DNA of 64,000 nt from Anaerolineales bacterium (GCA_016932715.1 JAFGCG010000053.1:499-64498); one strand, 5' to 3'; positions 1 through 64,000 are shown, counted from the stretch's first letter. Program-made: numbers and translations. The notes: generated by a model from the sequence alone, not told the origin.

Positions 1-881
1 TGCACAATATGGATGAGAACCAGATGGCGATCTGGCGCGGGACGAACCTGGGTATCATCTTTCAATTCTTTCAGCTGCTGCCTGCCCTCAACCTTCTGCA
101 AAATGTAATCCTGCCCATGGATCTGGCAGGGAAGTATTCGCCGCGCGAAAGACGCCAGCGCGCCGAGCATCTCTTGGAATTAGTAGGACTCAGCGAGCAT
201 CAGCATAAACTGCCAAGTATGATCTCCGGCGGTCAGCAGCAGCGTGCAGCGGTCGCGCGCGCCCTCGCCAATGATCCACCGATCCTCATCGCGGATGAAC
301 CCACGGGCAACCTGGACTCGAAGACAGCTGAATCGGTCTTTTCGCTTTTCAATGACCTGGTTGCACAGGGCAAGACGGTCATCATTGTGACGCACGATAG
401 TGGCCTCGCCAAACGCACCCACCGCACTGCACTCATCGCAGACGGCGAGATCGTCAACGAGTACCTGGCAAAAGCCTTGCCCACCCTCACCCCGGCTCAA
501 CTTCTGTCCGCCACTCACAAAGTCAAGGCGCGTGAGTACGAGGCCGGAGCAATGATCCTTACGGAAGGCAGGGATAACGACCAGTTTTATATCGTGTCCA
601 AAGGTACAGTGGAAGTCGTATTACCGCGCCCCAATCAATCCGATGTGGTCATTCTGCAATTAGGTCCCGGCAAGTACTTTGGCGAGATCGCCTTCTTCCA
701 CAATAGCAAGACCAACGCTTCGGTGCGCGCCTCCGAGAGCGGACCTGTGGAAGTGCTGGCGATCCGCTACGATCAGCTCAACGAATTGCTGAACGAGTCC
801 GAGGTCACGCGCGAGGCGCTGAGTCAAGCCGCCGACCGCCATCAGCAGGAAAACATCGAATTTCGGGAAGAAAAGGTCTGA
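1..881 (+). CDS. ABC transporter ATP-binding subunit (MacB/LolD-type NBD) fused to a C-terminal cyclic-nucleotide-binding-like domain; 5-prime end lies outside the window
   Basis: Frame is open to base 1 ([13 protein letters not shown] aligns with [13 protein letters not shown] of the paralog at 3309). ABC signature SGGQQQR, Walker [17 protein letters not shown]. Then [24 protein letters not shown] and ASVRA beta-roll motifs. Confidence 0.9.
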
Positions 882-882
882 G

Positions 883-3291
883 ATGGGCGTGATCTGGTAC
901 AAGGTCTGGTTCGACCTGTGGCACAACAAGACGCGGACCCTGCTGGCGGTGCTGAGCATTGCAGCAGGTGTGTTCGCCGTGGGCGCGATCTTCGGCATGA
1001 GCGAACTGCTCGTGACGAACATGAACGAGTCTCACCGTGCCGTCCTGCCCACCCATATTGATGTGGGTCTGGCAAGCTACGTCGACAAAGATGTTATTCT
1101 CAGCATCAGGGAAGTGCCGGGCGTCGAAGATGTCGAACCCTACAACTCGGTCACTGCACTTTACAAACTGCGTCCCGAGGACGAATGGCGGCAGGCTGTC
1201 GTTCAGATGCGTCCCGATTTCGAACTCCAGAAGTATGAATTGCTGCAATTGCGGGGCGGACACTGGCCCGGCGCAAAGAATGATCTCGCCATCGAACGCA
1301 TGGCGGCTCAATTCCTGGGAGTGGAGATCGGCGATTCGATTATCTTCAAGATCGACGATAAAGAACGGACGCTGCCCGTCACAGGGCTGATCCGGCATCC
1401 GTTCGTGCCGCCGCCGCAATTCATGGACCTGGCATTCTTCTTTATGAGCGGTGAAGGCATGGAACGCCTGAACGTGCCAGAGGGCAAATTCGGTGCATTC
1501 TACGTGCGGGTCACACCGTACAGCTACGATCAGGCGAGAGAAGTCGCCTCTCTCATTAAAGACAAGCTCGCCGATCAAGGCGTGGGTGTCGGATCGTTTG
1601 TCTACGAGGATCCGGAAGAACATTGGGGCAGCGGCATGATGGACGGTTTTGCGCTGGTCCAGAAGCTGCTGGCACTGATCTGCGTCGTGGTCGGAGCGAT
1701 CCTGATCTACAACACGCTCTCCAATCTCATCACACAGCAGACGAATCAGATCGGTATCCTCAAAGCGATCGGCGGCAGAACCAGTACGATCATCGGGATT
1801 TATCTCGTCAATGCCTTAGTGTACGGCATGTTGGCATTGGTTATCGCTTTACCGTTAGGCGCAGTGGTCGCTTCCAGCGTCACTAAGGTTTTCTTGAATC
1901 TCTTTAACATCGATTACAACCAGTTCGAACTCTCTGCGCAAGCTGTTACCTTCCAGGTGATCTCGGCCCTGGCTGCGCCGCTGCTGGCGGGTCTGCCGCC
2001 GGTCTTACACGGCGCCCGGATCAGCGTCCGGCAGGCGATCGCCAGCTATGGACTGGGAGGCGATTTTCGTTCGGGCCGGCTCGACCGCCTGGTCGACGCC
2101 TTCGGACAGCGCTGGCTTTCCTCGCAGTATGCAACGGCCCTGGGCAACATGTTCCGGCACAGAGGACGCCTGCTGCTGACACAGCTGGTGCTGATCTCAG
2201 CCGGCGGATCGTTCCTGATGGTCATGAGCCTGAACTCTTCCGTCACATTCACACTGGACAACCTCTTTGGGCGCCGGCAGTTCGACACGACGATCCAGTT
2301 CGGGTCGAACCAGAGAGCCGGGCGGGTCCAGGCACTCGCGGCAACCATACCCGGCGTGGAGGCGTCTGAATTGCGTCTGGTTCAGTCGGCAAGCCTGTTT
2401 GTGGAAGGTCAACTGATCAAGGAAGCCGGCATTGGGACCAGCCTGCAAGGCATCCCCACCGGCAGTGATTTTTCCTCGCCGCTGATCGTGGCGGGACGCT
2501 GGTTCACGCCCGGGGAAAACGGCCGCGCGGTTGTGATGACACGCCAGACAGCGGAGGATAACGATATCCAGGTCGGCGACAAGGTGACGCTTGACCTGGG
2601 CGAAATGGGAAAGGACGAGTGGCTGGTCATCGGCTTGTACGACCCGGTGTTCGTCGGCGGCTTTAATCAGGATACGATTTTTGCGCCTCTGGAATCTTTG
2701 TATCAGACCACAAAAAAGTACGGCCAGGGGTCCGTGTTGTATGTGCGCACGACCTCCCATGAGCCCGAGTTCACCGCCGCTGTTACCAAACAACTCAAGG
2801 AGATGTATGATCGCCATGGCTTGAAAGTCGCCATCAGTGAGACCCAGGCCGAGGCGCGCAAAACTGCTAACTGGCAGTTCGCCATCGTCATCTGGATGAT
2901 GCTCGCCCTGGCGATCATCGTGGCGCTGGTGGGAGGGCTGGCATTGATGGGCGCCCTCTCGATCGGCGTCATCGAACGGACGAAAGAGATCGGTGTACTG
3001 CGGGCAGTGGGAGCGCGCTCGCGGTCGATCCTTGGCATCTTTGTCATGGAAGGTTTGCTGCAAGGGTTGTTGAGCTGGCTGGTCGCCATGCCTGTTTCCT
3101 TCCTGGCAAGCCCGGCGTTAGCCAATGCATTGGGAAAAACCATGTTCGGCGCTACGCTGGATTATCAATATAATTGGTCTGCTGTGACGACCTGGCTGGC
3201 AACTGTTTTAATCATTTCCATCGTGGCATCCATTCTGCCTGCACGCAATGCAACTCGCATCAGTGTACGTGACAGCCTGGCATATGCATAA
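883..3291 (+). CDS. ABC transporter permease, double FtsX/MacB-type (802 aa)
   Basis: N-terminal TM helix ([17 protein letters not shown]). Two large extracytoplasmic regions, each followed by FtsX-like TM bundles ([14 protein letters not shown]; [14 protein letters not shown]). Starts 2 nt after the upstream stop. Confidence 0.9.
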
Positions 3292-3308
3292 CGAAACCCG
3301 GAGGATAC

Positions 3309-4457
3309 ATGTTTACACTTCCATTCTTTAAAAGTAATGAGCCAAAAAACAACGGAAACGGCTCCCATCCCATTATCGACCTGCGGGATGTCCATAAGTT
3401 CTATAAGACCGCCATTGGAGATTTCCGCGCCCTGAACAGCATCGACCTGGAAATCAATGCCGGCGAATTTGTCGGTGTCATCGGCAAATCAGGCAGCGGT
3501 AAATCCACGCTACTGAACATGATCACGGGCATCGATCGCCCCACCTCAGGCGAGGTGTTCGTCAACGGAACAGCCGTACATGAGTTGAATGAGAATCAGA
3601 TGGCGCGCTGGCGCGGCAAGAATCTCGGCATCGTGTTCCAGTTCTTCCAGCTCCTGCCGACCATCTCGGTCATCGAAAACATCATGCTGCCGATGGATTT
3701 TTGCCGCACCTATCCGATGCGCGAACGCGAGCCGCGCGCCCTGGCATTGCTCGAGATGGTGGAACTGGCTGATCAGGCTTACAAACTGCCCACTGCCCTC
3801 TCCGGTGGGCAGCAGCAGCGCGTCGCGATCGCACGCGCCCTGGCGAACGATCCGCCGATCGTGATCGCGGACGAACCCACAGGCAACCTCGATTCCAAGA
3901 CCGCGGAGGCTGTCTTTGGTTTGTTCCACGAACTGGTCGCCCAGGGCAAGACCATCATCATCGTGACGCACGACAGCGGTCTGGCAAAGCAGACCCACCG
4001 CACGGCTTTGATCACCGACGGCGAGATCGTCAACGAATATGTTGCAAAAGCGATGCCAACCCTGACACAGGACCAGCTCCTGGAAGCCACCCGCCAGGCA
4101 AAATGCCAGACCTACGAGGCAGGCACAATGATCATCTCCGAGGGCACGAACGCGGATTCCTTTTACATCGTTTCCAGGGGAACCGTGGAAGTGATTCTCC
4201 CGCGCGAAAATCAATCCGACGTTGTTGCGCTGCAGCTCGGACCGGGAAAAGTCTTTGGCGAAATGGGGTTATTCCATGAACGCAGACACTGGGCATCCGT
4301 GCGCGCCTCCGAACATGGACCGGTGGAGGTATTGGTCCTCCGGTACGATCAACTCGATGAACTGCTGGCGCAGTCTGAGGCGACGCGTGAGGCGCTGCAC
4401 CGGATGGCGAACCGGAACAAAGAGTCCAATCTCGCCCAAAGGAATGGTATAGCATGA
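3309..4457 (+). CDS. ABC transporter ATP-binding subunit fused to a C-terminal cyclic-nucleotide-binding-like domain (382 aa)
   Basis: Walker [10 protein letters not shown], signature LSGGQQQR, Walker [18 protein letters not shown]-terminal [29 protein letters not shown]. Full-length paralog of 1..881. Confidence 0.92.
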
Positions 4458-6844
4458 GCAGCCGTTGGAAGAAAGTCTGGGCTGATTTCTGGGGCAACAA
4501 ATCGCGTACTGTTCTCACCATTCTGACCATCGGGGTGGGTGTCTTTGCAGTGGGTCTTACCGGCAACATGGGCGCCTACATGATCGAGAGCATGGACACC
4601 GATTACCTGTCTGCACGCCCCTCTGAGGCGGAAGTGTACGCGGGTCCACTGGATGACAAAATGGTGAAGATCGCGCGCGAGGTCCCGGGTGTGGATGCGG
4701 TCGAAGGGCGCAGCTCCACCTACGCGGATGTCGTTCAGCCCGGTGCCGCCCGGCAGATCTCGATCCGGTTTACTTCACTCGATGATTCGAAACCGAACAC
4801 GGTCAACCAGCTTAAACCTGCACTGGGTGAAACCAGCCTGCCGCCTCTTGGCGAAAAAGAGATCCTCGTCGATGCTTCGGCGAAAACGCTTGGATACGAA
4901 CCTGGCGATGTCATCACCGTCGAACTGTCGGATGGCAAACGCCGCGAGCTGGTGCTCGCCGGATACATGCACGACGTGACCGGCTTTCCCTTCAGCTTTA
5001 CGTACACCATGAACGCCTACGTGACGCCTAAAACATTGAAATGGCTGGGTGGGTACGATGGCTACGATTCACTCATGATCAGCGTCGCGGAAAACCAAAC
5101 CGACCAGGATCACGTGACGGCAGTGGCGCAGGCCGTTGCAGACCGGGTGGAACGCGCCGGTGCGACGGTTTACTATGTGCATGTCTATCAACCAGGTCAT
5201 CACTTCGCCTATAGTATTACGCAGGGCATCATCTCCGTCCTGACCATCCTCGGGTACATGACCGTTTTGCTGAGTGGGTTCCTGATCGTCAACACGGTCA
5301 CTGCCCTGATGACACAGCAAACGCGTCACATCGGGATCATGAAAGCCGTCGGCGGCGCGAACTCACAAATCCTGGCCATGTATATGGTCCTGATCCTGGG
5401 TTTTGGATTGGCTGCCTTGTTGATCGGCTTTCCACTCGCAAACACTGCTTCGGAGTGGCTCGGCGGAGGGATGGCAGAATACTTGAACTTCTATACCCTG
5501 CCGTACAGGGCATATCCAAGCGCCGTGATCCAACAGGTGTTCGTAGCCCTGATCGTGCCAGTACTGGCGGCGCTTCTGCCTATCTACAATAGCGTCCGCG
5601 TGAGCGTGCGCGAGGCGATCAGTGATTATGGCATCGGCGGCAATGCAAAACCGAAGCAAAAATCAGTGAACAAGGGTGTGGTGCTCATCCCGCGCCCGAT
5701 CCGCCTCTCGCTGCGAAATGCTTTCCGCAAACGGACGCGTCTGGCACTGACCCTGTTCACACTGGTGCTGGGCGGCGCGATCTTCATCGGTATCTATAAT
5801 CTGTGGGCTTCGTTCGACAAGACGATGGAGGATATTCAGGGCTATTTCATGGCGGATATCAATATCTCCTTTGGGCGTTACTACCGCTTCGACGAAGTTG
5901 CGCCCATCGCGCAGAGTGTCCCGGGAGTTTCCAGCGTCGAAGGCTGGACGGAATACGCCGGCACTTTGATCATGGATGAAGACAAGCCTGGCACGCAAAT
6001 CGCGTTTATTGCTCCACCTTCAACGTCCACGTTGATCCAGCCCATCATCACGGCAGGTCGCTGGTTGGAAACGGGTGACGAGAACGCCGTGGTCATTGGC
6101 AATCACCTCTTGAACGTTTTCCCCGATCTCAAAGTCGGTGACTGGTTGACCGTCGAAATCGATGGCAAAGAGACAAAATGGCACATTATTGGCGTATACA
6201 ACTTAACCGGCAATGTAAGCCCGCCCTTGCTCTATACCAATTATGAATACCTGAGCCGCATCATTGGAGAGCCTGGACAGGTGTATTCCTTGCGTGTCCT
6301 CACGGACCAGCATGACGCAATTTCACAAAAGAGGCTCAGCCAGCAGATCGAGGCGCTTTACAAGAAGAATGGCATTCAGTTTTCCTCCACACAACTCGGC
6401 GCCGAATGGATCCAGGACCAAAAATCAACGACTGACATTCTCGTGCGCTTCCTGCTTGTCATGGCGATCATGATCGCTATCGTCGGCGGGCTGGGCTTGA
6501 TGGGTACGATGAGCATCAATGTCCTCGAACGCACGCGTGAGATCGGCGTGATGCGCGCCGTCGGCGCCTCCAATGCTGACATCCAGGGGATCGTAATCGT
6601 GGAAGGCATGGTGATCGGCTTGATCAGCTGGGCGATCAGCATCCTGTTCTCCATTCCCATCACAGGTGCTCTCTGCTATGTCGTGGGAGTAGCCATCATG
6701 ACTTCCCCCCTGCCCGTTGTCTACGGTACAACTGGCATTATTGCCTGGCTGATCTTCACTCTGGTCCTTGCCACGATCGCCAGCGCACTGCCCGCACGCC
6801 GGGCATCCAGTCTCACTGTACGCGACACACTGGCATACGAGTAA
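4454..6844 (+). CDS. ABC transporter permease, double FtsX/MacB-type (796 aa)
   Basis: Same architecture as 883..3291 ([14 protein letters not shown]; [14 protein letters not shown]). 4-nt ATGA overlap with the upstream ATPase stop. Confidence 0.9.
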
Positions 6845-6849
6845 TTAAA

Positions 6850-6943
6850 GTATACAGGTAACAAGTAGACAGGTAGATAAGTAAGAGTACGACTTGCCTA
6901 CCTGCTTACTTGTTTCCCTATATACCTACTTACCTATGTACAC
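6850..6943. repeat. Octamer-phased GTAnACAr / yTGTnTAC hairpin element (locus A)
   Basis: GTATACAG GTAACAAG TAGACAGG TAGATAAG ... CTACCTGC TTACTTGT ... ATACCTAC TTACCTAT GTACAC. Arms ACAAGTAGACAGGTAG (6861..6876) and CTACCTGCTTACTTGT (6898..6913) pair at 14 of 16 positions. It starts 6 nt after the permease stop. Confidence 0.6.
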
Positions 6944-6952
6944 GCTGGCGAT

Positions 6953-6991
6953 TATCATGTTTGTAAGCCAGTTACTATCATGTTTGTAAGC
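6953..6991 (+). promoter_or_regulatory. Two perfect 16-nt direct repeats TATCATGTTTGTAAGC spaced 23 nt apart, upstream of the histidine kinase gene
   Basis: Copies at 6953..6968 and 6976..6991. Confidence 0.45.
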
Positions 6992-7065
6992 GGGGCATGC
7001 CGGCAGCCAAAGTCCCCTGGTTTATAATCGACTGGACCAGTAAATCATCACATCCGGGCTCTTCC

Positions 7066-9225
7066 ATGTCTTATCACTTCCAGCTCAACATGATGCCGCT
7101 CGCGCTGGGCGCTTTGATCGCAGGCGCGCTGGCGTTGTACACCTGGCAAAACCGGCGGGCGGTCGCTGCGGCGCCTTTCTCCATCATGATGCTGATCCTG
7201 TATGAGTGGCAAATCTCCTACATCTTCGAACTGGCGGGGACAGACCTCTCCACCAAGCTCTTTTGGGACAAAGCAATGTTTTTCGGCGTGGTCGCCACGC
7301 CAGTTGCATGGCTGGTCTTCGCTCTCGAATATACCGGGCGCAAGACCTGGATCAATGCGCGCCGCTTTGTCATGCTCTCCATTATCCCGGTATTCACATT
7401 GGTCATTATCCTTACGAATGATTTGCACCAGCTTTTCTGGACGCGGATGACGCTTTCCGCCGAAGGTGAGTTCCTGGTCCTGGTTCCCCGTTATGGTCCG
7501 TGGTACTGGATCCATACCGTTTATTCGTACACGTTGATCATCATCGGTTTTTTCCTGATCATACGTACTCTGCTGCGCTGGCCCACACAGTATCGCGGAC
7601 AAATGGTCTGGGTGCTGTTCGCGACCGTGACGCCATTCATTGCCAACATCCTCTTTGTGTTTCGCATCGTCCCTGTCCTCATCGACCTGACGCCGATCGC
7701 CTTTACGGTCACAGGCATTGGGCTGGCATTCGCAGTTTTTCACTACCGCTTGCTGGATATCGCCCCGATCGCACGGGACATTGTCGTGGACGGCATGAAG
7801 GATGGCATGATCGTTTTGGATGCTAATCGCAGGATCGTGGACATCAACCGCGCCGCGCAGCAGATGATCGGGCTGTCGGGTGAACAGGCGCCTATTGGCA
7901 AAACACTGCCGCACGTGCTTGCAAAATGGCCCGACCTGATCGAACGCTACCGTGACGTCCTGGAAGCGGAGGATGAGATCAGGGTTGGCGAAGGAGAAAC
8001 GCAGCGCTGGTATGAATTGGGCCTGTCCGCCCTGTTGGACGGGAACAAATCATTGATCGGGCGGGTGATCACGGTCCACGACATTACCGATCGCAAACAG
8101 GCTGAGAGTCAATTGCAGGAAAGCGAGGCGCGCTTCCGGCAGATCGTGGAAAACGCCAGCGACATCATCTACCGGGTGGACACCAGCGGCTGCCTCACAT
8201 ACGCCAACCCGGCAGCCATGCGCGTTTTGGGATACGAAAGTGAAAAGGATGTGATTGGCAGGCACTACCTCGACCTGGTCGCGCCCGAGGTGCGGCACAA
8301 GGTCAAGCGCATCTATGAACACCAGTTTTTGAGCAAAACACCAACCACCTATCATGAATTGCCCGCCATCGCAGCCGACGGCCGCGAAATCTGGTTGGGG
8401 CAAAATGTACAACTCATTTATGAGGGGGATCAGATCACAGGCTTTCAGTCCCTGGCACGCGACATTACCGCCATCAAACAGGCTTATGATGCCCTGCGCC
8501 TCGCCCACGACCAGGCGCTGGAAGCCAACCTTGCAAAGACCCGCCTGCTCTCAAAGGTGAGTCATGAATTGCGGACTCCGCTGGGAGGCATCCTCGGCTA
8601 TGCTGAGCTTCTCCAGCGCAATAGCTTCGGGCCGTTGAACGAGAAGCAAAAGAGGGCTACCTCTGAGATCGTCGAAAGTGCGGATTATCTGGCAACCATG
8701 GTCAGTGAGCTTCTCGATGAAGCGCAGCTGCGCTCGAGCACAGCCACACTGCTCGAGAATGTCTTCTCTCCTTTCAAGCTCATCAAGCAAGCCACCTCCG
8801 GCATGGACATCCTTGCGCAGAAGAAGGGCCTGGAGTTTTCCTCATACACGGACCCGGATTTGCCGCAGGGGATTTTCGGAGACGAACGCCGCATCCGCCA
8901 GATCGTGATCAATCTGATCGGCAATGCGATCAAGTTCACGAAAGAAGGCAGTGTACATCTCAATGTCATGCGCCACAACGAGAATCACTGGGGAATTCAG
9001 GTCACCGATACAGGCATTGGCATCCCAAAGGAAGCGCAAGCCTCGATCTTCGAACCGTTTCAGCAGGTGCGTTCCGAGGTGACCCGTGACAACCGCGGCA
9101 TCGGCTTGGGGCTATCGATCACGAAGCAGTTGGTGGAACTGATGAACGGCAGGATCCTGCTCGAAAGCGAGCCCGGGCAAGGTTCGACGTTCACCGTTCT
9201 CCTTCCGATAAAAGCGATAGGATAG
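7066..9225 (+). CDS. Sensor histidine kinase: N-terminal multi-TM (7TM-type) domain, PAS repeats, HisKA, HATPase_c
   Basis: About 7 hydrophobic helices in the first 260 aa. PAS-like regions (MIVLDANRRIVDINRAA; IIYRVDTSGCLTYANPAA). H-box SHELRTPL. N/G boxes NLIGNAIKFT, DTGIGI, GLGLSI. The ORF is open from 6997, but the ATG at 7066 precedes the first TM helix. Confidence 0.88.
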   Translation: MSYHFQLNMMPLALGALIAGALALYTWQNRRAVAAAPFSIMMLILYEWQISYIFELAGTDLSTKLFWDKAMFFGVVATPVAWLVFALEYTGRKTWINARRFVMLSIIPVFTLVIILTNDLHQLFWTRMTLSAEGEFLVLVPRYGPWYWIHTVYSYTLIIIGFFLIIRTLLRWPTQYRGQMVWVLFATVTPFIANILFVFRIVPVLIDLTPIAFTVTGIGLAFAVFHYRLLDIAPIARDIVVDGMKDGMIVLDANRRIVDINRAAQQMIGLSGEQAPIGKTLPHVLAKWPDLIERYRDVLEAEDEIRVGEGETQRWYELGLSALLDGNKSLIGRVITVHDITDRKQAESQLQESEARFRQIVENASDIIYRVDTSGCLTYANPAAMRVLGYESEKDVIGRHYLDLVAPEVRHKVKRIYEHQFLSKTPTTYHELPAIAADGREIWLGQNVQLIYEGDQITGFQSLARDITAIKQAYDALRLAHDQALEANLAKTRLLSKVSHELRTPLGGILGYAELLQRNSFGPLNEKQKRATSEIVESADYLATMVSELLDEAQLRSSTATLLENVFSPFKLIKQATSGMDILAQKKGLEFSSYTDPDLPQGIFGDERRIRQIVINLIGNAIKFTKEGSVHLNVMRHNENHWGIQVTDTGIGIPKEAQASIFEPFQQVRSEVTRDNRGIGLGLSITKQLVELMNGRILLESEPGQGSTFTVLLPIKAIG

Positions 9226-9229
9226 CGCC

Positions 9230-9592
9230 ATGCCAAAACCCCTGGCATTCATCATTGAAGATGACCCGCAGCTCAACGAGATCATGTCCATCACTCTGCA
9301 GGCGGATTTCGAACTCGAAACCTGCGTCGATGGGGACACAGCCATGGAGCGATTGAAGAACGTCGTTCCGCGGATCATTATCCTTGATTTGAATCTTCCG
9401 GGGACATCGGGTCGGGACATTTTGACGTGTATTCGCTCAGATGAACGCCTTGCGAAAACACGTGTGATTCTGACGACAGCCGACAATCGCCAGGCAGAAA
9501 CCCTGCACAACGATGCGGATATCGTCCTGCTCAAACCCGTCAGCCCAAAGCAATTGCGGGAACTGGCTTTACGCGTGATTTCGATGCCATAG
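9230..9592 (+). CDS. Single-domain response regulator (CheY-like receiver)
   Basis: IIEDD acidic pocket, phospho-acceptor context IILDLNLPG, conserved LLKP lysine. Starts 4 nt after the HK stop. Confidence 0.9.
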   Translation: MPKPLAFIIEDDPQLNEIMSITLQADFELETCVDGDTAMERLKNVVPRIIILDLNLPGTSGRDILTCIRSDERLAKTRVILTTADNRQAETLHNDADIVLLKPVSPKQLRELALRVISMP

Positions 9593-9676
9593 GATGCTGC
9601 GCCTCCCGCGCCGCCGGTCACTGCTTCCGCTATCGAAGCGTTTCCCCGCTCCAATCCCTCGTCTACAAATGCTCTT

Positions 9677-9711
9677 TTAAACCGCAAAGCACACGAAGGT
9701 CGCGAAGAAAG
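9677..9711 (-). repeat. Dispersed repeat unit (inverted orientation)
   Basis: The reverse complement CTTTCTTCGCGACCTTCGTGTGCTTTGCGGTTTAA resembles the units at 9816 and 9868. Confidence 0.45.
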
Positions 9712-9815
9712 AACTCTAAAAGAGTGTTTTGAAATTCCGCGGAGGCGATGTTGAGTTCCCTTTCGGATAAATTTGAGCCGCGAATTCGCACGAATTGTTC
9801 CTTTTACGGACCCAA

Positions 9816-9850
9816 CCTTTGTGCTCTTCGTGTCCTTTGTGGTGAATTAA
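9816..9850 (+). repeat. Dispersed repeat unit
   Basis: CCTTTGTGCTCTTCGTGTCCTTTGTGGTGAATTAA. Confidence 0.45.
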
Positions 9851-9867
9851 GAAACACTCTCTAACAA

Positions 9868-9901
9868 TCTTTGCATTCTTCGCGCGCTTCGCGGTGAAGC
9901 C
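9868..9901 (+). repeat. Dispersed repeat unit
   Basis: TCTTTGCATTCTTCGCGCGCTTCGCGGTGAAGCC. Confidence 0.45.
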
Positions 9902-9904
9902 GTT

Positions 9905-10549
9905 TCAGTCATCGGAAATCGCCACGATGGTCTCCTTTGACTCGATCACTTCGGCAGCCAGCTTCCCTGCTGACAGTTCACGCAAGCCATCTTGAAATGC
10001 CTCGAAGGAATCGACCGGGAACTGCAAGGTCATCGTAATCTCCGCGGCGAAATCCTCCTCCAGAACCTTCCCGCCCTGACGCCTCACCAGCAGCCGGACG
10101 CGCTCCAGCAAATTGTATGGGATCGCCGCCATCGCCACATGCACCAGGACTCGTCGTCCGCGCCCCGCAGCCTGGACGACCCTCTGCGTGGACTCGGTAT
10201 ACGCCCTGACCAGTCCGCCCGTGCCCAGCAGCGTGCCGCCAAAATAACGCGTCACCACCACCGCCACGTCTCCGAGTCCGCTCCCGCGCAAAACTGCCAG
10301 CGCGGGCTTGCCCGCCGTCCCTGAGGGTTCGCCGTCATCGGAGAAGTATTCTGTCACCGTATTTCCTCCCCCGAGAATATACGCCGGGACATTGTGGCTC
10401 GCATCTGCAAACTCCTTTTTGATGCGCCCAATGAATGCCCGCGCCTCCTCAACACTGAAGACCGGCGCGAGCGTGGCGATGAACCGCGAGTTGACAACCA
10501 CATGCTCGCGGCGGATTTCATGGAGAGGCATGGCATAAGGTTTGGACAT
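9905..10549 (-). CDS. YigZ/IMPACT family protein (UPF0029)
   Basis: NSRFIATLAPV, HNVPAYILG, DDGEPSGTAGKP and VVTRYFGGTLLGTGGLVRAY are typical IMPACT-N motifs. Confidence 0.85.
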   Translation of the reverse strand: MSKPYAMPLHEIRREHVVVNSRFIATLAPVFSVEEARAFIGRIKKEFADASHNVPAYILGGGNTVTEYFSDDGEPSGTAGKPALAVLRGSGLGDVAVVVTRYFGGTLLGTGGLVRAYTESTQRVVQAAGRGRRVLVHVAMAAIPYNLLERVRLLVRRQGGKVLEEDFAAEITMTLQFPVDSFEAFQDGLRELSAGKLAAEVIESKETIVAISDD

Positions 10550-10618
10550 GAAAAGTATTTTACTACCGGCTCACCGCAACTAAATCGCGCGCAGGGTGTA
10601 TCAAAGGTCAGGTGAACT

Positions 10619-11272
10619 ATGTCCTTCATAACCGAATTCCAATCCCATCTGCCCGCGGACCTGCGCAAAAAATTCCTCAGCCTGAATACACCTTTTGCCA
10701 TCCAGGAATACTTGGACAGCCTGACGTACATTGGCGAGGAGCGTGATCGTTCTCCGCTCAACGTCATGCTGGATGGACAGTCTCACTGCCTCGACGGCGG
10801 CTTTCTGGCTGCCCTGGCTCTCTGGCGGATCGGCTTCAAACCGCTGCTCATCGACATCGTGCCTGATCCCGGCAAGGACGACGATCACGTGCTTGCCCTG
10901 TATCGAATAGACGGCCGCTGGGGCGCGCTGGCAAAATCCAATTACGTCAACCTGGGATTCCGTGAGCCGGTCTACAGGGATTTGCGCGAACTGGTGATGA
11001 CCTATTTCGAGCACTACGTGAGCATTCACCAGGAAAAGGCTTTACGCGGCTACACACGTCCAATGGACGCCTCGCGCTATACCCGCCTCCACTGGGCTTG
11101 GGATGAAGCCGGGGCGAACCAGCTTTATCACAAGCATTTCTATGGACGCAAAGCCATCCCGCTCATCACCGGGCGCATGGCAAAGCGCCTGAGCCTCGTC
11201 ACGGACCGCGTCTATGCTGCAGAGACCCTGTACACCAATTTGAGCGAGTCGTTTGGCAATCGCAAATCCTAA
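10619..11272 (+). CDS. Hypothetical protein, possibly transglutaminase-like cysteine peptidase fold
   Basis: 217-aa ORF starting 70 nt after the divergent gene. Cys...His spacing (SHCLDGGFLAALALWRIGF ... DDDHVLALYRIDGRWG) resembles a transglutaminase-like core. The function call is weak. Confidence 0.6.
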   Translation: MSFITEFQSHLPADLRKKFLSLNTPFAIQEYLDSLTYIGEERDRSPLNVMLDGQSHCLDGGFLAALALWRIGFKPLLIDIVPDPGKDDDHVLALYRIDGRWGALAKSNYVNLGFREPVYRDLRELVMTYFEHYVSIHQEKALRGYTRPMDASRYTRLHWAWDEAGANQLYHKHFYGRKAIPLITGRMAKRLSLVTDRVYAAETLYTNLSESFGNRKS

Positions 11273-11284
11273 ATCACTAAATCA

Positions 11285-11917
11285 CTAAATCCACTTAAGA
11301 ATGACCACGAACACGATCAAGGCGATAATGTCCACAGCCCACAGAGCGCCGACGACTTGCAGTTTTTGTTTGAGTTCCTTCATGTCATAGACCCAGAACG
11401 TGAACACGAAGAACCACAGGTAGCCGAACAGGAAAATAAGGATGGGCGCGCCGCGATTCCACCAGGAGTAATCCCAGGTCAGGGCATTGACCGAATTCAG
11501 CAGGTATTCGACGAACACGGAAAAGACCGCCCCAAAGAGCGCCACCGCCCAGCGATTCGGAATCCCAAGATATTTGAAATCCTTGTCCGGATGAAGCATC
11601 TTGGTCCAAATGATCCCTGCCACCGCGAACATGAACATGGTCTCGATGTTCAAGCCGACCAAGATGAGATATGCCGTCGGACCGGGTTCCGCCCAAATCG
11701 GAGCGTAGCCTGTGGAACGAAGGACAAGGCTGTTGATGATCTCGTTCAGCCAGTCCGCGCCCCAAAAGGCAAGGCCGGCAAGGATCAGGTTCCAGTTGCG
11801 CTTCTCGGCTTCGACGGTATAGACGTAGAAGACAAAAGCCAGCAGCGGGATCACGTACCACTGGAAGTTACTCCCCTCCCGCAAACGTGACAAAGCCTGC
11901 AATGCAAAATCAGACAT
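11285..11917 (-). CDS. Integral membrane protein, unknown function
   Basis: About 6 hydrophobic helices. Start moved to the ATG at 11917, which is preceded by GGAGGG (reverse complement of 11921..11930). The ORF track start at 11977 lacks an RBS. Confidence 0.7.
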   Translation of the reverse strand: MSDFALQALSRLREGSNFQWYVIPLLAFVFYVYTVEAEKRNWNLILAGLAFWGADWLNEIINSLVLRSTGYAPIWAEPGPTAYLILVGLNIETMFMFAVAGIIWTKMLHPDKDFKYLGIPNRWAVALFGAVFSVFVEYLLNSVNALTWDYSWWNRGAPILIFLFGYLWFFVFTFWVYDMKELKQKLQVVGALWAVDIIALIVFVVILKWI

Positions 11918-11967
11918 GACGCCCTCCGCTTTTGAATTTGAGACTATTGTACTCTGCCCCTCCCCAG

Positions 11968-12037
11968 CCCTCCCCAAATCCGACGATGAAAATTCGACAT
12001 GCGCATCCAGCTTTTAGGTTGTCGGATTTGGGGAGGG
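11968..12037. repeat. Perfect 17-bp inverted repeat CCCTCCCCAAATCCGAC / GTCGGATTTGGGGAGGG separated by 36 nt
   Basis: Arms at 11968..11984 and 12021..12037, in the divergent intergenic region. An adjacent small hairpin GTCCC-GAA-GGGAC is at 12039..12051. Confidence 0.65.
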
Positions 12038-12071
12038 TGTCCCGAAGGGACGGGTGGGGCTGGCAGCAGGG

Positions 12072-12077
12072 TATAAT
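12072..12077 (+). promoter_or_regulatory. Candidate -10 box (TATAAT) for the TIR-TPR gene
   Basis: Perfect TATAAT 30 nt upstream of the ATG at 12107. SD AAGGAG at 12095..12100. The -35 is poor. Confidence 0.35.
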
Positions 12078-12106
12078 TTCCTCACCGTCACACCAAGGAG
12101 CCGCAC

Positions 12107-13372
12107 ATGGGGCGCATCGAGAAGACCGTTTTCATCAGCTACCGCCGGACGAACGTACCGTGGGCTTTGGCAATCTACCAAGACCTGACTATGCACGGCT
12201 ACGATGTGTTTTTTGATTATCAGAGTATCGATAGCGGGAATTTTGAAAAAGTCATCCTTGAAAATATAAAAGCCCGTGCGCATTTCATTGTAATTCTCAC
12301 ACCTTCGGCTCTGGAACGCTGTAAAGAACCTGGCGACTGGCTGCGACGTGAGATCGAAACCGCCATGGACGAAAAGCGCAACATCGTGCCCCTGATGCTG
12401 GAAAGTTTTGATTTTGGCAGTCCATTGGTGAAGGAAGCTTTAACCGGAAAGCTTGCCGCCCTCAGCACCTACAACGGTCTGCGCGTGTATTCGGAATACT
12501 TCTTCGAAGCCATGGATAAATTGCGCGAGCGGTATATGAATGTTGAAACAAGGGAAACTGCTGCGCTGTTCTTGAATGCAGAAGCAACAAAAATCACCAA
12601 AACTCAGAAAACGGCTGCCCGCGAAGCTCCACAAGTAGAAAAAGAACAACTCACTGCACAGGAATGGTTCGAGCGAGGCTATGTATTTCAGGGAGCAAAG
12701 AATTTGGATGAAGCATTTCGCTGTTATTCTGAGGCAATCCGTCTCGATCCCAATTTAGATGTCGCCTACAACAACCTGGGCAACACTTTAATAGGCCTGA
12801 AACGCTACGCCGAAGCCGAAGCCGCCTATCGCAAAGCCATCGAACTTAGCGAAGCATCCCCGTCAGGGAACAATCCATCCTATGCCACTGCTTACTACAA
12901 CTTAGGTTTACTTCTACATGAACATCTGAAGCGCTACGAGGAAGCCGAAGCCGCCTATCGCAAAGCCATCGAACTTGACCCCTTATACGCCACTGCCTAC
13001 TCCAATCTCACTATGTTATTGCGATTGACCAATAGAGTCGAAGAGGCAATGCCCTTGTTGGAGAAATTGATCGAGATCAATCCCGACGATTTCAATCCCT
13101 ATCTTGCCCTGGCATCGATCAATAAACAATTAGGAAAAGGTGCTTCCCCCGAATATCTCGCAAAAGCCCGGCAACTCATGCCAGAAGATGACTGGTACAA
13201 CCGCGCCTGCCTGGAAAGCGTTTGTGACAATTTTGATACGGCTTTTGACTGTCTTCAAAAAGCGGCGCAGCGCGAGCGCTTCAACCCCGCCTGGGCATGG
13301 GACGATCCAGACCTTCAGTGGATCAGGGATGATCCGAAGTTTGCAAAAATCGTCGGTCCAAAGCCAGCATAA
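12107..13372 (+). CDS. TIR domain protein with C-terminal TPR repeats (421 aa)
   Basis: N-terminus VFISYRRTNVPWALAIYQDL..GYDVFFDYQSI..ARAHFIVILTP..WLRREIETA is a TIR_2-type domain with a candidate catalytic Glu. C-terminal repeated AEAAYRKAIELxP.YA.AY.NLG TPR units. Confidence 0.85.
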   Translation: MGRIEKTVFISYRRTNVPWALAIYQDLTMHGYDVFFDYQSIDSGNFEKVILENIKARAHFIVILTPSALERCKEPGDWLRREIETAMDEKRNIVPLMLESFDFGSPLVKEALTGKLAALSTYNGLRVYSEYFFEAMDKLRERYMNVETRETAALFLNAEATKITKTQKTAAREAPQVEKEQLTAQEWFERGYVFQGAKNLDEAFRCYSEAIRLDPNLDVAYNNLGNTLIGLKRYAEAEAAYRKAIELSEASPSGNNPSYATAYYNLGLLLHEHLKRYEEAEAAYRKAIELDPLYATAYSNLTMLLRLTNRVEEAMPLLEKLIEINPDDFNPYLALASINKQLGKGASPEYLAKARQLMPEDDWYNRACLESVCDNFDTAFDCLQKAAQRERFNPAWAWDDPDLQWIRDDPKFAKIVGPKPA

Positions 13373-13378
13373 ACCAAA

Positions 13379-13408
13379 GAACTCCGAGGTTGCGAAATCT
13401 CGGAGTTC
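13379..13408. terminator. Hairpin between convergent genes (TIR-TPR and amidase)
   Basis: Perfect 10-bp stem GAACTCCGAG / CTCGGAGTTC with a 10-nt loop. No strong T-tract on the + strand. Confidence 0.5.
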
Positions 13409-13429
13409 CTGCATTAACCGTGAACAAAA

Positions 13430-14941
13430 TTATGCCGTCAGATTTGCGGTGGGTAAATAGCGGGGCTGTCTGCGGAACTGGGTGGCTTGCTCGAACGCGT
13501 ACGCGAATTTGATCAACTCGGGCTCCTGCCAGGCCTGTGCAAAGAACGAGATGCCAACGGGCAAGCCAAAGATGTACCCCGCAGGCACGGTGATATGCGG
13601 GTATCCCGCGACGGCTGCGGGCGATGTGCTTTCCATATCCCAATTGTTCGCATCCCCATCGACCAGATCGATCACCCAGGCAGGCCCGCCTGTGGGCACG
13701 ATAAGTGCATCCAGTTTATGTTTGCGCATCGCGGCATCGATCCCCTCCTTGCGTGCCAGGCGCAGATTCTTCGCCAGGGCATCACGATATTTCTTATCGC
13801 GCAGCGACGTCGTTTTCTGGGCCGTGAGCATGGCTTCCTGCCCAAAGTAAGGCATCACACGATGACTGTTCTCTTCATTGAATTTGATCACATCTTCCAG
13901 CGAGTGAACGCGTTCGTTTCCACCCAGGGTTTTGAGATACTTGTTCAAATCCGCTTTGAATTCATAGTGCAGCACTTCCCGTTCTGTTTTGTTGAACTTG
14001 TCGAAGTTGGGCACATTCGCGGGATCGATGATCACCGCGCCCAAATGCTTCATGGCCTCGATGCAAATTTCGAAGATCTTGATGATCTTGGGATTTGTGC
14101 CGGCCATGTTCCTGGCAACACCGATCCGCGCGCCTTTGAGACCGTCGCGGTCGAGGAATTTTGCATAGTTGGAAAAGCTCCGCTTCCTGCTCAGCCTTGT
14201 AGCTGGATCCCGTTCATCGACCCCGGTCATCGCCCCGAGCAGGATCGCCGCATCGGCGACGGTGCGCGCCATCGGACCGGCGGTATCCTGGCTGTGCGCG
14301 ACGGGAATGATCCCGCTGCGGCTCAACAAGCCAAGGGTCGGCTTGATCCCCACGATGCCGTTCGTCTGCGCGGGGCAGATGATCGAGCCGTCGGTCTCGG
14401 TGCCCACAGCCGCCGCGCACAGGTTGGCCGCGACTGCCGCGCCCGATCCCGAGGAGGAACCGCAAGCCGAGCGATCCAGCGCGTAGGGATTGCGCGTCAA
14501 GCCGCCGCGCGACGACCAGCCGCTCACTGAACGTTTGCCGCGGAAGTTTGCCCATTCGCTTAAGTTGGTCTTTCCCAGGATCAAGGCACCCGCCTTGCGC
14601 AATTGCCGCACAAGGAAGGCATCCTTTGCCGCGAGGTGGCCTTCCAACGCAAGCGAACCGGAGGTGGTCTGCATCCGGTCATGTGTATCGATGTTGTCCT
14701 TGATCAGAATGGGAACGCCATGCAAGGCGCCGCGCACCTTCCCGGCTTTGCGTTCTTCGTCGAGCGCCTCAGCAATTTCGAGCGCATCGGGGTTCAACTC
14801 GATCACTGAATTGAGATAAGGACCATCCTTGTCTATCTCAGAAATGCGTGCGAGATACAACTCGGCGAGCCGACGGGCAGTCAACTCGCCAGATTCCATT
14901 TTGTCCTGAAGTTCAGCGATCGTCCATTCCGGAATGATCAT
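13430..14941 (-). CDS. Amidase (amidase-signature family)
   Basis: AS-family motif GGSSSGSGAAVAANL, ILIKDNID, 503 aa. Confidence 0.9.
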   Translation of the reverse strand: MIIPEWTIAELQDKMESGELTARRLAELYLARISEIDKDGPYLNSVIELNPDALEIAEALDEERKAGKVRGALHGVPILIKDNIDTHDRMQTTSGSLALEGHLAAKDAFLVRQLRKAGALILGKTNLSEWANFRGKRSVSGWSSRGGLTRNPYALDRSACGSSSGSGAAVAANLCAAAVGTETDGSIICPAQTNGIVGIKPTLGLLSRSGIIPVAHSQDTAGPMARTVADAAILLGAMTGVDERDPATRLSRKRSFSNYAKFLDRDGLKGARIGVARNMAGTNPKIIKIFEICIEAMKHLGAVIIDPANVPNFDKFNKTEREVLHYEFKADLNKYLKTLGGNERVHSLEDVIKFNEENSHRVMPYFGQEAMLTAQKTTSLRDKKYRDALAKNLRLARKEGIDAAMRKHKLDALIVPTGGPAWVIDLVDGDANNWDMESTSPAAVAGYPHITVPAGYIFGLPVGISFFAQAWQEPELIKFAYAFEQATQFRRQPRYLPTANLTA

Positions 14942-14981
14942 CCCACTTGCTCCTTTGAAATCAGTGCCGAGGCAAGCGGGG

Positions 14982-15419
14982 TCATCGCCCGCCGCCTGTG
15001 ATGTAGCGTTCCAATTGAGACAGCATCATTTGCTGCACTTCGATGACCTCTTTGAGTACATCGCGCATGGAGAGCAACCCCACCAGCTCCCCGCCATCGT
15101 AAACGGGTAAATGACGGATATTCTTCTCGATCATCAACGACATACACGCCTCGAGCGGCTGGCTGGAATCAACTGTGATCACATCGCTTGTCATAATCTC
15201 GTTGATTTTGGTATCTTTTGCGTTCCTGCCCATCAATTCCACCTTGCGAATGCAGTCCCGCTCGGAAACAATGCCTTCAATCGTGTCTTTCGTCATTACC
15301 AATAATGCCCCGATATTGTGCTCTGCCATCATCTTCAGAGCGTCCAAAACGGTTGCCTGCGGTGCAATCGTGAAGACCTCGCGCCCCTTTTTACGGATCA
15401 TATCCCGGACGGTTGCCAT
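14982..15419 (-). CDS. CBS domain pair protein
   Basis: 145 aa with two CBS repeats (GALLVM..GIVSERD; RHLPVYDGGELVGLLSMRD). RBS GAAGGAGAG upstream. Confidence 0.88.
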   Translation of the reverse strand: MATVRDMIRKKGREVFTIAPQATVLDALKMMAEHNIGALLVMTKDTIEGIVSERDCIRKVELMGRNAKDTKINEIMTSDVITVDSSQPLEACMSLMIEKNIRHLPVYDGGELVGLLSMRDVLKEVIEVQQMMLSQLERYITGGGR

Positions 15420-15449
15420 GGCAGCTCTCCTTCGATAAAAAGTGGATAA

Positions 15450-15478
15450 AGTATAGACTCAAATCCGTTCCCTGACAA
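15450..15478 (-). promoter_or_regulatory. Sigma70-like promoter for the CBS gene (TTGTCA-17 nt-TATACT on the minus strand)
   Basis: The reverse complement of 15473..15478 is TTGTCA and of 15450..15455 is TATACT. The spacer is 17 nt. The -10 element lies about 30 nt upstream of the ATG at 15419. Confidence 0.45.
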
Positions 15479-15630
15479 GCGCAGCACGCCGCGGAGCGGC
15501 AGTGTGGACAAGCTGGCTACGCGTTTTCTCCCAGCCTGCACAGCCGGCAGTTGCCCCCGTTCTCCGGGCAGAATCTCCTCAAAACCTTCCTCACAAGGAT
15601 ATAACAAGCCTGAAAATGGCTACACGCTAA

Positions 15631-16449
15631 TCAAAACAACTTTTGTCGCACATTCCAGGACTGGCTGATGTCGCGGAGCTGCTCCGGGCTGAGGCCCTCG
15701 CTCGGTTCCCCGGCAGTCAGGTTCAGGTACTCGTAGTGAGCCGCCGTCTCGGCATATTCGATCAGGTCCAGGGCATGATAGAGCGAATCCTCTGCGCGTG
15801 CCATCACACCATGCCGTGACCAGATGACTATGCGATGTTCCCGCAGCGCCAGCATCGTCTCGACGGTGAGCTGCGCCGAACCCGGCAGGAGGAACGGCAA
15901 AATACCGATTCCCTCTGGAAAATTAAGTATGGTCTCCGGCTGCCAGCGCAAGAGATGGCGGTTGAGATATTGCTCATCCTGATAATCCGGGAGGTGACTG
16001 AGAAAAGTTAGATACGGCGGCTGTCCATGCACGATGGCATGGAATTTTATATCCTTTGAGCGCATTTGATCGTGATGGACAGCCAGATGGGAATTGAACT
16101 CGCTGGTCACCCGCTTGAACGGAGGATCGGGCGCGCTGAACATTTTGCCGGTCCGCCCGCCCGCCTCGACGAGGATGCAGGCAAGATTCGCCAGCGGCGC
16201 ATCCGCAACCTCGCGCAGCCGCCGGCCCGAGCCGGTCACGATGAGCGTCGCACCTGCCAGATCCGGAGCCGGCAGCGGTAGTTCCACGGTTTGCACGTGG
16301 GGGAAACGCCTCACCACCTCCACAGGTTCGCGCAAACAAATCGAAAGGTTTCCGGCTGCCCCTTCCGCCGCCCCGATATCGGATAATCGTTTGCCCGCCT
16401 GTCCCAACTGCTGCAGCAATGCATCAAGTTCAAATGAAATGGAAGCCAT
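15631..16449 (-). CDS. Class II aldolase/adducin family protein (rhamnulose-1-phosphate aldolase-like)
   Basis: GNLSICL, IVTGSGRRLREV, SEFNSHLAVH, HAIVHGQPPYLT, FPEGIGILPFLLPGS and IVIWSRHGV resemble RhaD. The ORF is open to 16632, but that extension runs through a dispersed repeat. Start set at MASISFELD (16449); the start is uncertain. Confidence 0.75.
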   Translation of the reverse strand: MASISFELDALLQQLGQAGKRLSDIGAAEGAAGNLSICLREPVEVVRRFPHVQTVELPLPAPDLAGATLIVTGSGRRLREVADAPLANLACILVEAGGRTGKMFSAPDPPFKRVTSEFNSHLAVHHDQMRSKDIKFHAIVHGQPPYLTFLSHLPDYQDEQYLNRHLLRWQPETILNFPEGIGILPFLLPGSAQLTVETMLALREHRIVIWSRHGVMARAEDSLYHALDLIEYAETAAHYEYLNLTAGEPSEGLSPEQLRDISQSWNVRQKLF

Positions 16450-16553
16450 TAATTTACAAGCCTTTTCAGGAAATGATTTCGCCATCATTTTATCAATCAT
16501 CACTCCCACATGCAAAGATATCAGAGAGTGGCTAAAAGAATGGGCCAAGCATT

Positions 16554-16583
16554 TTCTCACCACGGAGAACACGGAGTTCACAC
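16554..16583 (-). repeat. Copy of the dispersed CTyCGTGT..C..GTGGTGA repeat family
   Basis: The reverse complement GTGTGAACTCCGTGTTCTCCGTGGTGAGAA resembles the units at 9816..9850 and 9868..9901. Confidence 0.4.
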
Positions 16584-16675
16584 ACCTGCCCCGGGCTGGG
16601 AACCTCGTGATTTGGCGCAGTCTACTTGTCATCTTTTTGCATTATGGTAAGGAATACTCCGCTGCTATACAATAA

Positions 16676-16684
16676 TGCTATAAT
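16676..16684 (+). promoter_or_regulatory. Extended -10 element (TGCTATAAT), possible promoter of the six-gene module
   Basis: Perfect TGnTATAAT in the AT-rich 480-nt non-coding stretch upstream of 16932. It would imply a leader of about 240 nt. Confidence 0.25.
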
Positions 16685-16931
16685 TGTCATTAATGGGTAA
16701 AAATGATGCGTTTTAATCGGGAAAGAAGACTTTCAATGGTTCCAATTTCCAGTCGAGCAGGAGACGGTTAGCATCCAATTTACCGACGATTTGATTGATA
16801 GTGGGTTGTGTCAGAATTTTAAGAGTTTGCATACAGGATTTGCCAGGTTAATTCGTTACAGTAATTTGTCCCTCGCTGCATAGCTGCACACGTACATTTC
16901 ATCATTGAGCTACCTGATCTCTGGAGGAGAC

Positions 16932-18026
16932 ATGAACAGTTTATTGAATGAGATTGGCAAATATTGGCTCGAAGCGCGGGGAAGGAGCCGGCCTACACCA
17001 CGGTATCCCTTCGCTGATAATGAAATTGTCACACCGGGCTTTCCGCTGCGCGTTCGATCATGGTGGAACGCGATCTATATTAATTTGCACCCAACCCACT
17101 ACGCTGTAGCGATTGCACCTGATGGAAAGATCATAAATCTCAAGGGCGGCTATAATTATCCGCTTCCCGCCGGTCAATATACCCTGCATTACATCGACAA
17201 GCAGAATCGGGCAGCTGTTATTCCCCGTATTTCGGAAACAACTCTCGATGGATCACAGGTCTCCCTGGAACTTGTCATTACCTATCGAGTTGTCGACCCG
17301 ATCAAGGCGCTGGAAGTGCAGCAGCCGGTCAACACGCTTTTCATCTTCATCCAGTCGGATTTGAAGGAGTTTATTCGCTCCCACAAGTATGATGAAATCG
17401 TTGGAAGCAACGATGGACGCACAGTCGAAAATGGTTTGGTGGCGCGGTATATCAAGGAGCAACATGCTGGGCGTCATCAGATCTCCAAGCTCTTTTTCAT
17501 TGCGGACATTGTCGTGGAGGAAAAGGTTGGAGATCCAAAACTGACGGAAATCAGGGAGAATTTCCAGGCAGAACAAAGACAAAACATTGCCAAAAGTGAG
17601 CTGCTCAAACAAAATCAGGACCTGGAGCGGAAAATTGCAGCCCAGGAGGCAGAAATCAAGCGAATTAAGGCTCAATCGGATGCAGCCCAGCAGGATATCC
17701 TGCAACGCATGCAATTGCAGAGAATAGACCTCGAAAAGGCCAGGATGGAGCTTCAGTTCCGGCAGGATAAGATGATGCGCGCCATGGATGCCATTGCCCA
17801 GGCGTTTTCGACCCCGACCTATCCAAGAGATCCGCGGGAAGTTGAGATCATCAGGGAACTGCTGGGGGCTCTGGGAGGCGATTCCACCACCGATGCCCCA
17901 CCGCCGGAAGGGACGACTGGCTCGGAGAGCCGTCCGGCTCCCGGCTCGACCAAAACTCCAAACCCGGAGAAGATCGATGCCCTGACCGATACACTCTTAA
18001 ATTGGCTGGATCGCAGGCGATCCTGA
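16932..18026 (+). CDS. SPFH/Band-7-like protein with long C-terminal coiled coil; no TM helix
   Basis: TLDGSQVSLELVITYRVVDPIKAL plus surrounding beta-rich region is typical of an SPFH core, followed by heptad-rich QAEQRQNIAKSELLKQNQDLERKIAAQEAEIKRIKAQ. The ATG at 16932 is preceded by GGAGGAG. The track start at 16905 is TTG. Confidence 0.75.
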   Translation: MNSLLNEIGKYWLEARGRSRPTPRYPFADNEIVTPGFPLRVRSWWNAIYINLHPTHYAVAIAPDGKIINLKGGYNYPLPAGQYTLHYIDKQNRAAVIPRISETTLDGSQVSLELVITYRVVDPIKALEVQQPVNTLFIFIQSDLKEFIRSHKYDEIVGSNDGRTVENGLVARYIKEQHAGRHQISKLFFIADIVVEEKVGDPKLTEIRENFQAEQRQNIAKSELLKQNQDLERKIAAQEAEIKRIKAQSDAAQQDILQRMQLQRIDLEKARMELQFRQDKMMRAMDAIAQAFSTPTYPRDPREVEIIRELLGALGGDSTTDAPPPEGTTGSESRPAPGSTKTPNPEKIDALTDTLLNWLDRRRS

Positions 18027-18042
18027 CTTCGAGAAACATAGG

Positions 18043-19167
18043 ATGACCACCCCCTGGATCGAACTTGACAAGTATCAGGATCAGGATGACTTCGCCGGGC
18101 CAGGTTTTTCTGAGCATGTCTGGCAGGCACTCTTCGCGTGTCAGGTTGGGATTCGCTCTCATCAGGATTGGGTCAAGCTGAAATGGGGATTCAACGCCTT
18201 GGCGCTTTTCGATGAGGCCCTTGAACGTCAAAAACTGTTCCTGGAATCCCAATATGCGATCAGGAAGGAATTGGGGAGCGAGAACCCGGATCACCGGACA
18301 CTGGCATTCCGCTATATTAACCGGCCGGGGGAAGGATTGCTGCCGGCCGTCATCGGCAAGATCCAGGCGCGCACAGAGGCAGAAGCCAGGGAGACGGCCC
18401 TGGCATTCTACGGTGCATTGAAATCCATCTTTCCTTACGACTATGTTCTAGCGCCAGCGTTCTCCAGAGATGAATTCATCCACATATCCGGGATGGATAT
18501 TCTGGATGACAGCAACAACCAGTTCGATCTGGCTCAGGTCAAGCGCTTTGAAGTTCCCATTCGCTTTGACCGTCATTCATCCGTCCTGCAGGGTCTCTGG
18601 CAATCGGGTGCCCGCAGCCACGAACAAATATGGCGTTCGCTGGCTGCATCTGTCCACCCTTTGCTCATGAACATATCCCTCCGCTGCACGGTTCTCTACG
18701 AGAAGGAACGCGAACGGTTAGCAGAGTGCGCGGAAGAGATATCGCAGATTGCGTCCGATAAATTTCTCTACCAGAGAACATTGCCGGCATTAAAGCAGTG
18801 GCACGAGGCTTACATCGAACGCCGGCTGGCTCCCTGGAAAAAATTCTTTTATTTGCAGGTCCATCTGGCTTCGCCTCGAAAGATCGACGAAAATCTCTTC
18901 CAGACCGTGGGGACGTCCCTGACATGGAGCGCAAACAGCGCTGCTCTGCCCGGATATTACGTGATCTCCCCAAAGCTTAACGAAGTGCCAGCATGGCGGA
19001 GAAAGCTGAGAAACCTGGACTTCATCTTTTCAGGCAGCTACCTTCCGGTTCCACGCCTGGCTGAGGTAGCCGATATGGATGAAGTCTTTGCCGTCATGCG
19101 CCTGCCCTACTCACCTCCTGAAGATGGATTCCCAGATGTGACCTTTGCCAGCAACAGAACGACGTAG
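18043..19167 (+). CDS. Hypothetical protein (374 aa), no recognisable motif
   Basis: Long ORF 16 nt after the SPFH gene, on the same strand, with codon usage consistent with its neighbours. Confidence 0.75.
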   Translation: MTTPWIELDKYQDQDDFAGPGFSEHVWQALFACQVGIRSHQDWVKLKWGFNALALFDEALERQKLFLESQYAIRKELGSENPDHRTLAFRYINRPGEGLLPAVIGKIQARTEAEARETALAFYGALKSIFPYDYVLAPAFSRDEFIHISGMDILDDSNNQFDLAQVKRFEVPIRFDRHSSVLQGLWQSGARSHEQIWRSLAASVHPLLMNISLRCTVLYEKERERLAECAEEISQIASDKFLYQRTLPALKQWHEAYIERRLAPWKKFFYLQVHLASPRKIDENLFQTVGTSLTWSANSAALPGYYVISPKLNEVPAWRRKLRNLDFIFSGSYLPVPRLAEVADMDEVFAVMRLPYSPPEDGFPDVTFASNRTT

Positions 19168-19174
19168 GAGTTTT

Positions 19175-21388
19175 ATGGGACCTGAATCCAACGATCTCGT
19201 GATCATCCGCGTTGTCAAACACCTGCCGATGGGGCTCGGCGTTGAGACAGAAAACGGTCAGCCGGGGATTGTCCGTGTACGCGAGATATCCTGGGATCCT
19301 GAACGATCCAGAAACTGGAGAGAGAATTACCCAATAGATTGGAGCGGGGAAGCCTATCCCTTATCCACAAGGGACCAGCTCAAAGAGTTCAGCCTGAAAC
19401 TAGCAGAAAATGATCCATGGGAGGAGATTCCGAAAATAATCGAGAGGGGCAGGCTTTACGAAGGTGTGGTGACTGGCATCACGGAGTATGGCGCGTTCAT
19501 CGAAATTGCATCCGGGGTGACCGGGCTTCTGCATCGATCGCAGCTGCCGGCCTGGGTTAAGGCATCGCCCATCGACTTGTTTTGGCCCGGGGATAGAGTG
19601 TTCGTCACGGTTCAGGAGGTTAAATATAGCGAAAGGAAGATCGCGCTTGGATTTGCTGAATCCACCCGACAGAGCGGGCCGAGAGACCTGCCTCAGGATA
19701 TCCACCGGTTGAGCCAGTGGAAGGGTGACAATCCCGATGTGGACGTTTTCATGAAAGAGAACGCCCAAAAGGAACATTATTTGGTCGTGGAGGATGATCC
19801 GGAACAGTCGCTCATGATCTCCAACTGGCTGCGTCGTTTTGGTCAACAAGTAGACGTGGCCACGGGAGCAGAGGAGGCACTGGCGTTCCTCGAGAGAGCC
19901 ACACCCGATGTGGCTTTCATCGATGTTGGCTTACCCAACATGAACGGCGTAGAACTCTCCAGGATTATCCTGGAAAAGTGGCCCAAAATCCGCGTGACTA
20001 TCACGACTGATTGGGCCAGAGCCGAAAGTGTTATGAATGAGCTTGAGGAGTTACAACATCGCCACGCGGAATTGCTGACGAAACCTCTATTGCCCGAAGA
20101 TTTGATCGGCGTGATCCGAAAAACAAGATTGGAATACCCCGTGGAGGAGGTCGGACGTCAGGATGCGGGAGTTTCAAACCCTGCCTCCGGTCGCAAGAGC
20201 GTAATCCGGCCCAGTCTCCATAACAAAAACATGCTTGATCAGTTCCGTCGCTATTTGGGCTTCGAACTGGCTATCTTGTTCGCCACCGATAAGATCCACC
20301 GCCAGGTGTCCATTGTAGAATGCTCTGGCGATGAAACCTCCCTGCACACCGCATCCATGTCTCAGTTGATTTACAGTCCGGTACGGGATGTAGCTGAAGA
20401 CCACTGCATGATCACAATCGAGGATATCCGAACTCACAGCCGTGATCGGTTCCGTTATTTACTGGAGCTTTATCCAAACCTGAGGTCGTGTATCGGCGTA
20501 CCGGTTTCCTCACGCACGCCCAGTGACTTTGCTCTTTTCGCACTGGATAAACACTCCCATCAGATCAGCCAGGAACAAAAAATATTTGCAGAAGCCGTTG
20601 CACTGGCGATCGGGACCGCGCTTGAACAGAAGAATTTCAACGAAAGGTCGATCCTGATCCAGCGCTCGGCGCTGATCGGCCATCTGACGCGCGGCATGGT
20701 GCACGAGATCAACAACCTGGTGGGACCCCTCCATTCCAGGCTGGATAACCTCCAGGGCAGCCTGAAACGGATGGAGAAAAGACAGGCTCGGGCCACGGCA
20801 ACAGACGCCGATAACACGTTAATCACAAACGAATTGGTTGAAATCCAGAAGAATGTCCGCAAAATCATCAATACGACGCGCATGTTCGGGCGGATTGCCG
20901 CAAAAGACAAGAATGAAGTCCTGCGGATCGATGAGATCGTGAATGAGACCATTCACTTTATGCGAGATCTTAGTGAGGGATCGCGCGTGAAGATCACTTT
21001 TACTCCCCCCGAGCATCTGCTTGTGATCAAAAACCAGGCGGCGGCACTGGAGCAAGTCCTTCTGAATGTGCTTCTGAACGCAGTCCAGCAAATCGCTGAA
21101 CTGCGCCCTGATTCAGGCGGTTGGGTTCACGTGCAGATCGATCATCCATTTCAGAAAGGCGAATCGGCTTTTTTTACGATCCGCATCGAGGATAATGGTC
21201 CGGGAATTCATATGGGGTTATGGGAGAGAATATTCGAAGCAGGCTACACCACGCGGGCAGACGGAAGTGGGATTGGTCTCTATATATCATGGAATCTGAT
21301 GGAGGAACTGGGAGGTCGGATCTATGTCAAAGAGAGCCATGTCTTGAGTGGGACTACGTTCGCGCTGGAAATACCCTATCATCTTTAG
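19175..21388 (+). CDS. Hybrid sensor kinase: two S1/OB-like modules + receiver + GAF-like region + HisKA + HATPase_c
   Basis: S1-like GLGVETENGQPGIVRVREIS and GVVTGITEYGAFIEIASGVTGLLHRSQL. REC YLVVEDDPEQ...AFIDVGLPNMNG...LTKP. H-box MVHEINNLVGPL. G-boxes EDNGPGI, GSGIGLY. The ATG at 19175 is preceded by AGGAG. Confidence 0.85.
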   Translation: MGPESNDLVIIRVVKHLPMGLGVETENGQPGIVRVREISWDPERSRNWRENYPIDWSGEAYPLSTRDQLKEFSLKLAENDPWEEIPKIIERGRLYEGVVTGITEYGAFIEIASGVTGLLHRSQLPAWVKASPIDLFWPGDRVFVTVQEVKYSERKIALGFAESTRQSGPRDLPQDIHRLSQWKGDNPDVDVFMKENAQKEHYLVVEDDPEQSLMISNWLRRFGQQVDVATGAEEALAFLERATPDVAFIDVGLPNMNGVELSRIILEKWPKIRVTITTDWARAESVMNELEELQHRHAELLTKPLLPEDLIGVIRKTRLEYPVEEVGRQDAGVSNPASGRKSVIRPSLHNKNMLDQFRRYLGFELAILFATDKIHRQVSIVECSGDETSLHTASMSQLIYSPVRDVAEDHCMITIEDIRTHSRDRFRYLLELYPNLRSCIGVPVSSRTPSDFALFALDKHSHQISQEQKIFAEAVALAIGTALEQKNFNERSILIQRSALIGHLTRGMVHEINNLVGPLHSRLDNLQGSLKRMEKRQARATATDADNTLITNELVEIQKNVRKIINTTRMFGRIAAKDKNEVLRIDEIVNETIHFMRDLSEGSRVKITFTPPEHLLVIKNQAAALEQVLLNVLLNAVQQIAELRPDSGGWVHVQIDHPFQKGESAFFTIRIEDNGPGIHMGLWERIFEAGYTTRADGSGIGLYISWNLMEELGGRIYVKESHVLSGTTFALEIPYHL

Positions 21389-21400
21389 AAAGAGGCTGTG

Positions 21401-24400
21401 ATGTGCCGCGTACTCGTAGTCGATGACGAATTGTTTGGCGGAGAAACCGTCAAACTGGTCATCGAAACCAATTCGAAAAACACCGTCGACGTCGTGACGA
21501 CTACCAGCCAGGCAGTGGACCTGGTGACGCGCTCCATTGTAGACGGAAAATGCTACGAGGCCTTTCTAATAGACCAGCAATTGGGGGATGGAGAGAATGG
21601 GATTGAATTGATGAAGACCCTGAATCGTATCAGCCCGGACACAGAAGCCATCATCATCACCGGATACGGGGACAGTGCGAACGGATTGAACGCCTACCGG
21701 GCTGGCGCCTTCCGTTATCTTACCAAGCCCTTCGACAATCAGGAATTGCTCTATTTGATCGATTCGTTGCGGGAATGGCACAAGACACGGCAGGAGCATG
21801 GCTGGCAGAAGATCTTCAGTGAAATGATGGAGGCGGCACTTCAGCGATTCAACTTTAAGGACACCGCCGAGGTTGTCGTGAACTATTCGCTCAAGCTGGG
21901 CTTCGAGCGCGCCCACCTCTTCTGGGTTCCCACAGGGAAAGAGATCAACAAAGAGAATCTATTCATTGGCATCGCCTGCGCCGGACATAATCGCATTCAA
22001 AACTTCAAAGGCCGCCTGTATCCCTTGCTCGAATGGTTCGATCCGCATGACATTACCAGGAACTTCAACGCAATATTTATCCGCGACTTTAGCGAAGAAT
22101 CGGCGAACACAGCCAATTCAGACGGATACCAGTTGCCTCTCCTGGAGGCGACCCTACTCCCGATCGGGCGCGCAGACACATTGGCAGGGTTTCTGCTGCT
22201 CGATTATGGCGAGCACAAGAGGACCGTCAGCGAGCATGAACGCTCGCTCCTGAACCTGTTCGCCCGCCAGGTTTCCGTCGTCCTGAACCAGGCCAGTCTG
22301 CATGGCCGCGAGCAGCGGCTGCTCCAGGAATCGGCCACCATTCAAAACATCGGCCGTCAGATCACGACGAAGGCGGCCTCCGCGAACCTGATCGACCTGC
22401 TGGAAGAGATCCGCAGGCAGATCGGGAAATTGATGGATGTCTCGAACTGTTCCGTGTTCCTGAAAAATGAAGAGAACAACGAGCTTGATCTTCATCTTCT
22501 GTATGAGAATGGCAGAAGGCGCAAAGGGCTCATTCGACCCATCGGTGATGGCTTCGAGAAGTACCTGCTGAATTCCGAGAGGGCGGTTGTGCTTTCCTAT
22601 ATGGACCTGGATATATTTATCGAGGACCACCAAACCGATTCCGGCGACGCCATCCCCTCCACTGTGCTGGGTGTGCCGTTGCGCGTCGAGAACAAGACGA
22701 TCGGAGGGATCGTCGTCTCCCAGTCCAGTATTCAGGGAAGCGAAGACTTCGAGCGCAATAGACGCATCCTGCTCTCCGTCGCGGACCAGGTGGCGGGAGC
22801 CATTCAGATCAGCCGGCTTTCGGAGGCTGAGAAGGAAGACGCTCGTCGTATGCAAGTGCTGCAGAAAGCCAGCACCGAGATGCTGAGGATTGCGCAGGAA
22901 AATGAAGACCATTTTTGGCTGATGCTCCTGACTATTGCCACCTCCAATTTCGGACTTGGATTCAATCGGGCCTTATTGTTCCTGGAGGAGGAAAACTTCC
23001 GCAGGTTGTGCGGCCGCATGGGAGTAGGCACGGAAAGTACAAAAGAAGCCAGCAGGGACTGGGAAAGGGATGAAAAACGGAGATATGATTTCCAGGACTT
23101 CCTGACTGACCTGGGAACGAGGAGAAGGCGCCATACTTCTTTCGAGAAATTGGTACGGCAGGTCCAGTTCGACCTGGCGGAAGAAGAAGACGCGATCGGT
23201 CAGGTCGTTCGAGAAAAGCAGAGAACCACTCTTCAGCCAGCGGAAATTGCGGCGCGGCTGCCGGTCGAAATTACCCGCACCTTTTCCCTGGCGACATGTG
23301 CCATTCTGCCTCTGCGAGCCGGCGACAAGGTTCTGGGGATGGTGATCGTCGATAACAAGCACAATCGCCGGCCCTTGAATGAGCGCTCGCTCGATCGGCT
23401 CCAAAGTCTTTTGGATAACGCGGGCCTGGTGTGGGAAACGCGCCGGGAGCAAAAAAAGAGTGAAAGTCTGCTGAGTGCCAATTACAGGATCCTGAGCGGC
23501 GCCAGGGATCAATCGCTGCGAGAAACGTTGAACCAGATCTGCAGGACCGCCCGCTTCTTCAGCGGAGCAGACTGGGCGATCATCCTTCCGATCCTGGAGG
23601 ACGGTCATCGCCGGTTTGACGTGAACAATATTGGCTTTGATGGAGAATTGCAGAACAACCCCATCGATGGGATTGTCGATTCGACACACCTGGGAGGGAT
23701 TTCGCAGCACGTTCTGAGAAGAAGCAAACTGGTGGTCAATGACATCGATGCGGAGAGCAGGGTCAACCAGCAGCTTAACATCTCGCAGCATCACTTTATA
23801 CAAAGCGAAGGTGTGAAAGCGCTGATCGGGGCGGCTGTGCGCAGCCGAGATGATGAGAAGCCACTTGGGCTTTTGTATCTCGATTATCGCCAGCCGCATA
23901 TTTTCTCCAAATTGGAAACACAGCAGGCGCTCTCCTTTGCCAGCCTGGCCGGCGTCGCGATCTCGAATGCCCGCCGTATGGATGAGCTTCACCAGCGACG
24001 GCAATTAAAGACAGCCAAGGAAATTGCGGAGACGATCGGTCTGGGACTTGATCTCGAAAAGACCATGGAAGCCACGATTCAAATATTGCACACCGTATTT
24101 AAAAAGACCCGGCCGTGTGTCTTACTCTACCAAAATGACATCAAAGCACTGAAGTTTGCGCCTGCAACCCTCAAGTACTACAAGATCGAGAATACGAAAT
24201 ATCGCAGGCAGGACACTTTCCCACTTAACGGGCGCTCGATCGCCTGCCGAGTGGCGAGAAAGGCCTTGCGCACCAAAAAGGTTGAGCATGAGAACATTGG
24301 GGATGTGACCAATGATGCCGACTACCTGCCGCTCGGCCAGAACACTCAATCCGAGCTATGTGTGAGTCTGATGAATACAAGGAACGAATTGCTGGGTATT

Positions 24401-25186
24401 TTCGCGCTGGAGCGAGACAAGTTGAATGGGTTTGATAATGCAGATGAAGATTTGGTCAAAACAGTGGCACAGCAATTGAGCGTCGCGATCGAGCGTGCCC
24501 AACAAAGTGAAGAACTCGCCTTTCGAACGATTGTGGCAGCTCAGACCGCCTGGGCAGCAGACATTGCTCACGAGATCAATAATGAGGTTGGACAAATCCG
24601 GAACTGGACATACATGCTAAGAGACCGGCTGGAGGATGGCTCAGAACTGCAGGAGTTTGCAAAAAGAATTGAGGAAAGTGCAGCTGTTCTCTCAAGTACT
24701 GGTCCCTGGAGCGATCAACCCCCTCAGATTGTAAAGCTCGACCTGTTCCTGGAACGAAACCTGAAAAAACTTACCAGTCAGCGAAGCCTGACAGTGGAAT
24801 TCCAACTTGAGGCGCCGGATGTCTACATACGGGTTAATCCCACGGAATTTCAACACGTCCTGCGTCATCTGGTTCGGAATGCAGCCCGTGCCATGAGCAA
24901 CTCAAAAACAAAGAAGCTGATGGTGACCACACGCTGCATAGAGAGCGGCAGGGTAGAGGTTCTGTTTCAAGACTCCGGCCCAGGGATTAGTAAGGAAGTA
25001 CAGCTATCCGTTTTCCAGCGCCCGATCACCACCAAGGGCCGAGGCGGCTATGGCTTGCTCCTTGTCCGACAGATGATCGAGGATATGCACGGCCAGATCA
25101 GACTTGTGCCCCAGAAACGAGGCCGGGGCGCAGTCTTTTCCATCCAATTCCCGATTGCCAGTGTTATGGACGGGACGGTGGAATAG
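21401..25186 (+). CDS. Hybrid sensor kinase: N-terminal receiver + multiple GAF-like repeats + HisKA + HATPase_c (about 1261 aa)
   Basis: REC VLVVDDE...FLIDQQLGDGENG...LTKP. Repeated GAF-like segments (LGVPLRVENKTIGGIVV; ILPLRAGDKVLGMVIVDN; LGLLYLDY; LCVSLMNTRNELLGIFALE). H-box IAHEINNEVGQI. QDSGPGI, GGYGLLL. An alternative GTG start is at 21398. Confidence 0.85.
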   Translation: MCRVLVVDDELFGGETVKLVIETNSKNTVDVVTTTSQAVDLVTRSIVDGKCYEAFLIDQQLGDGENGIELMKTLNRISPDTEAIIITGYGDSANGLNAYRAGAFRYLTKPFDNQELLYLIDSLREWHKTRQEHGWQKIFSEMMEAALQRFNFKDTAEVVVNYSLKLGFERAHLFWVPTGKEINKENLFIGIACAGHNRIQNFKGRLYPLLEWFDPHDITRNFNAIFIRDFSEESANTANSDGYQLPLLEATLLPIGRADTLAGFLLLDYGEHKRTVSEHERSLLNLFARQVSVVLNQASLHGREQRLLQESATIQNIGRQITTKAASANLIDLLEEIRRQIGKLMDVSNCSVFLKNEENNELDLHLLYENGRRRKGLIRPIGDGFEKYLLNSERAVVLSYMDLDIFIEDHQTDSGDAIPSTVLGVPLRVENKTIGGIVVSQSSIQGSEDFERNRRILLSVADQVAGAIQISRLSEAEKEDARRMQVLQKASTEMLRIAQENEDHFWLMLLTIATSNFGLGFNRALLFLEEENFRRLCGRMGVGTESTKEASRDWERDEKRRYDFQDFLTDLGTRRRRHTSFEKLVRQVQFDLAEEEDAIGQVVREKQRTTLQPAEIAARLPVEITRTFSLATCAILPLRAGDKVLGMVIVDNKHNRRPLNERSLDRLQSLLDNAGLVWETRREQKKSESLLSANYRILSGARDQSLRETLNQICRTARFFSGADWAIILPILEDGHRRFDVNNIGFDGELQNNPIDGIVDSTHLGGISQHVLRRSKLVVNDIDAESRVNQQLNISQHHFIQSEGVKALIGAAVRSRDDEKPLGLLYLDYRQPHIFSKLETQQALSFASLAGVAISNARRMDELHQRRQLKTAKEIAETIGLGLDLEKTMEATIQILHTVFKKTRPCVLLYQNDIKALKFAPATLKYYKIENTKYRRQDTFPLNGRSIACRVARKALRTKKVEHENIGDVTNDADYLPLGQNTQSELCVSLMNTRNELLGIFALERDKLNGFDNADEDLVKTVAQQLSVAIERAQQSEELAFRTIVAAQTAWAADIAHEINNEVGQIRNWTYMLRDRLEDGSELQEFAKRIEESAAVLSSTGPWSDQPPQIVKLDLFLERNLKKLTSQRSLTVEFQLEAPDVYIRVNPTEFQHVLRHLVRNAARAMSNSKTKKLMVTTRCIESGRVEVLFQDSGPGISKEVQLSVFQRPITTKGRGGYGLLLVRQMIEDMHGQIRLVPQKRGRGAVFSIQFPIASVMDGTVE

Positions 25187-25193
25187 GCCTTCG

Positions 25194-26867
25194 ATGGAAA
25201 ATATACAAGCAAATTTCATGAATCAGAAACCGCGCATCCTGCTTGTCGAGAACGACCCACGCGCACGTGAAGCATACAGTGCTCTCCTCAAATATTGGAA
25301 TTACGATCCGATCCTGGCTGTGGGGGAAGGATGGTCGTTGATCGAAGACGCGCGGGCCAAAGCCAGGCAGGCGCGCTGCCTGCTTGCCCTGATCGATTTG
25401 CACCTGCTCGATGATTACGATGAAGATGACACCAGCGGCCTGAAATTAGCCACACAGGTCGGTACGATCCGGGCCATCATCCTGAGCGGAAACCCGAATC
25501 AAACCGTCCTGCTCGAGATGCTGGACAAACATAAGGATATCCATTTTATCAATAAGGGCGCTTCCGCCGAGGAGAAACGCCGCATCCTGGATACTGAAAT
25601 GGCAAAGATCAGTGCCGTCAAGCGCGGGCTGCATATTAGCCCGCCCGAGCTTATGAACGAAATCGCCCAAACCACCTTTGGGGCATTGACCGGCGAATAT
25701 TCCGACCAGGTTGCCGATACTCTTGCGCAGCTGTTCCCGAATGCAACCGGGTTATGGATCGAGAAACTGGATGCGGGTTCATCCGTCTCGCATGCCTCTG
25801 TTGTGCCGAGACCCAATTCCGTGGTGCTGAGGGTAGCCGAAGATGATTTGGAGCCCGTGGTGGTGAAATTAGCCCGAGCCGGAAAAATCGGGATAGAAGT
25901 CCGGTGCTACGAGAAATTCATCTTCAGAAGGCTCCCCGGAAGCTTCATCGCGCGGCTCGAGCGTTTTGCCATCCAATGGGACATAGGCGGGGCACTTTAC
26001 TCCTACATTGGCGATTTCGATGTCAAGACATTCTCACGCTACTATCAGGAGCGCCCAATCGAGGATATCCGGGAATGCCTGAACTCCTTCTTCACAGTTT
26101 CCTGGCGCAGGCATTACGAAAGAGGGCGCGACCAAAGCAACATTTCCCTCTTCGATCTTTATGGACTGGTATGGGGGAACTGGTACGAAAAACGAGTCAA
26201 GAACTTTCGATCCAGGGCTTCCCTGTACGATCCGGGCGTTCATCAAAAGTTAGGACTCCCGGAGCCCATCGAGTGGTTCAAAAAGAACATTGCAGAGAAC
26301 AGAGCAAAGGATCTCAGCTTCGTGGAAAATACCCGGATAGCTGTCACACACGGGGATTTGCATGGCGACAACCTGCTGATCGACAGCCAGAGGAATGCCT
26401 GGGTCATCGATTTTGAACGTACGGGAGAAGGTCATGCCCTGCAGGACTTCATCGAGCTGGAGTCCGATATCATTAACCGCCTGGAGGCTCAGGCTCATTC
26501 GGGAGACACCTCCTCTTACTATCGGATGTGTCTGACCGTCGCCAGCCAGACAGAGATCAGGGAACTTGAGCGATCTGAAATGGAGAGTGCCGATCCGGGC
26601 ATCCGAAAGGCGCTTCAAACCATATCTATTCTACGGTCGCTTGCCCGCCAATGCACCGAGATCACAGATGCACGCCAGTATTTACTGGGTCTGCTCTTCA
26701 ACACGATCTTCCGTGCTACAATCAATAACAATGAAAAGCACCACGAACGCCAAAGCCGTGCGCTTATACTGGCCGGAATCTTCTGTCACCGGCTGGATCA
26801 CTGGAATGATCCCTGGCCCCCGGAAGAGTGGCAACATATTCTGAACACCAGGAGGAATTATGCTTGA
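25194..26867 (+). CDS. Receiver domain fused to an APH/eukaryotic-like protein-kinase-fold domain
   Basis: REC ILLVENDP...LALIDLHL...FINKG. Kinase-fold motifs PVVVKLAR (beta3 Lys), VTHGDLHGDNLLID (catalytic loop HxDxxxxN), WVIDFERTG (DFG equivalent). The ATG at 25194 is 7 nt after the upstream stop (alternative ATG at 25218). Confidence 0.8.
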   Translation: MENIQANFMNQKPRILLVENDPRAREAYSALLKYWNYDPILAVGEGWSLIEDARAKARQARCLLALIDLHLLDDYDEDDTSGLKLATQVGTIRAIILSGNPNQTVLLEMLDKHKDIHFINKGASAEEKRRILDTEMAKISAVKRGLHISPPELMNEIAQTTFGALTGEYSDQVADTLAQLFPNATGLWIEKLDAGSSVSHASVVPRPNSVVLRVAEDDLEPVVVKLARAGKIGIEVRCYEKFIFRRLPGSFIARLERFAIQWDIGGALYSYIGDFDVKTFSRYYQERPIEDIRECLNSFFTVSWRRHYERGRDQSNISLFDLYGLVWGNWYEKRVKNFRSRASLYDPGVHQKLGLPEPIEWFKKNIAENRAKDLSFVENTRIAVTHGDLHGDNLLIDSQRNAWVIDFERTGEGHALQDFIELESDIINRLEAQAHSGDTSSYYRMCLTVASQTEIRELERSEMESADPGIRKALQTISILRSLARQCTEITDARQYLLGLLFNTIFRATINNNEKHHERQSRALILAGIFCHRLDHWNDPWPPEEWQHILNTRRNYA

Positions 26868-27909
26868 GATTGGTCCCCAACACCCCATGGATTACAGACA
26901 GGAGATTCTCAAACCATTTTTCCGATATGTCGAAGGCACTGAGTCGTTTTATGTAGTGGGTGCAGCCAGCATGGGAAAGACGCGTTTACTCGACTTTCTC
27001 ACACGCGCCGACGTGCAGAAATACTACCTGGGTGAACGTACTGACCACCATTGGCTGATCCGTGTGGACTTGAATCGTCTGGCAGTCAAAAAAGAGGAAT
27101 GGGGATTTTACGAACTGCTGCTCAATTCCATTCTGCTGGATCTGAGCAACCATGAGAATATCGATAATCTAAACACTGAAATCGCAAAACTTGATTCTGA
27201 GATTCTCCAAAACCGTGATTCACGACTCGCCTCAAGATTTTTCGAGCTGGTTGTCATCAAGTTGTGCCAGGTGCATCAGCTGAAACTCTGCTTTCTATTT
27301 GACGAATTTGACGAGGCTTACAGGAGCTTTCCACGGGAGACATTCCTGCAGCTCCGCGCCGTGCGTGACGCGAACAAGAATCGAGTTTCATTCGCGTTGT
27401 TTTTGCGCGAATTGCCTGAGCACCTGCGGCCTCCAATTGAGAATGAAAGCTTTTACGAACTGCTCTCGCGCAACCGCATCGGGCTTGGACCCTATACCCG
27501 CCAGGATGCCTTGCGCATGATCCAGCAACTGGAAGCGCGCCGGGAACACCCTCTTAGCCCCGAGCAAAGAGAGAAATTGTTCGATGCCAGTGGTGGCCAT
27601 CCCGGTTTGATTCAAGCCCTTATGAGCACGCTGATCGACATTCCTCGCGCCGCTGATAAGCTCGATGCAGCAGGCTGGACGGAGTGGCTGAGCAGGCAGC
27701 CCGCTGTCATAGAGGAATGCCGCAAAATATGGAACGGATTATCCGAGGAGGAAAGGGAAGGTCTCTCTGCATTCGTGGCAGGAAATTTCAGCAAAATATC
27801 CGTACCAGTTGGGAACTTGTTAGTCACAAAAGGCCTGCTCCGAGCGAATGATCAAGGCGCGCAGTTCTTCAGCGGTATCTTCGAACGGTATGTCAAGAGT
27901 CTGCGCTAG
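26860..27909 (+). CDS. Minimal STAND-like P-loop NTPase (349 aa, no sensor repeats)
   Basis: Walker A GAASMGKT, Walker B LCFLFDEFDEA, GGHPGLIQAL (GxP-type motif of NB-ARC/MalT-like ATPases). 8-nt overlap with the upstream gene. Confidence 0.75.
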   Translation: MLEIGPQHPMDYRQEILKPFFRYVEGTESFYVVGAASMGKTRLLDFLTRADVQKYYLGERTDHHWLIRVDLNRLAVKKEEWGFYELLLNSILLDLSNHENIDNLNTEIAKLDSEILQNRDSRLASRFFELVVIKLCQVHQLKLCFLFDEFDEAYRSFPRETFLQLRAVRDANKNRVSFALFLRELPEHLRPPIENESFYELLSRNRIGLGPYTRQDALRMIQQLEARREHPLSPEQREKLFDASGGHPGLIQALMSTLIDIPRAADKLDAAGWTEWLSRQPAVIEECRKIWNGLSEEEREGLSAFVAGNFSKISVPVGNLLVTKGLLRANDQGAQFFSGIFERYVKSLR

Positions 27910-27945
27910 ACCATCAAGGTTGTGCCGGCCGCCTTGATTTCACAT

Positions 27946-27975
27946 AAAAAGACTCCCACAGGCTGGGAGTCTTTT
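27946..27975. terminator. Bidirectional Rho-independent terminator; copy 1 of a twin hairpin
   Basis: AAAAA-GACTCCCA-CAGGC-TGGGAGTC-TTTT: 8-bp GC-rich stem flanked by an A-run and a T-run, between convergent genes. Confidence 0.7.
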
Positions 27976-27981
27976 ACATGG

Positions 27982-28215
27982 TTACTTCAGCCGCCAGAAT
28001 CGCTCTCCTCTGACGGAGACAACCTTGTTCTCCGTCAGACTGCGAAACTCACGCAAAACGCGCTCGTCGATACCCAACTCTCCATTCGCGTTGGTGTACG
28101 TAAATTCTTCACCGAATAGCAAAGAGATCTCATGAGCAACAACTTCCTGAGAGAGAATTGTTTCCTGCTTCAACTCCTCCAGCATCCACTCGGCTATGGT
28201 TTTCGGTGTTGTCAT
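27982..28215 (-). CDS. Small conserved hypothetical protein (77 aa)
   Basis: Compact ORF ending just before the bidirectional terminator. No catalytic motif recognised. Confidence 0.55.
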   Translation of the reverse strand: MTTPKTIAEWMLEELKQETILSQEVVAHEISLLFGEEFTYTNANGELGIDERVLREFRSLTENKVVSVRGERFWRLK

Positions 28216-28426
28216 GCGAGAGACCGTCTAATTTCCTTTCGTGCACGCTACGACAGAATTTTACCAAAGCAATGTGTTTTTGTCGGGGTATTGAGACAAG
28301 TTGAGCTTGCGAAAATCCTTTGTAAGGGGGACTCGGACACCGCCTTTTTTACTCAGCACACTGAGTAGTATACTCAGAATGAGCGCTGTAACAAACACAG
28401 ACCAATCTTTGACCATAGGAGTACAC

Positions 28427-28927
28427 ATGAACCTGGCTTTGATGATCATTGATCTCCAAAAAGCATTTTACGATGACGAAAGCAGACATTCGATGGATTC
28501 TGCCTGTGAATACATCAATGCCATCCTTCCGGTATTCCGCAAAGCGAAACTCCCCATCTTTTGGATTCAACATATCGATGAGGAAGATGGTGTGGTCCCT
28601 GGAACAGACGGATTTGAGTTCATCAGTCAGTTGCAACCCGAGGGAGGCGAGCATCGAATTCACAAGAAATATGGCAATAGTTTCAACAAGACAAATTGCA
28701 TCGACATAATAGATGAGAAGAATATTGACACAGTAATTATTACCGGGTATTGCGCTGAACACTGTATTCTATCCACCTATCGCGGGGCACTAGACCATGA
28801 CCTTACGCCCATCATACTAAAGCATGGTATCGCGGGCAATAATCAAAAGAACACAGAATTCGTGGAAGATATAAGCGAATTAATAACGTACGGAGCATTG
28901 AAGAAAATATTGGAAGAAAAGCTGTAG
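28427..28927 (+). CDS. Isochorismatase-family cysteine hydrolase
   Basis: MIIDLQKAFYDD, WIQHI, KKYGNSFNKT and the catalytic-Cys context VIITGYCAEHCILST. The ATG at 28427 is preceded by AGGAG. The track start at 28301 is an unsupported extension. Confidence 0.82.
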   Translation: MNLALMIIDLQKAFYDDESRHSMDSACEYINAILPVFRKAKLPIFWIQHIDEEDGVVPGTDGFEFISQLQPEGGEHRIHKKYGNSFNKTNCIDIIDEKNIDTVIITGYCAEHCILSTYRGALDHDLTPIILKHGIAGNNQKNTEFVEDISELITYGALKKILEEKL

Positions 28928-28960
28928 GGAGCCGGCCAGAAAGGCTGCCCGGGAGGAAAT

Positions 28961-28990
28961 AAAAAGACTCCCTCAGGCTGGGAGTCTCTT
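28961..28990 (+). terminator. Terminator hairpin; copy 2 of the twin hairpin
   Basis: AAAAAGACTCCCTCAGGCTGGGAGTCTCTT is nearly identical to 27946..27975 (one mismatch in the 25-nt core). Confidence 0.6.
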
Positions 28991-29418
28991 GCTCTGTCGG
29001 GGTGCCAAGATTTGCGAAGTCCCCTGTCTGGGGAAACCGGGACCTCACGGACCCGAAGTATCCTGGCTGTTTCGGCTGTTTGTGGGTGCAGGAGCACCGA
29101 ACAAACAAATCCATGCACTCCATATGGAGCGACTACGCGGGGATAGATTATCACTATTTGGTGAAGTAACAAGAACAGTATTTTTATAACTACATATGAT
29201 TCCCTTTGGTCTGTCAACCAGAGTTATAAGCCGGACCACACAACTACGTGCTCGTTTGCAAGGAGCACGCAGATGGGATGATTGGCAACTCCACCGCTAT
29301 CAACTTTTTCTATATCCGACCATCAAATATTCAAACGCTGTTTGTGCTAATTATCACTTGTTTACATTCGGGGTTGAAGTTAATCTATAAATGAATTAAG
29401 CAATTCGTGAAGTTCGTC

Positions 29419-29745
29419 ATGAAACCAAACCTTCCTCCCGAAATCCCGGAATTAGCTGAGCGCCAGGCAGCACTTTGCAAAATTTTTGCCAACCCTCAGC
29501 GGATATTAATTCTTTGGCTGTTAGCGGAAAGGGAACGAACTGTCACCGAAGTTGCTTTGACAATTGGGGTATCTCTGCAAAGCGCATCACAGCATCTTCG
29601 AATTATGGAATTTGGCAATCTGGTGGAACACCGTCGCGAGCATCACAATATTTATTATCACCTTGTCGATAATGAATTGTTGAAGGATTGTCGGGTTTTC
29701 AAGAAGAGACCTAAAGACCAGCACTTGGAAGTTGCATTAATCTAA
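29419..29745 (+). CDS. ArsR/SmtB family transcriptional regulator
   Basis: LCKIFANPQRILILWLL..ERTVTEVALTIGVSLQSASQHLRIM is an ArsR-type wHTH. An alternative GTG start is at 29407. Confidence 0.85.
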   Translation: MKPNLPPEIPELAERQAALCKIFANPQRILILWLLAERERTVTEVALTIGVSLQSASQHLRIMEFGNLVEHRREHHNIYYHLVDNELLKDCRVFKKRPKDQHLEVALI

Positions 29746-29776
29746 TCTCGATTGGATTCAAAAAAAGGAGAATCTT

Positions 29777-30031
29777 ATGACTACTGATGAACTCACCAAT
29801 ATCCAGGCCGCAAAAGTTGTTGACGCGCGTGCCATGTCCTGCCCAGGCCCTCTGCTGGAGGCAAAGAAGGGCATCGCCACTGTGAAAGTCGGCGAAGTAC
29901 TGGAAATCTGGTCGGGTGACGCAAACACCAAGAATGATATGCCGCGCTGGTGCGAAAAGGTCGGGCATGAGTTCCTGGGCGCGCTCCAGGGCGAAGGGTA
30001 CGAGCGCCTCTTCATCCGCCGCGCGAAGTAA
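29777..30031 (+). CDS. TusA/SirA-like sulfurtransferase
   Basis: 84 aa with the CPGP motif (DARAMSCPGPLLEAKK). RBS AAGGAG upstream. Confidence 0.85.
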   Translation: MTTDELTNIQAAKVVDARAMSCPGPLLEAKKGIATVKVGEVLEIWSGDANTKNDMPRWCEKVGHEFLGALQGEGYERLFIRRAK

Positions 30032-30066
30032 GTCATGTAAGCGCGACATACGTATCGGATACAAAA

Positions 30067-30522
30067 ATGCCCGACATCGCACAATCTCCTCAACCCAAAA
30101 TCCTCGTCCTGGCGACCCTGGCGGGCGGATATGCCGGTGCTGACTCTACCGGGCAATCTCATTTGGATTACCCTGCCAATACCTATGTGCTGCCGGTCAT
30201 GTGCCCTGTCATGTTTCCGCCGGAATTTTTCGTGCGCGCCTTCGAGCGCGGCATCGACGGCATTATCATCATGTACAGCGGCACCGACAGCCCGTACAAA
30301 GTCGAGGCGGACGGCACAGCCAAACTGATCAATCGCACCTACCAGCTCATGAAGGAGCGCGGCATCGACATCCGCCGCCTGCGGCTGGCAGCCATCTGCA
30401 CCGTCTGTGTCAAGCCCTTCCTGAAGGAGGTCAACCAGATGGCTGAACTGCTCAAAGGGATTGGCTTTGTGAAAAATGAACTCGCCTCACGCAATGCGTC
30501 CGCACAAGGAGCGCCAGCATGA
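30067..30522 (+). CDS. MvhD/FlpD-like (hydrogenase delta subunit-like) protein lacking most canonical Cys ligands
   Basis: YAGAD, YPANTYVLPVMCP and RAFERGIDGIIIM align with the MvhD consensus, but the CCxxC and GCxxxxCH positions read LATLAGG and YSGTDSPYK. Confidence 0.7.
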   Translation: MPDIAQSPQPKILVLATLAGGYAGADSTGQSHLDYPANTYVLPVMCPVMFPPEFFVRAFERGIDGIIIMYSGTDSPYKVEADGTAKLINRTYQLMKERGIDIRRLRLAAICTVCVKPFLKEVNQMAELLKGIGFVKNELASRNASAQGAPA

Positions 30523-31829
30523 AGGATCTTAAAGTAGACGCCCTCGTCGTCGGCGGCGGGATCGCAGGCATGCAAGCCGCGCTCGACCTTGGCGACCAGG
30601 GCTTTCAGGTCGCGCTGGTGGAACGCGAGCCCAGCATTGGCGGCAAGATGATCACCCTCAGCAAGGTCTTCCCCACGCTGGACTGCTGTTCCTGCATCAC
30701 CACGCCGAAAATGTCCGCGGTGGCGCATCATCCCAACATCAAACTCCTCACGTATTGTGAAGTAGAGTCCATCCAGGAAAACGAAAAGGGCTTCGCGGTC
30801 GCCACAGTGCAGAAGCCGCGCTACGTGGACGAAGCCACATGCACGGGCTGCCGCCTGTGCGAATATGCATGTCCCATCACGGTGCCCAGTTCCTTCGACC
30901 GCGGACTGGGTTCGTATCGCGCCATCCGCGTCCCGTTCTCCACTGCCGTCCCGCAAATCGCCGTGCTCGACATGGACAACTGCATCCTGTGCGGCAAGTG
31001 CGAAAAAGCCTGTCCTGTGGACGCGGTAGTCCTGTCCCAACAGCCTGAGCCCTTTACGATCCATGCCACTGCCATCATCCTTGCGACCGGCTTCGAACTG
31101 AACGAGCTGGGTGCCAAAAAGGAATATGGCGCCGCCAAACTTCCCAACGTGATCGACCCCCTGATGATGGAACGCTTTCTCTCGCCCACCGGACCCTACG
31201 GGCGCGTCCTGCGGCCCGGTGACGGCATGGAACCGACTACCATCGCCTACGTCCAGTGCGCGGGTTCGCGCGATAAGACCCTGGGCATCGAATACTGCTC
31301 GCGGGTCTGCTGTATGTACGCGATCAAACAAGCCATGCTGATTTCAGGCGCCCTGCCGATGGCAGAGATCACGATCTACTACATGGATATCCGTACCTTT
31401 GGCAAGGGCTACGAACAGTTCTATCAAAACGCCAAAGCGATGGGTGTGGAATTCGTGCGCGGCAAGGTGGCTTCCATCCATGAAGACGAGAAACACAACC
31501 CCATCGTCAAAATGGAATTGACGGAGGAGGGCCGCATCATCGAGCGGACTCACGACCTGGTCGTTCTCTCGCTTGGGATGATCCCTGCCGTTTCGTCCTC
31601 CGGCTTCGGCCTGGTCCCGGCTTCGGATGGTTTTATCTCGGTCCCGGCACCGAACGCCTCTCCGACTGTGACCGAGCGACCCGGCATCTTTGTCACGGGC
31701 ACTGCAGGCGGTCCAATGGACATCGTCGACAGCATCGTCACGGCTGGTTCTGCCGCCTCGGAAGCCTCCGCTTACATTCGCAGCAAAACAATGATCGCTG
31801 AATCACAGAGCGAGGTGGCGTATGCCTGA
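30519..31829 (+). CDS. HdrA-like / QmoA-like FAD-dependent Fe-S flavoprotein (436 aa)
   Basis: ALVVGGGIAGMQAALDL, ERE..IGGKM, FPTLDCCSCI, ferredoxin-type CTGCRLCEYACP and CILCGKCEKACP. ATGA overlap with the upstream gene. Confidence 0.85.
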   Translation: MKDLKVDALVVGGGIAGMQAALDLGDQGFQVALVEREPSIGGKMITLSKVFPTLDCCSCITTPKMSAVAHHPNIKLLTYCEVESIQENEKGFAVATVQKPRYVDEATCTGCRLCEYACPITVPSSFDRGLGSYRAIRVPFSTAVPQIAVLDMDNCILCGKCEKACPVDAVVLSQQPEPFTIHATAIILATGFELNELGAKKEYGAAKLPNVIDPLMMERFLSPTGPYGRVLRPGDGMEPTTIAYVQCAGSRDKTLGIEYCSRVCCMYAIKQAMLISGALPMAEITIYYMDIRTFGKGYEQFYQNAKAMGVEFVRGKVASIHEDEKHNPIVKMELTEEGRIIERTHDLVVLSLGMIPAVSSSGFGLVPASDGFISVPAPNASPTVTERPGIFVTGTAGGPMDIVDSIVTAGSAASEASAYIRSKTMIAESQSEVAYA

Positions 31830-33840
31830 CAATGACAAATTGAAGATCGCCGTATACACCTGCTACTGCGGCGGCAATATCAGCGATGTGGTCGACTGCG
31901 AAAAGGTGGCGAAGGCAATGGGAAGCCAGCCCGATGTGGTCGTCTCGCGCACGGATATGTCGTTGTGTTCCGACGCGGGCCAATCACAGATCGAACAGGA
32001 CATCCGGGAACTGGGCGTTAACCGCGTGGTGATCGGATCCTGTGCCCCCACCCTGCATGAAGTGACGTTTCGCAACGCGCTGATACGCGCGGGATTGAAC
32101 CCGTACCTGTACCAGCATGTTGGTTTGCGCGAACAGGACTCCTGGGTACATAGCAATGACCACGCGGGTGCCACCCGCAAAGCAATGCACTTGATGAAAG
32201 CCGGGATCGCCAAAGCACGCCTGCTCCATCCGCTCGAGCCGATCCGGCTGCAGGCGGAGAAGCAGGCGCTGGTCATCGGCGGAGGCGTGGCGGGTCTACG
32301 CGCCGCCCTCGACATTGCACAGCAGGGTCTGCGCGTCGTGCTGGTCGAGAAGTCCCCGTTCGTCGGCGGGCGCATGGCGCAGCTGGAAGCCGTCTTCCCA
32401 ACGCACGAGAATGCACGCGACCTGCTGCGTGGATTGATCAAGAAAGTGGTGAACCATCCCGGCATCAAAATCTACACCCAGGCGGAAGTGATGGGGGTGG
32501 CAGGCTATGTCGGGAATTATTGTGCACAGGTCATTCAGCATTCGCGCGGTGTCACCGAAGAGAATGCCGAAGCACTGCTGTCTGCCTGCCAGCAGGAAGT
32601 GCCAGACGAGTTCAATTATGGTTTGACCCGACGCAAAACGATCTACCGTCCCTATCCGGGTTGTTATCCGCCCCTGCCGGCGGTAGATTGGGATAACTAT
32701 CAGGGTGAACCCATTTCATTGAACGGCGGCGAGCCAATTGTCCTGGAAGATGTGCCGACGAGTGTCGATGTCAACGTCGGTGCGATCGTCGTTGCGACGG
32801 GATTCGATCCGTATGAACCGCGTCAAGGTGAATATGGGTACGGCGAATTGAAGGAAGTGGTCACACTCCCGCAGTTGATCCGCCACCTGGCGCTCTCGAA
32901 AGCAAATCATGCACTGGAATGGAACGGGCATCCTGTGCGGGATGTGGCGTTCATCCACTGCGTGGGCAGCCGCGAGATCGAAGGCGTGGATGAGCCGCAT
33001 GAAGACGGGCGGATCAACAATTATTGCTCGCGAGTATGCTGCACAGCCACTCTGCACACCACCGAAGAATTACGCCAGCACTTTCCCGGGCTGAACATCT
33101 ACGATCTTTATCAGGATATTCGCACCTATGGGCGCGGCCATGAGGACTATTACCGCGATGCGCTGCTGGGCGGCGTGCGCTTTGTGCGCTACCACGGCGA
33201 GGAACACCCGCAGGTCACGGCTGCCTCTGCCGGCGATACGCATCCGGTGTTGATCCGCGTCAAGGATTCCCTGACCTATAACGAAGAGCTGGAAATTCCT
33301 GTGGACCTGGTTGTGCTGGCGGTTGGCATGCAGCCGCGTCAGATCGACAAACTGGTGAACATGCTCAAGGTCTCGCGCGGCACCGACCGTTTCCTGCTCG
33401 AAGTGCATCCGAAACTGCGTCCGGTCGAGACGGCGGTGAACGGCGTGGTCCTGGCAGGTACGGCGCAGGGACCGATGAACATCCAGGAAAGTCTCTCGGC
33501 GGCTTCGGCAGCGGCAGCAAAAGTCGTCGCCCTGCTCGGACGTGGAAGAGTGGAATTGCAGCCCTTTGTCGCCGCTGTGGACGCGGAGAAATGTAATGGC
33601 ACAGGCGCTTGCGTGGAAATCTGCGAATACGAGGGTGCGATCGCGGTACAGACATTCACCGAAAACGGAAAAGAAGTGAAGCGCGCGGTGGTGACACCTG
33701 CCAACTGTTCAGGCTGCGGCGCGTGCGTCGCGGTTTGTCCGAACCACGCGATCAATGTCCAGGGCTGGACACTTTCCCAATACGAAGCAATGGTGGATGC
33801 GATTGCCTCGGATATCCCAAATATGGCGGAGGTGGCCTGA
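31822..33840 (+). CDS. HdrA-like / QmoB-like flavoprotein with N-terminal HdrA Cys domain and C-terminal 2x[4Fe-4S] ferredoxin domain (672 aa)
   Basis: IAVYTCYCGGNI...SLCSDAGQ...VVIGSCAP (HdrA N-domain), VIGGGVAGLRAALD, CNGTGACVEICE and CSGCGACVAVCP. 8-nt overlap with the upstream gene. Confidence 0.85.
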   Translation: MPDNDKLKIAVYTCYCGGNISDVVDCEKVAKAMGSQPDVVVSRTDMSLCSDAGQSQIEQDIRELGVNRVVIGSCAPTLHEVTFRNALIRAGLNPYLYQHVGLREQDSWVHSNDHAGATRKAMHLMKAGIAKARLLHPLEPIRLQAEKQALVIGGGVAGLRAALDIAQQGLRVVLVEKSPFVGGRMAQLEAVFPTHENARDLLRGLIKKVVNHPGIKIYTQAEVMGVAGYVGNYCAQVIQHSRGVTEENAEALLSACQQEVPDEFNYGLTRRKTIYRPYPGCYPPLPAVDWDNYQGEPISLNGGEPIVLEDVPTSVDVNVGAIVVATGFDPYEPRQGEYGYGELKEVVTLPQLIRHLALSKANHALEWNGHPVRDVAFIHCVGSREIEGVDEPHEDGRINNYCSRVCCTATLHTTEELRQHFPGLNIYDLYQDIRTYGRGHEDYYRDALLGGVRFVRYHGEEHPQVTAASAGDTHPVLIRVKDSLTYNEELEIPVDLVVLAVGMQPRQIDKLVNMLKVSRGTDRFLLEVHPKLRPVETAVNGVVLAGTAQGPMNIQESLSAASAAAAKVVALLGRGRVELQPFVAAVDAEKCNGTGACVEICEYEGAIAVQTFTENGKEVKRAVVTPANCSGCGACVAVCPNHAINVQGWTLSQYEAMVDAIASDIPNMAEVA

Positions 33841-34136
33841 TGGCTACGCAGCAAGCGACCCCATCCCGCGGCGAGATACTCAAACGTCTGCGTGAGCAGC
33901 ACGCCGAAACGTTCGCGCGCACCCAGGCACTTTTGAAAGAACAGAAGCGGATCGAGCAGGTGATCTGCAGCGCGATCCGCGAGACTGCCAAGACGGTCCC
34001 ACAGATCGCGGAGGAAGTGGGGATGCCCGCGCCTGAAGTGCTGTGGTATGTGGCATCCTTCAAGAAATACGGCATGCTCGTGGAAAAAGGCATGTGCGGT
34101 GATTATCCGCTCTACCAGAAAGTGGAGAAGAAATAA
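33840..34136 (+). CDS. Small hypothetical protein (98 aa), possible winged-helix fold
   Basis: The ATG shares its first base with the last base of the upstream TGA (33838..33840). The stop lies 1 nt before the next ATG. C-terminal TVPQIAEEVGMPAPEVLWYVASFKKYGMLVE looks HTH-like. Confidence 0.55.
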   Translation: MATQQATPSRGEILKRLREQHAETFARTQALLKEQKRIEQVICSAIRETAKTVPQIAEEVGMPAPEVLWYVASFKKYGMLVEKGMCGDYPLYQKVEKK

Positions 34137-34137
34137 T

Positions 34138-35277
34138 ATGAGCCGCGTCGACCCAACCTTCCTGCATGAAATCAAAGAATACGGCGCGGTAGGCATCGAA
34201 CAATGCTTCAACTGCGGCAACTGCACCGCGATCTGCCCGCTGGCAAGCGACGACTATCCCTTCCCGCGCAATGTCATCCGCCGCATACAGATCGGGCAGA
34301 GGGATGTCTTGAGGACACAACTCGATCCCTGGTTGTGCTACTACTGCGGCGAGTGTTCCGCCACCTGCCCAAAGGGTGCAGAGCCGGGCGAAACGATGAT
34401 GGCTGCCCGCCGCTGGATGACTGCCCGGTACGACTGGACGGGGTTATCTCATAAGTTATACACCTCCACCACCTGGGCAATTGGCGCGCTGATCGTCGGC
34501 GCGCTGATCGTGCTGGGGCTTGCCTGGCTATTGCACGGTCCGCTGGTGACAGATCAGGTGCAGCTCAACACCTTCGCGCCGGTGGAAATGATCCACCTGG
34601 GCGACCTGATCCTGGCAGGGATTCTGTCCTTCTTCCTGCTCTCCGGTTTGTTCCGGATGTTCGTGTTCCATTTCCGGGAGGGGGGAAAATGGAAACTTCC
34701 ACCGCTCTCGGTCTTTGTGACTGAAGCCTGGCAGCTTGTGTATCACACTCTGACACAGCAGCGGTTTTCCAAATGCGAGGGCAGGCGGCGCTGGATCAGC
34801 CATCTGATCCTGGTCTTTGGCTACGGTTCGATGTTCGTCCTGATCGTGCTCTTCCTGACTTGGTTCCAGACCGATAACATCTATCCCATTTACCACCCAC
34901 AACGCTGGGTGGGTTACCTGGCGGCGCTGGCTATCATCTACGGCGCAAGCGATGCGCTGCTCAGCCGGATCCAGAAAAAGCACGAGATGCACCATTATTC
35001 GCAGCTCAGCGACTGGCTCTTCCCGATTTTGTTGATCCTGCTGGCTGTATCCGGCTTGCTGATCAGCGCCTTCCGTTACATGGGCTTGCCGCTGGCAACA
35101 TATTACATCTACGTCGCTCATCTGGTGGTCATGATGATGCTCTACATCTGCATCGGACCCATGGGCAAGTGGGCGCACCTGCTTTATCGTCCCTTCGCGG
35201 TCTATTTTCAGGTCGTGAAGGAAAAAGCCAGAGAACAATCGAACGTAACTGCTGGAGCACTGTCTTCTGCAGATTGA
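34138..35277 (+). CDS. QmoC/HmeC-like protein: HdrC-type 2x[4Fe-4S] domain fused to a multi-TM cytochrome-b-like (NarI/HdrE-type) domain
   Basis: CFNCGNCTAICP and CYYCGECSATCP, followed by about 5-6 TM helices with conserved His. The ATG at 34138 is chosen because the track start at 34048 overlaps the upstream gene. Confidence 0.78.
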   Translation: MSRVDPTFLHEIKEYGAVGIEQCFNCGNCTAICPLASDDYPFPRNVIRRIQIGQRDVLRTQLDPWLCYYCGECSATCPKGAEPGETMMAARRWMTARYDWTGLSHKLYTSTTWAIGALIVGALIVLGLAWLLHGPLVTDQVQLNTFAPVEMIHLGDLILAGILSFFLLSGLFRMFVFHFREGGKWKLPPLSVFVTEAWQLVYHTLTQQRFSKCEGRRRWISHLILVFGYGSMFVLIVLFLTWFQTDNIYPIYHPQRWVGYLAALAIIYGASDALLSRIQKKHEMHHYSQLSDWLFPILLILLAVSGLLISAFRYMGLPLATYYIYVAHLVVMMMLYICIGPMGKWAHLLYRPFAVYFQVVKEKAREQSNVTAGALSSAD

Positions 35278-35318
35278 AGCAAAAAGTATTCAACAACTAT
35301 TTCAAAAAGGAGACCTCT

Positions 35319-35681
35319 ATGGCACAGAAAATGGCTATCGTCTGCAATGGAGATACGCCGGCGAGCATCATGCCGACGCTGATTTTCTCCACATCCGGTC
35401 TTTCGCTTGACTACGAAGTGCACGTTTTCATTTGTCCGGCGGGAGCGCGCTGGATGGTCAAAGGCGAGTTGGAAAAACTCGGCATACCGAAGGGCATGCC
35501 CAATCCCATCAAGCTTTTCAATGACATCCTCGACCTGGGCGGCGAGATCGTGTTCTGCGAACTGGCGCTCGAGAACAAGGATATCAAGCCCGAAGATCTG
35601 CGCGACCCGCGCATCAAGATCAAGAAGGCTCCGCCCTATCTGATGGATGTGGAAGGCGCGGCGCAAACCTACGTTTTCTAG
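35319..35681 (+). CDS. DsrE/DsrF-like sulfur-relay family protein
   Basis: 120 aa. MAIVCNGD...VHVFICPAG...GGEIVFCELAL resembles the DsrE fold. RBS AAGGAG upstream of the ATG at 35319. Confidence 0.65.
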   Translation: MAQKMAIVCNGDTPASIMPTLIFSTSGLSLDYEVHVFICPAGARWMVKGELEKLGIPKGMPNPIKLFNDILDLGGEIVFCELALENKDIKPEDLRDPRIKIKKAPPYLMDVEGAAQTYVF

Positions 35682-35688
35682 TTGATAC

Positions 35689-35716
35689 GGGAGACAAGCC
35701 ATAAGGCTTGTCTCCC
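35689..35716 (+). terminator. Terminator hairpin after the DsrE-like gene
   Basis: Perfect 12-bp stem GGGAGACAAGCC / GGCTTGTCTCCC with loop ATAA, followed by TAAATTT. Confidence 0.65.
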
Positions 35717-35760
35717 TAAATTTGGAGCGTATGGATTCTGCGCGTCACGGTTCTTTTTCC

Positions 35761-36690
35761 CTACGAAAGATGCTCCGCCATACCGATCAGATCCGCGTTC
35801 GCCGGATCGTGAATGAACCCCCAGAACACGTCGCGGGGCCGGTGCGGCGCACTGATCCGCTTACGGACCATATACACTGTGCGCTGTAAATTGAAGCCTT
35901 CGACACGAATATCCACGGCATTGCCGCGATCCAGCGGGCAGGCGGCTGCAAGTTCGGAGACAAATGCAACGCCGTACCCTGCAGCGACTGTGCGGACAAT
36001 GGCTTCCGCATTGCCCAACTCCATAAAAATATTTAAATCATCCAGGCTGATATCATGCTTGGCCAATTCTGTCAGTACCACACGCCGTGTGCCGGAGGTT
36101 TCTTCACGCAGGATGAGCGGCTCTTCGATGATCTCGGCCGGCTCAATGGATGACCTTGATGCCCAACGATGACCTGCCGGGACAATTAGGGTGATCTTAT
36201 CTTTGAAAAACCTCTGAGATTCCAGGCTTGTATCATTGACCTCGCTGCTGACCACTCCAATATGTGCCTCTCCCTCCAGCAGGTTCAGGGCTGCATGTTC
36301 AGGTCTGCAAGCCAGAATGCGAACTCTGATAGCCGGGTAACGCTGGCAGAAGCGCGCAGCCAGTAACGGCAGGATGTACTTCCCGGCTGTGGTACTGCAC
36401 GAGATGCGCAATTCGCCTGCGATAGCCTCCTGCAACGATGCCATCATTTCTTTCAGATCATTGGTATCGTGGAGCAGGCGGCGCGCCCAGGGCAACAGTA
36501 ATCTACCTGCTTCGGTCAACTGTAATCCGGTATTGCTCCTCACAAACAGGGTATTGTTGAGTTCCTGCTCCAGCAACTTGATTTGATGACTCACAGTTGG
36601 CTGGCTGAGGTGTAGGTACTTGGCGGCTTCCGAAATGTTCAGCTTTTCAGCCACATATAGGAACGTCTCGATCCTTTGAAGATCAATCAT
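35761..36690 (-). CDS. LysR family transcriptional regulator
   Basis: IDLQRIETFLYVAEKLNISEAAKYLHLSQPTVSHQIKLLEQEL HTH plus a LysR substrate domain. The ATG at 36690 is preceded by GGAG. Confidence 0.9.
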   Translation of the reverse strand: MIDLQRIETFLYVAEKLNISEAAKYLHLSQPTVSHQIKLLEQELNNTLFVRSNTGLQLTEAGRLLLPWARRLLHDTNDLKEMMASLQEAIAGELRISCSTTAGKYILPLLAARFCQRYPAIRVRILACRPEHAALNLLEGEAHIGVVSSEVNDTSLESQRFFKDKITLIVPAGHRWASRSSIEPAEIIEEPLILREETSGTRRVVLTELAKHDISLDDLNIFMELGNAEAIVRTVAAGYGVAFVSELAAACPLDRGNAVDIRVEGFNLQRTVYMVRKRISAPHRPRDVFWGFIHDPANADLIGMAEHLS

Positions 36691-37855
36691 CAGGGACTCC
36701 GATCCGTGTATGTTTTCGATGAGAAACAACATCATAATGCTTGCATTTCGAAAAAGCCAGTTTGGCCGGTCTCACGGAAAGCAGCATGAGCGCGGTCATT
36801 AGCACCGAAGAAGTCAGGCACCAGGCACAGGTTGCGCCGATGACGAACGGCTCGAGAAACGTGAGATAGATCGAGAAGAGGGTGCCAAAAGCAGCCATCG
36901 CAATTAATGCCAGCGCCGCGAGGGCTGCCAGGCGCTCTGTGGCATAACGAGCAAGCAGCCAGGCAATGACAATTGCCACGTATCCAAACAACCCCAGCAC
37001 ACCAATAGGCAGGATGCCAAACAGGCGGGCATACTCGCTTTGCTGCACCGTGTTGCAATCTCCTACAGGACCGCAGACTGCGGTCGTTTGCGTGGTCTCC
37101 ACGTAGGCAAGATAGCCAGCCACTCCAAAGCCAACAATACACAAAACAGGGATGATCCATGCCCAATTCTCTTTTAGAGAAACATCGTTTGTCCTCTGAA
37201 AAAGAAAAACTGCCCATGCCACGGATACAAGCATGCCTGCAAGAACGATAAGTGCCAGTATATTGCCGTTCAGATCGCGGGCAAAGTTATCAGTCCAGCT
37301 GATGTTGTGCGCATCCGGCGGGATCAGCCCGGGGGTGGCGATCGGGGAGGCAGATGTTGGGGCAACGGTGGCAGGGACCGGCGCGGTCTGAACCGCTGCA
37401 GATTGAGTTGAAGCTGGCTCACCTGCCGCAGGCGTCCCCATAGCTTCGCGCAGCCCGGGAATTTCGGGCCAGTCCAATCCGCCCTGCGCCAGATAGGCTT
37501 CGACCAGACCAGGGAATTTCTCCGGGATGTCCCCTGACCCGATCAAATACGTATTGTCGAACACCAGGAAGGGAACGCCTACCTGTTCCAACCCGAACAT
37601 TTGCGCGGCTGCCCAGAAGAGCTCCTGTGAACCAGGCTGGCTCACATCCACAGCAATGATCTGCAGTTGCTCGCCATACTTATCGATCAGGGGCACGAGC
37701 GTTCCATTGATGACATATTCGCAATGCCCGCAGGTAGTGGAATAAAAAAGTACAGCGCGGACCACCGGCAGGTCGGTCTGTGCGTGAGCGGTTGTGACCG
37801 GCAAAATAAAAATGCTAATGAGCAGCACGGCAATAAGTATGTGGCGCTGTTTCAT
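36683..37855 (-). CDS. Secreted thioredoxin-like domain fused to a vitamin K epoxide reductase (VKOR) membrane domain
   Basis: Signal peptide, CGHC thioredoxin motif, Pro/Ala/Thr linker, VKOR motifs VCGPVGDCNTVQQSEYARLFGILP and CAWC in the last TM helix. Confidence 0.85.
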   Translation of the reverse strand: MKQRHILIAVLLISIFILPVTTAHAQTDLPVVRAVLFYSTTCGHCEYVINGTLVPLIDKYGEQLQIIAVDVSQPGSQELFWAAAQMFGLEQVGVPFLVFDNTYLIGSGDIPEKFPGLVEAYLAQGGLDWPEIPGLREAMGTPAAGEPASTQSAAVQTAPVPATVAPTSASPIATPGLIPPDAHNISWTDNFARDLNGNILALIVLAGMLVSVAWAVFLFQRTNDVSLKENWAWIIPVLCIVGFGVAGYLAYVETTQTTAVCGPVGDCNTVQQSEYARLFGILPIGVLGLFGYVAIVIAWLLARYATERLAALAALALIAMAAFGTLFSIYLTFLEPFVIGATCAWCLTSSVLMTALMLLSVRPAKLAFSKCKHYDVVSHRKHTRIGVPDD

Positions 37856-38298
37856 TCTTTGCTCCGTGTTTCATACCAGCCAACGCGGACATCATTTGTG
37901 CGGAGGTCAAAGTCTGGTACATAAGGTTTGATGTCGAGCAGAGGCGTGCCATCGAGCACATCCACACCTTCAATGGCGAGAATATTGCCCTGATGAGATA
38001 AAAGCCGGACGATGGATATGCCGATCGGATTGGGGCGCTGAGGATAGCGCGTGGTAAAGATGCCGTGTTCCTGATCATCTAAAAAAGGTTTGACCTGCAG
38101 CGAATATCCGGACGATCGATGGAAAACATACAGAAGGTAGATATGAGACAGACCTTCGATATCTCTCAACCCATCCGCGAACTCCGGGTAGAGTTCCACC
38201 CGGCCGATGGCTTGCGAGCGTGAGGACTGGATGGGAGTCTGGTCCTTTTCGGTGAACGGCGAATGGATGATGCCGATGGGGTACATAATGAATTCCAT
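37852..38298 (-). CDS. TsaA/YaeB (TrmO-like) family protein
   Basis: IGIIHSPF, GLSHIYLLYVFH, RPNPIGISIVRL, GVDVLDGTPLLDIKPY. The ATG at 38298 has an AAGGAGA RBS. ATGA overlap with the downstream VKOR gene. Confidence 0.85.
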   Translation of the reverse strand: MEFIMYPIGIIHSPFTEKDQTPIQSSRSQAIGRVELYPEFADGLRDIEGLSHIYLLYVFHRSSGYSLQVKPFLDDQEHGIFTTRYPQRPNPIGISIVRLLSHQGNILAIEGVDVLDGTPLLDIKPYVPDFDLRTNDVRVGWYETRSKE

Positions 38299-38302
38299 TA
38301 AG

Positions 38303-39037
38303 CTATTTTTTCTCCTTCCCATTGACAAAAGTAAGCAGCTTCACGCCTTCCACCTGGCGAAAGGACGCTCCCTGTCCAACGGTGCGCAGAACCGCCTCCT
38401 CATCGACCACACGCGTACCGGAGATGATCTCTACTCCGTAATCGAATAAGATTGGCGAGAATGGTGTGCTGGGGCCCAAAAGCATGACAGTGGCTGGCGA
38501 TGGGCACAGCGATAGCAATCCATCCAGGGTGTGGTTAACGAAGGCACTGCTGGTGATCGCCACGATATCGGCTTGCGGGATCAGATCGGCGGCGGCTTCG
38601 GATGGATATTCATCCTGCGCGGGATGCTGCTCGATCACCCATAACTGCCCGGCAGCGGAGCGTAACTCCTGGATGAATGGAAAATGCCCGACGAGCGCGA
38701 CGTTCTTTCCCCGCCCGCGGCGGACCAGCACTTCCGAGGCGTTCATCTCTCTGGAGGTTGATTCGTCCACATCCAACAGGGAATTGATCGCTGCCATGCC
38801 GATGCTGGCTTCCAACAATTCCGGGGAACGCGCCAATTCCGCCAGGTCACGCGCGCTTTTCCGGTGCAGGCGGCCAGCATCCTGAACCTGCATATGTCCG
38901 TGCGAATGACTCGACATCAACGTGGCTGCCATCCCGCAATACCGGCTGCAAACGACGGTCCAATGCACACCGACCAGGACCGAGCGCACCGGCACATCCG
39001 TATCCAGTTTGTTCAGCAGATCATCTATGATGCTCAT
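38303..39037 (-). CDS. DUF364-type protein (putative heavy-metal chelation / Rossmann-like)
   Basis: VLVGVHWTVV, GMAAINSLL, NVALVGHFPF, DIVAITSSAFVNHTLDGLL, VMLLGPSTP. Confidence 0.75.
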   Translation of the reverse strand: MSIIDDLLNKLDTDVPVRSVLVGVHWTVVCSRYCGMAATLMSSHSHGHMQVQDAGRLHRKSARDLAELARSPELLEASIGMAAINSLLDVDESTSREMNASEVLVRRGRGKNVALVGHFPFIQELRSAAGQLWVIEQHPAQDEYPSEAAADLIPQADIVAITSSAFVNHTLDGLLSLCPSPATVMLLGPSTPFSPILFDYGVEIISGTRVVDEEAVLRTVGQGASFRQVEGVKLLTFVNGKEKK

Positions 39038-39359
39038 TTGGATCTCCTTGTATCAGTTCAGACTGGCGCGAGATTTCTTCCACAAGAACATCGCGCATGA
39101 GGTCGCAGATGGTGAGGATCTTGGGATTGGCAACCTGGTAAAAAATCTCCTGACCGTGGCGTTCCGTCACAAGGATACCACCATGACGAAGCACACCCAG
39201 GTGACGAGAGACCATGCTCTGTGAGCAGCCAGTTGAGGTTGCAATATCCTGAACCCGCCTTGGTCCAGCGCGCAGGAGATGAACAATTTCCAGCCGGAGT
39301 TGATGAGACATCGTTCGGCAAAGATTGCTCTGAATTTCAAAGATAGTCTGATGATTCAT
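39021..39359 (-). CDS. ArsR family transcriptional regulator
   Basis: LRLEIVHLLRAGPRRVQDIATSTGCSQSMVSRHLGVLR wHTH. Overlaps the start of the DUF364 gene by 17 nt. Confidence 0.85.
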   Translation of the reverse strand: MNHQTIFEIQSNLCRTMSHQLRLEIVHLLRAGPRRVQDIATSTGCSQSMVSRHLGVLRHGGILVTERHGQEIFYQVANPKILTICDLMRDVLVEEISRQSELIQGDPNEHHR

Positions 39360-39481
39360 GTAACACCTTTTCACAGAAATCTATACTCACCATCCTGCCA
39401 GACGCGCCGCCTGACAGATGAGTATTCCAAAACATAATGATGAGCGCGATCTCGACTGTTTGGGGGACCATGATCTGCTCA

Positions 39482-40420
39482 CTATTTATCGAGAGTAATC
39501 ACCGTACCGACTCCAACCCGGACAAATGCCTGTCCATACTCGGCAGCGAACATGGCAATGGCGTTCTCCCCGCTGCAATGACAGGGAGCCGCGTTCTGCA
39601 CTCCCAGCCGCCGGAAGTCGGTAAGGATCGCGGAAATATCAGTCTTATTCTTTTCGCCGAGATGGAAACCTCCCAGCACAAGATAAACCGGATCATTGGT
39701 AAACTCCACGGCGCGTTCAATGATCCGCACAATGCCGGGATGAGCACAGCCAGTGATGATCACCAATCCGTTTTTCGTTCGAATCAGCAATGCCTGTTCA
39801 GGTGGATTTCCTTTAATCTCCCCCGTAGTTAGAATACCATCTGCTATGACCTGGCCAGGCGTTACTTCGCTCACGTGTGTCAACTGCATAACCTGATTCT
39901 TGTAGGCATCTGCAAAAGATGGCAGCAGGTAAACCGTCGGCTTACGATTGCCGTCCAACAGGGCAATCAACCCGCCGGTATGATCCCCGTGTGCATGGGA
40001 AAGGACGACAGACTGAATGTGAGCCGGATCAACTCCCAGCAACTGCATGTTTTCCAGAAGGATGCGCCCGTCTCCACCGGTATCAAAGAGCACAGTCTGT
40101 CCGCGGAACTCAACCAGTGCTGAGAAGCCCCAACTGGTCTTCAAGCGTGGATCGAAAGGGTTGTTATCGTAAAGGATCATTATCTTCAACACATCGACTT
40201 GTGTTCTCATGTCTGCCGTTTGCCTTTCTACAGGGAGAGGAGATGCGGTAGGAATTAGTAAGGTCGTCTGTTCTGTCACAGTCTGGATTGCCTGGCGTGT
40301 AGACGGGAACACGGTCAGAGGTTTTTGCGTCCGCTCGGCGGGCCAAACAGCGCTGCAGGCACAAAGCAACACTACGCCGACGAAGAACAGGAAACAGGGC
40401 TGCTTTATCTTTTCATTCAT
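39482..40420 (-). CDS. Secreted or lipid-anchored MBL-fold metallohydrolase (COG1237-like)
   Basis: Signal-like N-terminus FLFFVGVVLLCAC. ILYDNN, WGFSALVE, VLFDTGGDG, VVLSHAHGDHTGGL. Start set at MNEKIKQ (40420). Confidence 0.8.
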   Translation of the reverse strand: MNEKIKQPCFLFFVGVVLLCACSAVWPAERTQKPLTVFPSTRQAIQTVTEQTTLLIPTASPLPVERQTADMRTQVDVLKIMILYDNNPFDPRLKTSWGFSALVEFRGQTVLFDTGGDGRILLENMQLLGVDPAHIQSVVLSHAHGDHTGGLIALLDGNRKPTVYLLPSFADAYKNQVMQLTHVSEVTPGQVIADGILTTGEIKGNPPEQALLIRTKNGLVIITGCAHPGIVRIIERAVEFTNDPVYLVLGGFHLGEKNKTDISAILTDFRRLGVQNAAPCHCSGENAIAMFAAEYGQAFVRVGVGTVITLDK

Positions 40421-40547
40421 TGCAAACCATTGGCCTGCATGCGATTTGGTCTGCGTCCGCCGATTGCTGTTCCGCAAAGTCAAGAAAGCAGGGACATTGG
40501 ATCAACTGGCGCAACGCATCTCCCATCATTTTCAAAAACAATCCCGG

Positions 40548-40802
40548 TCAATTCGAATGAGGCTGGGGCTGCTCCCCATCCAGTTGTTCCAACCATTCAT
40601 CGAACTTCGTCCGGCACTCCGAACAAAGGGCAAGATGTTGTTTCACGGCGGGGCGAATTTCTTCAAGGGATGCGCCGCCAGCCAGCAAATCGGCGTCATA
40701 CCCCAGCAGGATGAAACATTCCTCACACGTCAGTTTTACAGGCTTGCCGGTATCATATGTGAGCAGGAGCAATTGCCACAAGGAACGAATCACTTTGGTC
40801 AT
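40548..40802 (-). CDS. Small zinc-finger protein (zf-HC2 / anti-sigma-like HxxxCxxC motif)
   Basis: CEEC ... HLALCSEC motif. Start uncertain (40802 or 40886). Confidence 0.45.
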   Translation of the reverse strand: MTKVIRSLWQLLLLTYDTGKPVKLTCEECFILLGYDADLLAGGASLEEIRPAVKQHLALCSECRTKFDEWLEQLDGEQPQPHSN

Positions 40803-41129
40803 GCTGCCACTTCCAGTTCTGCTCGTTGGCTCAAAGGGACCGTTGATGGAACATTGTTCCGTCCAGCTTCTCCAGTACTGCGCCAAGAGCCTGGTTAACT
40901 CTTCTCATTGCGTCGACGCATTCAGGAGGCCCACAGACACTTCAGCGGCTCCTTCCGCCCAGCAGCGATATTCCTCCGCGTGCTCGTCGTTATATTCCAC
41001 CCGGAGAGGGATCAACATTTGCAATTTCTGCATTTCGTTCATGGCTGGGCGCTCCCTTCCGGATAATGAGCTGGTGAGGCACTCCAAAATTGCGTGCCAT
41101 ACCTTTCCACCGCTTTGATCGTGTTCTTC

Positions 41130-41567
41130 TCAGTCATACGCTTTTCGGATCGTTCCATTCGTCATGGTCGGTCCCAGCAGCAACTGCCATTTAGGATCAT
41201 CCCATGTGCCCAAACGTGCATGCAGGTCCAGATATTTTTTAGGGATGGGATGTGTGCCAACGACAACTTCTACACCGTACCGCTTTTCGAGAAAGCTTTT
41301 GAACGTGTCGATATAAGGACAGGGGGGATAACCGACCAACAAACCGGTTGCCAGGTGCACGATTTGCGCTCCATTCGCCACCATCTCCTCTCCCGTATAT
41401 TCGACGTTACCGCCCGGACATCCCCCGCAGGTGGTGTACCCCACCAGTTCGACCTGCTCGCCTTCATAGCGTGCAAAGGCGCCCTCCCGGTTACGCAAAG
41501 CCCGCAGGCATTTGCCCCCCGCGCAGGTACGATAGCGGTCGCAGACAATGATCCCAATTTTTTTCAT
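41130..41567 (-). CDS. CGGC domain protein
   Basis: IGIIVCDRYRTCAGGKC ... YTTCGGCPG is the characteristic CGGC motif. Confidence 0.8.
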   Translation of the reverse strand: MKKIGIIVCDRYRTCAGGKCLRALRNREGAFARYEGEQVELVGYTTCGGCPGGNVEYTGEEMVANGAQIVHLATGLLVGYPPCPYIDTFKSFLEKRYGVEVVVGTHPIPKKYLDLHARLGTWDDPKWQLLLGPTMTNGTIRKAYD

Positions 41568-41617
41568 GATCTTCTCCTGATTCCGAGGGCTCCAATATGA
41601 TCTGGCAGGCGAACAAA

Positions 41618-42352
41618 TCAGCCCTGGGAAATTACGATCAAAACAGCCACCAAAATACCCATCGCCAAAGAAGCGAAGGAATATTTTTGGGGTTCCTTTT
41701 CAACAGCGGGAAGCAGGTGAGTAGCGCCTACGTAAACCAACGCACCGGCGGAAAGCGCCAGGAGCAGGCCCAAAGCGGAGCGGTCGATCCTGCTGATAAA
41801 CGGAAAGGAAACCAGCGTTCCCAGCGGTGTAGAGAGCGCTGCCGCCAGAAAAGCCAGTAAAACCGATTTTTTTTTGCTAAAGCCAGCCCGCTCCAAAAGC
41901 AGGAAAGTGACCACTCCCTCGGGGAATTCATGTAACACCATGCCTATCGCCGCCAACAATCCGGTAAAGATGCTTACATTAAAGGTGACCGAGTAAATAA
42001 TCCCATCAATGAAAGAATGAAGACCAATACCAATCATAGGGATGATGCCAACCGTCAGATCAGTGCGATCGTGCACCTGACAAACATACATGCTCACCAA
42101 CCGATTGATTATGTACATTCCCATGAAACCGACCAAAAGGAATATGGGGGCAGTTCTGTTCATTTCAATGGACTTTGGGATGATGTGAATAAAGGATACG
42201 GAAAGAAGTACTCCGGCAGCGAAACTGATGAAATAGGCAACATTCCGGTTGCCCCATTCCTCGTATTTGCTGATCATGTAGATTCCGAGCGTCGTGACCA
42301 CACACGCCAAAACGCTTGCCAGGATCACGGCTCCAACCGTATTTGTAACCAT
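41618..42352 (-). CDS. ZIP family metal cation transporter (ZupT-like)
   Basis: About 8 TM helices, HSFIDG, HEFPEG motifs. Confidence 0.85.
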   Translation of the reverse strand: MVTNTVGAVILASVLACVVTTLGIYMISKYEEWGNRNVAYFISFAAGVLLSVSFIHIIPKSIEMNRTAPIFLLVGFMGMYIINRLVSMYVCQVHDRTDLTVGIIPMIGIGLHSFIDGIIYSVTFNVSIFTGLLAAIGMVLHEFPEGVVTFLLLERAGFSKKKSVLLAFLAAALSTPLGTLVSFPFISRIDRSALGLLLALSAGALVYVGATHLLPAVEKEPQKYSFASLAMGILVAVLIVISQG

Positions 42353-42358
42353 GCCAGA

Positions 42359-42682
42359 CTACCCTTCTTCCAGGTCGAACAGTTCTTCCTGGTTGATCAA
42401 TTCGGTCAGCTTTTCGGCGGCAACATAGTTCGTCACTTTGATGCGCTGTCCACTTACACCGGGCACACCGGCAACCGTCATCCTGATCTGCACTGCCAGA
42501 TACACAGCAATCGGACACAAAGGCGAGGATGGTCGAAACGTGTAACTGACTTGTCCGGAGGCATCCACGACCAGATCTTCGACCAGCTTCATGCGCACAA
42601 CATCCGCCCCGGTCTCCGGGTCGATCACTTTGGACAGATCTTCAAGGATGGTCCGGCGCAGTTCTTCTTCAGGAGTTTTCAT
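42359..42682 (-). CDS. DUF59/MIP18-family Fe-S assembly-related protein
   Basis: VIDPETGADVVRMKLV...SSPLCPIA. The ATG at 42682 avoids overlap with the upstream gene. Confidence 0.7.
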   Translation of the reverse strand: MKTPEEELRRTILEDLSKVIDPETGADVVRMKLVEDLVVDASGQVSYTFRPSSPLCPIAVYLAVQIRMTVAGVPGVSGQRIKVTNYVAAEKLTELINQEELFDLEEG

Positions 42683-42687
42683 CTTTC

Positions 42688-43602
42688 CTATAAACCCATG
42701 CATGTATTCTGAATGGACAAAGATTCCATGACAGAACACCAGAGATCGATGATCGCCCGGCTGACAGGCGCGTTGGGCTTATAAGCAGTAACCGGCTCAC
42801 CATGCACCATTGCTTCCGTCACTGCTTCATCGAAGGGAATCTTGCCCGCGACCTGAAACTCGTTGTCCCAGCAATACGCTTCGATCTTTTTTGTGCCCAG
42901 TGGATAAATATCCGCCTTGTTGATGCACACCAGCGCCGGGATATGAAAATGTTCGGTGGTCTGTAAAATACGCTTCATATCATGGACACCGGCCGCGGTT
43001 GGCTCGGCAACGATCAAGGCCAGGTCGGCCCCCGAGGCGGCAGCAATGACCGGACAGCCAATCCCCGGAGGACCATCGACGATGACCAGTTCCCGATGTT
43101 CATCCAATGCCCGCAGGCGGGCGCGCTGCTTGACCAGCGTCACCAGCTTGCCGGAGTTTTCCCGCCCAGGATAAAGACTGGCATGGTACAACGGCCCGTA
43201 GCGGCTGTCTGAAACATAAAACCTGCCAGCCACTTGTTCGAACATGGTGATGCTTTCGGATGGGCACTGATAGACGCAGGCCGCGCAGCCGTCACAGGCG
43301 ATGGGATCGACCGCGTACAAACTGTCGGTGTGGTGAATCGCGTCGAAACGGCAGACCGCCTCACAGTCCCCGCAGGAAGTGCAGGTGCTTTCGTCGATGA
43401 CAGCAACCTGCCCGCCGCGGAAATCCTCCTGTTCCCGCAGGCGGGGCTGGAGGACTAGTTCAAGATTGGCAGCATCGACATCCGCATCTGCCAGGACGAC
43501 CCGGTTCGCGAACGGGCTTTGCGAAAAGAGATGAGCAAATGCCGCCGCCAGGCTGGTCTTGCCGGTGCCGCCTTTACCGCTCAGGATCACCAATTGCTTC
43601 AT
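42688..43602 (-). CDS. MinD/ParA-type P-loop ATPase with inserted 2x[4Fe-4S] ferredoxin domain
   Basis: Deviant Walker A SGKGGTGKTS, CTSCGDCEAVC and CDGCAACVYQCP, Walker B VIVDGPPG. Confidence 0.85.
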   Translation of the reverse strand: MKQLVILSGKGGTGKTSLAAAFAHLFSQSPFANRVVLADADVDAANLELVLQPRLREQEDFRGGQVAVIDESTCTSCGDCEAVCRFDAIHHTDSLYAVDPIACDGCAACVYQCPSESITMFEQVAGRFYVSDSRYGPLYHASLYPGRENSGKLVTLVKQRARLRALDEHRELVIVDGPPGIGCPVIAAASGADLALIVAEPTAAGVHDMKRILQTTEHFHIPALVCINKADIYPLGTKKIEAYCWDNEFQVAGKIPFDEAVTEAMVHGEPVTAYKPNAPVSRAIIDLWCSVMESLSIQNTCMGL

Positions 43603-43994
43603 TCTGAAAACACCTCGATCTCCGGATGCCGCACTGCTTCCTCATAGATCGGACCGCGCTGCACGAACCCCAATGCCAAACCACTGCCGCGCGCGACCAG
43701 CAGACGTTCACCTTCCCGGAAGCCGGCCTGAGGTGGGAAAATGACTCGCTTGTCCTTGTCTATCCTGCCTTCCCCCAAAGCGCGTTTCGACAGGGGAATC
43801 TGGGACTGAGCCAATGTCTCGCGGCGCGCCACACCCACGCCCCCGGAACGTTGACTGCCGCGCAGCAGGATGACTGGCTCGCCCGGCTGAAAACCGTACT
43901 CGTCAAACGCGGCGGGCGGGATCGCCGCTTCACCATTCGGTCCGACAACGGACCAGCCAAACACCCATTTGCCTCCTTTCACCAATTGCGGCAT
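43599..43994 (-). CDS. Hypothetical protein, possibly a tandem AbrB/SpoVT-like beta-barrel
   Basis: 131 aa, AAGGAG RBS, ATGA overlap with the downstream ATPase. Two IPP/FPP..GF.PGE..L..RG segments. Confidence 0.6.
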   Translation of the reverse strand: MPQLVKGGKWVFGWSVVGPNGEAAIPPAAFDEYGFQPGEPVILLRGSQRSGGVGVARRETLAQSQIPLSKRALGEGRIDKDKRVIFPPQAGFREGERLLVARGSGLALGFVQRGPIYEEAVRHPEIEVFSE

Positions 43995-44018
43995 CGATAC
44001 AACTCCTTTCGCTACAAG

Positions 44019-45089
44019 TTATCTCAGAACGAACAAAATCAAGGAAAAGATGATGATCAGACCAGTAAGTACTCCTGTTGCCGGCCACAGAAAACGCCAG
44101 TCCAGTGGGAACCAGGCACTGCCTTCCGGCATGGGATCCATAGTCGGGTCGAAATAGAGATACAGGTGATCGATGCTTGGCGTGGGGATCGATGTTTGCT
44201 GCTTCAGCGCAATGAACTCGTCTGCCAGGTGTTTGATCTCATCAGCGGCTGCATCCGCGTGTTCGAACATAGCAACCCGGATGCGGGGATCCATGAGTCT
44301 CTTCCGGAACCCCCATACCAGGATCGGCTCGGGCAAACGCTCGAAGATCTTCACACTCTCGGGAACGATCGGGTATCCCAGCGCCCGCAGCACGCGAAAA
44401 CCCTCCTGAACGGCGCGGATCGCCAGAACGATGGCATCGCGGGTATGCGCCATGCGCACGTTATCTCTGCCCCCGGCCCGCATGGCCGGCGCGATGGAGG
44501 GCATCAGCAAGGCGACATGGGTTTTGAGCCAGGCATCCATGTCGGTGCGCAGATCGACATCGAAACCAGGCATGCTTGCAAGGACGCGCCCAACTTCCTG
44601 CAGGCGAGGTGTGATACGGCCATCCACTTCGCCGATGGGGATCATGGCTCTTTTCCCTGGCTGGGCACCCACCATGTAATGGACAACATGCTCCCGGCGG
44701 TAACCAGCCGCCATCGGAAAGCCCATCAGCACCCGTTCCTGCCCCAGCGCCCTGACCAATTCTCCGGGTCCGGCCGCATTGTTCATGAGAAAGAGAATAT
44801 TGGGTGTATGACGATTATTCGCCAGAGTTGACAGAATCTCAAGCGCCCGGTTCTTGCGCATGATCACCAGCACCAGGTCGTAGGCGTCTTTAGGGTCGAG
44901 ACGTTCTACGATCCGGGGATGTGCGACCGTTTCCTGCTGCGTCTGGGTATCCACCAGAACGACGCCATACTTTTTCAGGTCATCCAGGCGCTGCCCGCGC
45001 GCCAGCAGGGAGACGTCCTGTCCCGCCTCACACAACCTGGCTGCGAACAAGCTGCCCAATGGACCAGCACCATACACAAGAATTCTCAT
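44019..45089 (-). CDS. Ketopantoate reductase (ApbA/PanE) family oxidoreductase with C-terminal TM tail
   Basis: MRILVYGAGPLGSLFAARL Rossmann start. The ATG at 45089 is preceded by AGGAG. Hydrophobic C-terminus GVLTGLIIIFSLILFVL. Confidence 0.8.
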   Translation of the reverse strand: MRILVYGAGPLGSLFAARLCEAGQDVSLLARGQRLDDLKKYGVVLVDTQTQQETVAHPRIVERLDPKDAYDLVLVIMRKNRALEILSTLANNRHTPNILFLMNNAAGPGELVRALGQERVLMGFPMAAGYRREHVVHYMVGAQPGKRAMIPIGEVDGRITPRLQEVGRVLASMPGFDVDLRTDMDAWLKTHVALLMPSIAPAMRAGGRDNVRMAHTRDAIVLAIRAVQEGFRVLRALGYPIVPESVKIFERLPEPILVWGFRKRLMDPRIRVAMFEHADAAADEIKHLADEFIALKQQTSIPTPSIDHLYLYFDPTMDPMPEGSAWFPLDWRFLWPATGVLTGLIIIFSLILFVLR

Positions 45090-45109
45090 ATCGAGCTCCT
45101 GAAGAAAAC

Positions 45110-45406
45110 TCAACCCTGCGCCGAAGCTACGACAATGCAATGGGTTCCATTGACCCGTCCGTGCAGGGTTCCATCTTCCGCCGTTAGATAAAGCTTTTCC
45201 AACTCGGGCGGAGTATAGTGAGCGACGATCTCGAAGCCTCGCTCTGCTAAGAATGCCTGGATAACTCCATCTTCCAACCCAAAGGTCCAGCCTTCGCCGG
45301 TCCTGGAAACGGTCTCGAAAATTCCCTGCTCCCCGTAATAACGATTCTCCTGCCGCAGCGAAGATTTTGTTTCGATTCTTCTCGTCGCCGGAGCTGCTTT
45401 ATTCAT
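45110..45406 (-). pseudogene. C-terminal remnant of a class I SAM-dependent O-methyltransferase (TIGR00027/LCM-like)
   Basis: GEGWTFGLEDGVIQAFLAERGFEIVAHYTPPELEKLYL matches only the last ~70 aa of that family. No SAM-binding N-terminal part is present upstream. Confidence 0.45.
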
Positions 45407-45475
45407 CCTAGAATATCCCTGGCATTAGTAATATGGCGAAGAACAAGTAATGTGTGGGGAGAAATCTGTGAATGT

Positions 45476-46327
45476 TCATTGTAAAGCCGCGATCTGCATA
45501 AATAATTGCCGGAAACGGTCAGTGTATTCCGGGTGAATATCCACCAGGGTTTTTCCCCTGGCAATACCCTCCGCGATGGCGCGCTCGAAGGGCACGCGCA
45601 TCAAAATTGGGAGTCCTTCGGATTGGCAAAACGCATCGACCCGGTCATCACCTATACCATCACGATTGATCACCACGCCGATTGGGATCTTCAATTCATG
45701 CGCGACCTGCACAGCCAGGCGCAGGTCGTGCAACCCAAAAGGCGTCGGCTCGGTCACCAGCAGGATGAAATCCGCGCCGCGCATGGATTCCACGACCGGG
45801 CAGGATGTACCGGGCGGCGCATCCAGGATTTCGAGTTGACCCGCTCGCGGCTCGATCCAGTGTTTGAGCTGCCGGATGACCGGCACAGCCATCGGCTCGC
45901 CAATGTTCAGCATGCCGCGCGCAAAAGGGATGCCACTGCGCGCCGGTCCACGCTCCAAAACGCCGATCACTTGCGGCGTTTCGCGAATGGCATGTTCCGG
46001 GCAGACCCGCGCGCAGCTTCCGCAGCCGTGACACAATTGCGGAAAGACCAGAGTCTTCCTGCCCATCATCACGATGGCGTGATACTGGCAGACTTCCGCA
46101 CATTTACCGCAGTAGGTGCATTTGTCATCATCCACCTGCGGGATCTGGATCGCCACCTCCTGCCGTTTCTCGAAGGTTGGATTTAGGAATAGGTGAGCAT
46201 TGGGTGCTTCGACATCACCATCCAGAAAGATAGGCAAAGTCCCTGCTTCGGTCAGACTCAACGCAAGGCTCGCAGCGATGGTGGTCTTACCGGTGCCTCC
46301 CTTTCCGCTTGCAACCGCAATCCTCAT
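45476..46327 (-). CDS. MinD/ParA-type P-loop ATPase with inserted 2x[4Fe-4S] ferredoxin domain
   Basis: MRIAVASGKGGTGKTT, CTYCGKCAEVC, CHGCGSCARVCP, ILDAPPG. The track ORF extends to 46645 across the upstream gene, so the start is set at 46327. Confidence 0.85.
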   Translation of the reverse strand: MRIAVASGKGGTGKTTIAASLALSLTEAGTLPIFLDGDVEAPNAHLFLNPTFEKRQEVAIQIPQVDDDKCTYCGKCAEVCQYHAIVMMGRKTLVFPQLCHGCGSCARVCPEHAIRETPQVIGVLERGPARSGIPFARGMLNIGEPMAVPVIRQLKHWIEPRAGQLEILDAPPGTSCPVVESMRGADFILLVTEPTPFGLHDLRLAVQVAHELKIPIGVVINRDGIGDDRVDAFCQSEGLPILMRVPFERAIAEGIARGKTLVDIHPEYTDRFRQLFMQIAALQ

Positions 46328-46337
46328 TAGGGTTCCT

Positions 46338-46703
46338 TTAGCGCTGATGATGTCCAGGCGAAGTCGGCGCGCTGGCTGAGGCAAGCTGGTCTGCCTTGTA
46401 ATTCTCCACTGCCTCCCGGACGGTCTGGCTGGTTCCCAAAAGATACATGGCGATATCAGCTGCGTCCAGGGCATTGTAGGCGTTCGGTCCAAAGTCGCCG
46501 CTGACAACGACACCCGCGCCCAGACGGGCGATGTACTGCGCCGCCTGGGTGCCAGCTCCGCCGGAGGCATTCGCGCCTGGGTTTGGATAGGACTGCCACT
46601 CCAGTGTGTTCGTATCGACAACGACAAAGTAAGCTGCACGTCCAAAACGCGGATCGATGACGGAGTCCAGGTCAGGGGATATTGCGCTGATCACGATTTT
46701 CAT
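46338..46703 (-). CDS. NifB/NifX-family (dinitrogenase FeMo-cofactor-binding-like) domain protein
   Basis: MKIVISA...DPRFGRAAYFVVVD...GAGVVVSGDFGPNAY. Confidence 0.8.
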   Translation of the reverse strand: MKIVISAISPDLDSVIDPRFGRAAYFVVVDTNTLEWQSYPNPGANASGGAGTQAAQYIARLGAGVVVSGDFGPNAYNALDAADIAMYLLGTSQTVREAVENYKADQLASASAPTSPGHHQR

Positions 46704-46710
46704 AATGGAC

Positions 46711-46956
46711 TCATGCACGCGTCATCTTCGTCCCGCATTTGGGACAGGCGCGATCCAGGCAGCGCTGACCGGCGACATGTGGTTCCTGATGTCCGCACTT
46801 GGGACAGACACAGTTCCCATCAGGCCCGGAACCGGGTTTGTTTCCGCCGCCCCATCCCCGACCTCGGCCTGCTCCTCCTCCGCGGCCCTGACCTCCCCCC
46901 TGACCGCGCCCCAAGCCTCTGCCTCCACCTCTGCCTCTGAAAAAATTATTGTTCAT
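46711..46956 (-). CDS. Small Gly/Arg-rich protein with C-terminal Cys4 zinc ribbon
   Basis: N-terminal RGRGGGRGLGRGQGGGQGRGGGAGRGRGWGGG, then CVCPKCGHQ...CPKCGTKM. Confidence 0.65.
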   Translation of the reverse strand: MNNNFFRGRGGGRGLGRGQGGGQGRGGGAGRGRGWGGGNKPGSGPDGNCVCPKCGHQEPHVAGQRCLDRACPKCGTKMTRA

Positions 46957-47049
46957 GTCTGTTCCTTCTTTCAGGAGGCTGTGCTTAGTGCAGCAGCCTT
47001 CTGAAAATCTTTTCTCGAATTCTTTCTGCGCTTATGGATAGTTCTCAAT

Positions 47050-47448
47050 TTAATGCAGGCGATCGACCAGATCCACAATTCTGCCCTCCACATAAGCGAT
47101 GACCGCCTCATCGATCGAGACAATATCGGTGACGACCGGGCGAATGTTGCAGGCTTTCATGCTTTCATAGGCGCCCATGCCCATGCCCCGACAAAGCAAT
47201 GCCTCGCAATCAGATATCACATCTGCCATACGCAAATGCTTATTATGGGATGCCTGGTCCATGCCGTGCGGCTGGCCAGGCTGTTCGGAAGCATGCGGTT
47301 CGTTCGCGAACTGGTTATGGCCAAGCTTTTCACGCATCGTATGGTTTACGATTTTGCCATTTTCCACGGTGACAACCATGTAATGGGATGCCCGGCCAAA
47401 GTGCTGGCTGATGGTTTTGCCATCATCGGTAATTGCAGCGATTTTCAT
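47050..47448 (-). CDS. NifB/NifX-family domain protein
   Basis: MKIAAITDDGKTISQHFGRASHYMVV...LLCRGMGMGAY. Confidence 0.8.
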   Translation of the reverse strand: MKIAAITDDGKTISQHFGRASHYMVVTVENGKIVNHTMREKLGHNQFANEPHASEQPGQPHGMDQASHNKHLRMADVISDCEALLCRGMGMGAYESMKACNIRPVVTDIVSIDEAVIAYVEGRIVDLVDRLH

Positions 47449-47451
47449 TGA

Positions 47452-48030
47452 TTATTGTTCCTTCCTAATTAGATTTTTATGAAGTGCATGGTGCATCACA
47501 TAAACGAGGAGTGCCAGACCCGCGATAACACCGAGCGGAATAATTTCCCAGAATACGAGCAAGCCACCAGGCTCATCCTGCTGTGGAATATCCGCGGTTT
47601 CATTGGCGGTTCTCTCCGTTGAATGAACGGGGGTGTAGGGCGCGGCGATCCGTACCTGGCTGATCCCCGCGGTCTGATCGAAAAGTTCTACGCGTTCATC
47701 ACATTCCTCCGGATGACAGTCCTGACACTTCGAGACATCCTCATTGATGACCGGATGCGCCGCGCGATTGGCGTGAGCCATCTCCCGGGTGACTGCTGTG
47801 GGGTCCCCGCCATGACAATCGACACAGCGCATGGGCGATTCTCGCAGGCAGAACCAATTCCCCGTGTCGTGCAGAAAATACAGATTCTCATGGCAGGTCA
47901 TGCACTTGTCTTCACTCCCATTAGCCGGAACGGATTGAGCATGTGCAGGTGTACTCAAAAATACGGTGGCAATTACGAGACACACCAGAGTAAACAGCGC
48001 AAACAGGATCGATAATGTTCTATGAGACAT
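47452..48030 (-). CDS. Membrane-anchored triheme c-type cytochrome
   Basis: Signal peptide, three CxxCH motifs (CMTCH, CVDCH, CQDCH), C-terminal TM helix. The ATG at 48030 is preceded by AAGGAG. The track extension to 48363 is rejected. Confidence 0.8.
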   Translation of the reverse strand: MSHRTLSILFALFTLVCLVIATVFLSTPAHAQSVPANGSEDKCMTCHENLYFLHDTGNWFCLRESPMRCVDCHGGDPTAVTREMAHANRAAHPVINEDVSKCQDCHPEECDERVELFDQTAGISQVRIAAPYTPVHSTERTANETADIPQQDEPGGLLVFWEIIPLGVIAGLALLVYVMHHALHKNLIRKEQ

Positions 48031-48061
48031 GGCCGATCTCCTTTCAGGTGTCTGGTCCGTT

Positions 48062-48736
48062 CTAACTCCCAAAGTGACGTTCGGAGGGCTGGTCGCGCTC
48101 ATCCAAGGGACAAAGCACGAGCAGGAGCCTGGATTCGGACTCACCCTCATTCTGCCAGCGGTGAGGAAGATAAGCCTCGAACATAAGACTATCACCTGGT
48201 TCAAGCGGATACGCCTGATCATCCACGTGATAGATAATATGACCTTCAAGACAGTAGACGAACTCGCGTCCTGTATGTACGATGGGAATCCTTCCGCTAT
48301 CCGCTCTGGGTTTAAGGGTGACAATGAGCGGCTCCGCGCCAAAGCGGGCCATGCCGGTGCCAAGGTCTTCCACTAATCCATGAGTAAACACCGCGTGGGG
48401 CCGATTGCCAGCACGCTGGTAAACCACCTTTTTTTGGCCTTGATCCGCTTCAAAAAACGTCGAGATGGGGACTTGCAGGGTTTGCGCGATCAATTGAAGT
48501 GTGCTGACGCTGGGAGAGGTGCGTCCATTCTCGATCAGGCTAAGCGTATTGACGTTCAACTGGCTCGACTCGGCCAGGGCACGGATCGAGAGACCTCGAC
48601 CCATGCGGATCTCACGCAGGCGGCGACCGACATCAATACTGCTTTCATTATTCACTTCAGCGACCCGCGCCGGGAGGTTTTTACTGTTTCCAACCGGTCC
48701 ATTTCTTGTGCGCACGTGTGATTGATTGCGTCTCAT
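48062..48736 (-). CDS. XRE-family HTH regulator with C-terminal cupin domain
   Basis: GRRLREIRMGRGLSIRALAESSQLNVNTLSLIENG HTH. Cupin motifs HTGREFVYCLEG ... PHRWQN. Confidence 0.88.
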   Translation of the reverse strand: MRRNQSHVRTRNGPVGNSKNLPARVAEVNNESSIDVGRRLREIRMGRGLSIRALAESSQLNVNTLSLIENGRTSPSVSTLQLIAQTLQVPISTFFEADQGQKKVVYQRAGNRPHAVFTHGLVEDLGTGMARFGAEPLIVTLKPRADSGRIPIVHTGREFVYCLEGHIIYHVDDQAYPLEPGDSLMFEAYLPHRWQNEGESESRLLLVLCPLDERDQPSERHFGS

Positions 48737-48753
48737 GATCCGTTTCTCCGTTT

Positions 48754-48778
48754 ATTGGTTGCTGCAACCAATATTATA
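48754..48778 (-). promoter_or_regulatory. -10 box (TATAAT on the minus strand) abutting a 19-nt palindrome; candidate autoregulatory operator of the XRE-cupin gene
   Basis: ATTGGTTGC-T-GCAACCAAT (48754..48772) has perfect 9-bp arms. The reverse complement of 48773..48778 is TATAAT. The palindrome ends 17 nt upstream of the start at 48736. Confidence 0.45.
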
Positions 48779-49058
48779 GTTGAAATTACAATTAAATACA
48801 ATCCATCAACTATTTTATTATTTTAACGAAACGGAAGTAAAATGCAGAACACAGAAACATAGCACTGTTTACATACTTATTTCGTGATATTCCCCCTAAT
48901 TTACTTCGCGCGGGCTCCACGACCGTCGGGACCCTTCCGGTAAATCTGAGTAGACAGACACCCTGGATTATGTCCCAGAGCGCCTTCGTTTAACAGTACG
49001 TCGGCAGAAGACTTGAGGCAGCGGATTGCATCTCACTGATGCCAACATAGAACATTCT

Positions 49059-49561
49059 TCAACTTGCAAACTGCCGCCCATGAAGGTTTTTGATTTCAAA
49101 CGTGCAAGTATTGACAATTTGCCAATCGAAAAAGATTACATTGTGCAAACGGCGCAGTCTTTCGCCACAAGTTTCATGTGCACACGACCAGGTGATCTGC
49201 GTACCGTCCGGACTCCATGCTAAAGCGCCAAACAGCAAACCTTCAAAACTTTGCAGTAATTGGATAGAACCGCCATCGCCTGAGTGACCCAAGTCTCGGA
49301 GATAGGTCTTTCACGCCCACTGCTGAACTTTAAGAATGCAATTCGGTGACTATCTGGTGACCAGGCCGGTGACATAAACGGAAAGTCGCCGGACTGCCTC
49401 CGACCGAGGCGTGGTCGCCATCCTGGACCGCCGCGTGCTGACCAAGCAATATGGGCGGCTGTTCCTCGAATCCCGGCCGCGCTGCACAGCAAGACAGGGA
49501 CCCGCGGCGAGTCTTGCCAGCCAGGCTGGAAAGTGGCTGGGGATGTAGCCCATTGCCACAA
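49059..49561 (-). pseudogene. Frameshifted remnant of a PD40/TolB-like beta-propeller repeat gene
   Basis: Two minus-strand ORF fragments in different frames each carry a PD40 signature (SPAWSPDSHRIAFL; ALAWSPDGTQITWS). No intact ORF. Confidence 0.35.
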
Positions 49562-49590
49562 CCCACCATCCTGAGTAAAATCAGTCCACT

Positions 49591-50451
49591 ATGCCCAATA
49601 AAGTCGCTGTTGTCACCGATAGCACCGCCTATCTCCCCGATCAACACCTGAAACAATATAACATCTCCGTCACACCCCTGAGCGTTGTCTGGGGCGAACA
49701 GGACCTCCTGGACGGCGTGGATATCCTGCCGGACGAATTCTACAAGCGCCTGGCAAGCTCCAAAGTCATGCCTACGACCTCGCAGGTTACGCCTGCTGCG
49801 ATGCAGGGCGTGTTCCAGTCTCTGCTGGCGCAGGGATATGATGTGCTGGGAATCTTCATCTCTTCGAAAATTTCCGGCACGGTCGAGTCTGCGATCCAGG
49901 CACTGGATATGCTGCCCGGCAGCGCAGGGAGAATCACGATCGTCGATTCGCTCTGGACGACCATGGCGCTGGGTTTACCCGTCCTGACCGCGGCGCGCGC
50001 CGCCCAGGCTGGCGAAAGTCTCGCCGAATGCGAAAAGATCACCAAAAACGCCTGTGCGCATACCGGGGTTTTGTTCGTGGTCGAAACGCTCGAGTTCATG
50101 CGGCGCGGGGGCCGCATCGGCGGCGCACAGGCTTTCCTGGGCACAGCCCTGAACATCAAGCCGGTGCTGGAGATGCGCGACGGCCGCATCGAGCCTGTTG
50201 AAAAAGTCCGCACTAAGCAGAAAGCGATCCAGTGCGCCATCGATGTGGTGGTCGAACGGATCAAAGGCCAGGCGCCGATCCGCCTGGCAGCCACCCACGC
50301 CGATTGCGAAGCGGACGCGTCTTCCCTGCTGGCAGCGGCCAGCGCGCAGCTCGATCCCATCGAAACATTCTGCTGCCCCCTCAGCCCCGTCATCGGGACG
50401 CACACCGGTCCCGGGACAGTTGCGCTGAACTACATGTTCGGCGTGGCATAA
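49591..50451 (+). CDS. DegV family (fatty-acid-binding) protein
   Basis: VAVVTDSTAYLP, TSQVTP, FISSKISGT, FVVETLEFMRRGGRIG. Confidence 0.88.
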   Translation: MPNKVAVVTDSTAYLPDQHLKQYNISVTPLSVVWGEQDLLDGVDILPDEFYKRLASSKVMPTTSQVTPAAMQGVFQSLLAQGYDVLGIFISSKISGTVESAIQALDMLPGSAGRITIVDSLWTTMALGLPVLTAARAAQAGESLAECEKITKNACAHTGVLFVVETLEFMRRGGRIGGAQAFLGTALNIKPVLEMRDGRIEPVEKVRTKQKAIQCAIDVVVERIKGQAPIRLAATHADCEADASSLLAAASAQLDPIETFCCPLSPVIGTHTGPGTVALNYMFGVA

Positions 50452-50549
50452 AGATATTCTTCGCCGCCGCTTCGTCTGCGTGCTTCACAGCCGCTCCCTC
50501 TGCGAGGACTTCACAGCGCGAGCGGCTCAGAATGACACAGACCACTTTT

Positions 50550-50584
50550 CGGGAGCCGGCTAGCCGGCTCCCGAGTTTTTCTTT
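50550..50584 (+). terminator. Rho-independent terminator after degV-like gene
   Basis: CGGGAGCCGGC-TA-GCCGGCTCCCG palindrome followed by AGTTTTTCTTT. Confidence 0.7.
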
Positions 50585-50596
50585 AAAATCAGATTT

Positions 50597-51442
50597 ATGT
50601 CCAACGCCTATTTCATTCTCTTCGAGCTCATCATCTACCTCCAACTTGCACTTTGCCTTCGCCACGCCTGGAAGCAGGGAATGCCGAACCTGCTCAGGCT
50701 TTTTGCCGGGATCCTCTTCGGGGTCATGCTGGAACTGGCTACGATCCGTCAATTGCAGGCATATGAGTATGGTCAGTTTCTCCTGATGGTCCTCGATGTT
50801 CCGCTGTGCATCGGCGTTGCATGGAGCTGCATCATCTACAGTTCGATGGAATTCTCGGATGCAAGCAGTCTGCCTTATTGGATGCGCCCGATTCTCGACG
50901 GTCTGCTGGCACTGAATATTGATCTTGCCCTCGACGCGGTTGCCATCCGTCTCGGCTTCTGGGATTGGGGCGCGGGATTGGATTTCCAGTATTTCGGCGT
51001 GCCCTACGCGAACTTTTGGGCCTGGTTCTGGGTTGTCTTTTCCTTCTCGCTCGGATACCGTCTGCTTGCCTGGCGCGCAGATTGGGTCGGCAGATGGCTT
51101 TCCCCGCTGCTGGCGTTGACCGTTGGACTCACGGGTGTGCTGGGAACGAACAGCCTGATCTCATTCGCCGTTCCCTTCGAACATCACGACGCGGTCGTGT
51201 TGGTTACATTGATTCTTGCCCTTGTCCTTGTGATCGCCTCGCGGCCTCGTTTTTATTTGACGCCTGTCCCGTCACTGGTTTTCTGGATACCGTTCCTTAC
51301 ACATGTTTATCTGCTGGCTGCGGGATTGATATCCGGCGTGATTTTCGAGCCGCCTGCCTTGTTATGGGTGGCTGTTGCCATGCTCAGCATTGCATTTTAT
51401 TTACACCGCCCGACAGTCCGGATGATTTTTGCCAGGAGATGA
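50597..51442 (+). CDS. Multi-TM membrane protein, possibly of the carotenoid-biosynthesis (DUF422/CruF-like) family
   Basis: About 8 TM helices. AYEYGQFLLMVLDVPLCIGVAWSCIIY and IRLGFWDWG resemble that family. The family call is tentative. Confidence 0.6.
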   Translation: MSNAYFILFELIIYLQLALCLRHAWKQGMPNLLRLFAGILFGVMLELATIRQLQAYEYGQFLLMVLDVPLCIGVAWSCIIYSSMEFSDASSLPYWMRPILDGLLALNIDLALDAVAIRLGFWDWGAGLDFQYFGVPYANFWAWFWVVFSFSLGYRLLAWRADWVGRWLSPLLALTVGLTGVLGTNSLISFAVPFEHHDAVVLVTLILALVLVIASRPRFYLTPVPSLVFWIPFLTHVYLLAAGLISGVIFEPPALLWVAVAMLSIAFYLHRPTVRMIFARR

Positions 51443-51460
51443 TGGGGGGCGTGGCTGCCC

Positions 51461-52735
51461 CTACACCGACAAATCCTTCAACTCCAGAAATACTTCCACA
51501 ACCCGCGGATCGAAGTGTTTCCCGGAGTCGTCTTTGATCCGCTGCCGCACTTCCGCGGGCGGAAGTGCTTTATGGTAGGGACGATCCGAGGTCAAGGCAT
51601 CCCAGACATCCACGACAGGAAAGATGCGCGCCGCAAATGGAATTTCTTCCTCCTTCAAACCGCGCGGGTAACCGGTCCCGTCCCATCTTTCGTGATGACA
51701 ATAAGGGATGTCAATGGCAGGTACCAGAAAATCAATCGGATTGAGCATTTCAAAGGCGTAGACAGGATGTTTCTGCATTAACTTGCGTTCCTCGTCTGTC
51801 AGTCCGCCAGGTTTTAACAAAATACTATCCGGGATCCCCATTTTGCCGATATCATGCAGTAATGCCCCACGCCGGATATGGACGAGAGCCTGCTCGTCCA
51901 CACCCATGGCACAAGCCAGTCGTTCGGTCAAAATCGTCACGCGCTGGGTGTGACCCTCCGTTTCCTTGTCGCGCAGGTCCAGGGCGCGCACCCAGCCTTC
52001 CAGGGTGGCTTGATAGGCCTTTTCAAGTTCACGATGGCTTTCCTGTAACTCTTCGAACAGACGCGCCCCGTCGATCGCCACAGCCGCCTGGTCGGCGAAT
52101 GCCGAGAGGAGGACTACGTCACTCTCTTCGAAAATGCCGGCGTGGGCACGGTTATCCACATAGAGCACGCCAATCAAATCACTTTTGAGTTTGAGCGGGG
52201 TACAAAGGATCGAACGCAGTTGATACACCGCCACACTCGACTGGGCATCGAAGCGCGGGTCGGCCTGCGCGTTTGTGGTCAGGACCGGCTGGCTCGATTC
52301 TGCCACCTGCCGCGCCACCGTCCTGCTGACCTTGAATTCCTCTTCATCCAGGTTGACGTGGTCGATGCCGCGTGCGATCCGCACTGCCAATTCCCCATTG
52401 GGACCGCGCAGCATCAGGAAGCCGCGTTCGGCGCGCGTCAACGCGATCAGCGAATCCATGACCTCCTCGAGCACCCGCTCCAGGCCCAGGGACGAGTTGA
52501 CCGCGTGCCCGACGCGCATCAACGCCCTAAGCTGACTCTGTCTGAGGTTCATCTGATCAGTGGCACTCTTTTCAAGTTTTCCAAGCAACTGTGAGATCCG
52601 CGTAATGTCCTGAATTGCCGTTGGGACGGCCGGGCTGCCCGAATGTGAGAGATTTGCAAGGACATTCAGCAGCGATCCATTTAGCTCGTTGAATTGCTGT
52701 TGGATCGCCTGTGCACCAGATGGGTTTGTGATCAT
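51461..52735 (-). CDS. GAF domain + HD-GYP phosphodiesterase-type protein
   Basis: GAF-like FLMLRGPNGELAV...LIGVLYVDN. HD-GYP motifs HTQRV, LLHDIGKMGIP, HHERWDGTGYPRGL. The ATG at 52735 is preceded by GGGAGA. Confidence 0.85.
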   Translation of the reverse strand: MITNPSGAQAIQQQFNELNGSLLNVLANLSHSGSPAVPTAIQDITRISQLLGKLEKSATDQMNLRQSQLRALMRVGHAVNSSLGLERVLEEVMDSLIALTRAERGFLMLRGPNGELAVRIARGIDHVNLDEEEFKVSRTVARQVAESSQPVLTTNAQADPRFDAQSSVAVYQLRSILCTPLKLKSDLIGVLYVDNRAHAGIFEESDVVLLSAFADQAAVAIDGARLFEELQESHRELEKAYQATLEGWVRALDLRDKETEGHTQRVTILTERLACAMGVDEQALVHIRRGALLHDIGKMGIPDSILLKPGGLTDEERKLMQKHPVYAFEMLNPIDFLVPAIDIPYCHHERWDGTGYPRGLKEEEIPFAARIFPVVDVWDALTSDRPYHKALPPAEVRQRIKDDSGKHFDPRVVEVFLELKDLSV

Positions 52736-52829
52736 GAGGATCTCCCTTGACCGTACTGCCTGTACCAGGCTCGCAGACAAGTGCAGCAAATGCGGTACCG
52801 TGGATTTTACTCCGATATTCGACGAAAAC

Positions 52830-53140
52830 ATGGACTGGCGTTCGGCAAGTTACAATCAACCTGTGGATATCCCCCTGTATCTCGCACGCATACAGTTCTC
52901 CAAACCTATACAACCAGACGTCGAGACCCTGCGCGAGTTACAGCGCGCGCATATGCTGAGCGTGCCATTCGAGAATCTCGATATTGGATTAAAGCGTCCC
53001 ATCCAGTTGGCGGCAGCCTCATCAGCAAAGCCACCCCCGCGGGACGTCTCTCCCTGAAAAGCAGGCGGCTGATCGTCACCAGCAATGGCAAGCGCTCAGA
53101 ACGTCCGGTGAAAGACAGAAATGAATATAATGACTATTGA
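52830..53140 (+). pseudogene. Remnant of an arylamine N-acetyltransferase gene (N-terminal ~40 aa joined out of frame to a C-terminal tail)
   Basis: YLARIQFSKPIQPDVETLRELQRAHMLSVPFENLDIGL is the NAT N-terminal signature. The catalytic core is absent. A second frame (ORF 52781..53140) carries a NAT-like C-terminal tail. Confidence 0.45.
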
Positions 53141-53177
53141 AGCAATATTTTGACGTTACCCTACCCAAGGAGCAGAC

Positions 53178-53597
53178 ATGACCGTTGAAAATTACCTGGC
53201 AGAAGCAGGCGCCTTGGCCGGACTCGCAGGCGTCCTGGCAGGCTTTTCGCTGGCGGCAGTGATTCAACTTCTTACATCGGGCAATGGCGGAAGGTTGACC
53301 ACCGCTGGAATCGTGGTCTTTTCTGCCGCATCTGTGATGTTCTTGTACTCCCTGATCGTAGCAGTACTGTCCTTTTCCGCCGCGGCAGAATTGAATGAGG
53401 TTCCCCTTGCCCTGGACAATCTTAATAACGGCGCCTTGCTGATCATGTTTGGGGCGATCTATATCTTTGTGGGCGGCATTGGCATGGCAGGCTGGATGCG
53501 CTCCAGGATCGCAGGTATTCTCACGACGATCCTGGCATTGATCTCCTCGTGCCTGATCACCTACGCGATTGGGAAAGTCCTTTCGCTTTTCATGTAA
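53178..53597 (+). CDS. Small integral membrane protein (4 TM), unknown function
   Basis: AAGGAG RBS, four hydrophobic helices, followed by a strong terminator. Confidence 0.65.
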   Translation: MTVENYLAEAGALAGLAGVLAGFSLAAVIQLLTSGNGGRLTTAGIVVFSAASVMFLYSLIVAVLSFSAAAELNEVPLALDNLNNGALLIMFGAIYIFVGGIGMAGWMRSRIAGILTTILALISSCLITYAIGKVLSLFM

Positions 53598-53612
53598 AAC
53601 ATATCGGGAATC

Positions 53613-53644
53613 AAAAAGACGCCTCACGATTGGAGGCGTCTTTT
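53613..53644. terminator. Bidirectional Rho-independent terminator
   Basis: AAAAA-GACGCCTC-loop-GAGGCGTC-TTTT between convergent genes. Confidence 0.7.
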
Positions 53645-53651
53645 CTCTCGT

Positions 53652-53978
53652 TTATCTGATCTTGAACATCTGCATCAGCTTCATCGCCAGGTTCAGGTCG
53701 CCCGCCAGTTTGATCTTGCCCTGCATGAAAGCCTGCATGCCATCCAGTTCGCCGGTGAAGATCTTGACGTAGTCCGCGGAATCGGCCGTCAGGGTCATCT
53801 TTGGGGTGGGATGGGTACCGCGCGAGACATCCACCTTCCCGTCCTTGATCGCCGCGACCCACTCCCCTGCTTCCGCGCCCGTGAATTTGAACTGGATCAC
53901 TGCATCCAGTCCCTGGGCTTTTTCGGGGATGAACGCGCCCGGCATTTTTTCCATAAGCTGTTCGACTGTGAGGGGCAT
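53652..53978 (-). CDS. SCP2 sterol/lipid-carrier domain protein
   Basis: DAVIQFKFTG..GEWVAAIKDGKV...FMQGKIKLAGDLNLAMKL. The ATG at 53978 has an AAGGAGAA RBS. Confidence 0.82.
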   Translation of the reverse strand: MPLTVEQLMEKMPGAFIPEKAQGLDAVIQFKFTGAEAGEWVAAIKDGKVDVSRGTHPTPKMTLTADSADYVKIFTGELDGMQAFMQGKIKLAGDLNLAMKLMQMFKIR

Positions 53979-54002
53979 TTCCTTTTCTCCTTTTGATTTT
54001 AT

Positions 54003-54069
54003 TGTAGGGGCGCAATACAGTTTGCTAAGCAAACTGTGCGCCCAGGGCACAGCATGCTGTGCCCCTACA
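54003..54069. repeat. REP-like compound palindrome (TGTAGGGGCGCA...TGCGCCC / GGGCACAGCATGCTGTGCCC CTACA)
   Basis: A 20-nt perfect palindrome at 54044..54063. A second hairpin GGGCGCA..ACAGTTTGCT/AGCAAACTGT..GCGCCC. Outer TGTAGGGG/CCCCTACA arms. Confidence 0.6.
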
Positions 54070-54071
54070 AA

Positions 54072-55253
54072 TTATTGTAGATTCTCAAATATCGCTGCGG
54101 CGCCCATGCCGCCGCCGATACACATCGTCACCATGCCATATTTGGATTTGCGGCGCGCCATTTCGTAGATCAATTGCGTGGTGAGCTTCGTCCCTGTGCA
54201 GCCAAGTGGATGTCCGAGCGCGATCGCACCGCCGTTGACGTTGATTTTGCTCTCGTCCATTTCCAGCGCGCGGACAACTGCCAGGGACTGCGCCGCGAAG
54301 GCTTCGTTCAATTCTATCAAATCAATATCGTTCAGAGTAAGTCCTGCAAGTTTCAACGCCCTGGGGATCGCCACCACCGGACCAATGCCCATCAGTTCCG
54401 GCGGGACGCCGCCCACTGCAAAGGAAACGAAGCGCGCCAGCGGAGTCAGGCCCAGCTGGGCGGCGCGTTCCGCGGACATCACCACAACTCCCGCCGCGCC
54501 ATCAGACATCTGCGAGGAGTTGCCGGCAGTGACAACGCCGCCCTCCTTGAACGCAGGTTTGAGTTTGGACAGCGCCTCCATGCTCGTATCGGCGCGCGGA
54601 CCCTCGTCACGCCTCACGGTAAAGTTTTTCCTGACTGGTTTTTCCCCTCCATCCAATTCTGTGACCTCCACATCAATGGCCACCAGTTCAGGGTCGAAGC
54701 GCCTGGAGTTGACAGCACGCGCGGCTTTCTGATGGCTCTTCAAGGAGAACTCATCCTGTTCCGCGCGGCTGATGTTGTACTTCCGCGAAACATTCTCCGC
54801 CGTCAAACCCATGTTGGTGTAGTAATGCGGCAGCTCCTGCGCAAAGTGTGGATTCGGCGCGAATTTATAGCCCGCCATCGGGACCATCGTCATCGACTCA
54901 GCGCCGCCGGCGATGGCAGTCTCGATCTGTCCACTTTGGATGGCATATGCCACATGTGCAATGGACTGCACACCTGAGGCGCAGTAACGATTGATCGTCT
55001 CCGCGGGAACAGAAGCGGGCAAGCCCGCCCGTAACGAGATCATGCGCGCCATGTTCATGCCCTGTTCCCCTTCCGGGAACGCGCAGCCGATCACCACGTC
55101 TTCGATCTGCGCGGGGTCGAGATTCGGCGTCCGCTTGAGTAACTCTTGTATAACGGTGGCAGCCATTTCGTCGGGACGGACCGTGGCAAGTCCTCCCCGT
55201 TTGGCTTTTCCGACCGGAGTCCGCACCGCGCTCACAATCACAGCGTCTTTCAT
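54072..55253 (-). CDS. Acetyl-CoA C-acyltransferase (thiolase)
   Basis: 393 aa. Active-site contexts NRYCASGVQ, NGGAIALGHPLGCTG, CIGGGMG. Confidence 0.93.
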   Translation of the reverse strand: MKDAVIVSAVRTPVGKAKRGGLATVRPDEMAATVIQELLKRTPNLDPAQIEDVVIGCAFPEGEQGMNMARMISLRAGLPASVPAETINRYCASGVQSIAHVAYAIQSGQIETAIAGGAESMTMVPMAGYKFAPNPHFAQELPHYYTNMGLTAENVSRKYNISRAEQDEFSLKSHQKAARAVNSRRFDPELVAIDVEVTELDGGEKPVRKNFTVRRDEGPRADTSMEALSKLKPAFKEGGVVTAGNSSQMSDGAAGVVVMSAERAAQLGLTPLARFVSFAVGGVPPELMGIGPVVAIPRALKLAGLTLNDIDLIELNEAFAAQSLAVVRALEMDESKINVNGGAIALGHPLGCTGTKLTTQLIYEMARRKSKYGMVTMCIGGGMGAAAIFENLQ

Positions 55254-55261
55254 AGGTACTC

Positions 55262-55317
55262 CTTACCTGATACCTGTCTACATGTTTACCGTATCAGGTA
55301 TACAAGTAAACAGGTGT
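55262..55317. repeat. Octamer-phased GTAnACAr / yTGTnTAC hairpin element (locus B)
   Basis: TAC recurs every 8 nt. Perfect 10-bp inverted repeat TACCTGATAC (55264..55273) / GTATCAGGTA (55291..55300). Confidence 0.6.
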
Positions 55318-55327
55318 CCAAATAACA

Positions 55328-57712
55328 TCAATTCCTCAACGGCTTTCCCGTCTGTAAAATATTCCACATGCGTGCCTGGGTGCGTTCCTCGCCGAACAGT
55401 GAAAGGATCGCTGCGCGTTCCAGGTCGAGGATATATTGTTCGCTCACCCATTGCGGGCGGGTCAATTCACCGCCGCACATCACGTACGCCAGTTTGCCAG
55501 CGATGTGATGATCGTACTGGGTAATGTAGTTGCCTTCCTTGAACATCCAGGCGCCGATGCGGATCGCAGCCAGCGCGTCGCGCCCCGCGGCATAGATGGG
55601 TTCGGGCGCAGGCGGTCGGTATCTCGCCGCGATCATGTGCAGAACTTCCTTCTTCGCTTCCGTGAGGAGATGAGCGCGATTCATCACAATCCGATCAGCC
55701 GGTGAAAGGATGTTCATGCTGCGCGCTTCCTCGGCGCTCGTGGCGACCTTCGCCTGACCCATTTGCAGAAATGCCCGCTGCAGTGGGGCAAGCACCTCGG
55801 CATTTTCAACCCGCATCACAGGATTGACAATGCGCCGCAGCATTTCCTTCGTGCCGCCGCCTGCGGGGATCACGCCTGCGCCGAGTTCGACGAGCCCAAT
55901 ATAGGTTTCGGCTGCAGCGACCACGCGTGAGCCGTGCATCGTGATCTCACAGCCGCCGCCCAGCGCCAGCCCGGTCGGCGCGACGACGATGGGCTTCGGC
56001 GAGTAACGCATGCGCATGTTCAGGTCCTGCAACTTCCTGACCGCAGCTTCGAGCATGTCCCACATGCCCTGCTGTGCACCGACCACCATCATGAACAGGT
56101 TCGCGCCGGCGCTGAAATTATCCGCTGCGTTACCGATCACGAGTCCATCAAAGTCGGTCTCGAGCCGGTCGAACGCCTCGACCGCCATATTCATGATGTC
56201 GTCATCGAGGGCGTTCATCTTGGTGTGGAATTCCAGGCAGGCCACGCCATCGCCCAGGTCACGGATCGTCGCGCCCTGGTTCTGTGACACCACCTTTTGC
56301 TGCTTCAAAACGATCATGCCTTCCGGTCGTTTTACTTTCACATATTTCCCCTTGACCGCGTCGTACACGCCGACTTTCTCACCGTTCTTGTACTGATAGA
56401 ACGACTTGATCCCGGCTTTGAGCATCTCGTTGACCCATTTCGCTGCCGGATAGCCCGCGGCTTTCATGCGCTTCACGGTCTCCTTCACGCCAAGCAAGTC
56501 CCACATCTCGAAGGGACCTGCTTCGTGCATGAAGCCCCAGCGGACCGCGTCGTCGATTGGCTTCACGGTGTCGGCGACTTCCGGAATGATGGAGGAGGCA
56601 TACTGAAAGCCCTGATACGTGAACGCCTTGACGAGATCCGCAGCCTTGTCATCCGCCTCCAGCAGGATCTTGAGCCTGTCGCCCAGACCCTCGACACCCT
56701 TCGCCCTCCCCACGGATTCGAAGCGCGGCTTAGCCGGCGGGACATGTTCGAGCGTATTCAAATCCAATGCCCAGAACTCCTTCTTGCCGTCGGCGGCGCG
56801 CATCTCTTTGTAGAAGCCGATCTTCGTTTTATTGCCGAGCCACCTGCGTTCGAGCATGGTCGCCATCAGCGTATTCGGCGCTTCGGCTTTGAGATATTCC
56901 TGCCCCAGCTTGTCGTGCGGGATCAACGGCGCAAGATTGCGCCCCACGTGATCCCAGACGTCCAGCCCGACCAGATCCATCAAACGGAAGGTCGCGGTTT
57001 TCGGGCGCCCGATGAGCGGACCGGTGATCGCATCCACCTCGTCAACTGTGTAACCGTTCTTCAGGATGAAATCCATGCCGAACGCGCCCGTCCCAAAGGC
57101 GACGCGGTTGCCGATGAAGTTGGGCGTGTCCTTGCACAGGACAATCCCTTTGCCCAAACGATATTCACCGAACCACGCAAAAAACTCGACGACACCCTTA
57201 TCGGTGTCTTTTGTCGGGATGATCTCCAGCAGCTTCAAATAGCGCGGCGGGTTGAAAAAATGCGTCCCAAGGAAATGCTTCTTGAATTCCTTCGAGCGCC
57301 CCTCGGCAATATCCTTGACCGGAATACCCGATGTATTCGTGGAAACGATCGCAGCCGGTTTGCGGGCATCATCGATCCGCCTCATCAGATCCTGTTTGAT
57401 CTTGAGGTTCTCGACGATCGCTTCGCAGATCCAGTCTGCTTCGGCGACGGCACCAAAATCATCCTCAAGGTTGCCAAGCTTCACGAATGTCTTCAAATCC
57501 GCAGACATCAGGTTGGCGGGTTTGGCTTTCAGGCAGCGATCCCAGCCGTCGTTGACAATCTGATTGCGCGCCTCTTTATTGTCCACAGGCGCGTCTTTCG
57601 GAACAATATCCAATAATGTGACCGGCACGCCCGCGTTCGCCAGGTGCGCCGCGATCGCCGCGCCCATGGTGCCCGAGCCAATTACCACTGCACGATGTAT
57701 CTTGTACTTCAT
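55328..57712 (-). CDS. Bifunctional 3-hydroxyacyl-CoA dehydrogenase / enoyl-CoA hydratase (FadN-type order: dehydrogenase N-terminal)
   Basis: VVIGSGTMGAAIAAHLA Rossmann at the N-terminus, 3HCDH motifs, C-terminal crotonase fold (VAPTGLALGGGCEI). The ATG at 57712 has a GGAGA RBS. Confidence 0.9.
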   Translation of the reverse strand: MKYKIHRAVVIGSGTMGAAIAAHLANAGVPVTLLDIVPKDAPVDNKEARNQIVNDGWDRCLKAKPANLMSADLKTFVKLGNLEDDFGAVAEADWICEAIVENLKIKQDLMRRIDDARKPAAIVSTNTSGIPVKDIAEGRSKEFKKHFLGTHFFNPPRYLKLLEIIPTKDTDKGVVEFFAWFGEYRLGKGIVLCKDTPNFIGNRVAFGTGAFGMDFILKNGYTVDEVDAITGPLIGRPKTATFRLMDLVGLDVWDHVGRNLAPLIPHDKLGQEYLKAEAPNTLMATMLERRWLGNKTKIGFYKEMRAADGKKEFWALDLNTLEHVPPAKPRFESVGRAKGVEGLGDRLKILLEADDKAADLVKAFTYQGFQYASSIIPEVADTVKPIDDAVRWGFMHEAGPFEMWDLLGVKETVKRMKAAGYPAAKWVNEMLKAGIKSFYQYKNGEKVGVYDAVKGKYVKVKRPEGMIVLKQQKVVSQNQGATIRDLGDGVACLEFHTKMNALDDDIMNMAVEAFDRLETDFDGLVIGNAADNFSAGANLFMMVVGAQQGMWDMLEAAVRKLQDLNMRMRYSPKPIVVAPTGLALGGGCEITMHGSRVVAAAETYIGLVELGAGVIPAGGGTKEMLRRIVNPVMRVENAEVLAPLQRAFLQMGQAKVATSAEEARSMNILSPADRIVMNRAHLLTEAKKEVLHMIAARYRPPAPEPIYAAGRDALAAIRIGAWMFKEGNYITQYDHHIAGKLAYVMCGGELTRPQWVSEQYILDLERAAILSLFGEERTQARMWNILQTGKPLRN

Positions 57713-57730
57713 GTGCTGTCTCCTCATGCA

Positions 57731-57782
57731 GTAAACAGGTACACAGGTAAACATGTACCTGACTACTTGTTTACGTATCTAC
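57731..57782. repeat. Octamer-phased GTAnACAr / yTGTnTAC hairpin element (locus C)
   Basis: GTAAACAG GTACACAG GTAAACAT GTACCTGA CTACTTGT TTACGTAT CTAC: three forward then reverse-type octamers, self-complementary. Confidence 0.6.
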
Positions 57783-57785
57783 GCT

Positions 57786-59078
57786 TTACCTCAATTCCTT
57801 CCCGCTATAACCCAGTATTTGCCTTGCGACGACCAATCGATTGATCTGGCCTGTGCCTTCGTAAATATCGGTGATCTTCGCGTCGCGGAACCATTTCTCA
57901 GCCAGGAACTCGCGGCTGTACCCGAGCGGGCCCAAAATCTCGACGACCTTTTGCGTGATCTTTGTGCCCACATCGCCGGCTTTGACCTTGCTCATCGAAG
58001 ACTCGAGCGCGTTCGGCTTCTTGTTGTCCGCCATCCAGACGGCTTTGATCACCATCAGCCAGGCAGACCTGAGCATGATGTCCATTTCGATCACATCCCG
58101 TTCGATGGAGGTCAGCTTCTGGCGCGGCAAGCCGTAGCGGATCTGGACTCCGTTCTCCGCGAGTTTCTCTTTCAGGAACTCGAGCGCCGCACGCGCGACG
58201 CCCAGGCCTGATGCCGCCACGAGCGGCCGGGTCGCGTCGAAAGTTGCCATCGCGCCCTTGAAGCCCGTGGTCGTCTTCTCTACGGTTGGGCTGCCAAGGA
58301 TGTTGTCATACGGGACGCGCGCATCCACGAGGGAGATCGCGGCAGTATCGCTGGCACGGATGCCCATTTTGTGTTCAAGCTTCGTAACCCTCACACCTGG
58401 CGTCCCCGCCTCGACGACGAAGGCGCGCATCCCCGCGCGTCCCGCCGCCGGATCGATCGAAGCCCAGACCACAATAAAGCCTCTGCCAAGCTGCTCATAC
58501 TCAGTCAACGCCTTATCTCCGGCGGTGACAAAGATCTTTTCGCCGTTGAGAATCCACTCCCTGGTGTTCTCATCGAGCACCGCACGCATACGGATGGATG
58601 CGGTATCAGAACCCGCGCCTGCTTCGGTCATGCCCATTGCGGCAAGAGTAGGCTTCTCGCCGCCAAAACGCGCCAGGAACTTGGCTTTCTGCTCGGGCGT
58701 CCCCGCCGCCTGGACAGCCGCCGCGCCTAATCCGCCGCCGGGTGTGACGAGGTACATGCCCACATCACCCCACGCCAGCATCTCGATTTGCGCAGCCAGC
58801 GCCTGATAAGCGATCGGCGGTCGCTTCTCTTTTTTCTCATCGCCGCCCCCCTCTCCCTCTGGGAGAGGGGACGGGGGTGAGGGCTTCTCTTTCGGAGCCA
58901 ATGATCCCACACCGGTTGCCTTCATGGCAGTGTGCATGAACTCAATATAATCCCAGGGACTCTCATGCTCGTGCTCATCGAAATAGCGCGAGTGTGCCCG
59001 CATCATCTCTACAGCAACCGTTTTCAAGACGAATTGCGTTTGTACAATCGGTTTGGGTGCTTCAAATTCGATTGGCAT
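57786..59078 (-). CDS. Acyl-CoA dehydrogenase with a low-complexity insertion near the N-terminus
   Basis: ACAD motifs (GMTEAGAGSD, ILNGEKIFVT, C-terminal ITDIYEGTGQI). The ATG at 59078 is preceded by GAGGAG. The segment APKEKPSPPSPLPEGEGGGDEKKEKRPP is encoded over a perfect palindrome. Confidence 0.88.
   Translation of the reverse strand: MPIEFEAPKPIVQTQFVLKTVAVEMMRAHSRYFDEHEHESPWDYIEFMHTAMKATGVGSLAPKEKPSPPSPLPEGEGGGDEKKEKRPPIAYQALAAQIEMLAWGDVGMYLVTPGGGLGAAAVQAAGTPEQKAKFLARFGGEKPTLAAMGMTEAGAGSDTASIRMRAVLDENTREWILNGEKIFVTAGDKALTEYEQLGRGFIVVWASIDPAAGRAGMRAFVVEAGTPGVRVTKLEHKMGIRASDTAAISLVDARVPYDNILGSPTVEKTTTGFKGAMATFDATRPLVAASGLGVARAALEFLKEKLAENGVQIRYGLPRQKLTSIERDVIEMDIMLRSAWLMVIKAVWMADNKKPNALESSMSKVKAGDVGTKITQKVVEILGPLGYSREFLAEKWFRDAKITDIYEGTGQINRLVVARQILGYSGKELR
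58848..58870. repeat. Perfect palindrome CCCCTCTCCC-TCT-GGGAGAGGGG inside the ACAD coding sequence
   Basis: 10-bp arms with a 3-nt loop. Translated in frame as PLPEGEG. Confidence 0.7.
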
Positions 59079-59096
59079 AATCAACTCCTCATTTGG

Positions 59097-59144
59097 TCTT
59101 CTTTCCTCTTTCGTCTTGCATTGCAGGGGAAAAAGGAAAGAAGA
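59097..59144. repeat. Homopyrimidine/homopurine hairpin in the ACAD-ACAD intergenic region
   Basis: TCTTCTTTCCTCTTTC (59097..59112) pairs with GAAAAAGGAAAGAAGA (59129..59144), 15 of 16 positions. Confidence 0.55.
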
Positions 59145-59148
59145 AAGA

Positions 59149-60246
59149 CTACACGATTGCCAACCCGGTGAAGGTGGCAAATCCTCTCCCATTCCGCATC
59201 CACATTTCGACCGGGTGCTCGCGGATGTACCCGTGGCCGCCAAGGATTTGTACAGCGCGATCCGTGACCATAATGGCCATGTCCGCTGCGCCGGTGGCGG
59301 CAAGATAGGCATCGGTGAATGCGTCCTCCTTGCCGGTATCCAACTTCCAGGCGGCTTCCCATGTCAACAGGCGGCTGGCTTCGATCTCTGTCCGCATTTC
59401 GGCGAGCATGAAAGCAATCGCCTGCTTCTGCGCGATCTTGACCCCAAAGGCTTCCCGTTCCTTGGCGTAGTTCAGGCTGTATTCGAACGCGGCATTTGCC
59501 ACGCCGACGGCGGTCGCGGCGGTCGCGAGTCGCAGCGCAGCCAGGATTGGCTCAAAATCATGGCCTGAGGCGCCGCCCAGCCGGTTCGCGGCGGGGATTT
59601 TCACGTTGTCCAGTTTTAGGCGGTAAAGCGGAAGCGCGTTCAGGCTCATTAGCTTTTCGCGCTCGTCGCCGATGGTCAGTCCCGCGGCGCCCTTTTCGAC
59701 AATGAAGCCTTGGGTCTGACCATCCAAATTGGCATACACCAGAATCGCTTCGGCATCGTTCGCGAACGGGACAAATGCCTTCTCTCCATTGAGAACGTAT
59801 TCTTCGCCCTTGAGAGTTGCCGTTGTCTTGAGTGAAAGCGGATCGAAATCGAACGCGTATTCAATGAGGGCTGCCGTGTACGGACTCCAATCGCCTTCGA
59901 TCACTTTTGGCAGCAGGGTCTGCTTTTGCTCCTCGCTGCCCGCCAGCAGGACCGGTGTCGCGAAAAGCGACGGGGTCATCACCGCCAGTGTACCGGCCAG
60001 ATCACCGAATGCCATCTCTTCGACGGCAAGCACACCGGTGACTGCGCTGCGTTCCCCAAAGCCGCCGTAGGCTTCGGGGATGGAAGCTTGCAGCAACCCA
60101 ATCTCCCAGCCTTTGCTGATCAGCTTCTTTGATAATTCGCCACCTTCCTCGGCATCGCGTGCGGCAGTACGCAGGTCGTTGCCGGCATATTTTCCCACCG
60201 CCTCGACGAGCATCTGCTGCTCTTCCGTCGGTTCAAACGAATACAT
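59149..60246 (-). CDS. Acyl-CoA dehydrogenase
   Basis: 365 aa from the ATG at 60246 (AAGGAGA RBS). ACAD fold motifs (LNGEKAFVP; ILGGHGYI). The track start at 60273 is a GTG inside the repeat element. Confidence 0.88.
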   Translation of the reverse strand: MYSFEPTEEQQMLVEAVGKYAGNDLRTAARDAEEGGELSKKLISKGWEIGLLQASIPEAYGGFGERSAVTGVLAVEEMAFGDLAGTLAVMTPSLFATPVLLAGSEEQKQTLLPKVIEGDWSPYTAALIEYAFDFDPLSLKTTATLKGEEYVLNGEKAFVPFANDAEAILVYANLDGQTQGFIVEKGAAGLTIGDEREKLMSLNALPLYRLKLDNVKIPAANRLGGASGHDFEPILAALRLATAATAVGVANAAFEYSLNYAKEREAFGVKIAQKQAIAFMLAEMRTEIEASRLLTWEAAWKLDTGKEDAFTDAYLAATGAADMAIMVTDRAVQILGGHGYIREHPVEMWMRNGRGFATFTGLAIV

Positions 60247-60267
60247 AAGCCCTCTCCTTTCGATTAA

Positions 60268-60332
60268 GTACACAAGTAAACAGGTACACAGTCGAACGTG
60301 TCTACATATGTACTTGTATACCTGTATACATA
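60268..60332. repeat. Octamer-phased GTAnACAr / yTGTnTAC hairpin element (locus D)
   Basis: GTACACAA GTAAACAG GTACACAG ... GTATACCT GTATACAT. It overlaps the last ~10 codons of the MBL-fold gene. Confidence 0.6.
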
Positions 60333-61366
60333 TTCACCTTTCTTTCAAGCTCCTCCAAAGCTTTTTGCTCTTCCTGCAGCCTCCGATAACAGGCAGGTTT
60401 GCCCTGCTCCAGTTCATCGGGGTTGGTAATCTCGATCATTCCATGTTCATAAAAATACTCAACGTAGGCGCCGGTCTTTTCGATCACGAGCAGCTGGTTG
60501 TACCCACTCGTTTCACCGTAGACAGCCCGGCAAATCTCTTCGATCGTCAGCGGTTCACTGAGCGCCTCAATTGCCCTGCTCATGCGCCGCAGGATGTTTT
60601 GTTTCGTCAATTCGATTTGCGCGGGAAGGTCCGCGATCACGTCATTGTGACCATTAAGAATGAAACGCGCCTCTTTTGACCATCCTTCAAGGCGCCTCAG
60701 GGATTCAAGATAATGATCGAGCCCGCTGTAGGGATTGATCGATTCGGGCGAAAGGTGAGGCGTGACTCCCTTCACAACCATGTCCCCGCAAAAGATGACA
60801 TCATCCAGGCGGATCGCAACATGACCGGGACAATGGCCCGGCAGGTGGATCAACTCGAACGCGCCAAGCCGCATGCCGATGGCTCCGTATGTAAAATCAA
60901 CGGGAACAGATCGATAAATGGCTTTCGTAAAACGGTAAACGCTGAGGATATGCTCACGCGTCTCTTCAGCGAGGCCCGTATCGGCCAGGAAAGAAGCGAG
61001 GCGACGTCCGATCAGCGCCAGGCGTGCTTCATGATGCGCCACCGTCTGCACGTCCAACTCATGGACGCCAATCCTGGCATTTGTCAGCGGGCGCAGCTTT
61101 GTGAGCCCGCCGAAATGATCGATGTGCCCGTGCGTCAAAAGGATGTGCGTCAAGTCTGCAGGAGGAAGTCCTGCCTGCTGTAAGCCGGACAGTAAATTTG
61201 CGTGAGAAGCATCGGTACCTGAACCGACATCGATCAAAACGCGGTAGTCGTCTTTCTGGACGGCATACGCATACGCCCAAAAGCCCGGGAAGGCTTCCAG
61301 GGGGATGCGCTGGATCTTTGCTCCACTCGAAGATTCGAAGGAAGCGGATGCTGCCTTTTCACTCAT
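60302..61366 (-). CDS. MBL-fold metallohydrolase (glyoxalase II-like)
   Basis: ILLTHGHIDHFGG, HLPGHCPGH, NGHND. ATGA overlap with the TetR gene stop. Confidence 0.82.
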   Translation of the reverse strand: MSEKAASASFESSSGAKIQRIPLEAFPGFWAYAYAVQKDDYRVLIDVGSGTDASHANLLSGLQQAGLPPADLTHILLTHGHIDHFGGLTKLRPLTNARIGVHELDVQTVAHHEARLALIGRRLASFLADTGLAEETREHILSVYRFTKAIYRSVPVDFTYGAIGMRLGAFELIHLPGHCPGHVAIRLDDVIFCGDMVVKGVTPHLSPESINPYSGLDHYLESLRRLEGWSKEARFILNGHNDVIADLPAQIELTKQNILRRMSRAIEALSEPLTIEEICRAVYGETSGYNQLLVIEKTGAYVEYFYEHGMIEITNPDELEQGKPACYRRLQEEQKALEELERKVNMYTGIQVHM

Positions 61367-61923
61367 TTCAGCAAACCCTTCAGGAGTAAATTCGAATAAT
61401 GGCCGGCAATCTCATCGATGGCAAGGGCACCATCCGGATGGTACCAGGTCAGCGTCCAGTTCAGAATGCCAAGGATCGCGCGCACCGTCAGGGCCGGGTC
61501 ATCACATTTGAAGCGTTTTGCAGCGACGCCTTCTATCAGGACGGCACGCCACAGGGCTTCGAATTTGTCGCGATTTGGCACGTGGCGGGCATGTTGTTTG
61601 CGCTCCAGAGAGCGATGCTCGAACAGCAGGACGGCGGAGAGATCCGTGTTTTCCGTCAGGATTTGCAGATAGGCACGGATCATCTCCGGCAGCTTCTCGT
61701 CGGCAGGGATTTCCTGGATGGAAATCGCGGAAATACGTTCAAGGAGCAGTTCGAGGGCGCGGTCGAGCAGGGCGAGCAGGATCTCCTGCTTGGATGAAAC
61801 ATGATGATACAGGCTTGCCTTTTGCAGACTGACAGCTTTGGCAATGTCCTGCATCGAAGCGCCATGGAATCCCTTCTGGCGAAAGACCTGCGCAGCGGCT
61901 TCCAGGATGTCTTCTCTGGTCAT
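61363..61923 (-). CDS. TetR/AcrR family transcriptional regulator (likely fatty-acid-degradation regulator)
   Basis: ILEAAAQVFRQKGFHGASMQDIAKAVSLQKASLYHHVSSK HTH. The ATG at 61923 has a GGGAGA RBS. Confidence 0.88.
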   Translation of the reverse strand: MTREDILEAAAQVFRQKGFHGASMQDIAKAVSLQKASLYHHVSSKQEILLALLDRALELLLERISAISIQEIPADEKLPEMIRAYLQILTENTDLSAVLLFEHRSLERKQHARHVPNRDKFEALWRAVLIEGVAAKRFKCDDPALTVRAILGILNWTLTWYHPDGALAIDEIAGHYSNLLLKGLLK

Positions 61924-61933
61924 TGGAATCTCC

Positions 61934-61951
61934 CTACCGATCGGTCGGTAG
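61934..61951. promoter_or_regulatory. Candidate TetR operator (overlapping palindromes)
   Basis: CTACCGA-TCGG-TCGGTAG contains the perfect 10-bp palindrome ACCGATCGGT (61936..61945), starting 11 nt upstream of the TetR start codon. Confidence 0.45.
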
Positions 61952-62044
61952 AGACATAATGTATCAGAATTGGAGTCCAAAGTCAAGAGCAGGGCAAAGT
62001 AGGGTTATCCCCTACGATTTCATTGAGTTTCTCATTCAAAAAAA

Positions 62045-62053
62045 TGCTATAAT
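62045..62053 (+). promoter_or_regulatory. Extended -10 (TGCTATAAT) placed for a leaderless transcript of the 62060 gene
   Basis: TATAAT ends at 62053 and the ATG begins at 62060 (6-nt gap, no SD). Confidence 0.45.
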
Positions 62054-62059
62054 GAAAAC

Positions 62060-62518
62060 ATGGCAACACCAGAAACCACTTCTGAAGTAATTCCCCCTCC
62101 TCATTCTGAAGGAGAGGTGAAGCCCACTGATCAAGAGCAAAAGACAAAAATAATAATTATAATTGCGGTCATCATTGCTGCAGTCATCCTGGCTGGTTTT
62201 ATTTGGGCTATTATTGCATTGATGCAGCCTGCCACACCCACCGATCGGATTCGCGATGTGTTCATCATTGTCGTAGCGCTCGAATCGCTGGTGATTGGAG
62301 TGGCGCTGATCACCCTCATCGTCCAGCTGGCAAGTCTCATTAACCTGTTGCAAAATGAGGTCCGTCCCATTCTGAACGCCACCAACGAGACCGTCAACCA
62401 TCTGCGCGGCACAACCGAGTTCCTGGGAGAAAGTGTGGTCGAGCCGGTCATCAAGCTCAATGGCTATCTGGCTGGCATAAACCGCGTGATAGAATTGATG
62501 GGCATCAGGAAGAAGTAA
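62060..62518 (+). CDS. Small membrane-anchored protein (DUF948-like general-stress type)
   Basis: One or two N-terminal TM helices (IIIIIAVIIAAVILAGFIW) followed by a helical region. It precedes a YtxH-like gene, as DUF948/YtxH pairs often do. Confidence 0.6.
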   Translation: MATPETTSEVIPPPHSEGEVKPTDQEQKTKIIIIIAVIIAAVILAGFIWAIIALMQPATPTDRIRDVFIIVVALESLVIGVALITLIVQLASLINLLQNEVRPILNATNETVNHLRGTTEFLGESVVEPVIKLNGYLAGINRVIELMGIRKK

Positions 62519-62647
62519 GCAGGAAGCTTTTTTTCAGTACAGTCTGCAAATTTTGCAGAGGGTCTCCCACAGGATGAGTTCTGCAAAGTTTGAGATAAAA
62601 TTTTACGAAGCAATTCAAAATCGTTTGATAACCAGAAGGAGGTTACT

Positions 62648-62995
62648 ATGTCTGATCGCGATGAATTTGGCGCCTTCCTTGTAGGCTTCATTGTTGGCGG
62701 GCTTTCGGGAGCTATTGTGGCACTGTTGTTCGCGCCTCAATCGGGCGAAGAGACCCGTGCATTTATCAAGGACAAATCAATCGAACTGCGTGACAAGGCG
62801 CAGATCACTGCGGAAGAAGCGATTGCACGCGCGGAAGCCGCTGCCGCGGATGCCCGCGCCCGGGCAGATGATCTTGCAAAGCAGCTGCGCGAACGCGGCC
62901 ATGAAGTGGTTGAGGACGTTCGTGAGCGCGGCAAGAGCGCCATGGATGCCGTCCGCAAGACGACCAAGAAATCTGACGAAACCGGCGTCGCATAA
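62648..62995 (+). CDS. YtxH-like protein
   Basis: FLVGFIVGGLSGAIVALLFAPQSGEETR is the YtxH N-terminal signature. Charged helical remainder. AGGAGG RBS. Confidence 0.8.
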   Translation: MSDRDEFGAFLVGFIVGGLSGAIVALLFAPQSGEETRAFIKDKSIELRDKAQITAEEAIARAEAAAADARARADDLAKQLRERGHEVVEDVRERGKSAMDAVRKTTKKSDETGVA

Positions 62996-63012
62996 ATTAA
63001 ATTCAACGAGCC

Positions 63013-63049
63013 AAGGGTTTGACTTACCGCGTCAAACCCTTATTTTTTT
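63013..63049 (+). terminator. Rho-independent terminator
   Basis: AAGGGTTTGAC-TTACCGC-GTCAAACCCTT followed by ATTTTTTT. Confidence 0.8.
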
Positions 63050-63119
63050 GTCCACCGGACCCCCGCTAAGAGCATGCAGGGCTATAGTGCCTTGCTTGTG
63101 CACAGCATCCGCTTTGCTT

Positions 63120-63863
63120 ATGAAGACGCTCCTGCGATTCTTTTTCCGCCTGCTCTATCACGAGTTCGCGTTCACCTACGATCTCGTCGCTGCGACTGTT
63201 TCGTTTAATCGCTGGAAAGACTGGGTCATGAGTGTGCTGCCGTTCATCGAGGGGCAGCGGATCCTTGAGATCGGGCACGGTCCCGGACATTTGCAGCGCG
63301 TCCTCCTCAGCCGGGGCCTGGCTGCCGTGGGAATCGACGAATCGGCCCAGATGGGTCATCTCGCCAAACGGAATCTGAGGCGGGGAACCTTTTCGCAATC
63401 CCGAAATGACCACTCCTCATCTCAAAGTCCATTTTCCTCTCGCCATTTTGCCTACACGCAAACCAATCTGACTCGTGGAGTGGCACAACATCTCCCCTTC
63501 CCAAACAAAACCTTTGACACCGTTGTTGCCACCTTTCCGGCAGAGTACATTTTTGACCCCACAACCCTGGCGGAGGCACAGCGGGTCCTGGTGCAAGGCG
63601 GCAGATTTGTCATCCTGCCAGGGGCACTGATCACGGGCCGCGGCGCGCTGGATCGCTTGCTGGCCTGGGTATTTCGCATCACCGGAGAAACCCCTCCAAA
63701 TCTATCTGAGATGATCCGTGAAAGAACCAGGGAGCCTTTCGCCCAGGCCGGATTTCAGGTGGAAACCCATGAGGTCACTGTGCGATCAAGCCTGGTGTTC
63801 ATCGTGCTGGCAATCAAAATCCAAACCACGGAAGAGATAGAGCATGTTCCAAAAACTGCGTGA
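63120..63863 (+). CDS. Class I SAM-dependent methyltransferase
   Basis: ILEIGHGPGHL (motif I), VGIDES, FDTVVATF. Start set at MKTLLRFF (63120). The track ORF from 62691 overlaps the YtxH gene and terminator. Confidence 0.78.
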   Translation: MKTLLRFFFRLLYHEFAFTYDLVAATVSFNRWKDWVMSVLPFIEGQRILEIGHGPGHLQRVLLSRGLAAVGIDESAQMGHLAKRNLRRGTFSQSRNDHSSSQSPFSSRHFAYTQTNLTRGVAQHLPFPNKTFDTVVATFPAEYIFDPTTLAEAQRVLVQGGRFVILPGALITGRGALDRLLAWVFRITGETPPNLSEMIRERTREPFAQAGFQVETHEVTVRSSLVFIVLAIKIQTTEEIEHVPKTA

Positions 63864-64000
63864 ACCCGTCAACAGCCTCACCCATTGGGGCGCTGCGCTC
63901 CTTGCATTCGTCGGGCTGGTGATCCTGCTCGTCGTCGGCTGGGGCAGGCCTGCCAAGGTCATTTCATTGGTCGTCTATGGTCTCAGTCTGATCTTTTTGT
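63844..64000 (+). CDS. Hemolysin III / PAQR-family membrane protein, 3-prime end outside the window
   Basis: My translation from the ATG at 63844 is MFQKLREPVNSLTHWGAALLAFVGLVILLV...VVYGLSLIFL. It resembles the hemolysin-III N-terminus and is open to the window edge. Confidence 0.55.
   Translation, partial: MFQKLREPVNSLTHWGAALLAFVGLVILLVVGWGRPAKVISLVVYGLSLIFL

Follow-up and report, generated by a model that had tools for sequence, protein, structure and literature searches.

Six open reading frames, all on the + strand, occupy positions 16932-27909 of the window, the 64,000-nt stretch of an Anaerolineales bacterium contig (GCA_016932715.1 JAFGCG010000053.1:499-64498) analysed here. Their coordinates are those given by a first-pass annotation made from the sequence, and an independent gene caller run on the same public contig returned the same six genes (364, 374, 737, 1261, 557 and 349 aa), referred to below as A to F. 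The genes and their flanking signals are:

16676..16684, + strand: candidate extended -10 promoter element TGCTATAAT (consensus match and conservation)
16685..16931, + strand: AT-rich leader, 247 nt, G+C about 0.42
16932..18026, + strand: gene A, 364 aa, SPFH/Band-7 protein (Pfam and profile)
18043..19167, + strand: gene B, 374 aa, stand-alone domain with a predicted VirB4 N-terminal-domain-like fold (AF2 model and Foldseek)
19175..21388, + strand: gene C, 737 aa, S1-REC-GAF-like-HK (Pfam, NCBIfam and PDB profile)
21401..25186, + strand: gene D, 1261 aa (1262 from the GTG at 21398), REC-GAFs-HK (Pfam)
25194..26867, + strand: gene E, 557 aa, receiver plus APH/TCAD9-fold kinase (Pfam and profile)
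26860..27909, + strand: gene F, 349 aa, sensor-less P-loop NTPase (AF2 fold and motifs)
27947..27975, bidirectional, no single strand: intrinsic terminator (hairpin) common to the operon and the convergent downstream gene

The junctions measure 16 nt (A-B), 7 nt (B-C), 12 nt (C-D; 9 nt with the GTG at 21398) and 7 nt (D-E), while E and F overlap by 8 nt (ATGCTTGA), all as first annotated. The ORF coordinates, these tight junctions, a single terminator and a gene order that recurs in other genomes bear out the earlier proposal of one transcription unit, and we therefore find that the six genes form one real, conserved operon.

The operon is flanked by a candidate promoter with a 247-nt leader upstream and by a strong bidirectional terminator downstream. 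At this promoter, the block CAATAATGCTATAAT is common to the window, L027 and L030, and a TTGCCA-N17-TACAAT promoter is conserved in seven other loci at the equivalent position upstream of A. Within the leader, a conserved pyrimidine block, GTCCCTC (16868-16874), is able to pair with the ribosome-binding site GGAGGA (16923-16928); RNAalifold across six loci predicts six pairs between a conserved UCCUCU-type block and the ribosome-binding site, with no covariation, a weak indication of such pairing, and an Rfam search of the leader gave no match. The AT-rich upstream stretch of about 480 nt described in the first-pass annotation is indeed AT-rich (G+C 0.40-0.42 vs 0.546 for the 64-kb window), but its length depends on the start of the neighbouring gene, being 483 nt with the ATG at 16448 and 299 nt with the longest-ORF ATG at 16632. 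The terminator, a hairpin with a 12-bp stem and a 5-nt loop, has A5 and U4 on its flanks; a folding free energy of -19.1 kcal/mol (z = -4.73 vs shuffles, with 0 of 200 shuffles folding as well) confirms the strength ascribed to it. A pattern scan for internal terminator-like sites in the operon gave a count not above that of shuffled sequence.

Analysis of the six proteins reveals no TM-like segment in any of them (top 19-residue Kyte-Doolittle mean 1.37), and most of the domains first named pass in Pfam; GAF_2 of C, HisKA of D and AAA_16/nSTAND1 of F fall short. The product of gene A opens with a beta-rich N-terminal region, followed by an SPFH/Band-7 domain (about residues 53-226) and a coiled coil; a disordered Pro/Gly/Ser linker then leads to a C-terminal tail. 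The Pfam score for Band_7 is 26.5 bits (cut-off 23.6), and a profile built from 17 A orthologues finds stomatin PH1511 (2.3e-6) and, more weakly, HflK (0.014). No TM segment was found in A (top 19-residue Kyte-Doolittle mean 0.83), nor any protease, NfeD or FtsH gene at the window locus and orthologous loci, in agreement with its initial description as a TM-less SPFH core with a coiled coil and no NfeD partner. The C-terminal tail is conserved, amphipathic and basic (hydrophobic moment 0.61), and may hold A at the membrane.

B had been set down as a motif-less orphan, and searches of Pfam, NCBIfam, PADLOC and PHROGs with B indeed gave no match. The structure prediction and Foldseek search suggested at that stage have now been run and yield a VirB4 N-terminal-domain-like fold: with the AF2 model (pLDDT 83, pTM 0.88) as query, Foldseek retrieves TrwK/VirB4 (E 1.6e-7, about 400 columns) and phage VirB4-like proteins (3.5e-8). 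A profile of B retrieves just 160 representatives among 1.84 billion proteins, including the N-terminal regions of FtsK/HerA/TrwB-type and VirD4-type ATPases, to which B is homologous. By its predicted fold, then, B is not an orphan. Since its distant homologues head FtsK/HerA/VirD4-type ATPases and its fold matches VirB4, we count B as a probable partner of oligomeric NTPases. ATPases with a B-like N-terminal part adjoin type III CRISPR-cas or RT-Cas1/Cas2 genes in all three of the distinct genomic contexts examined (four loci, L047-L050), and in other phyla a B-like domain is fused to an FtsK/HerA-type ATPase whose gene directly follows that of a ClpP-like protease. One relative of B is a TIR fusion, TIR-B (P0178), with the TIR at the N terminus.

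C and D are hybrid histidine kinases. In C, a degenerate S1-like module is followed by an S1 domain (73-165), a receiver (203-314), a GAF-like region (352-484), a HEINN H-box and an HK ATPase domain (622-735). The S1 (2.7e-14), Response_reg (1.4e-16) and HATPase_c (1.7e-17) matches uphold most of the architecture first proposed, but GAF_2 lies below the Pfam cut-off and the first of the two S1 modules is weakly supported as a putative domain; a PDB search with the N-terminal region finds ribosomal protein S1 at 1.3e-31, and NCBIfam rpsA models align to residues 6-167. D carries a receiver (5-120), about five GAF domains, a HEINN H-box and an HK ATPase domain (1148-1253). Its receiver (Response_reg 1e-15), GAF repeats (GAF 2.2e-43 in 4 stretches, at least four matches, together with GAF_2 and GAF_3) and HATPase_c (1.1e-16) stand as annotated, but HisKA, at 21.3 bits, falls below the cut-off of 26.9.

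E combines a receiver (about residues 10-135, phospho-acceptor Asp68) with an APH-type kinase fold, as had been recognised: TCAD9 passes in Pfam with 84 bits (cut-off 40), APH reaches 37.9 bits, and the receiver, which Pfam misses, matches CheY-type receivers at about 1e-7 with a profile from 14 orthologues. The catalytic motifs VVVKLAR (Lys225), HGDLHGDN and IDFE are intact and, like the receiver Asp and Lys, conserved among orthologues; judged by these motifs, the E kinase is predicted to be active. The definition of TCAD9 comes from work on NTP-dependent conflict systems (PMC7159879), and the domain also figures among CRISPR-linked CARF/SAVED proteins (PMC10910872).

F consists of a nucleotide-binding domain, a helical lid with a GxP-type motif (SGGHPGL) and a winged helix. 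Walker A (GAASMGKT), Walker B (LFDEFDE) and the GxP motif are invariant in 25 orthologues. Foldseek with the AF2 model (pLDDT 85) retrieves archaeal Orc2/Cdc6 at 1e-6, also PAB2304, SSO1545 and Apaf-1, and the plant NLRs Roq1 and RPP1 at TM 0.50-0.53. The first reading of F as a minimal STAND NTPase thus holds for its predicted STAND/Orc fold and invariant Walker motifs, but F misses the Pfam cut-offs (AAA_16 27.3 bits against 32.6; nSTAND1 16.6 bits); its STAND-type label rests on the fold, which lies equally near Orc/Cdc6 and STAND modules. Rare relatives of F carry an N-terminal TIR (P0328, P0350). In the one TIR-F locus open to inspection (L025), neither B nor E precedes the gene, and this TIR-F may therefore act on its own. 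In L030, an F paralogue bears a C-terminal Trans_reg_C (OmpR/PhoB-type) DNA-binding domain, its gene coming after one for a GAF-PAS-HK and one for a REC-TCAD9 kinase; such a paralogous set of HK, REC-TCAD9 kinase and F-like NTPase adjoins A-B-F in both L030 and L023. We also considered F as the missing ATPase half of VirB4, and rejected this since the profile of F gave no match to the FtsK/HerA ATPase part of the B-like fusions.

The co-localisation of homologues in other genomes, on which the first-pass annotation had made its proposal depend, is strong: A-B-C-D-E-F occurs in the same order in 14 loci (the window, L010, L011, which is cut, L014-L019, L021, L024, L026, L039 and L052). The carriers are at least 14 uncultured filamentous bacteria, assigned to Anaerolineales or Anaerolineae (Chloroflexota) where named, with no cultured organism among the members. 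Identity across the conserved loci falls as low as 36% for B and 26% for A. The set is not flat, however, as had been assumed. B directly follows A in every locus, including the most distant (L045 and L046), A-B-F occurs alone in nine loci (L003/L012, L005, L051, L022, L027, L030, L031, L033 and L041), and A-B-E-F in one (L006/L007). In L008 a different HK follows A-B, in L020 an internal deletion fuses a C fragment to an E fragment, and decayed or frameshifted copies are seen in L020, L022, L035 and L043. C-D-E is an optional phospho-signalling cassette inserted between B and F, and we are highly confident that the whole forms one conserved module, with A-B-F as its core and this cassette as an insert.

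A lower G+C content had been read as fitting horizontal acquisition. The module is less G+C-rich than the window (0.527 vs 0.546), but marginally so, the difference falling inside the window's own range, and GC3 of its genes is 0.57-0.65 vs 0.59-0.74 for the neighbours, except a TIR-TPR neighbour gene at 0.53. The module is flanked by housekeeping genes (amidase, CBS, aldolase, Fe-S oxidoreductases) and not by a defence island, partial synteny links the window with L006 and L005 with L051, which points to vertical inheritance, and plasmid and viral-contig searches found no copies. Given the small shift, the partly syntenic flanks and the lack of plasmid or viral copies, horizontal acquisition is not supported, the evidence for transfer of the module being weak.

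The combination had been reported as matching no described system, and this stands: PADLOC gave no meaningful match for any of the six proteins, PHROGs none, and we found no paper describing the gene set. The NTP-dependent, highly regulated conflict systems of multicellular prokaryotes, including vWA-MoxR-VMAP and iSTAND ternary systems (Kaur, Burroughs, Iyer and Aravind 2020, PMC7159879), share with the module a filamentous or multicellular lineage with Chloroflexi among the carriers, a central P-loop NTPase with a conserved core and variable add-ons, and an APH-like TCAD9 kinase domain, receivers and TIR among the attached domains. Unlike them, the Anaerolineales module lacks vWA, MoxR and VMAP genes and effector-associated domains; its SPFH and VirB4-N-like core partners are not described there, and two histidine kinases are integral to the operon, whereas that study found no histidine kinase among its effectors. 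With Avs/AVAST and NLR-type receptors the module shares the nucleotide-binding domain, lid and winged helix of F, which resemble Apaf-1, Roq1 and RPP1, and the N-terminal TIR of some F-family members; in contrast to these receptors, F has no C-terminal sensor repeats or fused effector and sits in a multi-gene operon, and PADLOC Avs or NLR models gave no match to the six proteins. A 2026 STAND census left out clades without sensors of 400 aa or more.

AfsK-AfsR of Streptomyces similarly pairs a kinase gene with a STAND-type NTPase, and the DNA-binding domain of the L030 F paralogue is, like that of AfsR, of the OmpR/SARP winged-helix class. The large AfsR, however, contains SARP, NB-ARC and TPR regions, and its kinase AfsK is of the Hanks type; E has instead an APH/TCAD9-fold kinase that is predicted to be receiver-gated, and F lacks TPRs. 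The anti-phage system Detocs (HK, Hpt, receiver-effector) likewise transfers phosphoryl groups from His to the Asp of a receiver that is joined to an output domain. The Anaerolineales module differs in having no Hpt protein, a kinase rather than a nucleosidase as output, and additional SPFH, VirB4-N-like and STAND components; PADLOC Detocs models gave no match to the six proteins at E ≤ 0.01. A shares its SPFH domain and coiled coil with the proteins of stomatin-NfeD and HflK/C-FtsH operons, but has no TM anchor and, in place of NfeD or FtsH, a VirB4-N-like partner. A scaffold-plus-STAND parallel exists in plants, where SPFH-family HIR proteins physically associate with the NLR RPS2. Finally, B superposes on the N-terminal domain of the type IV secretion ATPases VirB4/TrwK, but lacks the ATPase domain, which F does not supply, and no other type IV secretion genes lie nearby. 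The module matches no named system and is best read as an undescribed, phosphorelay-gated STAND-switch module.

From these components we infer a scheme for how the proteins contact one another, which way the phosphoryl group travels, what E acts on and what the output is. C and D would act as soluble hybrid histidine kinases reading cytoplasmic signals, C sensing RNA or single-stranded nucleic acid via its S1 domain and both sensing small ligands via GAF domains. They would autophosphorylate on the HEINN H-box histidine; from there the phosphoryl group would move to receiver aspartates, chiefly Asp68 of E, and so turn on the APH/TCAD9-fold kinase of E. E, translationally coupled to F, would then act on F and gate its ATP-dependent oligomerisation, with B as a putative adaptor linking the NTPase F and an oligomeric SPFH scaffold formed by A. 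Gene adjacency suggests F as the substrate of E; the 8-nt overlap in the window and the paralogous kinase/NTPase sets of L030 and L023 point the same way. We put the complete scheme, including a conflict or stress output, forward tentatively, as slightly more apt to fail in some part than to hold throughout.

That the genes are chance neighbours or loosely linked, without joint function, would draw on the abundance of HK and REC genes in Chloroflexota genomes and on nothing else. The same order in 14 loci across deep divergence, gaps of just 7-16 nt and an 8-nt overlap between genes, one promoter region and one terminator for the whole set, and the coordinated loss of C-D-E with deletion scars speak against it, and its likelihood is very small; the conservation data effectively refute it. 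A role in membrane scaffolding or protein quality control, on the model of HflK/C-FtsH or stomatin-NfeD, in which A builds a cage, B and F load or remodel clients and the kinases tune the whole to stress, appears improbable. In its favour, A is a genuine coiled-coil SPFH protein, SPFH proteins classically have ClpP-like (NfeD) proteases as partners, and in other phyla B-like domains head ATPases encoded directly after a ClpP-like protease; however, the window and orthologous loci contain no protease, NfeD, FtsH or TM segment, F is by its predicted fold an AAA+/STAND switch without pore-loop unfoldase architecture, and the profile of F does not pick up the FtsK/HerA ATPase part of the fusions.

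Ordinary, non-immune signalling is a more serious contender, albeit one we hold to be rather unlikely. Here, a C/D His-Asp phosphorelay would act through E, which would phosphorylate F and let it control transcription via the winged helix, A and B being targets or co-factors in filament or envelope physiology. Such a route would have a parallel in Streptomyces, where the Ser/Thr kinase AfsK acts on the STAND regulator AfsR. The Trans_reg_C paralogue of L030 behind its own HK and kinase genes, the resemblance of the terminal winged helix of F to the DNA-binding one of Orc/Cdc6, the housekeeping flanks with partial synteny, the lack of defence-database matches and the different HK of L008 all accord with this; yet nine loci keep A-B-F without any kinase, TIR is fused to B-type and F-type proteins, the distribution is patchy with decayed copies, and a winged helix is standard in every STAND module and does not require DNA binding.

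Much of the same evidence bears on a conflict-type output. The TIR-B and TIR-F fusions, the TCAD9 link, the type III CRISPR neighbours of B-like ATPases and a small, patchy family (160 representatives) with decayed copies are in its favour. Against it stand the lack of PADLOC and PHROGs matches, the housekeeping flanks and partial synteny, the absence of an obvious toxic effector from the six-gene version, the TIR-F of L025 without a preceding B or E, and the OmpR-type F paralogue, which fits plain transcriptional signalling as well. Two types of output are seen among relatives: a TIR domain fused to a B-type or F-type protein and, in an F paralogue, an OmpR-type DNA-binding domain.

In sum, the operon is a conserved, cytoplasmic, lineage-restricted system built around a small ATP-driven switch. 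Defence and an RNA-sensing checkpoint are both possible readings, and the module is possibly a conflict system; its output would most likely be a regulated stress or infection (conflict-type) response of the filamentous carriers.

All six genes of the module lie on the + strand, where the first-pass annotation had placed them; they were recovered in a check of open reading frames, and the gene calls for A-F are the same in Logan SRR13394437, a public assembly of this DNA.

Features of the A-F block in the window
16676-16931, candidate promoter and leader region: candidate extended -10 element and 247-nt leader
16932-18026, + strand: gene A, ORF, SPFH protein
18043-19167, + strand: gene B, ORF, protein of predicted VirB4-N-like fold
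19175-21388, + strand: gene C, ORF, S1-receiver-GAF-histidine kinase
21401-25186 (or from the GTG at 21398), + strand: gene D, ORF, receiver-polyGAF-histidine kinase
25194-26867, + strand: gene E, ORF, receiver-TCAD9 kinase
26860-27909, + strand: gene F, ORF, STAND/Orc-type NTPase
27947-27975, 3' end of the block: terminator hairpin, 12-bp stem with A5 and U4 flanks

The junction spacings noted earlier hold on inspection, with gaps of 16, 7, 12 (or 9) and 7 nt followed by an 8-nt overlap of E with F (ATGCTTGA). The strong terminator reported at the end of the block corresponds to the 12-bp hairpin (-19.1 kcal/mol, z = -4.7), and terminator-like sites inside the block are not commoner than in shuffled sequence. 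The spacer upstream of A is AT-rich, as had been remarked (G+C 0.40-0.42 vs 0.546 for the window), but its supposed length of about 480 nt depends on the ATG chosen for the divergent aldolase-like gene, being either 483 or 299 nt. Seven related loci (L005, L008, L010, L011, L022, L031 and L033) have a σ70-type promoter in common, TTGCCA-N17-TACAAT, located 90-235 nt upstream of A. CAATAATGCTATAAT, a candidate extended -10 element, is common to L027, L030 and the window, where its last base is 16684 and the leader is 247 nt long. The leaders upstream of A are long (95-250 nt) and hold a conserved UCCUCU-type block that can pair with the ribosome-binding site (RNAalifold; six predicted pairs) and that could mask this site. 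A structured RNA in the leader was considered and rejected: there is no Rfam match, and RNAalifold returns an invariant 6-bp pairing of anti-SD-like block and ribosome-binding site without covariation support, because all six predicted pairs are essentially invariant.

Related loci were collected through exact-protein look-ups, a one-genome-per-species scan and a metagenome scan, and their proteins were set against those of the window in BLASTP and HMM comparisons. Homologues of B form 173 clusters of 48-100% identity, all of about 373 aa, and their sources are exclusively Anaerolineales or Chloroflexi metagenome bins. The six genes recur in the same order in 14 loci, in which identity to the window proteins falls as low as 36% for B, 26% for A and 41% for F.

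Layouts of the module, paralogous sets and decayed copies
A-B-C-D-E-F, same order (14 loci): window, L010, L011 (cut), L014, L015, L016, L017, L018, L019, L021, L024, L026, L039, L052
A-B-F alone (9 loci): L003/L012, L005, L051, L022 (F in three frames), L027, L030, L031, L033, L041
A-B-E-F: L006/L007
A-B, then an unrelated histidine kinase: L008
Deletion scars or fragments: L020, L035, L043
Paralogous histidine kinase, REC-TCAD9 kinase and F-like set: L030 719-7970; also L023 64-8263 and L027 6598-7986
Decayed, L020 10900-11604: deletion fuses the N-terminus of C to the C-terminus of E
Decayed, L022 11221-12321: F split over three frames
Decayed, L035 3316-4224: 302-aa D/E chimera
Decayed, L043: shortened D-like histidine kinase (534 aa), and E in two fragments, one on the opposite strand

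A-B adjacency is kept in every locus, even in L045 and L046, which are among the most distant. In L045 (1716-10894), the farthest of all, three same-strand genes precede A-B, for a STAND-TPR protein of 1021 aa, a radical-SAM protein and an NYN-domain (RNase-like) protein, and no small F gene is found; L046 has genes for an ACT-TGS-nSTAND1 protein and an F-like protein close to A-B. Just upstream of A-B, L030 and L023 carry a paralogous set of GAF(-PAS)-histidine kinase, REC-TCAD9 kinase and F-like NTPase, and the F-like paralogue of L030 carries a C-terminal OmpR-type Trans_reg_C DNA-binding domain. From the distribution of layouts we therefore find that the core of the module is A-B plus F, that C-D-E sits between B and F as an inserted cassette, and that E-F is a recurrent pair. 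The flat six-gene module of the first-pass annotation thus stands as a conserved unit, sharpened to an A-B-F core with a C-D-E cassette; its parts are inherited together and their order is fixed, the kinase cassette can be absent, and E and F are coupled. The rarity of the family together with the decayed copies indicates that the module is dispensable. Some of these copies may be assembly errors rather than true pseudogenes.

The module is restricted to uncultured Anaerolineales. Two short A-B contigs (L009, L013) come from MAGs with the labels Pontiella sp. and Syntrophothermus sp.; since all other named sources are Anaerolineales, Anaerolineae or other Chloroflexota, these labels are probably binning errors and not cross-phylum transfer. 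Near A-B-F in L003 we also observe two unusual genes, one for a protein with TIR_2, HSP70 and DnaJ_C domains together (13739-15415) and one for an HTH-AAA_16-TPR protein (497-3109).

The window module is flanked upstream by an amidase, a CBS protein and an aldolase-like protein, and downstream by DUF6953, an isochorismatase and Fe-S flavoproteins. With flank synteny as a gauge of mobility, sharing is seen only at L006/L007, which have the amidase-CBS flank of the window, and between L005 and L051, which share flanks of their own; at the divergence of these loci, such sharing says little about mobility. A mobile element was rejected, as no relative of B occurs in IMG/VR contigs and none of B or F in 72,556 plasmids. 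Horizontal acquisition had been proposed from a lower G+C content by eye, but the differences in G+C and GC3 between the module and its surroundings are too small to bear this out. Given this small shift, the metabolic flanks and the lack of viral or plasmid relatives, recent horizontal acquisition is not supported. Two further genes of the window, both on the + strand, were noted: a 421-aa TIR_2 and TPR protein (12107-13372), about 3.5 kb upstream of the module, which has the lowest G+C (0.489) and GC3 (0.531) of the genes checked and may be an independent conflict-type gene, and a 742-aa histidine kinase (6997-9225) with an N-terminal 7TM region (HisKA_7TM) and two PAS domains, with no evident link to the module.

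No TM-like segment is found in any of proteins A-F. Single-sequence PDB queries with A and E gave only weak matches, and profiles were needed. Protein A passes the Pfam Band_7 threshold (26.5 bits vs a gathering score of 23.6), and a profile of 17 A orthologues matches the archaeal stomatin PH1511 (2.3e-6) and HflK (0.014). Its top 19-residue Kyte-Doolittle mean is only 0.83 and it therefore has no TM segment, nor is an NfeD or FtsH gene present among the neighbours of the module. The earlier description of A as a TM-less SPFH protein lacking an NfeD partner is thus confirmed, and A differs from classical bacterial SPFH/Band-7 members, which are anchored in the membrane at the N-terminus and have NfeD or FtsH as partner. 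Past the SPFH domain, A continues through a coiled coil and a disordered Pro/Gly/Ser linker into a conserved, amphipathic and basic tail (…LTDTLLNWLDRRRS; …NLL.PKKKK in other clades), a possible membrane-targeting or docking motif.

Protein B, recorded at NCBI as 'MAG: hypothetical protein JW730_06335 [Anaerolineales bacterium]', has no match in Pfam, NCBIfam, PADLOC or PHROGs. Its predicted model (pLDDT 83, pTM 0.88) matches the TrwK/VirB4 N-terminal domain of the R388 type IV secretion system (E 1.6e-7 over ~400 columns) and Bacillus phage VirB4-like proteins (3.5e-8). An exhaustive profile search of 1.84 billion representatives returned only 160 relatives of B, one of them a TIR-B fusion (P0178). 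In distant relatives of 840-1060 aa, the first ~400 residues are B-like and the remainder is an FtsK/HerA/TrwB-type ATPase. B, taken at first for a motif-less orphan, is thus not an orphan: its predicted fold resembles the VirB4 N-terminal domain and it has relatives fused to ATPases. VirB4 of type IV secretion combines this N-terminal domain with a C-terminal FtsK/HerA-type ATPase and is accompanied by VirB genes, whereas B would have the N-terminal-domain-like fold only, and no T4SS genes were found near the module.

The fused B-like/ATPase family, of proteins of about 850 aa, comprises 335 homologues and is spread over many phyla. It adjoins CRISPR-cas genes in all three distinct genomic contexts examined (four loci, L047-L050), which come from several phyla.

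Fused B-like ATPases beside CRISPR-cas genes
L047 3400-6494: directly after a ClpP-like protease gene; adjoins type III genes (Cas10 palm, RAMPs)
L048 8001-10601: adjoins RT-Cas1 and Cas2; no ClpP-like gene
L050 7453-10613: directly after a ClpP-like protease gene; adjoins RT-Cas1, Cas2 and Csm6

The fourth locus, L049, has the same context as L048 in a second sample, with RT-Cas1 and Cas2 and no ClpP-like gene. The fused ATPase and the ClpP-like protease may constitute an undescribed CRISPR-associated ATPase-protease pair. We rejected B and F as a split VirB4-like ATPase: the profile of F meets the fused ATPases only at the P-loop (E 0.02-0.6), so that F is not their missing half, and its fold is AAA+/STAND and not FtsK/HerA. 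Being fused to an ATPase elsewhere and operonic with F here, the B-like domain is therefore tied to an oligomeric P-loop NTPase in both settings.

The kinases of the cassette are largely as first described. In protein C, two S1/OB-like modules had been proposed; the second is a very clear S1 domain (residues 73-165; ribosomal protein S1 match 1e-31), whereas the first, N-terminal to it, is degenerate and supported by multi-repeat alignments only. A receiver, a GAF-like region and a histidine kinase core follow; receiver and HATPase_c pass, and the GAF-like region is below the Pfam cut-off. Protein D holds, as claimed, a receiver, about five GAF domains and a kinase core. Response_reg passes in both proteins, as does HATPase_c (C, 64.3 bits; D, 61.7 bits), each has the H-box motif HEINN, and AtoS-, EspC- and PrsK-type models align over both kinase cores; HisKA is below cut-off in D and not reported in C. 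The earlier call of a receiver fused to an APH-like kinase fold in E agrees with the profiles: the receiver, missed by Pfam, matches CheY-type proteins at ~1e-7, with Asp68 invariant and Lys121 nearly so, and the kinase half scores 84 bits against TCAD9 (cut-off 40; the match spans only profile positions 277-421 of 429) and 37.9 bits against APH, and keeps the catalytic lysine K225, the HGDLHGDN loop and IDFE.

Protein F falls below both curated cut-offs (AAA_16 27.3 bits vs 32.6; nSTAND1 16.6 bits vs 27.1), and PDB sequence searches with F alone or with an F profile gave noise only. By inspection we assigned GAASMGKT (Walker A), LFDEFDE (Walker B) and SGGHPGL (GxP-type), which are invariant or nearly so in 25 F orthologues. 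The F model (pLDDT 85) superposes on archaeal Orc2/Cdc6, PAB2304 and SSO1545 (PF01637-type ATPases), Apaf-1 and the plant NLRs Roq1 and RPP1. C-terminal sensor repeats (TPR, WD40, LRR) are absent, the protein stopping after the winged helix at residue 349. Motifs and fold matches therefore point to a switch of nucleotide-binding domain, lid and winged helix without a sensor region. The motifs and missing sensors of the STAND-like NTPase proposed earlier hold, but its model fits Orc/Cdc6 and archaeal PF01637-type ATPases as well as or better than Apaf-1, Roq1 and RPP1. TIR fusions occur in the F family as in that of B (TIR-F, P0328 and P0350); the short TIR-F contig inspected (L025) has no B or E upstream. 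Judged by their motifs, the parts of the module are catalytically competent.

That the gene set belongs to no described system agrees with our searches. PADLOC-DB 2.0 (Avs, Detocs, Thoeris and others) yields two weak receiver-region matches in C and none in A, B, D, E or F, and a known defence system was rejected, as neither PADLOC nor PHROGs gives a meaningful match; none of the papers searched describes this A-F combination. AfsK/AfsR and plant HIR-NLR pairs are analogies to the module, and Detocs shares only its His-Asp logic. Conceptually, the module comes closest to the NTP-dependent conflict systems of multicellular prokaryotes; the study of these systems (PMC7159879) found no histidine kinases among the effectors. 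The vWA-MoxR-VMAP system consists of adjacent VMAP, MoxR AAA+ and vWA genes in fixed order; our module lacks these, and vWA or MoxR has no match in A-F or neighbours. Avs/NLR proteins share the switch fold of F but carry their sensors and effectors in one polypeptide, and STAND clades lacking long sensors were left out of a 2026 census.

We propose that C and D would integrate cytoplasmic cues, nucleic acid via S1 and ligands via GAF, and would phosphorylate receiver aspartates, Asp68 of E among them. Phosphorylated E would then activate its own APH/TCAD9-fold kinase and modify F or its partners, which would gate the ATP-dependent oligomerisation of F, while B would connect this NTPase with A, the oligomeric SPFH protein. 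As to the output, which is uncertain, we tentatively favour, at slightly under an even chance, a regulated-switch module that probably acts in conflict or stress. An ordinary transcriptional signalling locus, which seems rather unlikely to us, is favoured by the DNA-binding domain on the F paralogue of L030, the housekeeping-gene flanks, the lack of defence-database matches and a six-gene version without an evident toxic effector. The TIR fusions in the B and F families, the origin of the TCAD9 domain in conflict systems (PMC7159879; PMC10910872), the CRISPR association of the distant B-like ATPases and the patchy, decay-prone distribution favour a conflict role.

A more specific form of the conflict role is an unrecognised immune or programmed-cell-death system of filamentous Chloroflexota, which we regard as speculative and unlikely. 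Here the S1-histidine kinase would sense foreign or aberrant RNA, a phosphorelay-gated APH-fold kinase would license the sensor-less STAND switch, and the latter would assemble with the VirB4-N-like adaptor on the SPFH scaffold, with a TIR effector in sister variants. The partnership of SPFH (HIR) proteins with NLRs in plant immunity is a parallel for this immune reading. An SPFH quality-control role is given little weight.

The module is real, conserved and previously undescribed, and is built of known domain families: an invariant SPFH/VirB4-N-like pair is joined to a minimal STAND/Orc-type NTPase of a kind missed by censuses that demand long sensor domains. The analysis gives a first structural and evolutionary handle on the B family (~160 representatives, previously annotated only as 'hypothetical'), whose domain is also linked to ATPases of FtsK/HerA type with genes next to type III CRISPR loci. 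The wiring is rare, in that His-Asp phosphotransfer appears to gate a protein-kinase-fold enzyme adjoining an NTPase switch. Should the signalling reading prove right, the module would be a new regulatory cascade with three tiers; should the conflict reading prove right, a major group of environmental and wastewater bacteria, as yet uncultured, would have an immune module under phosphorelay control.
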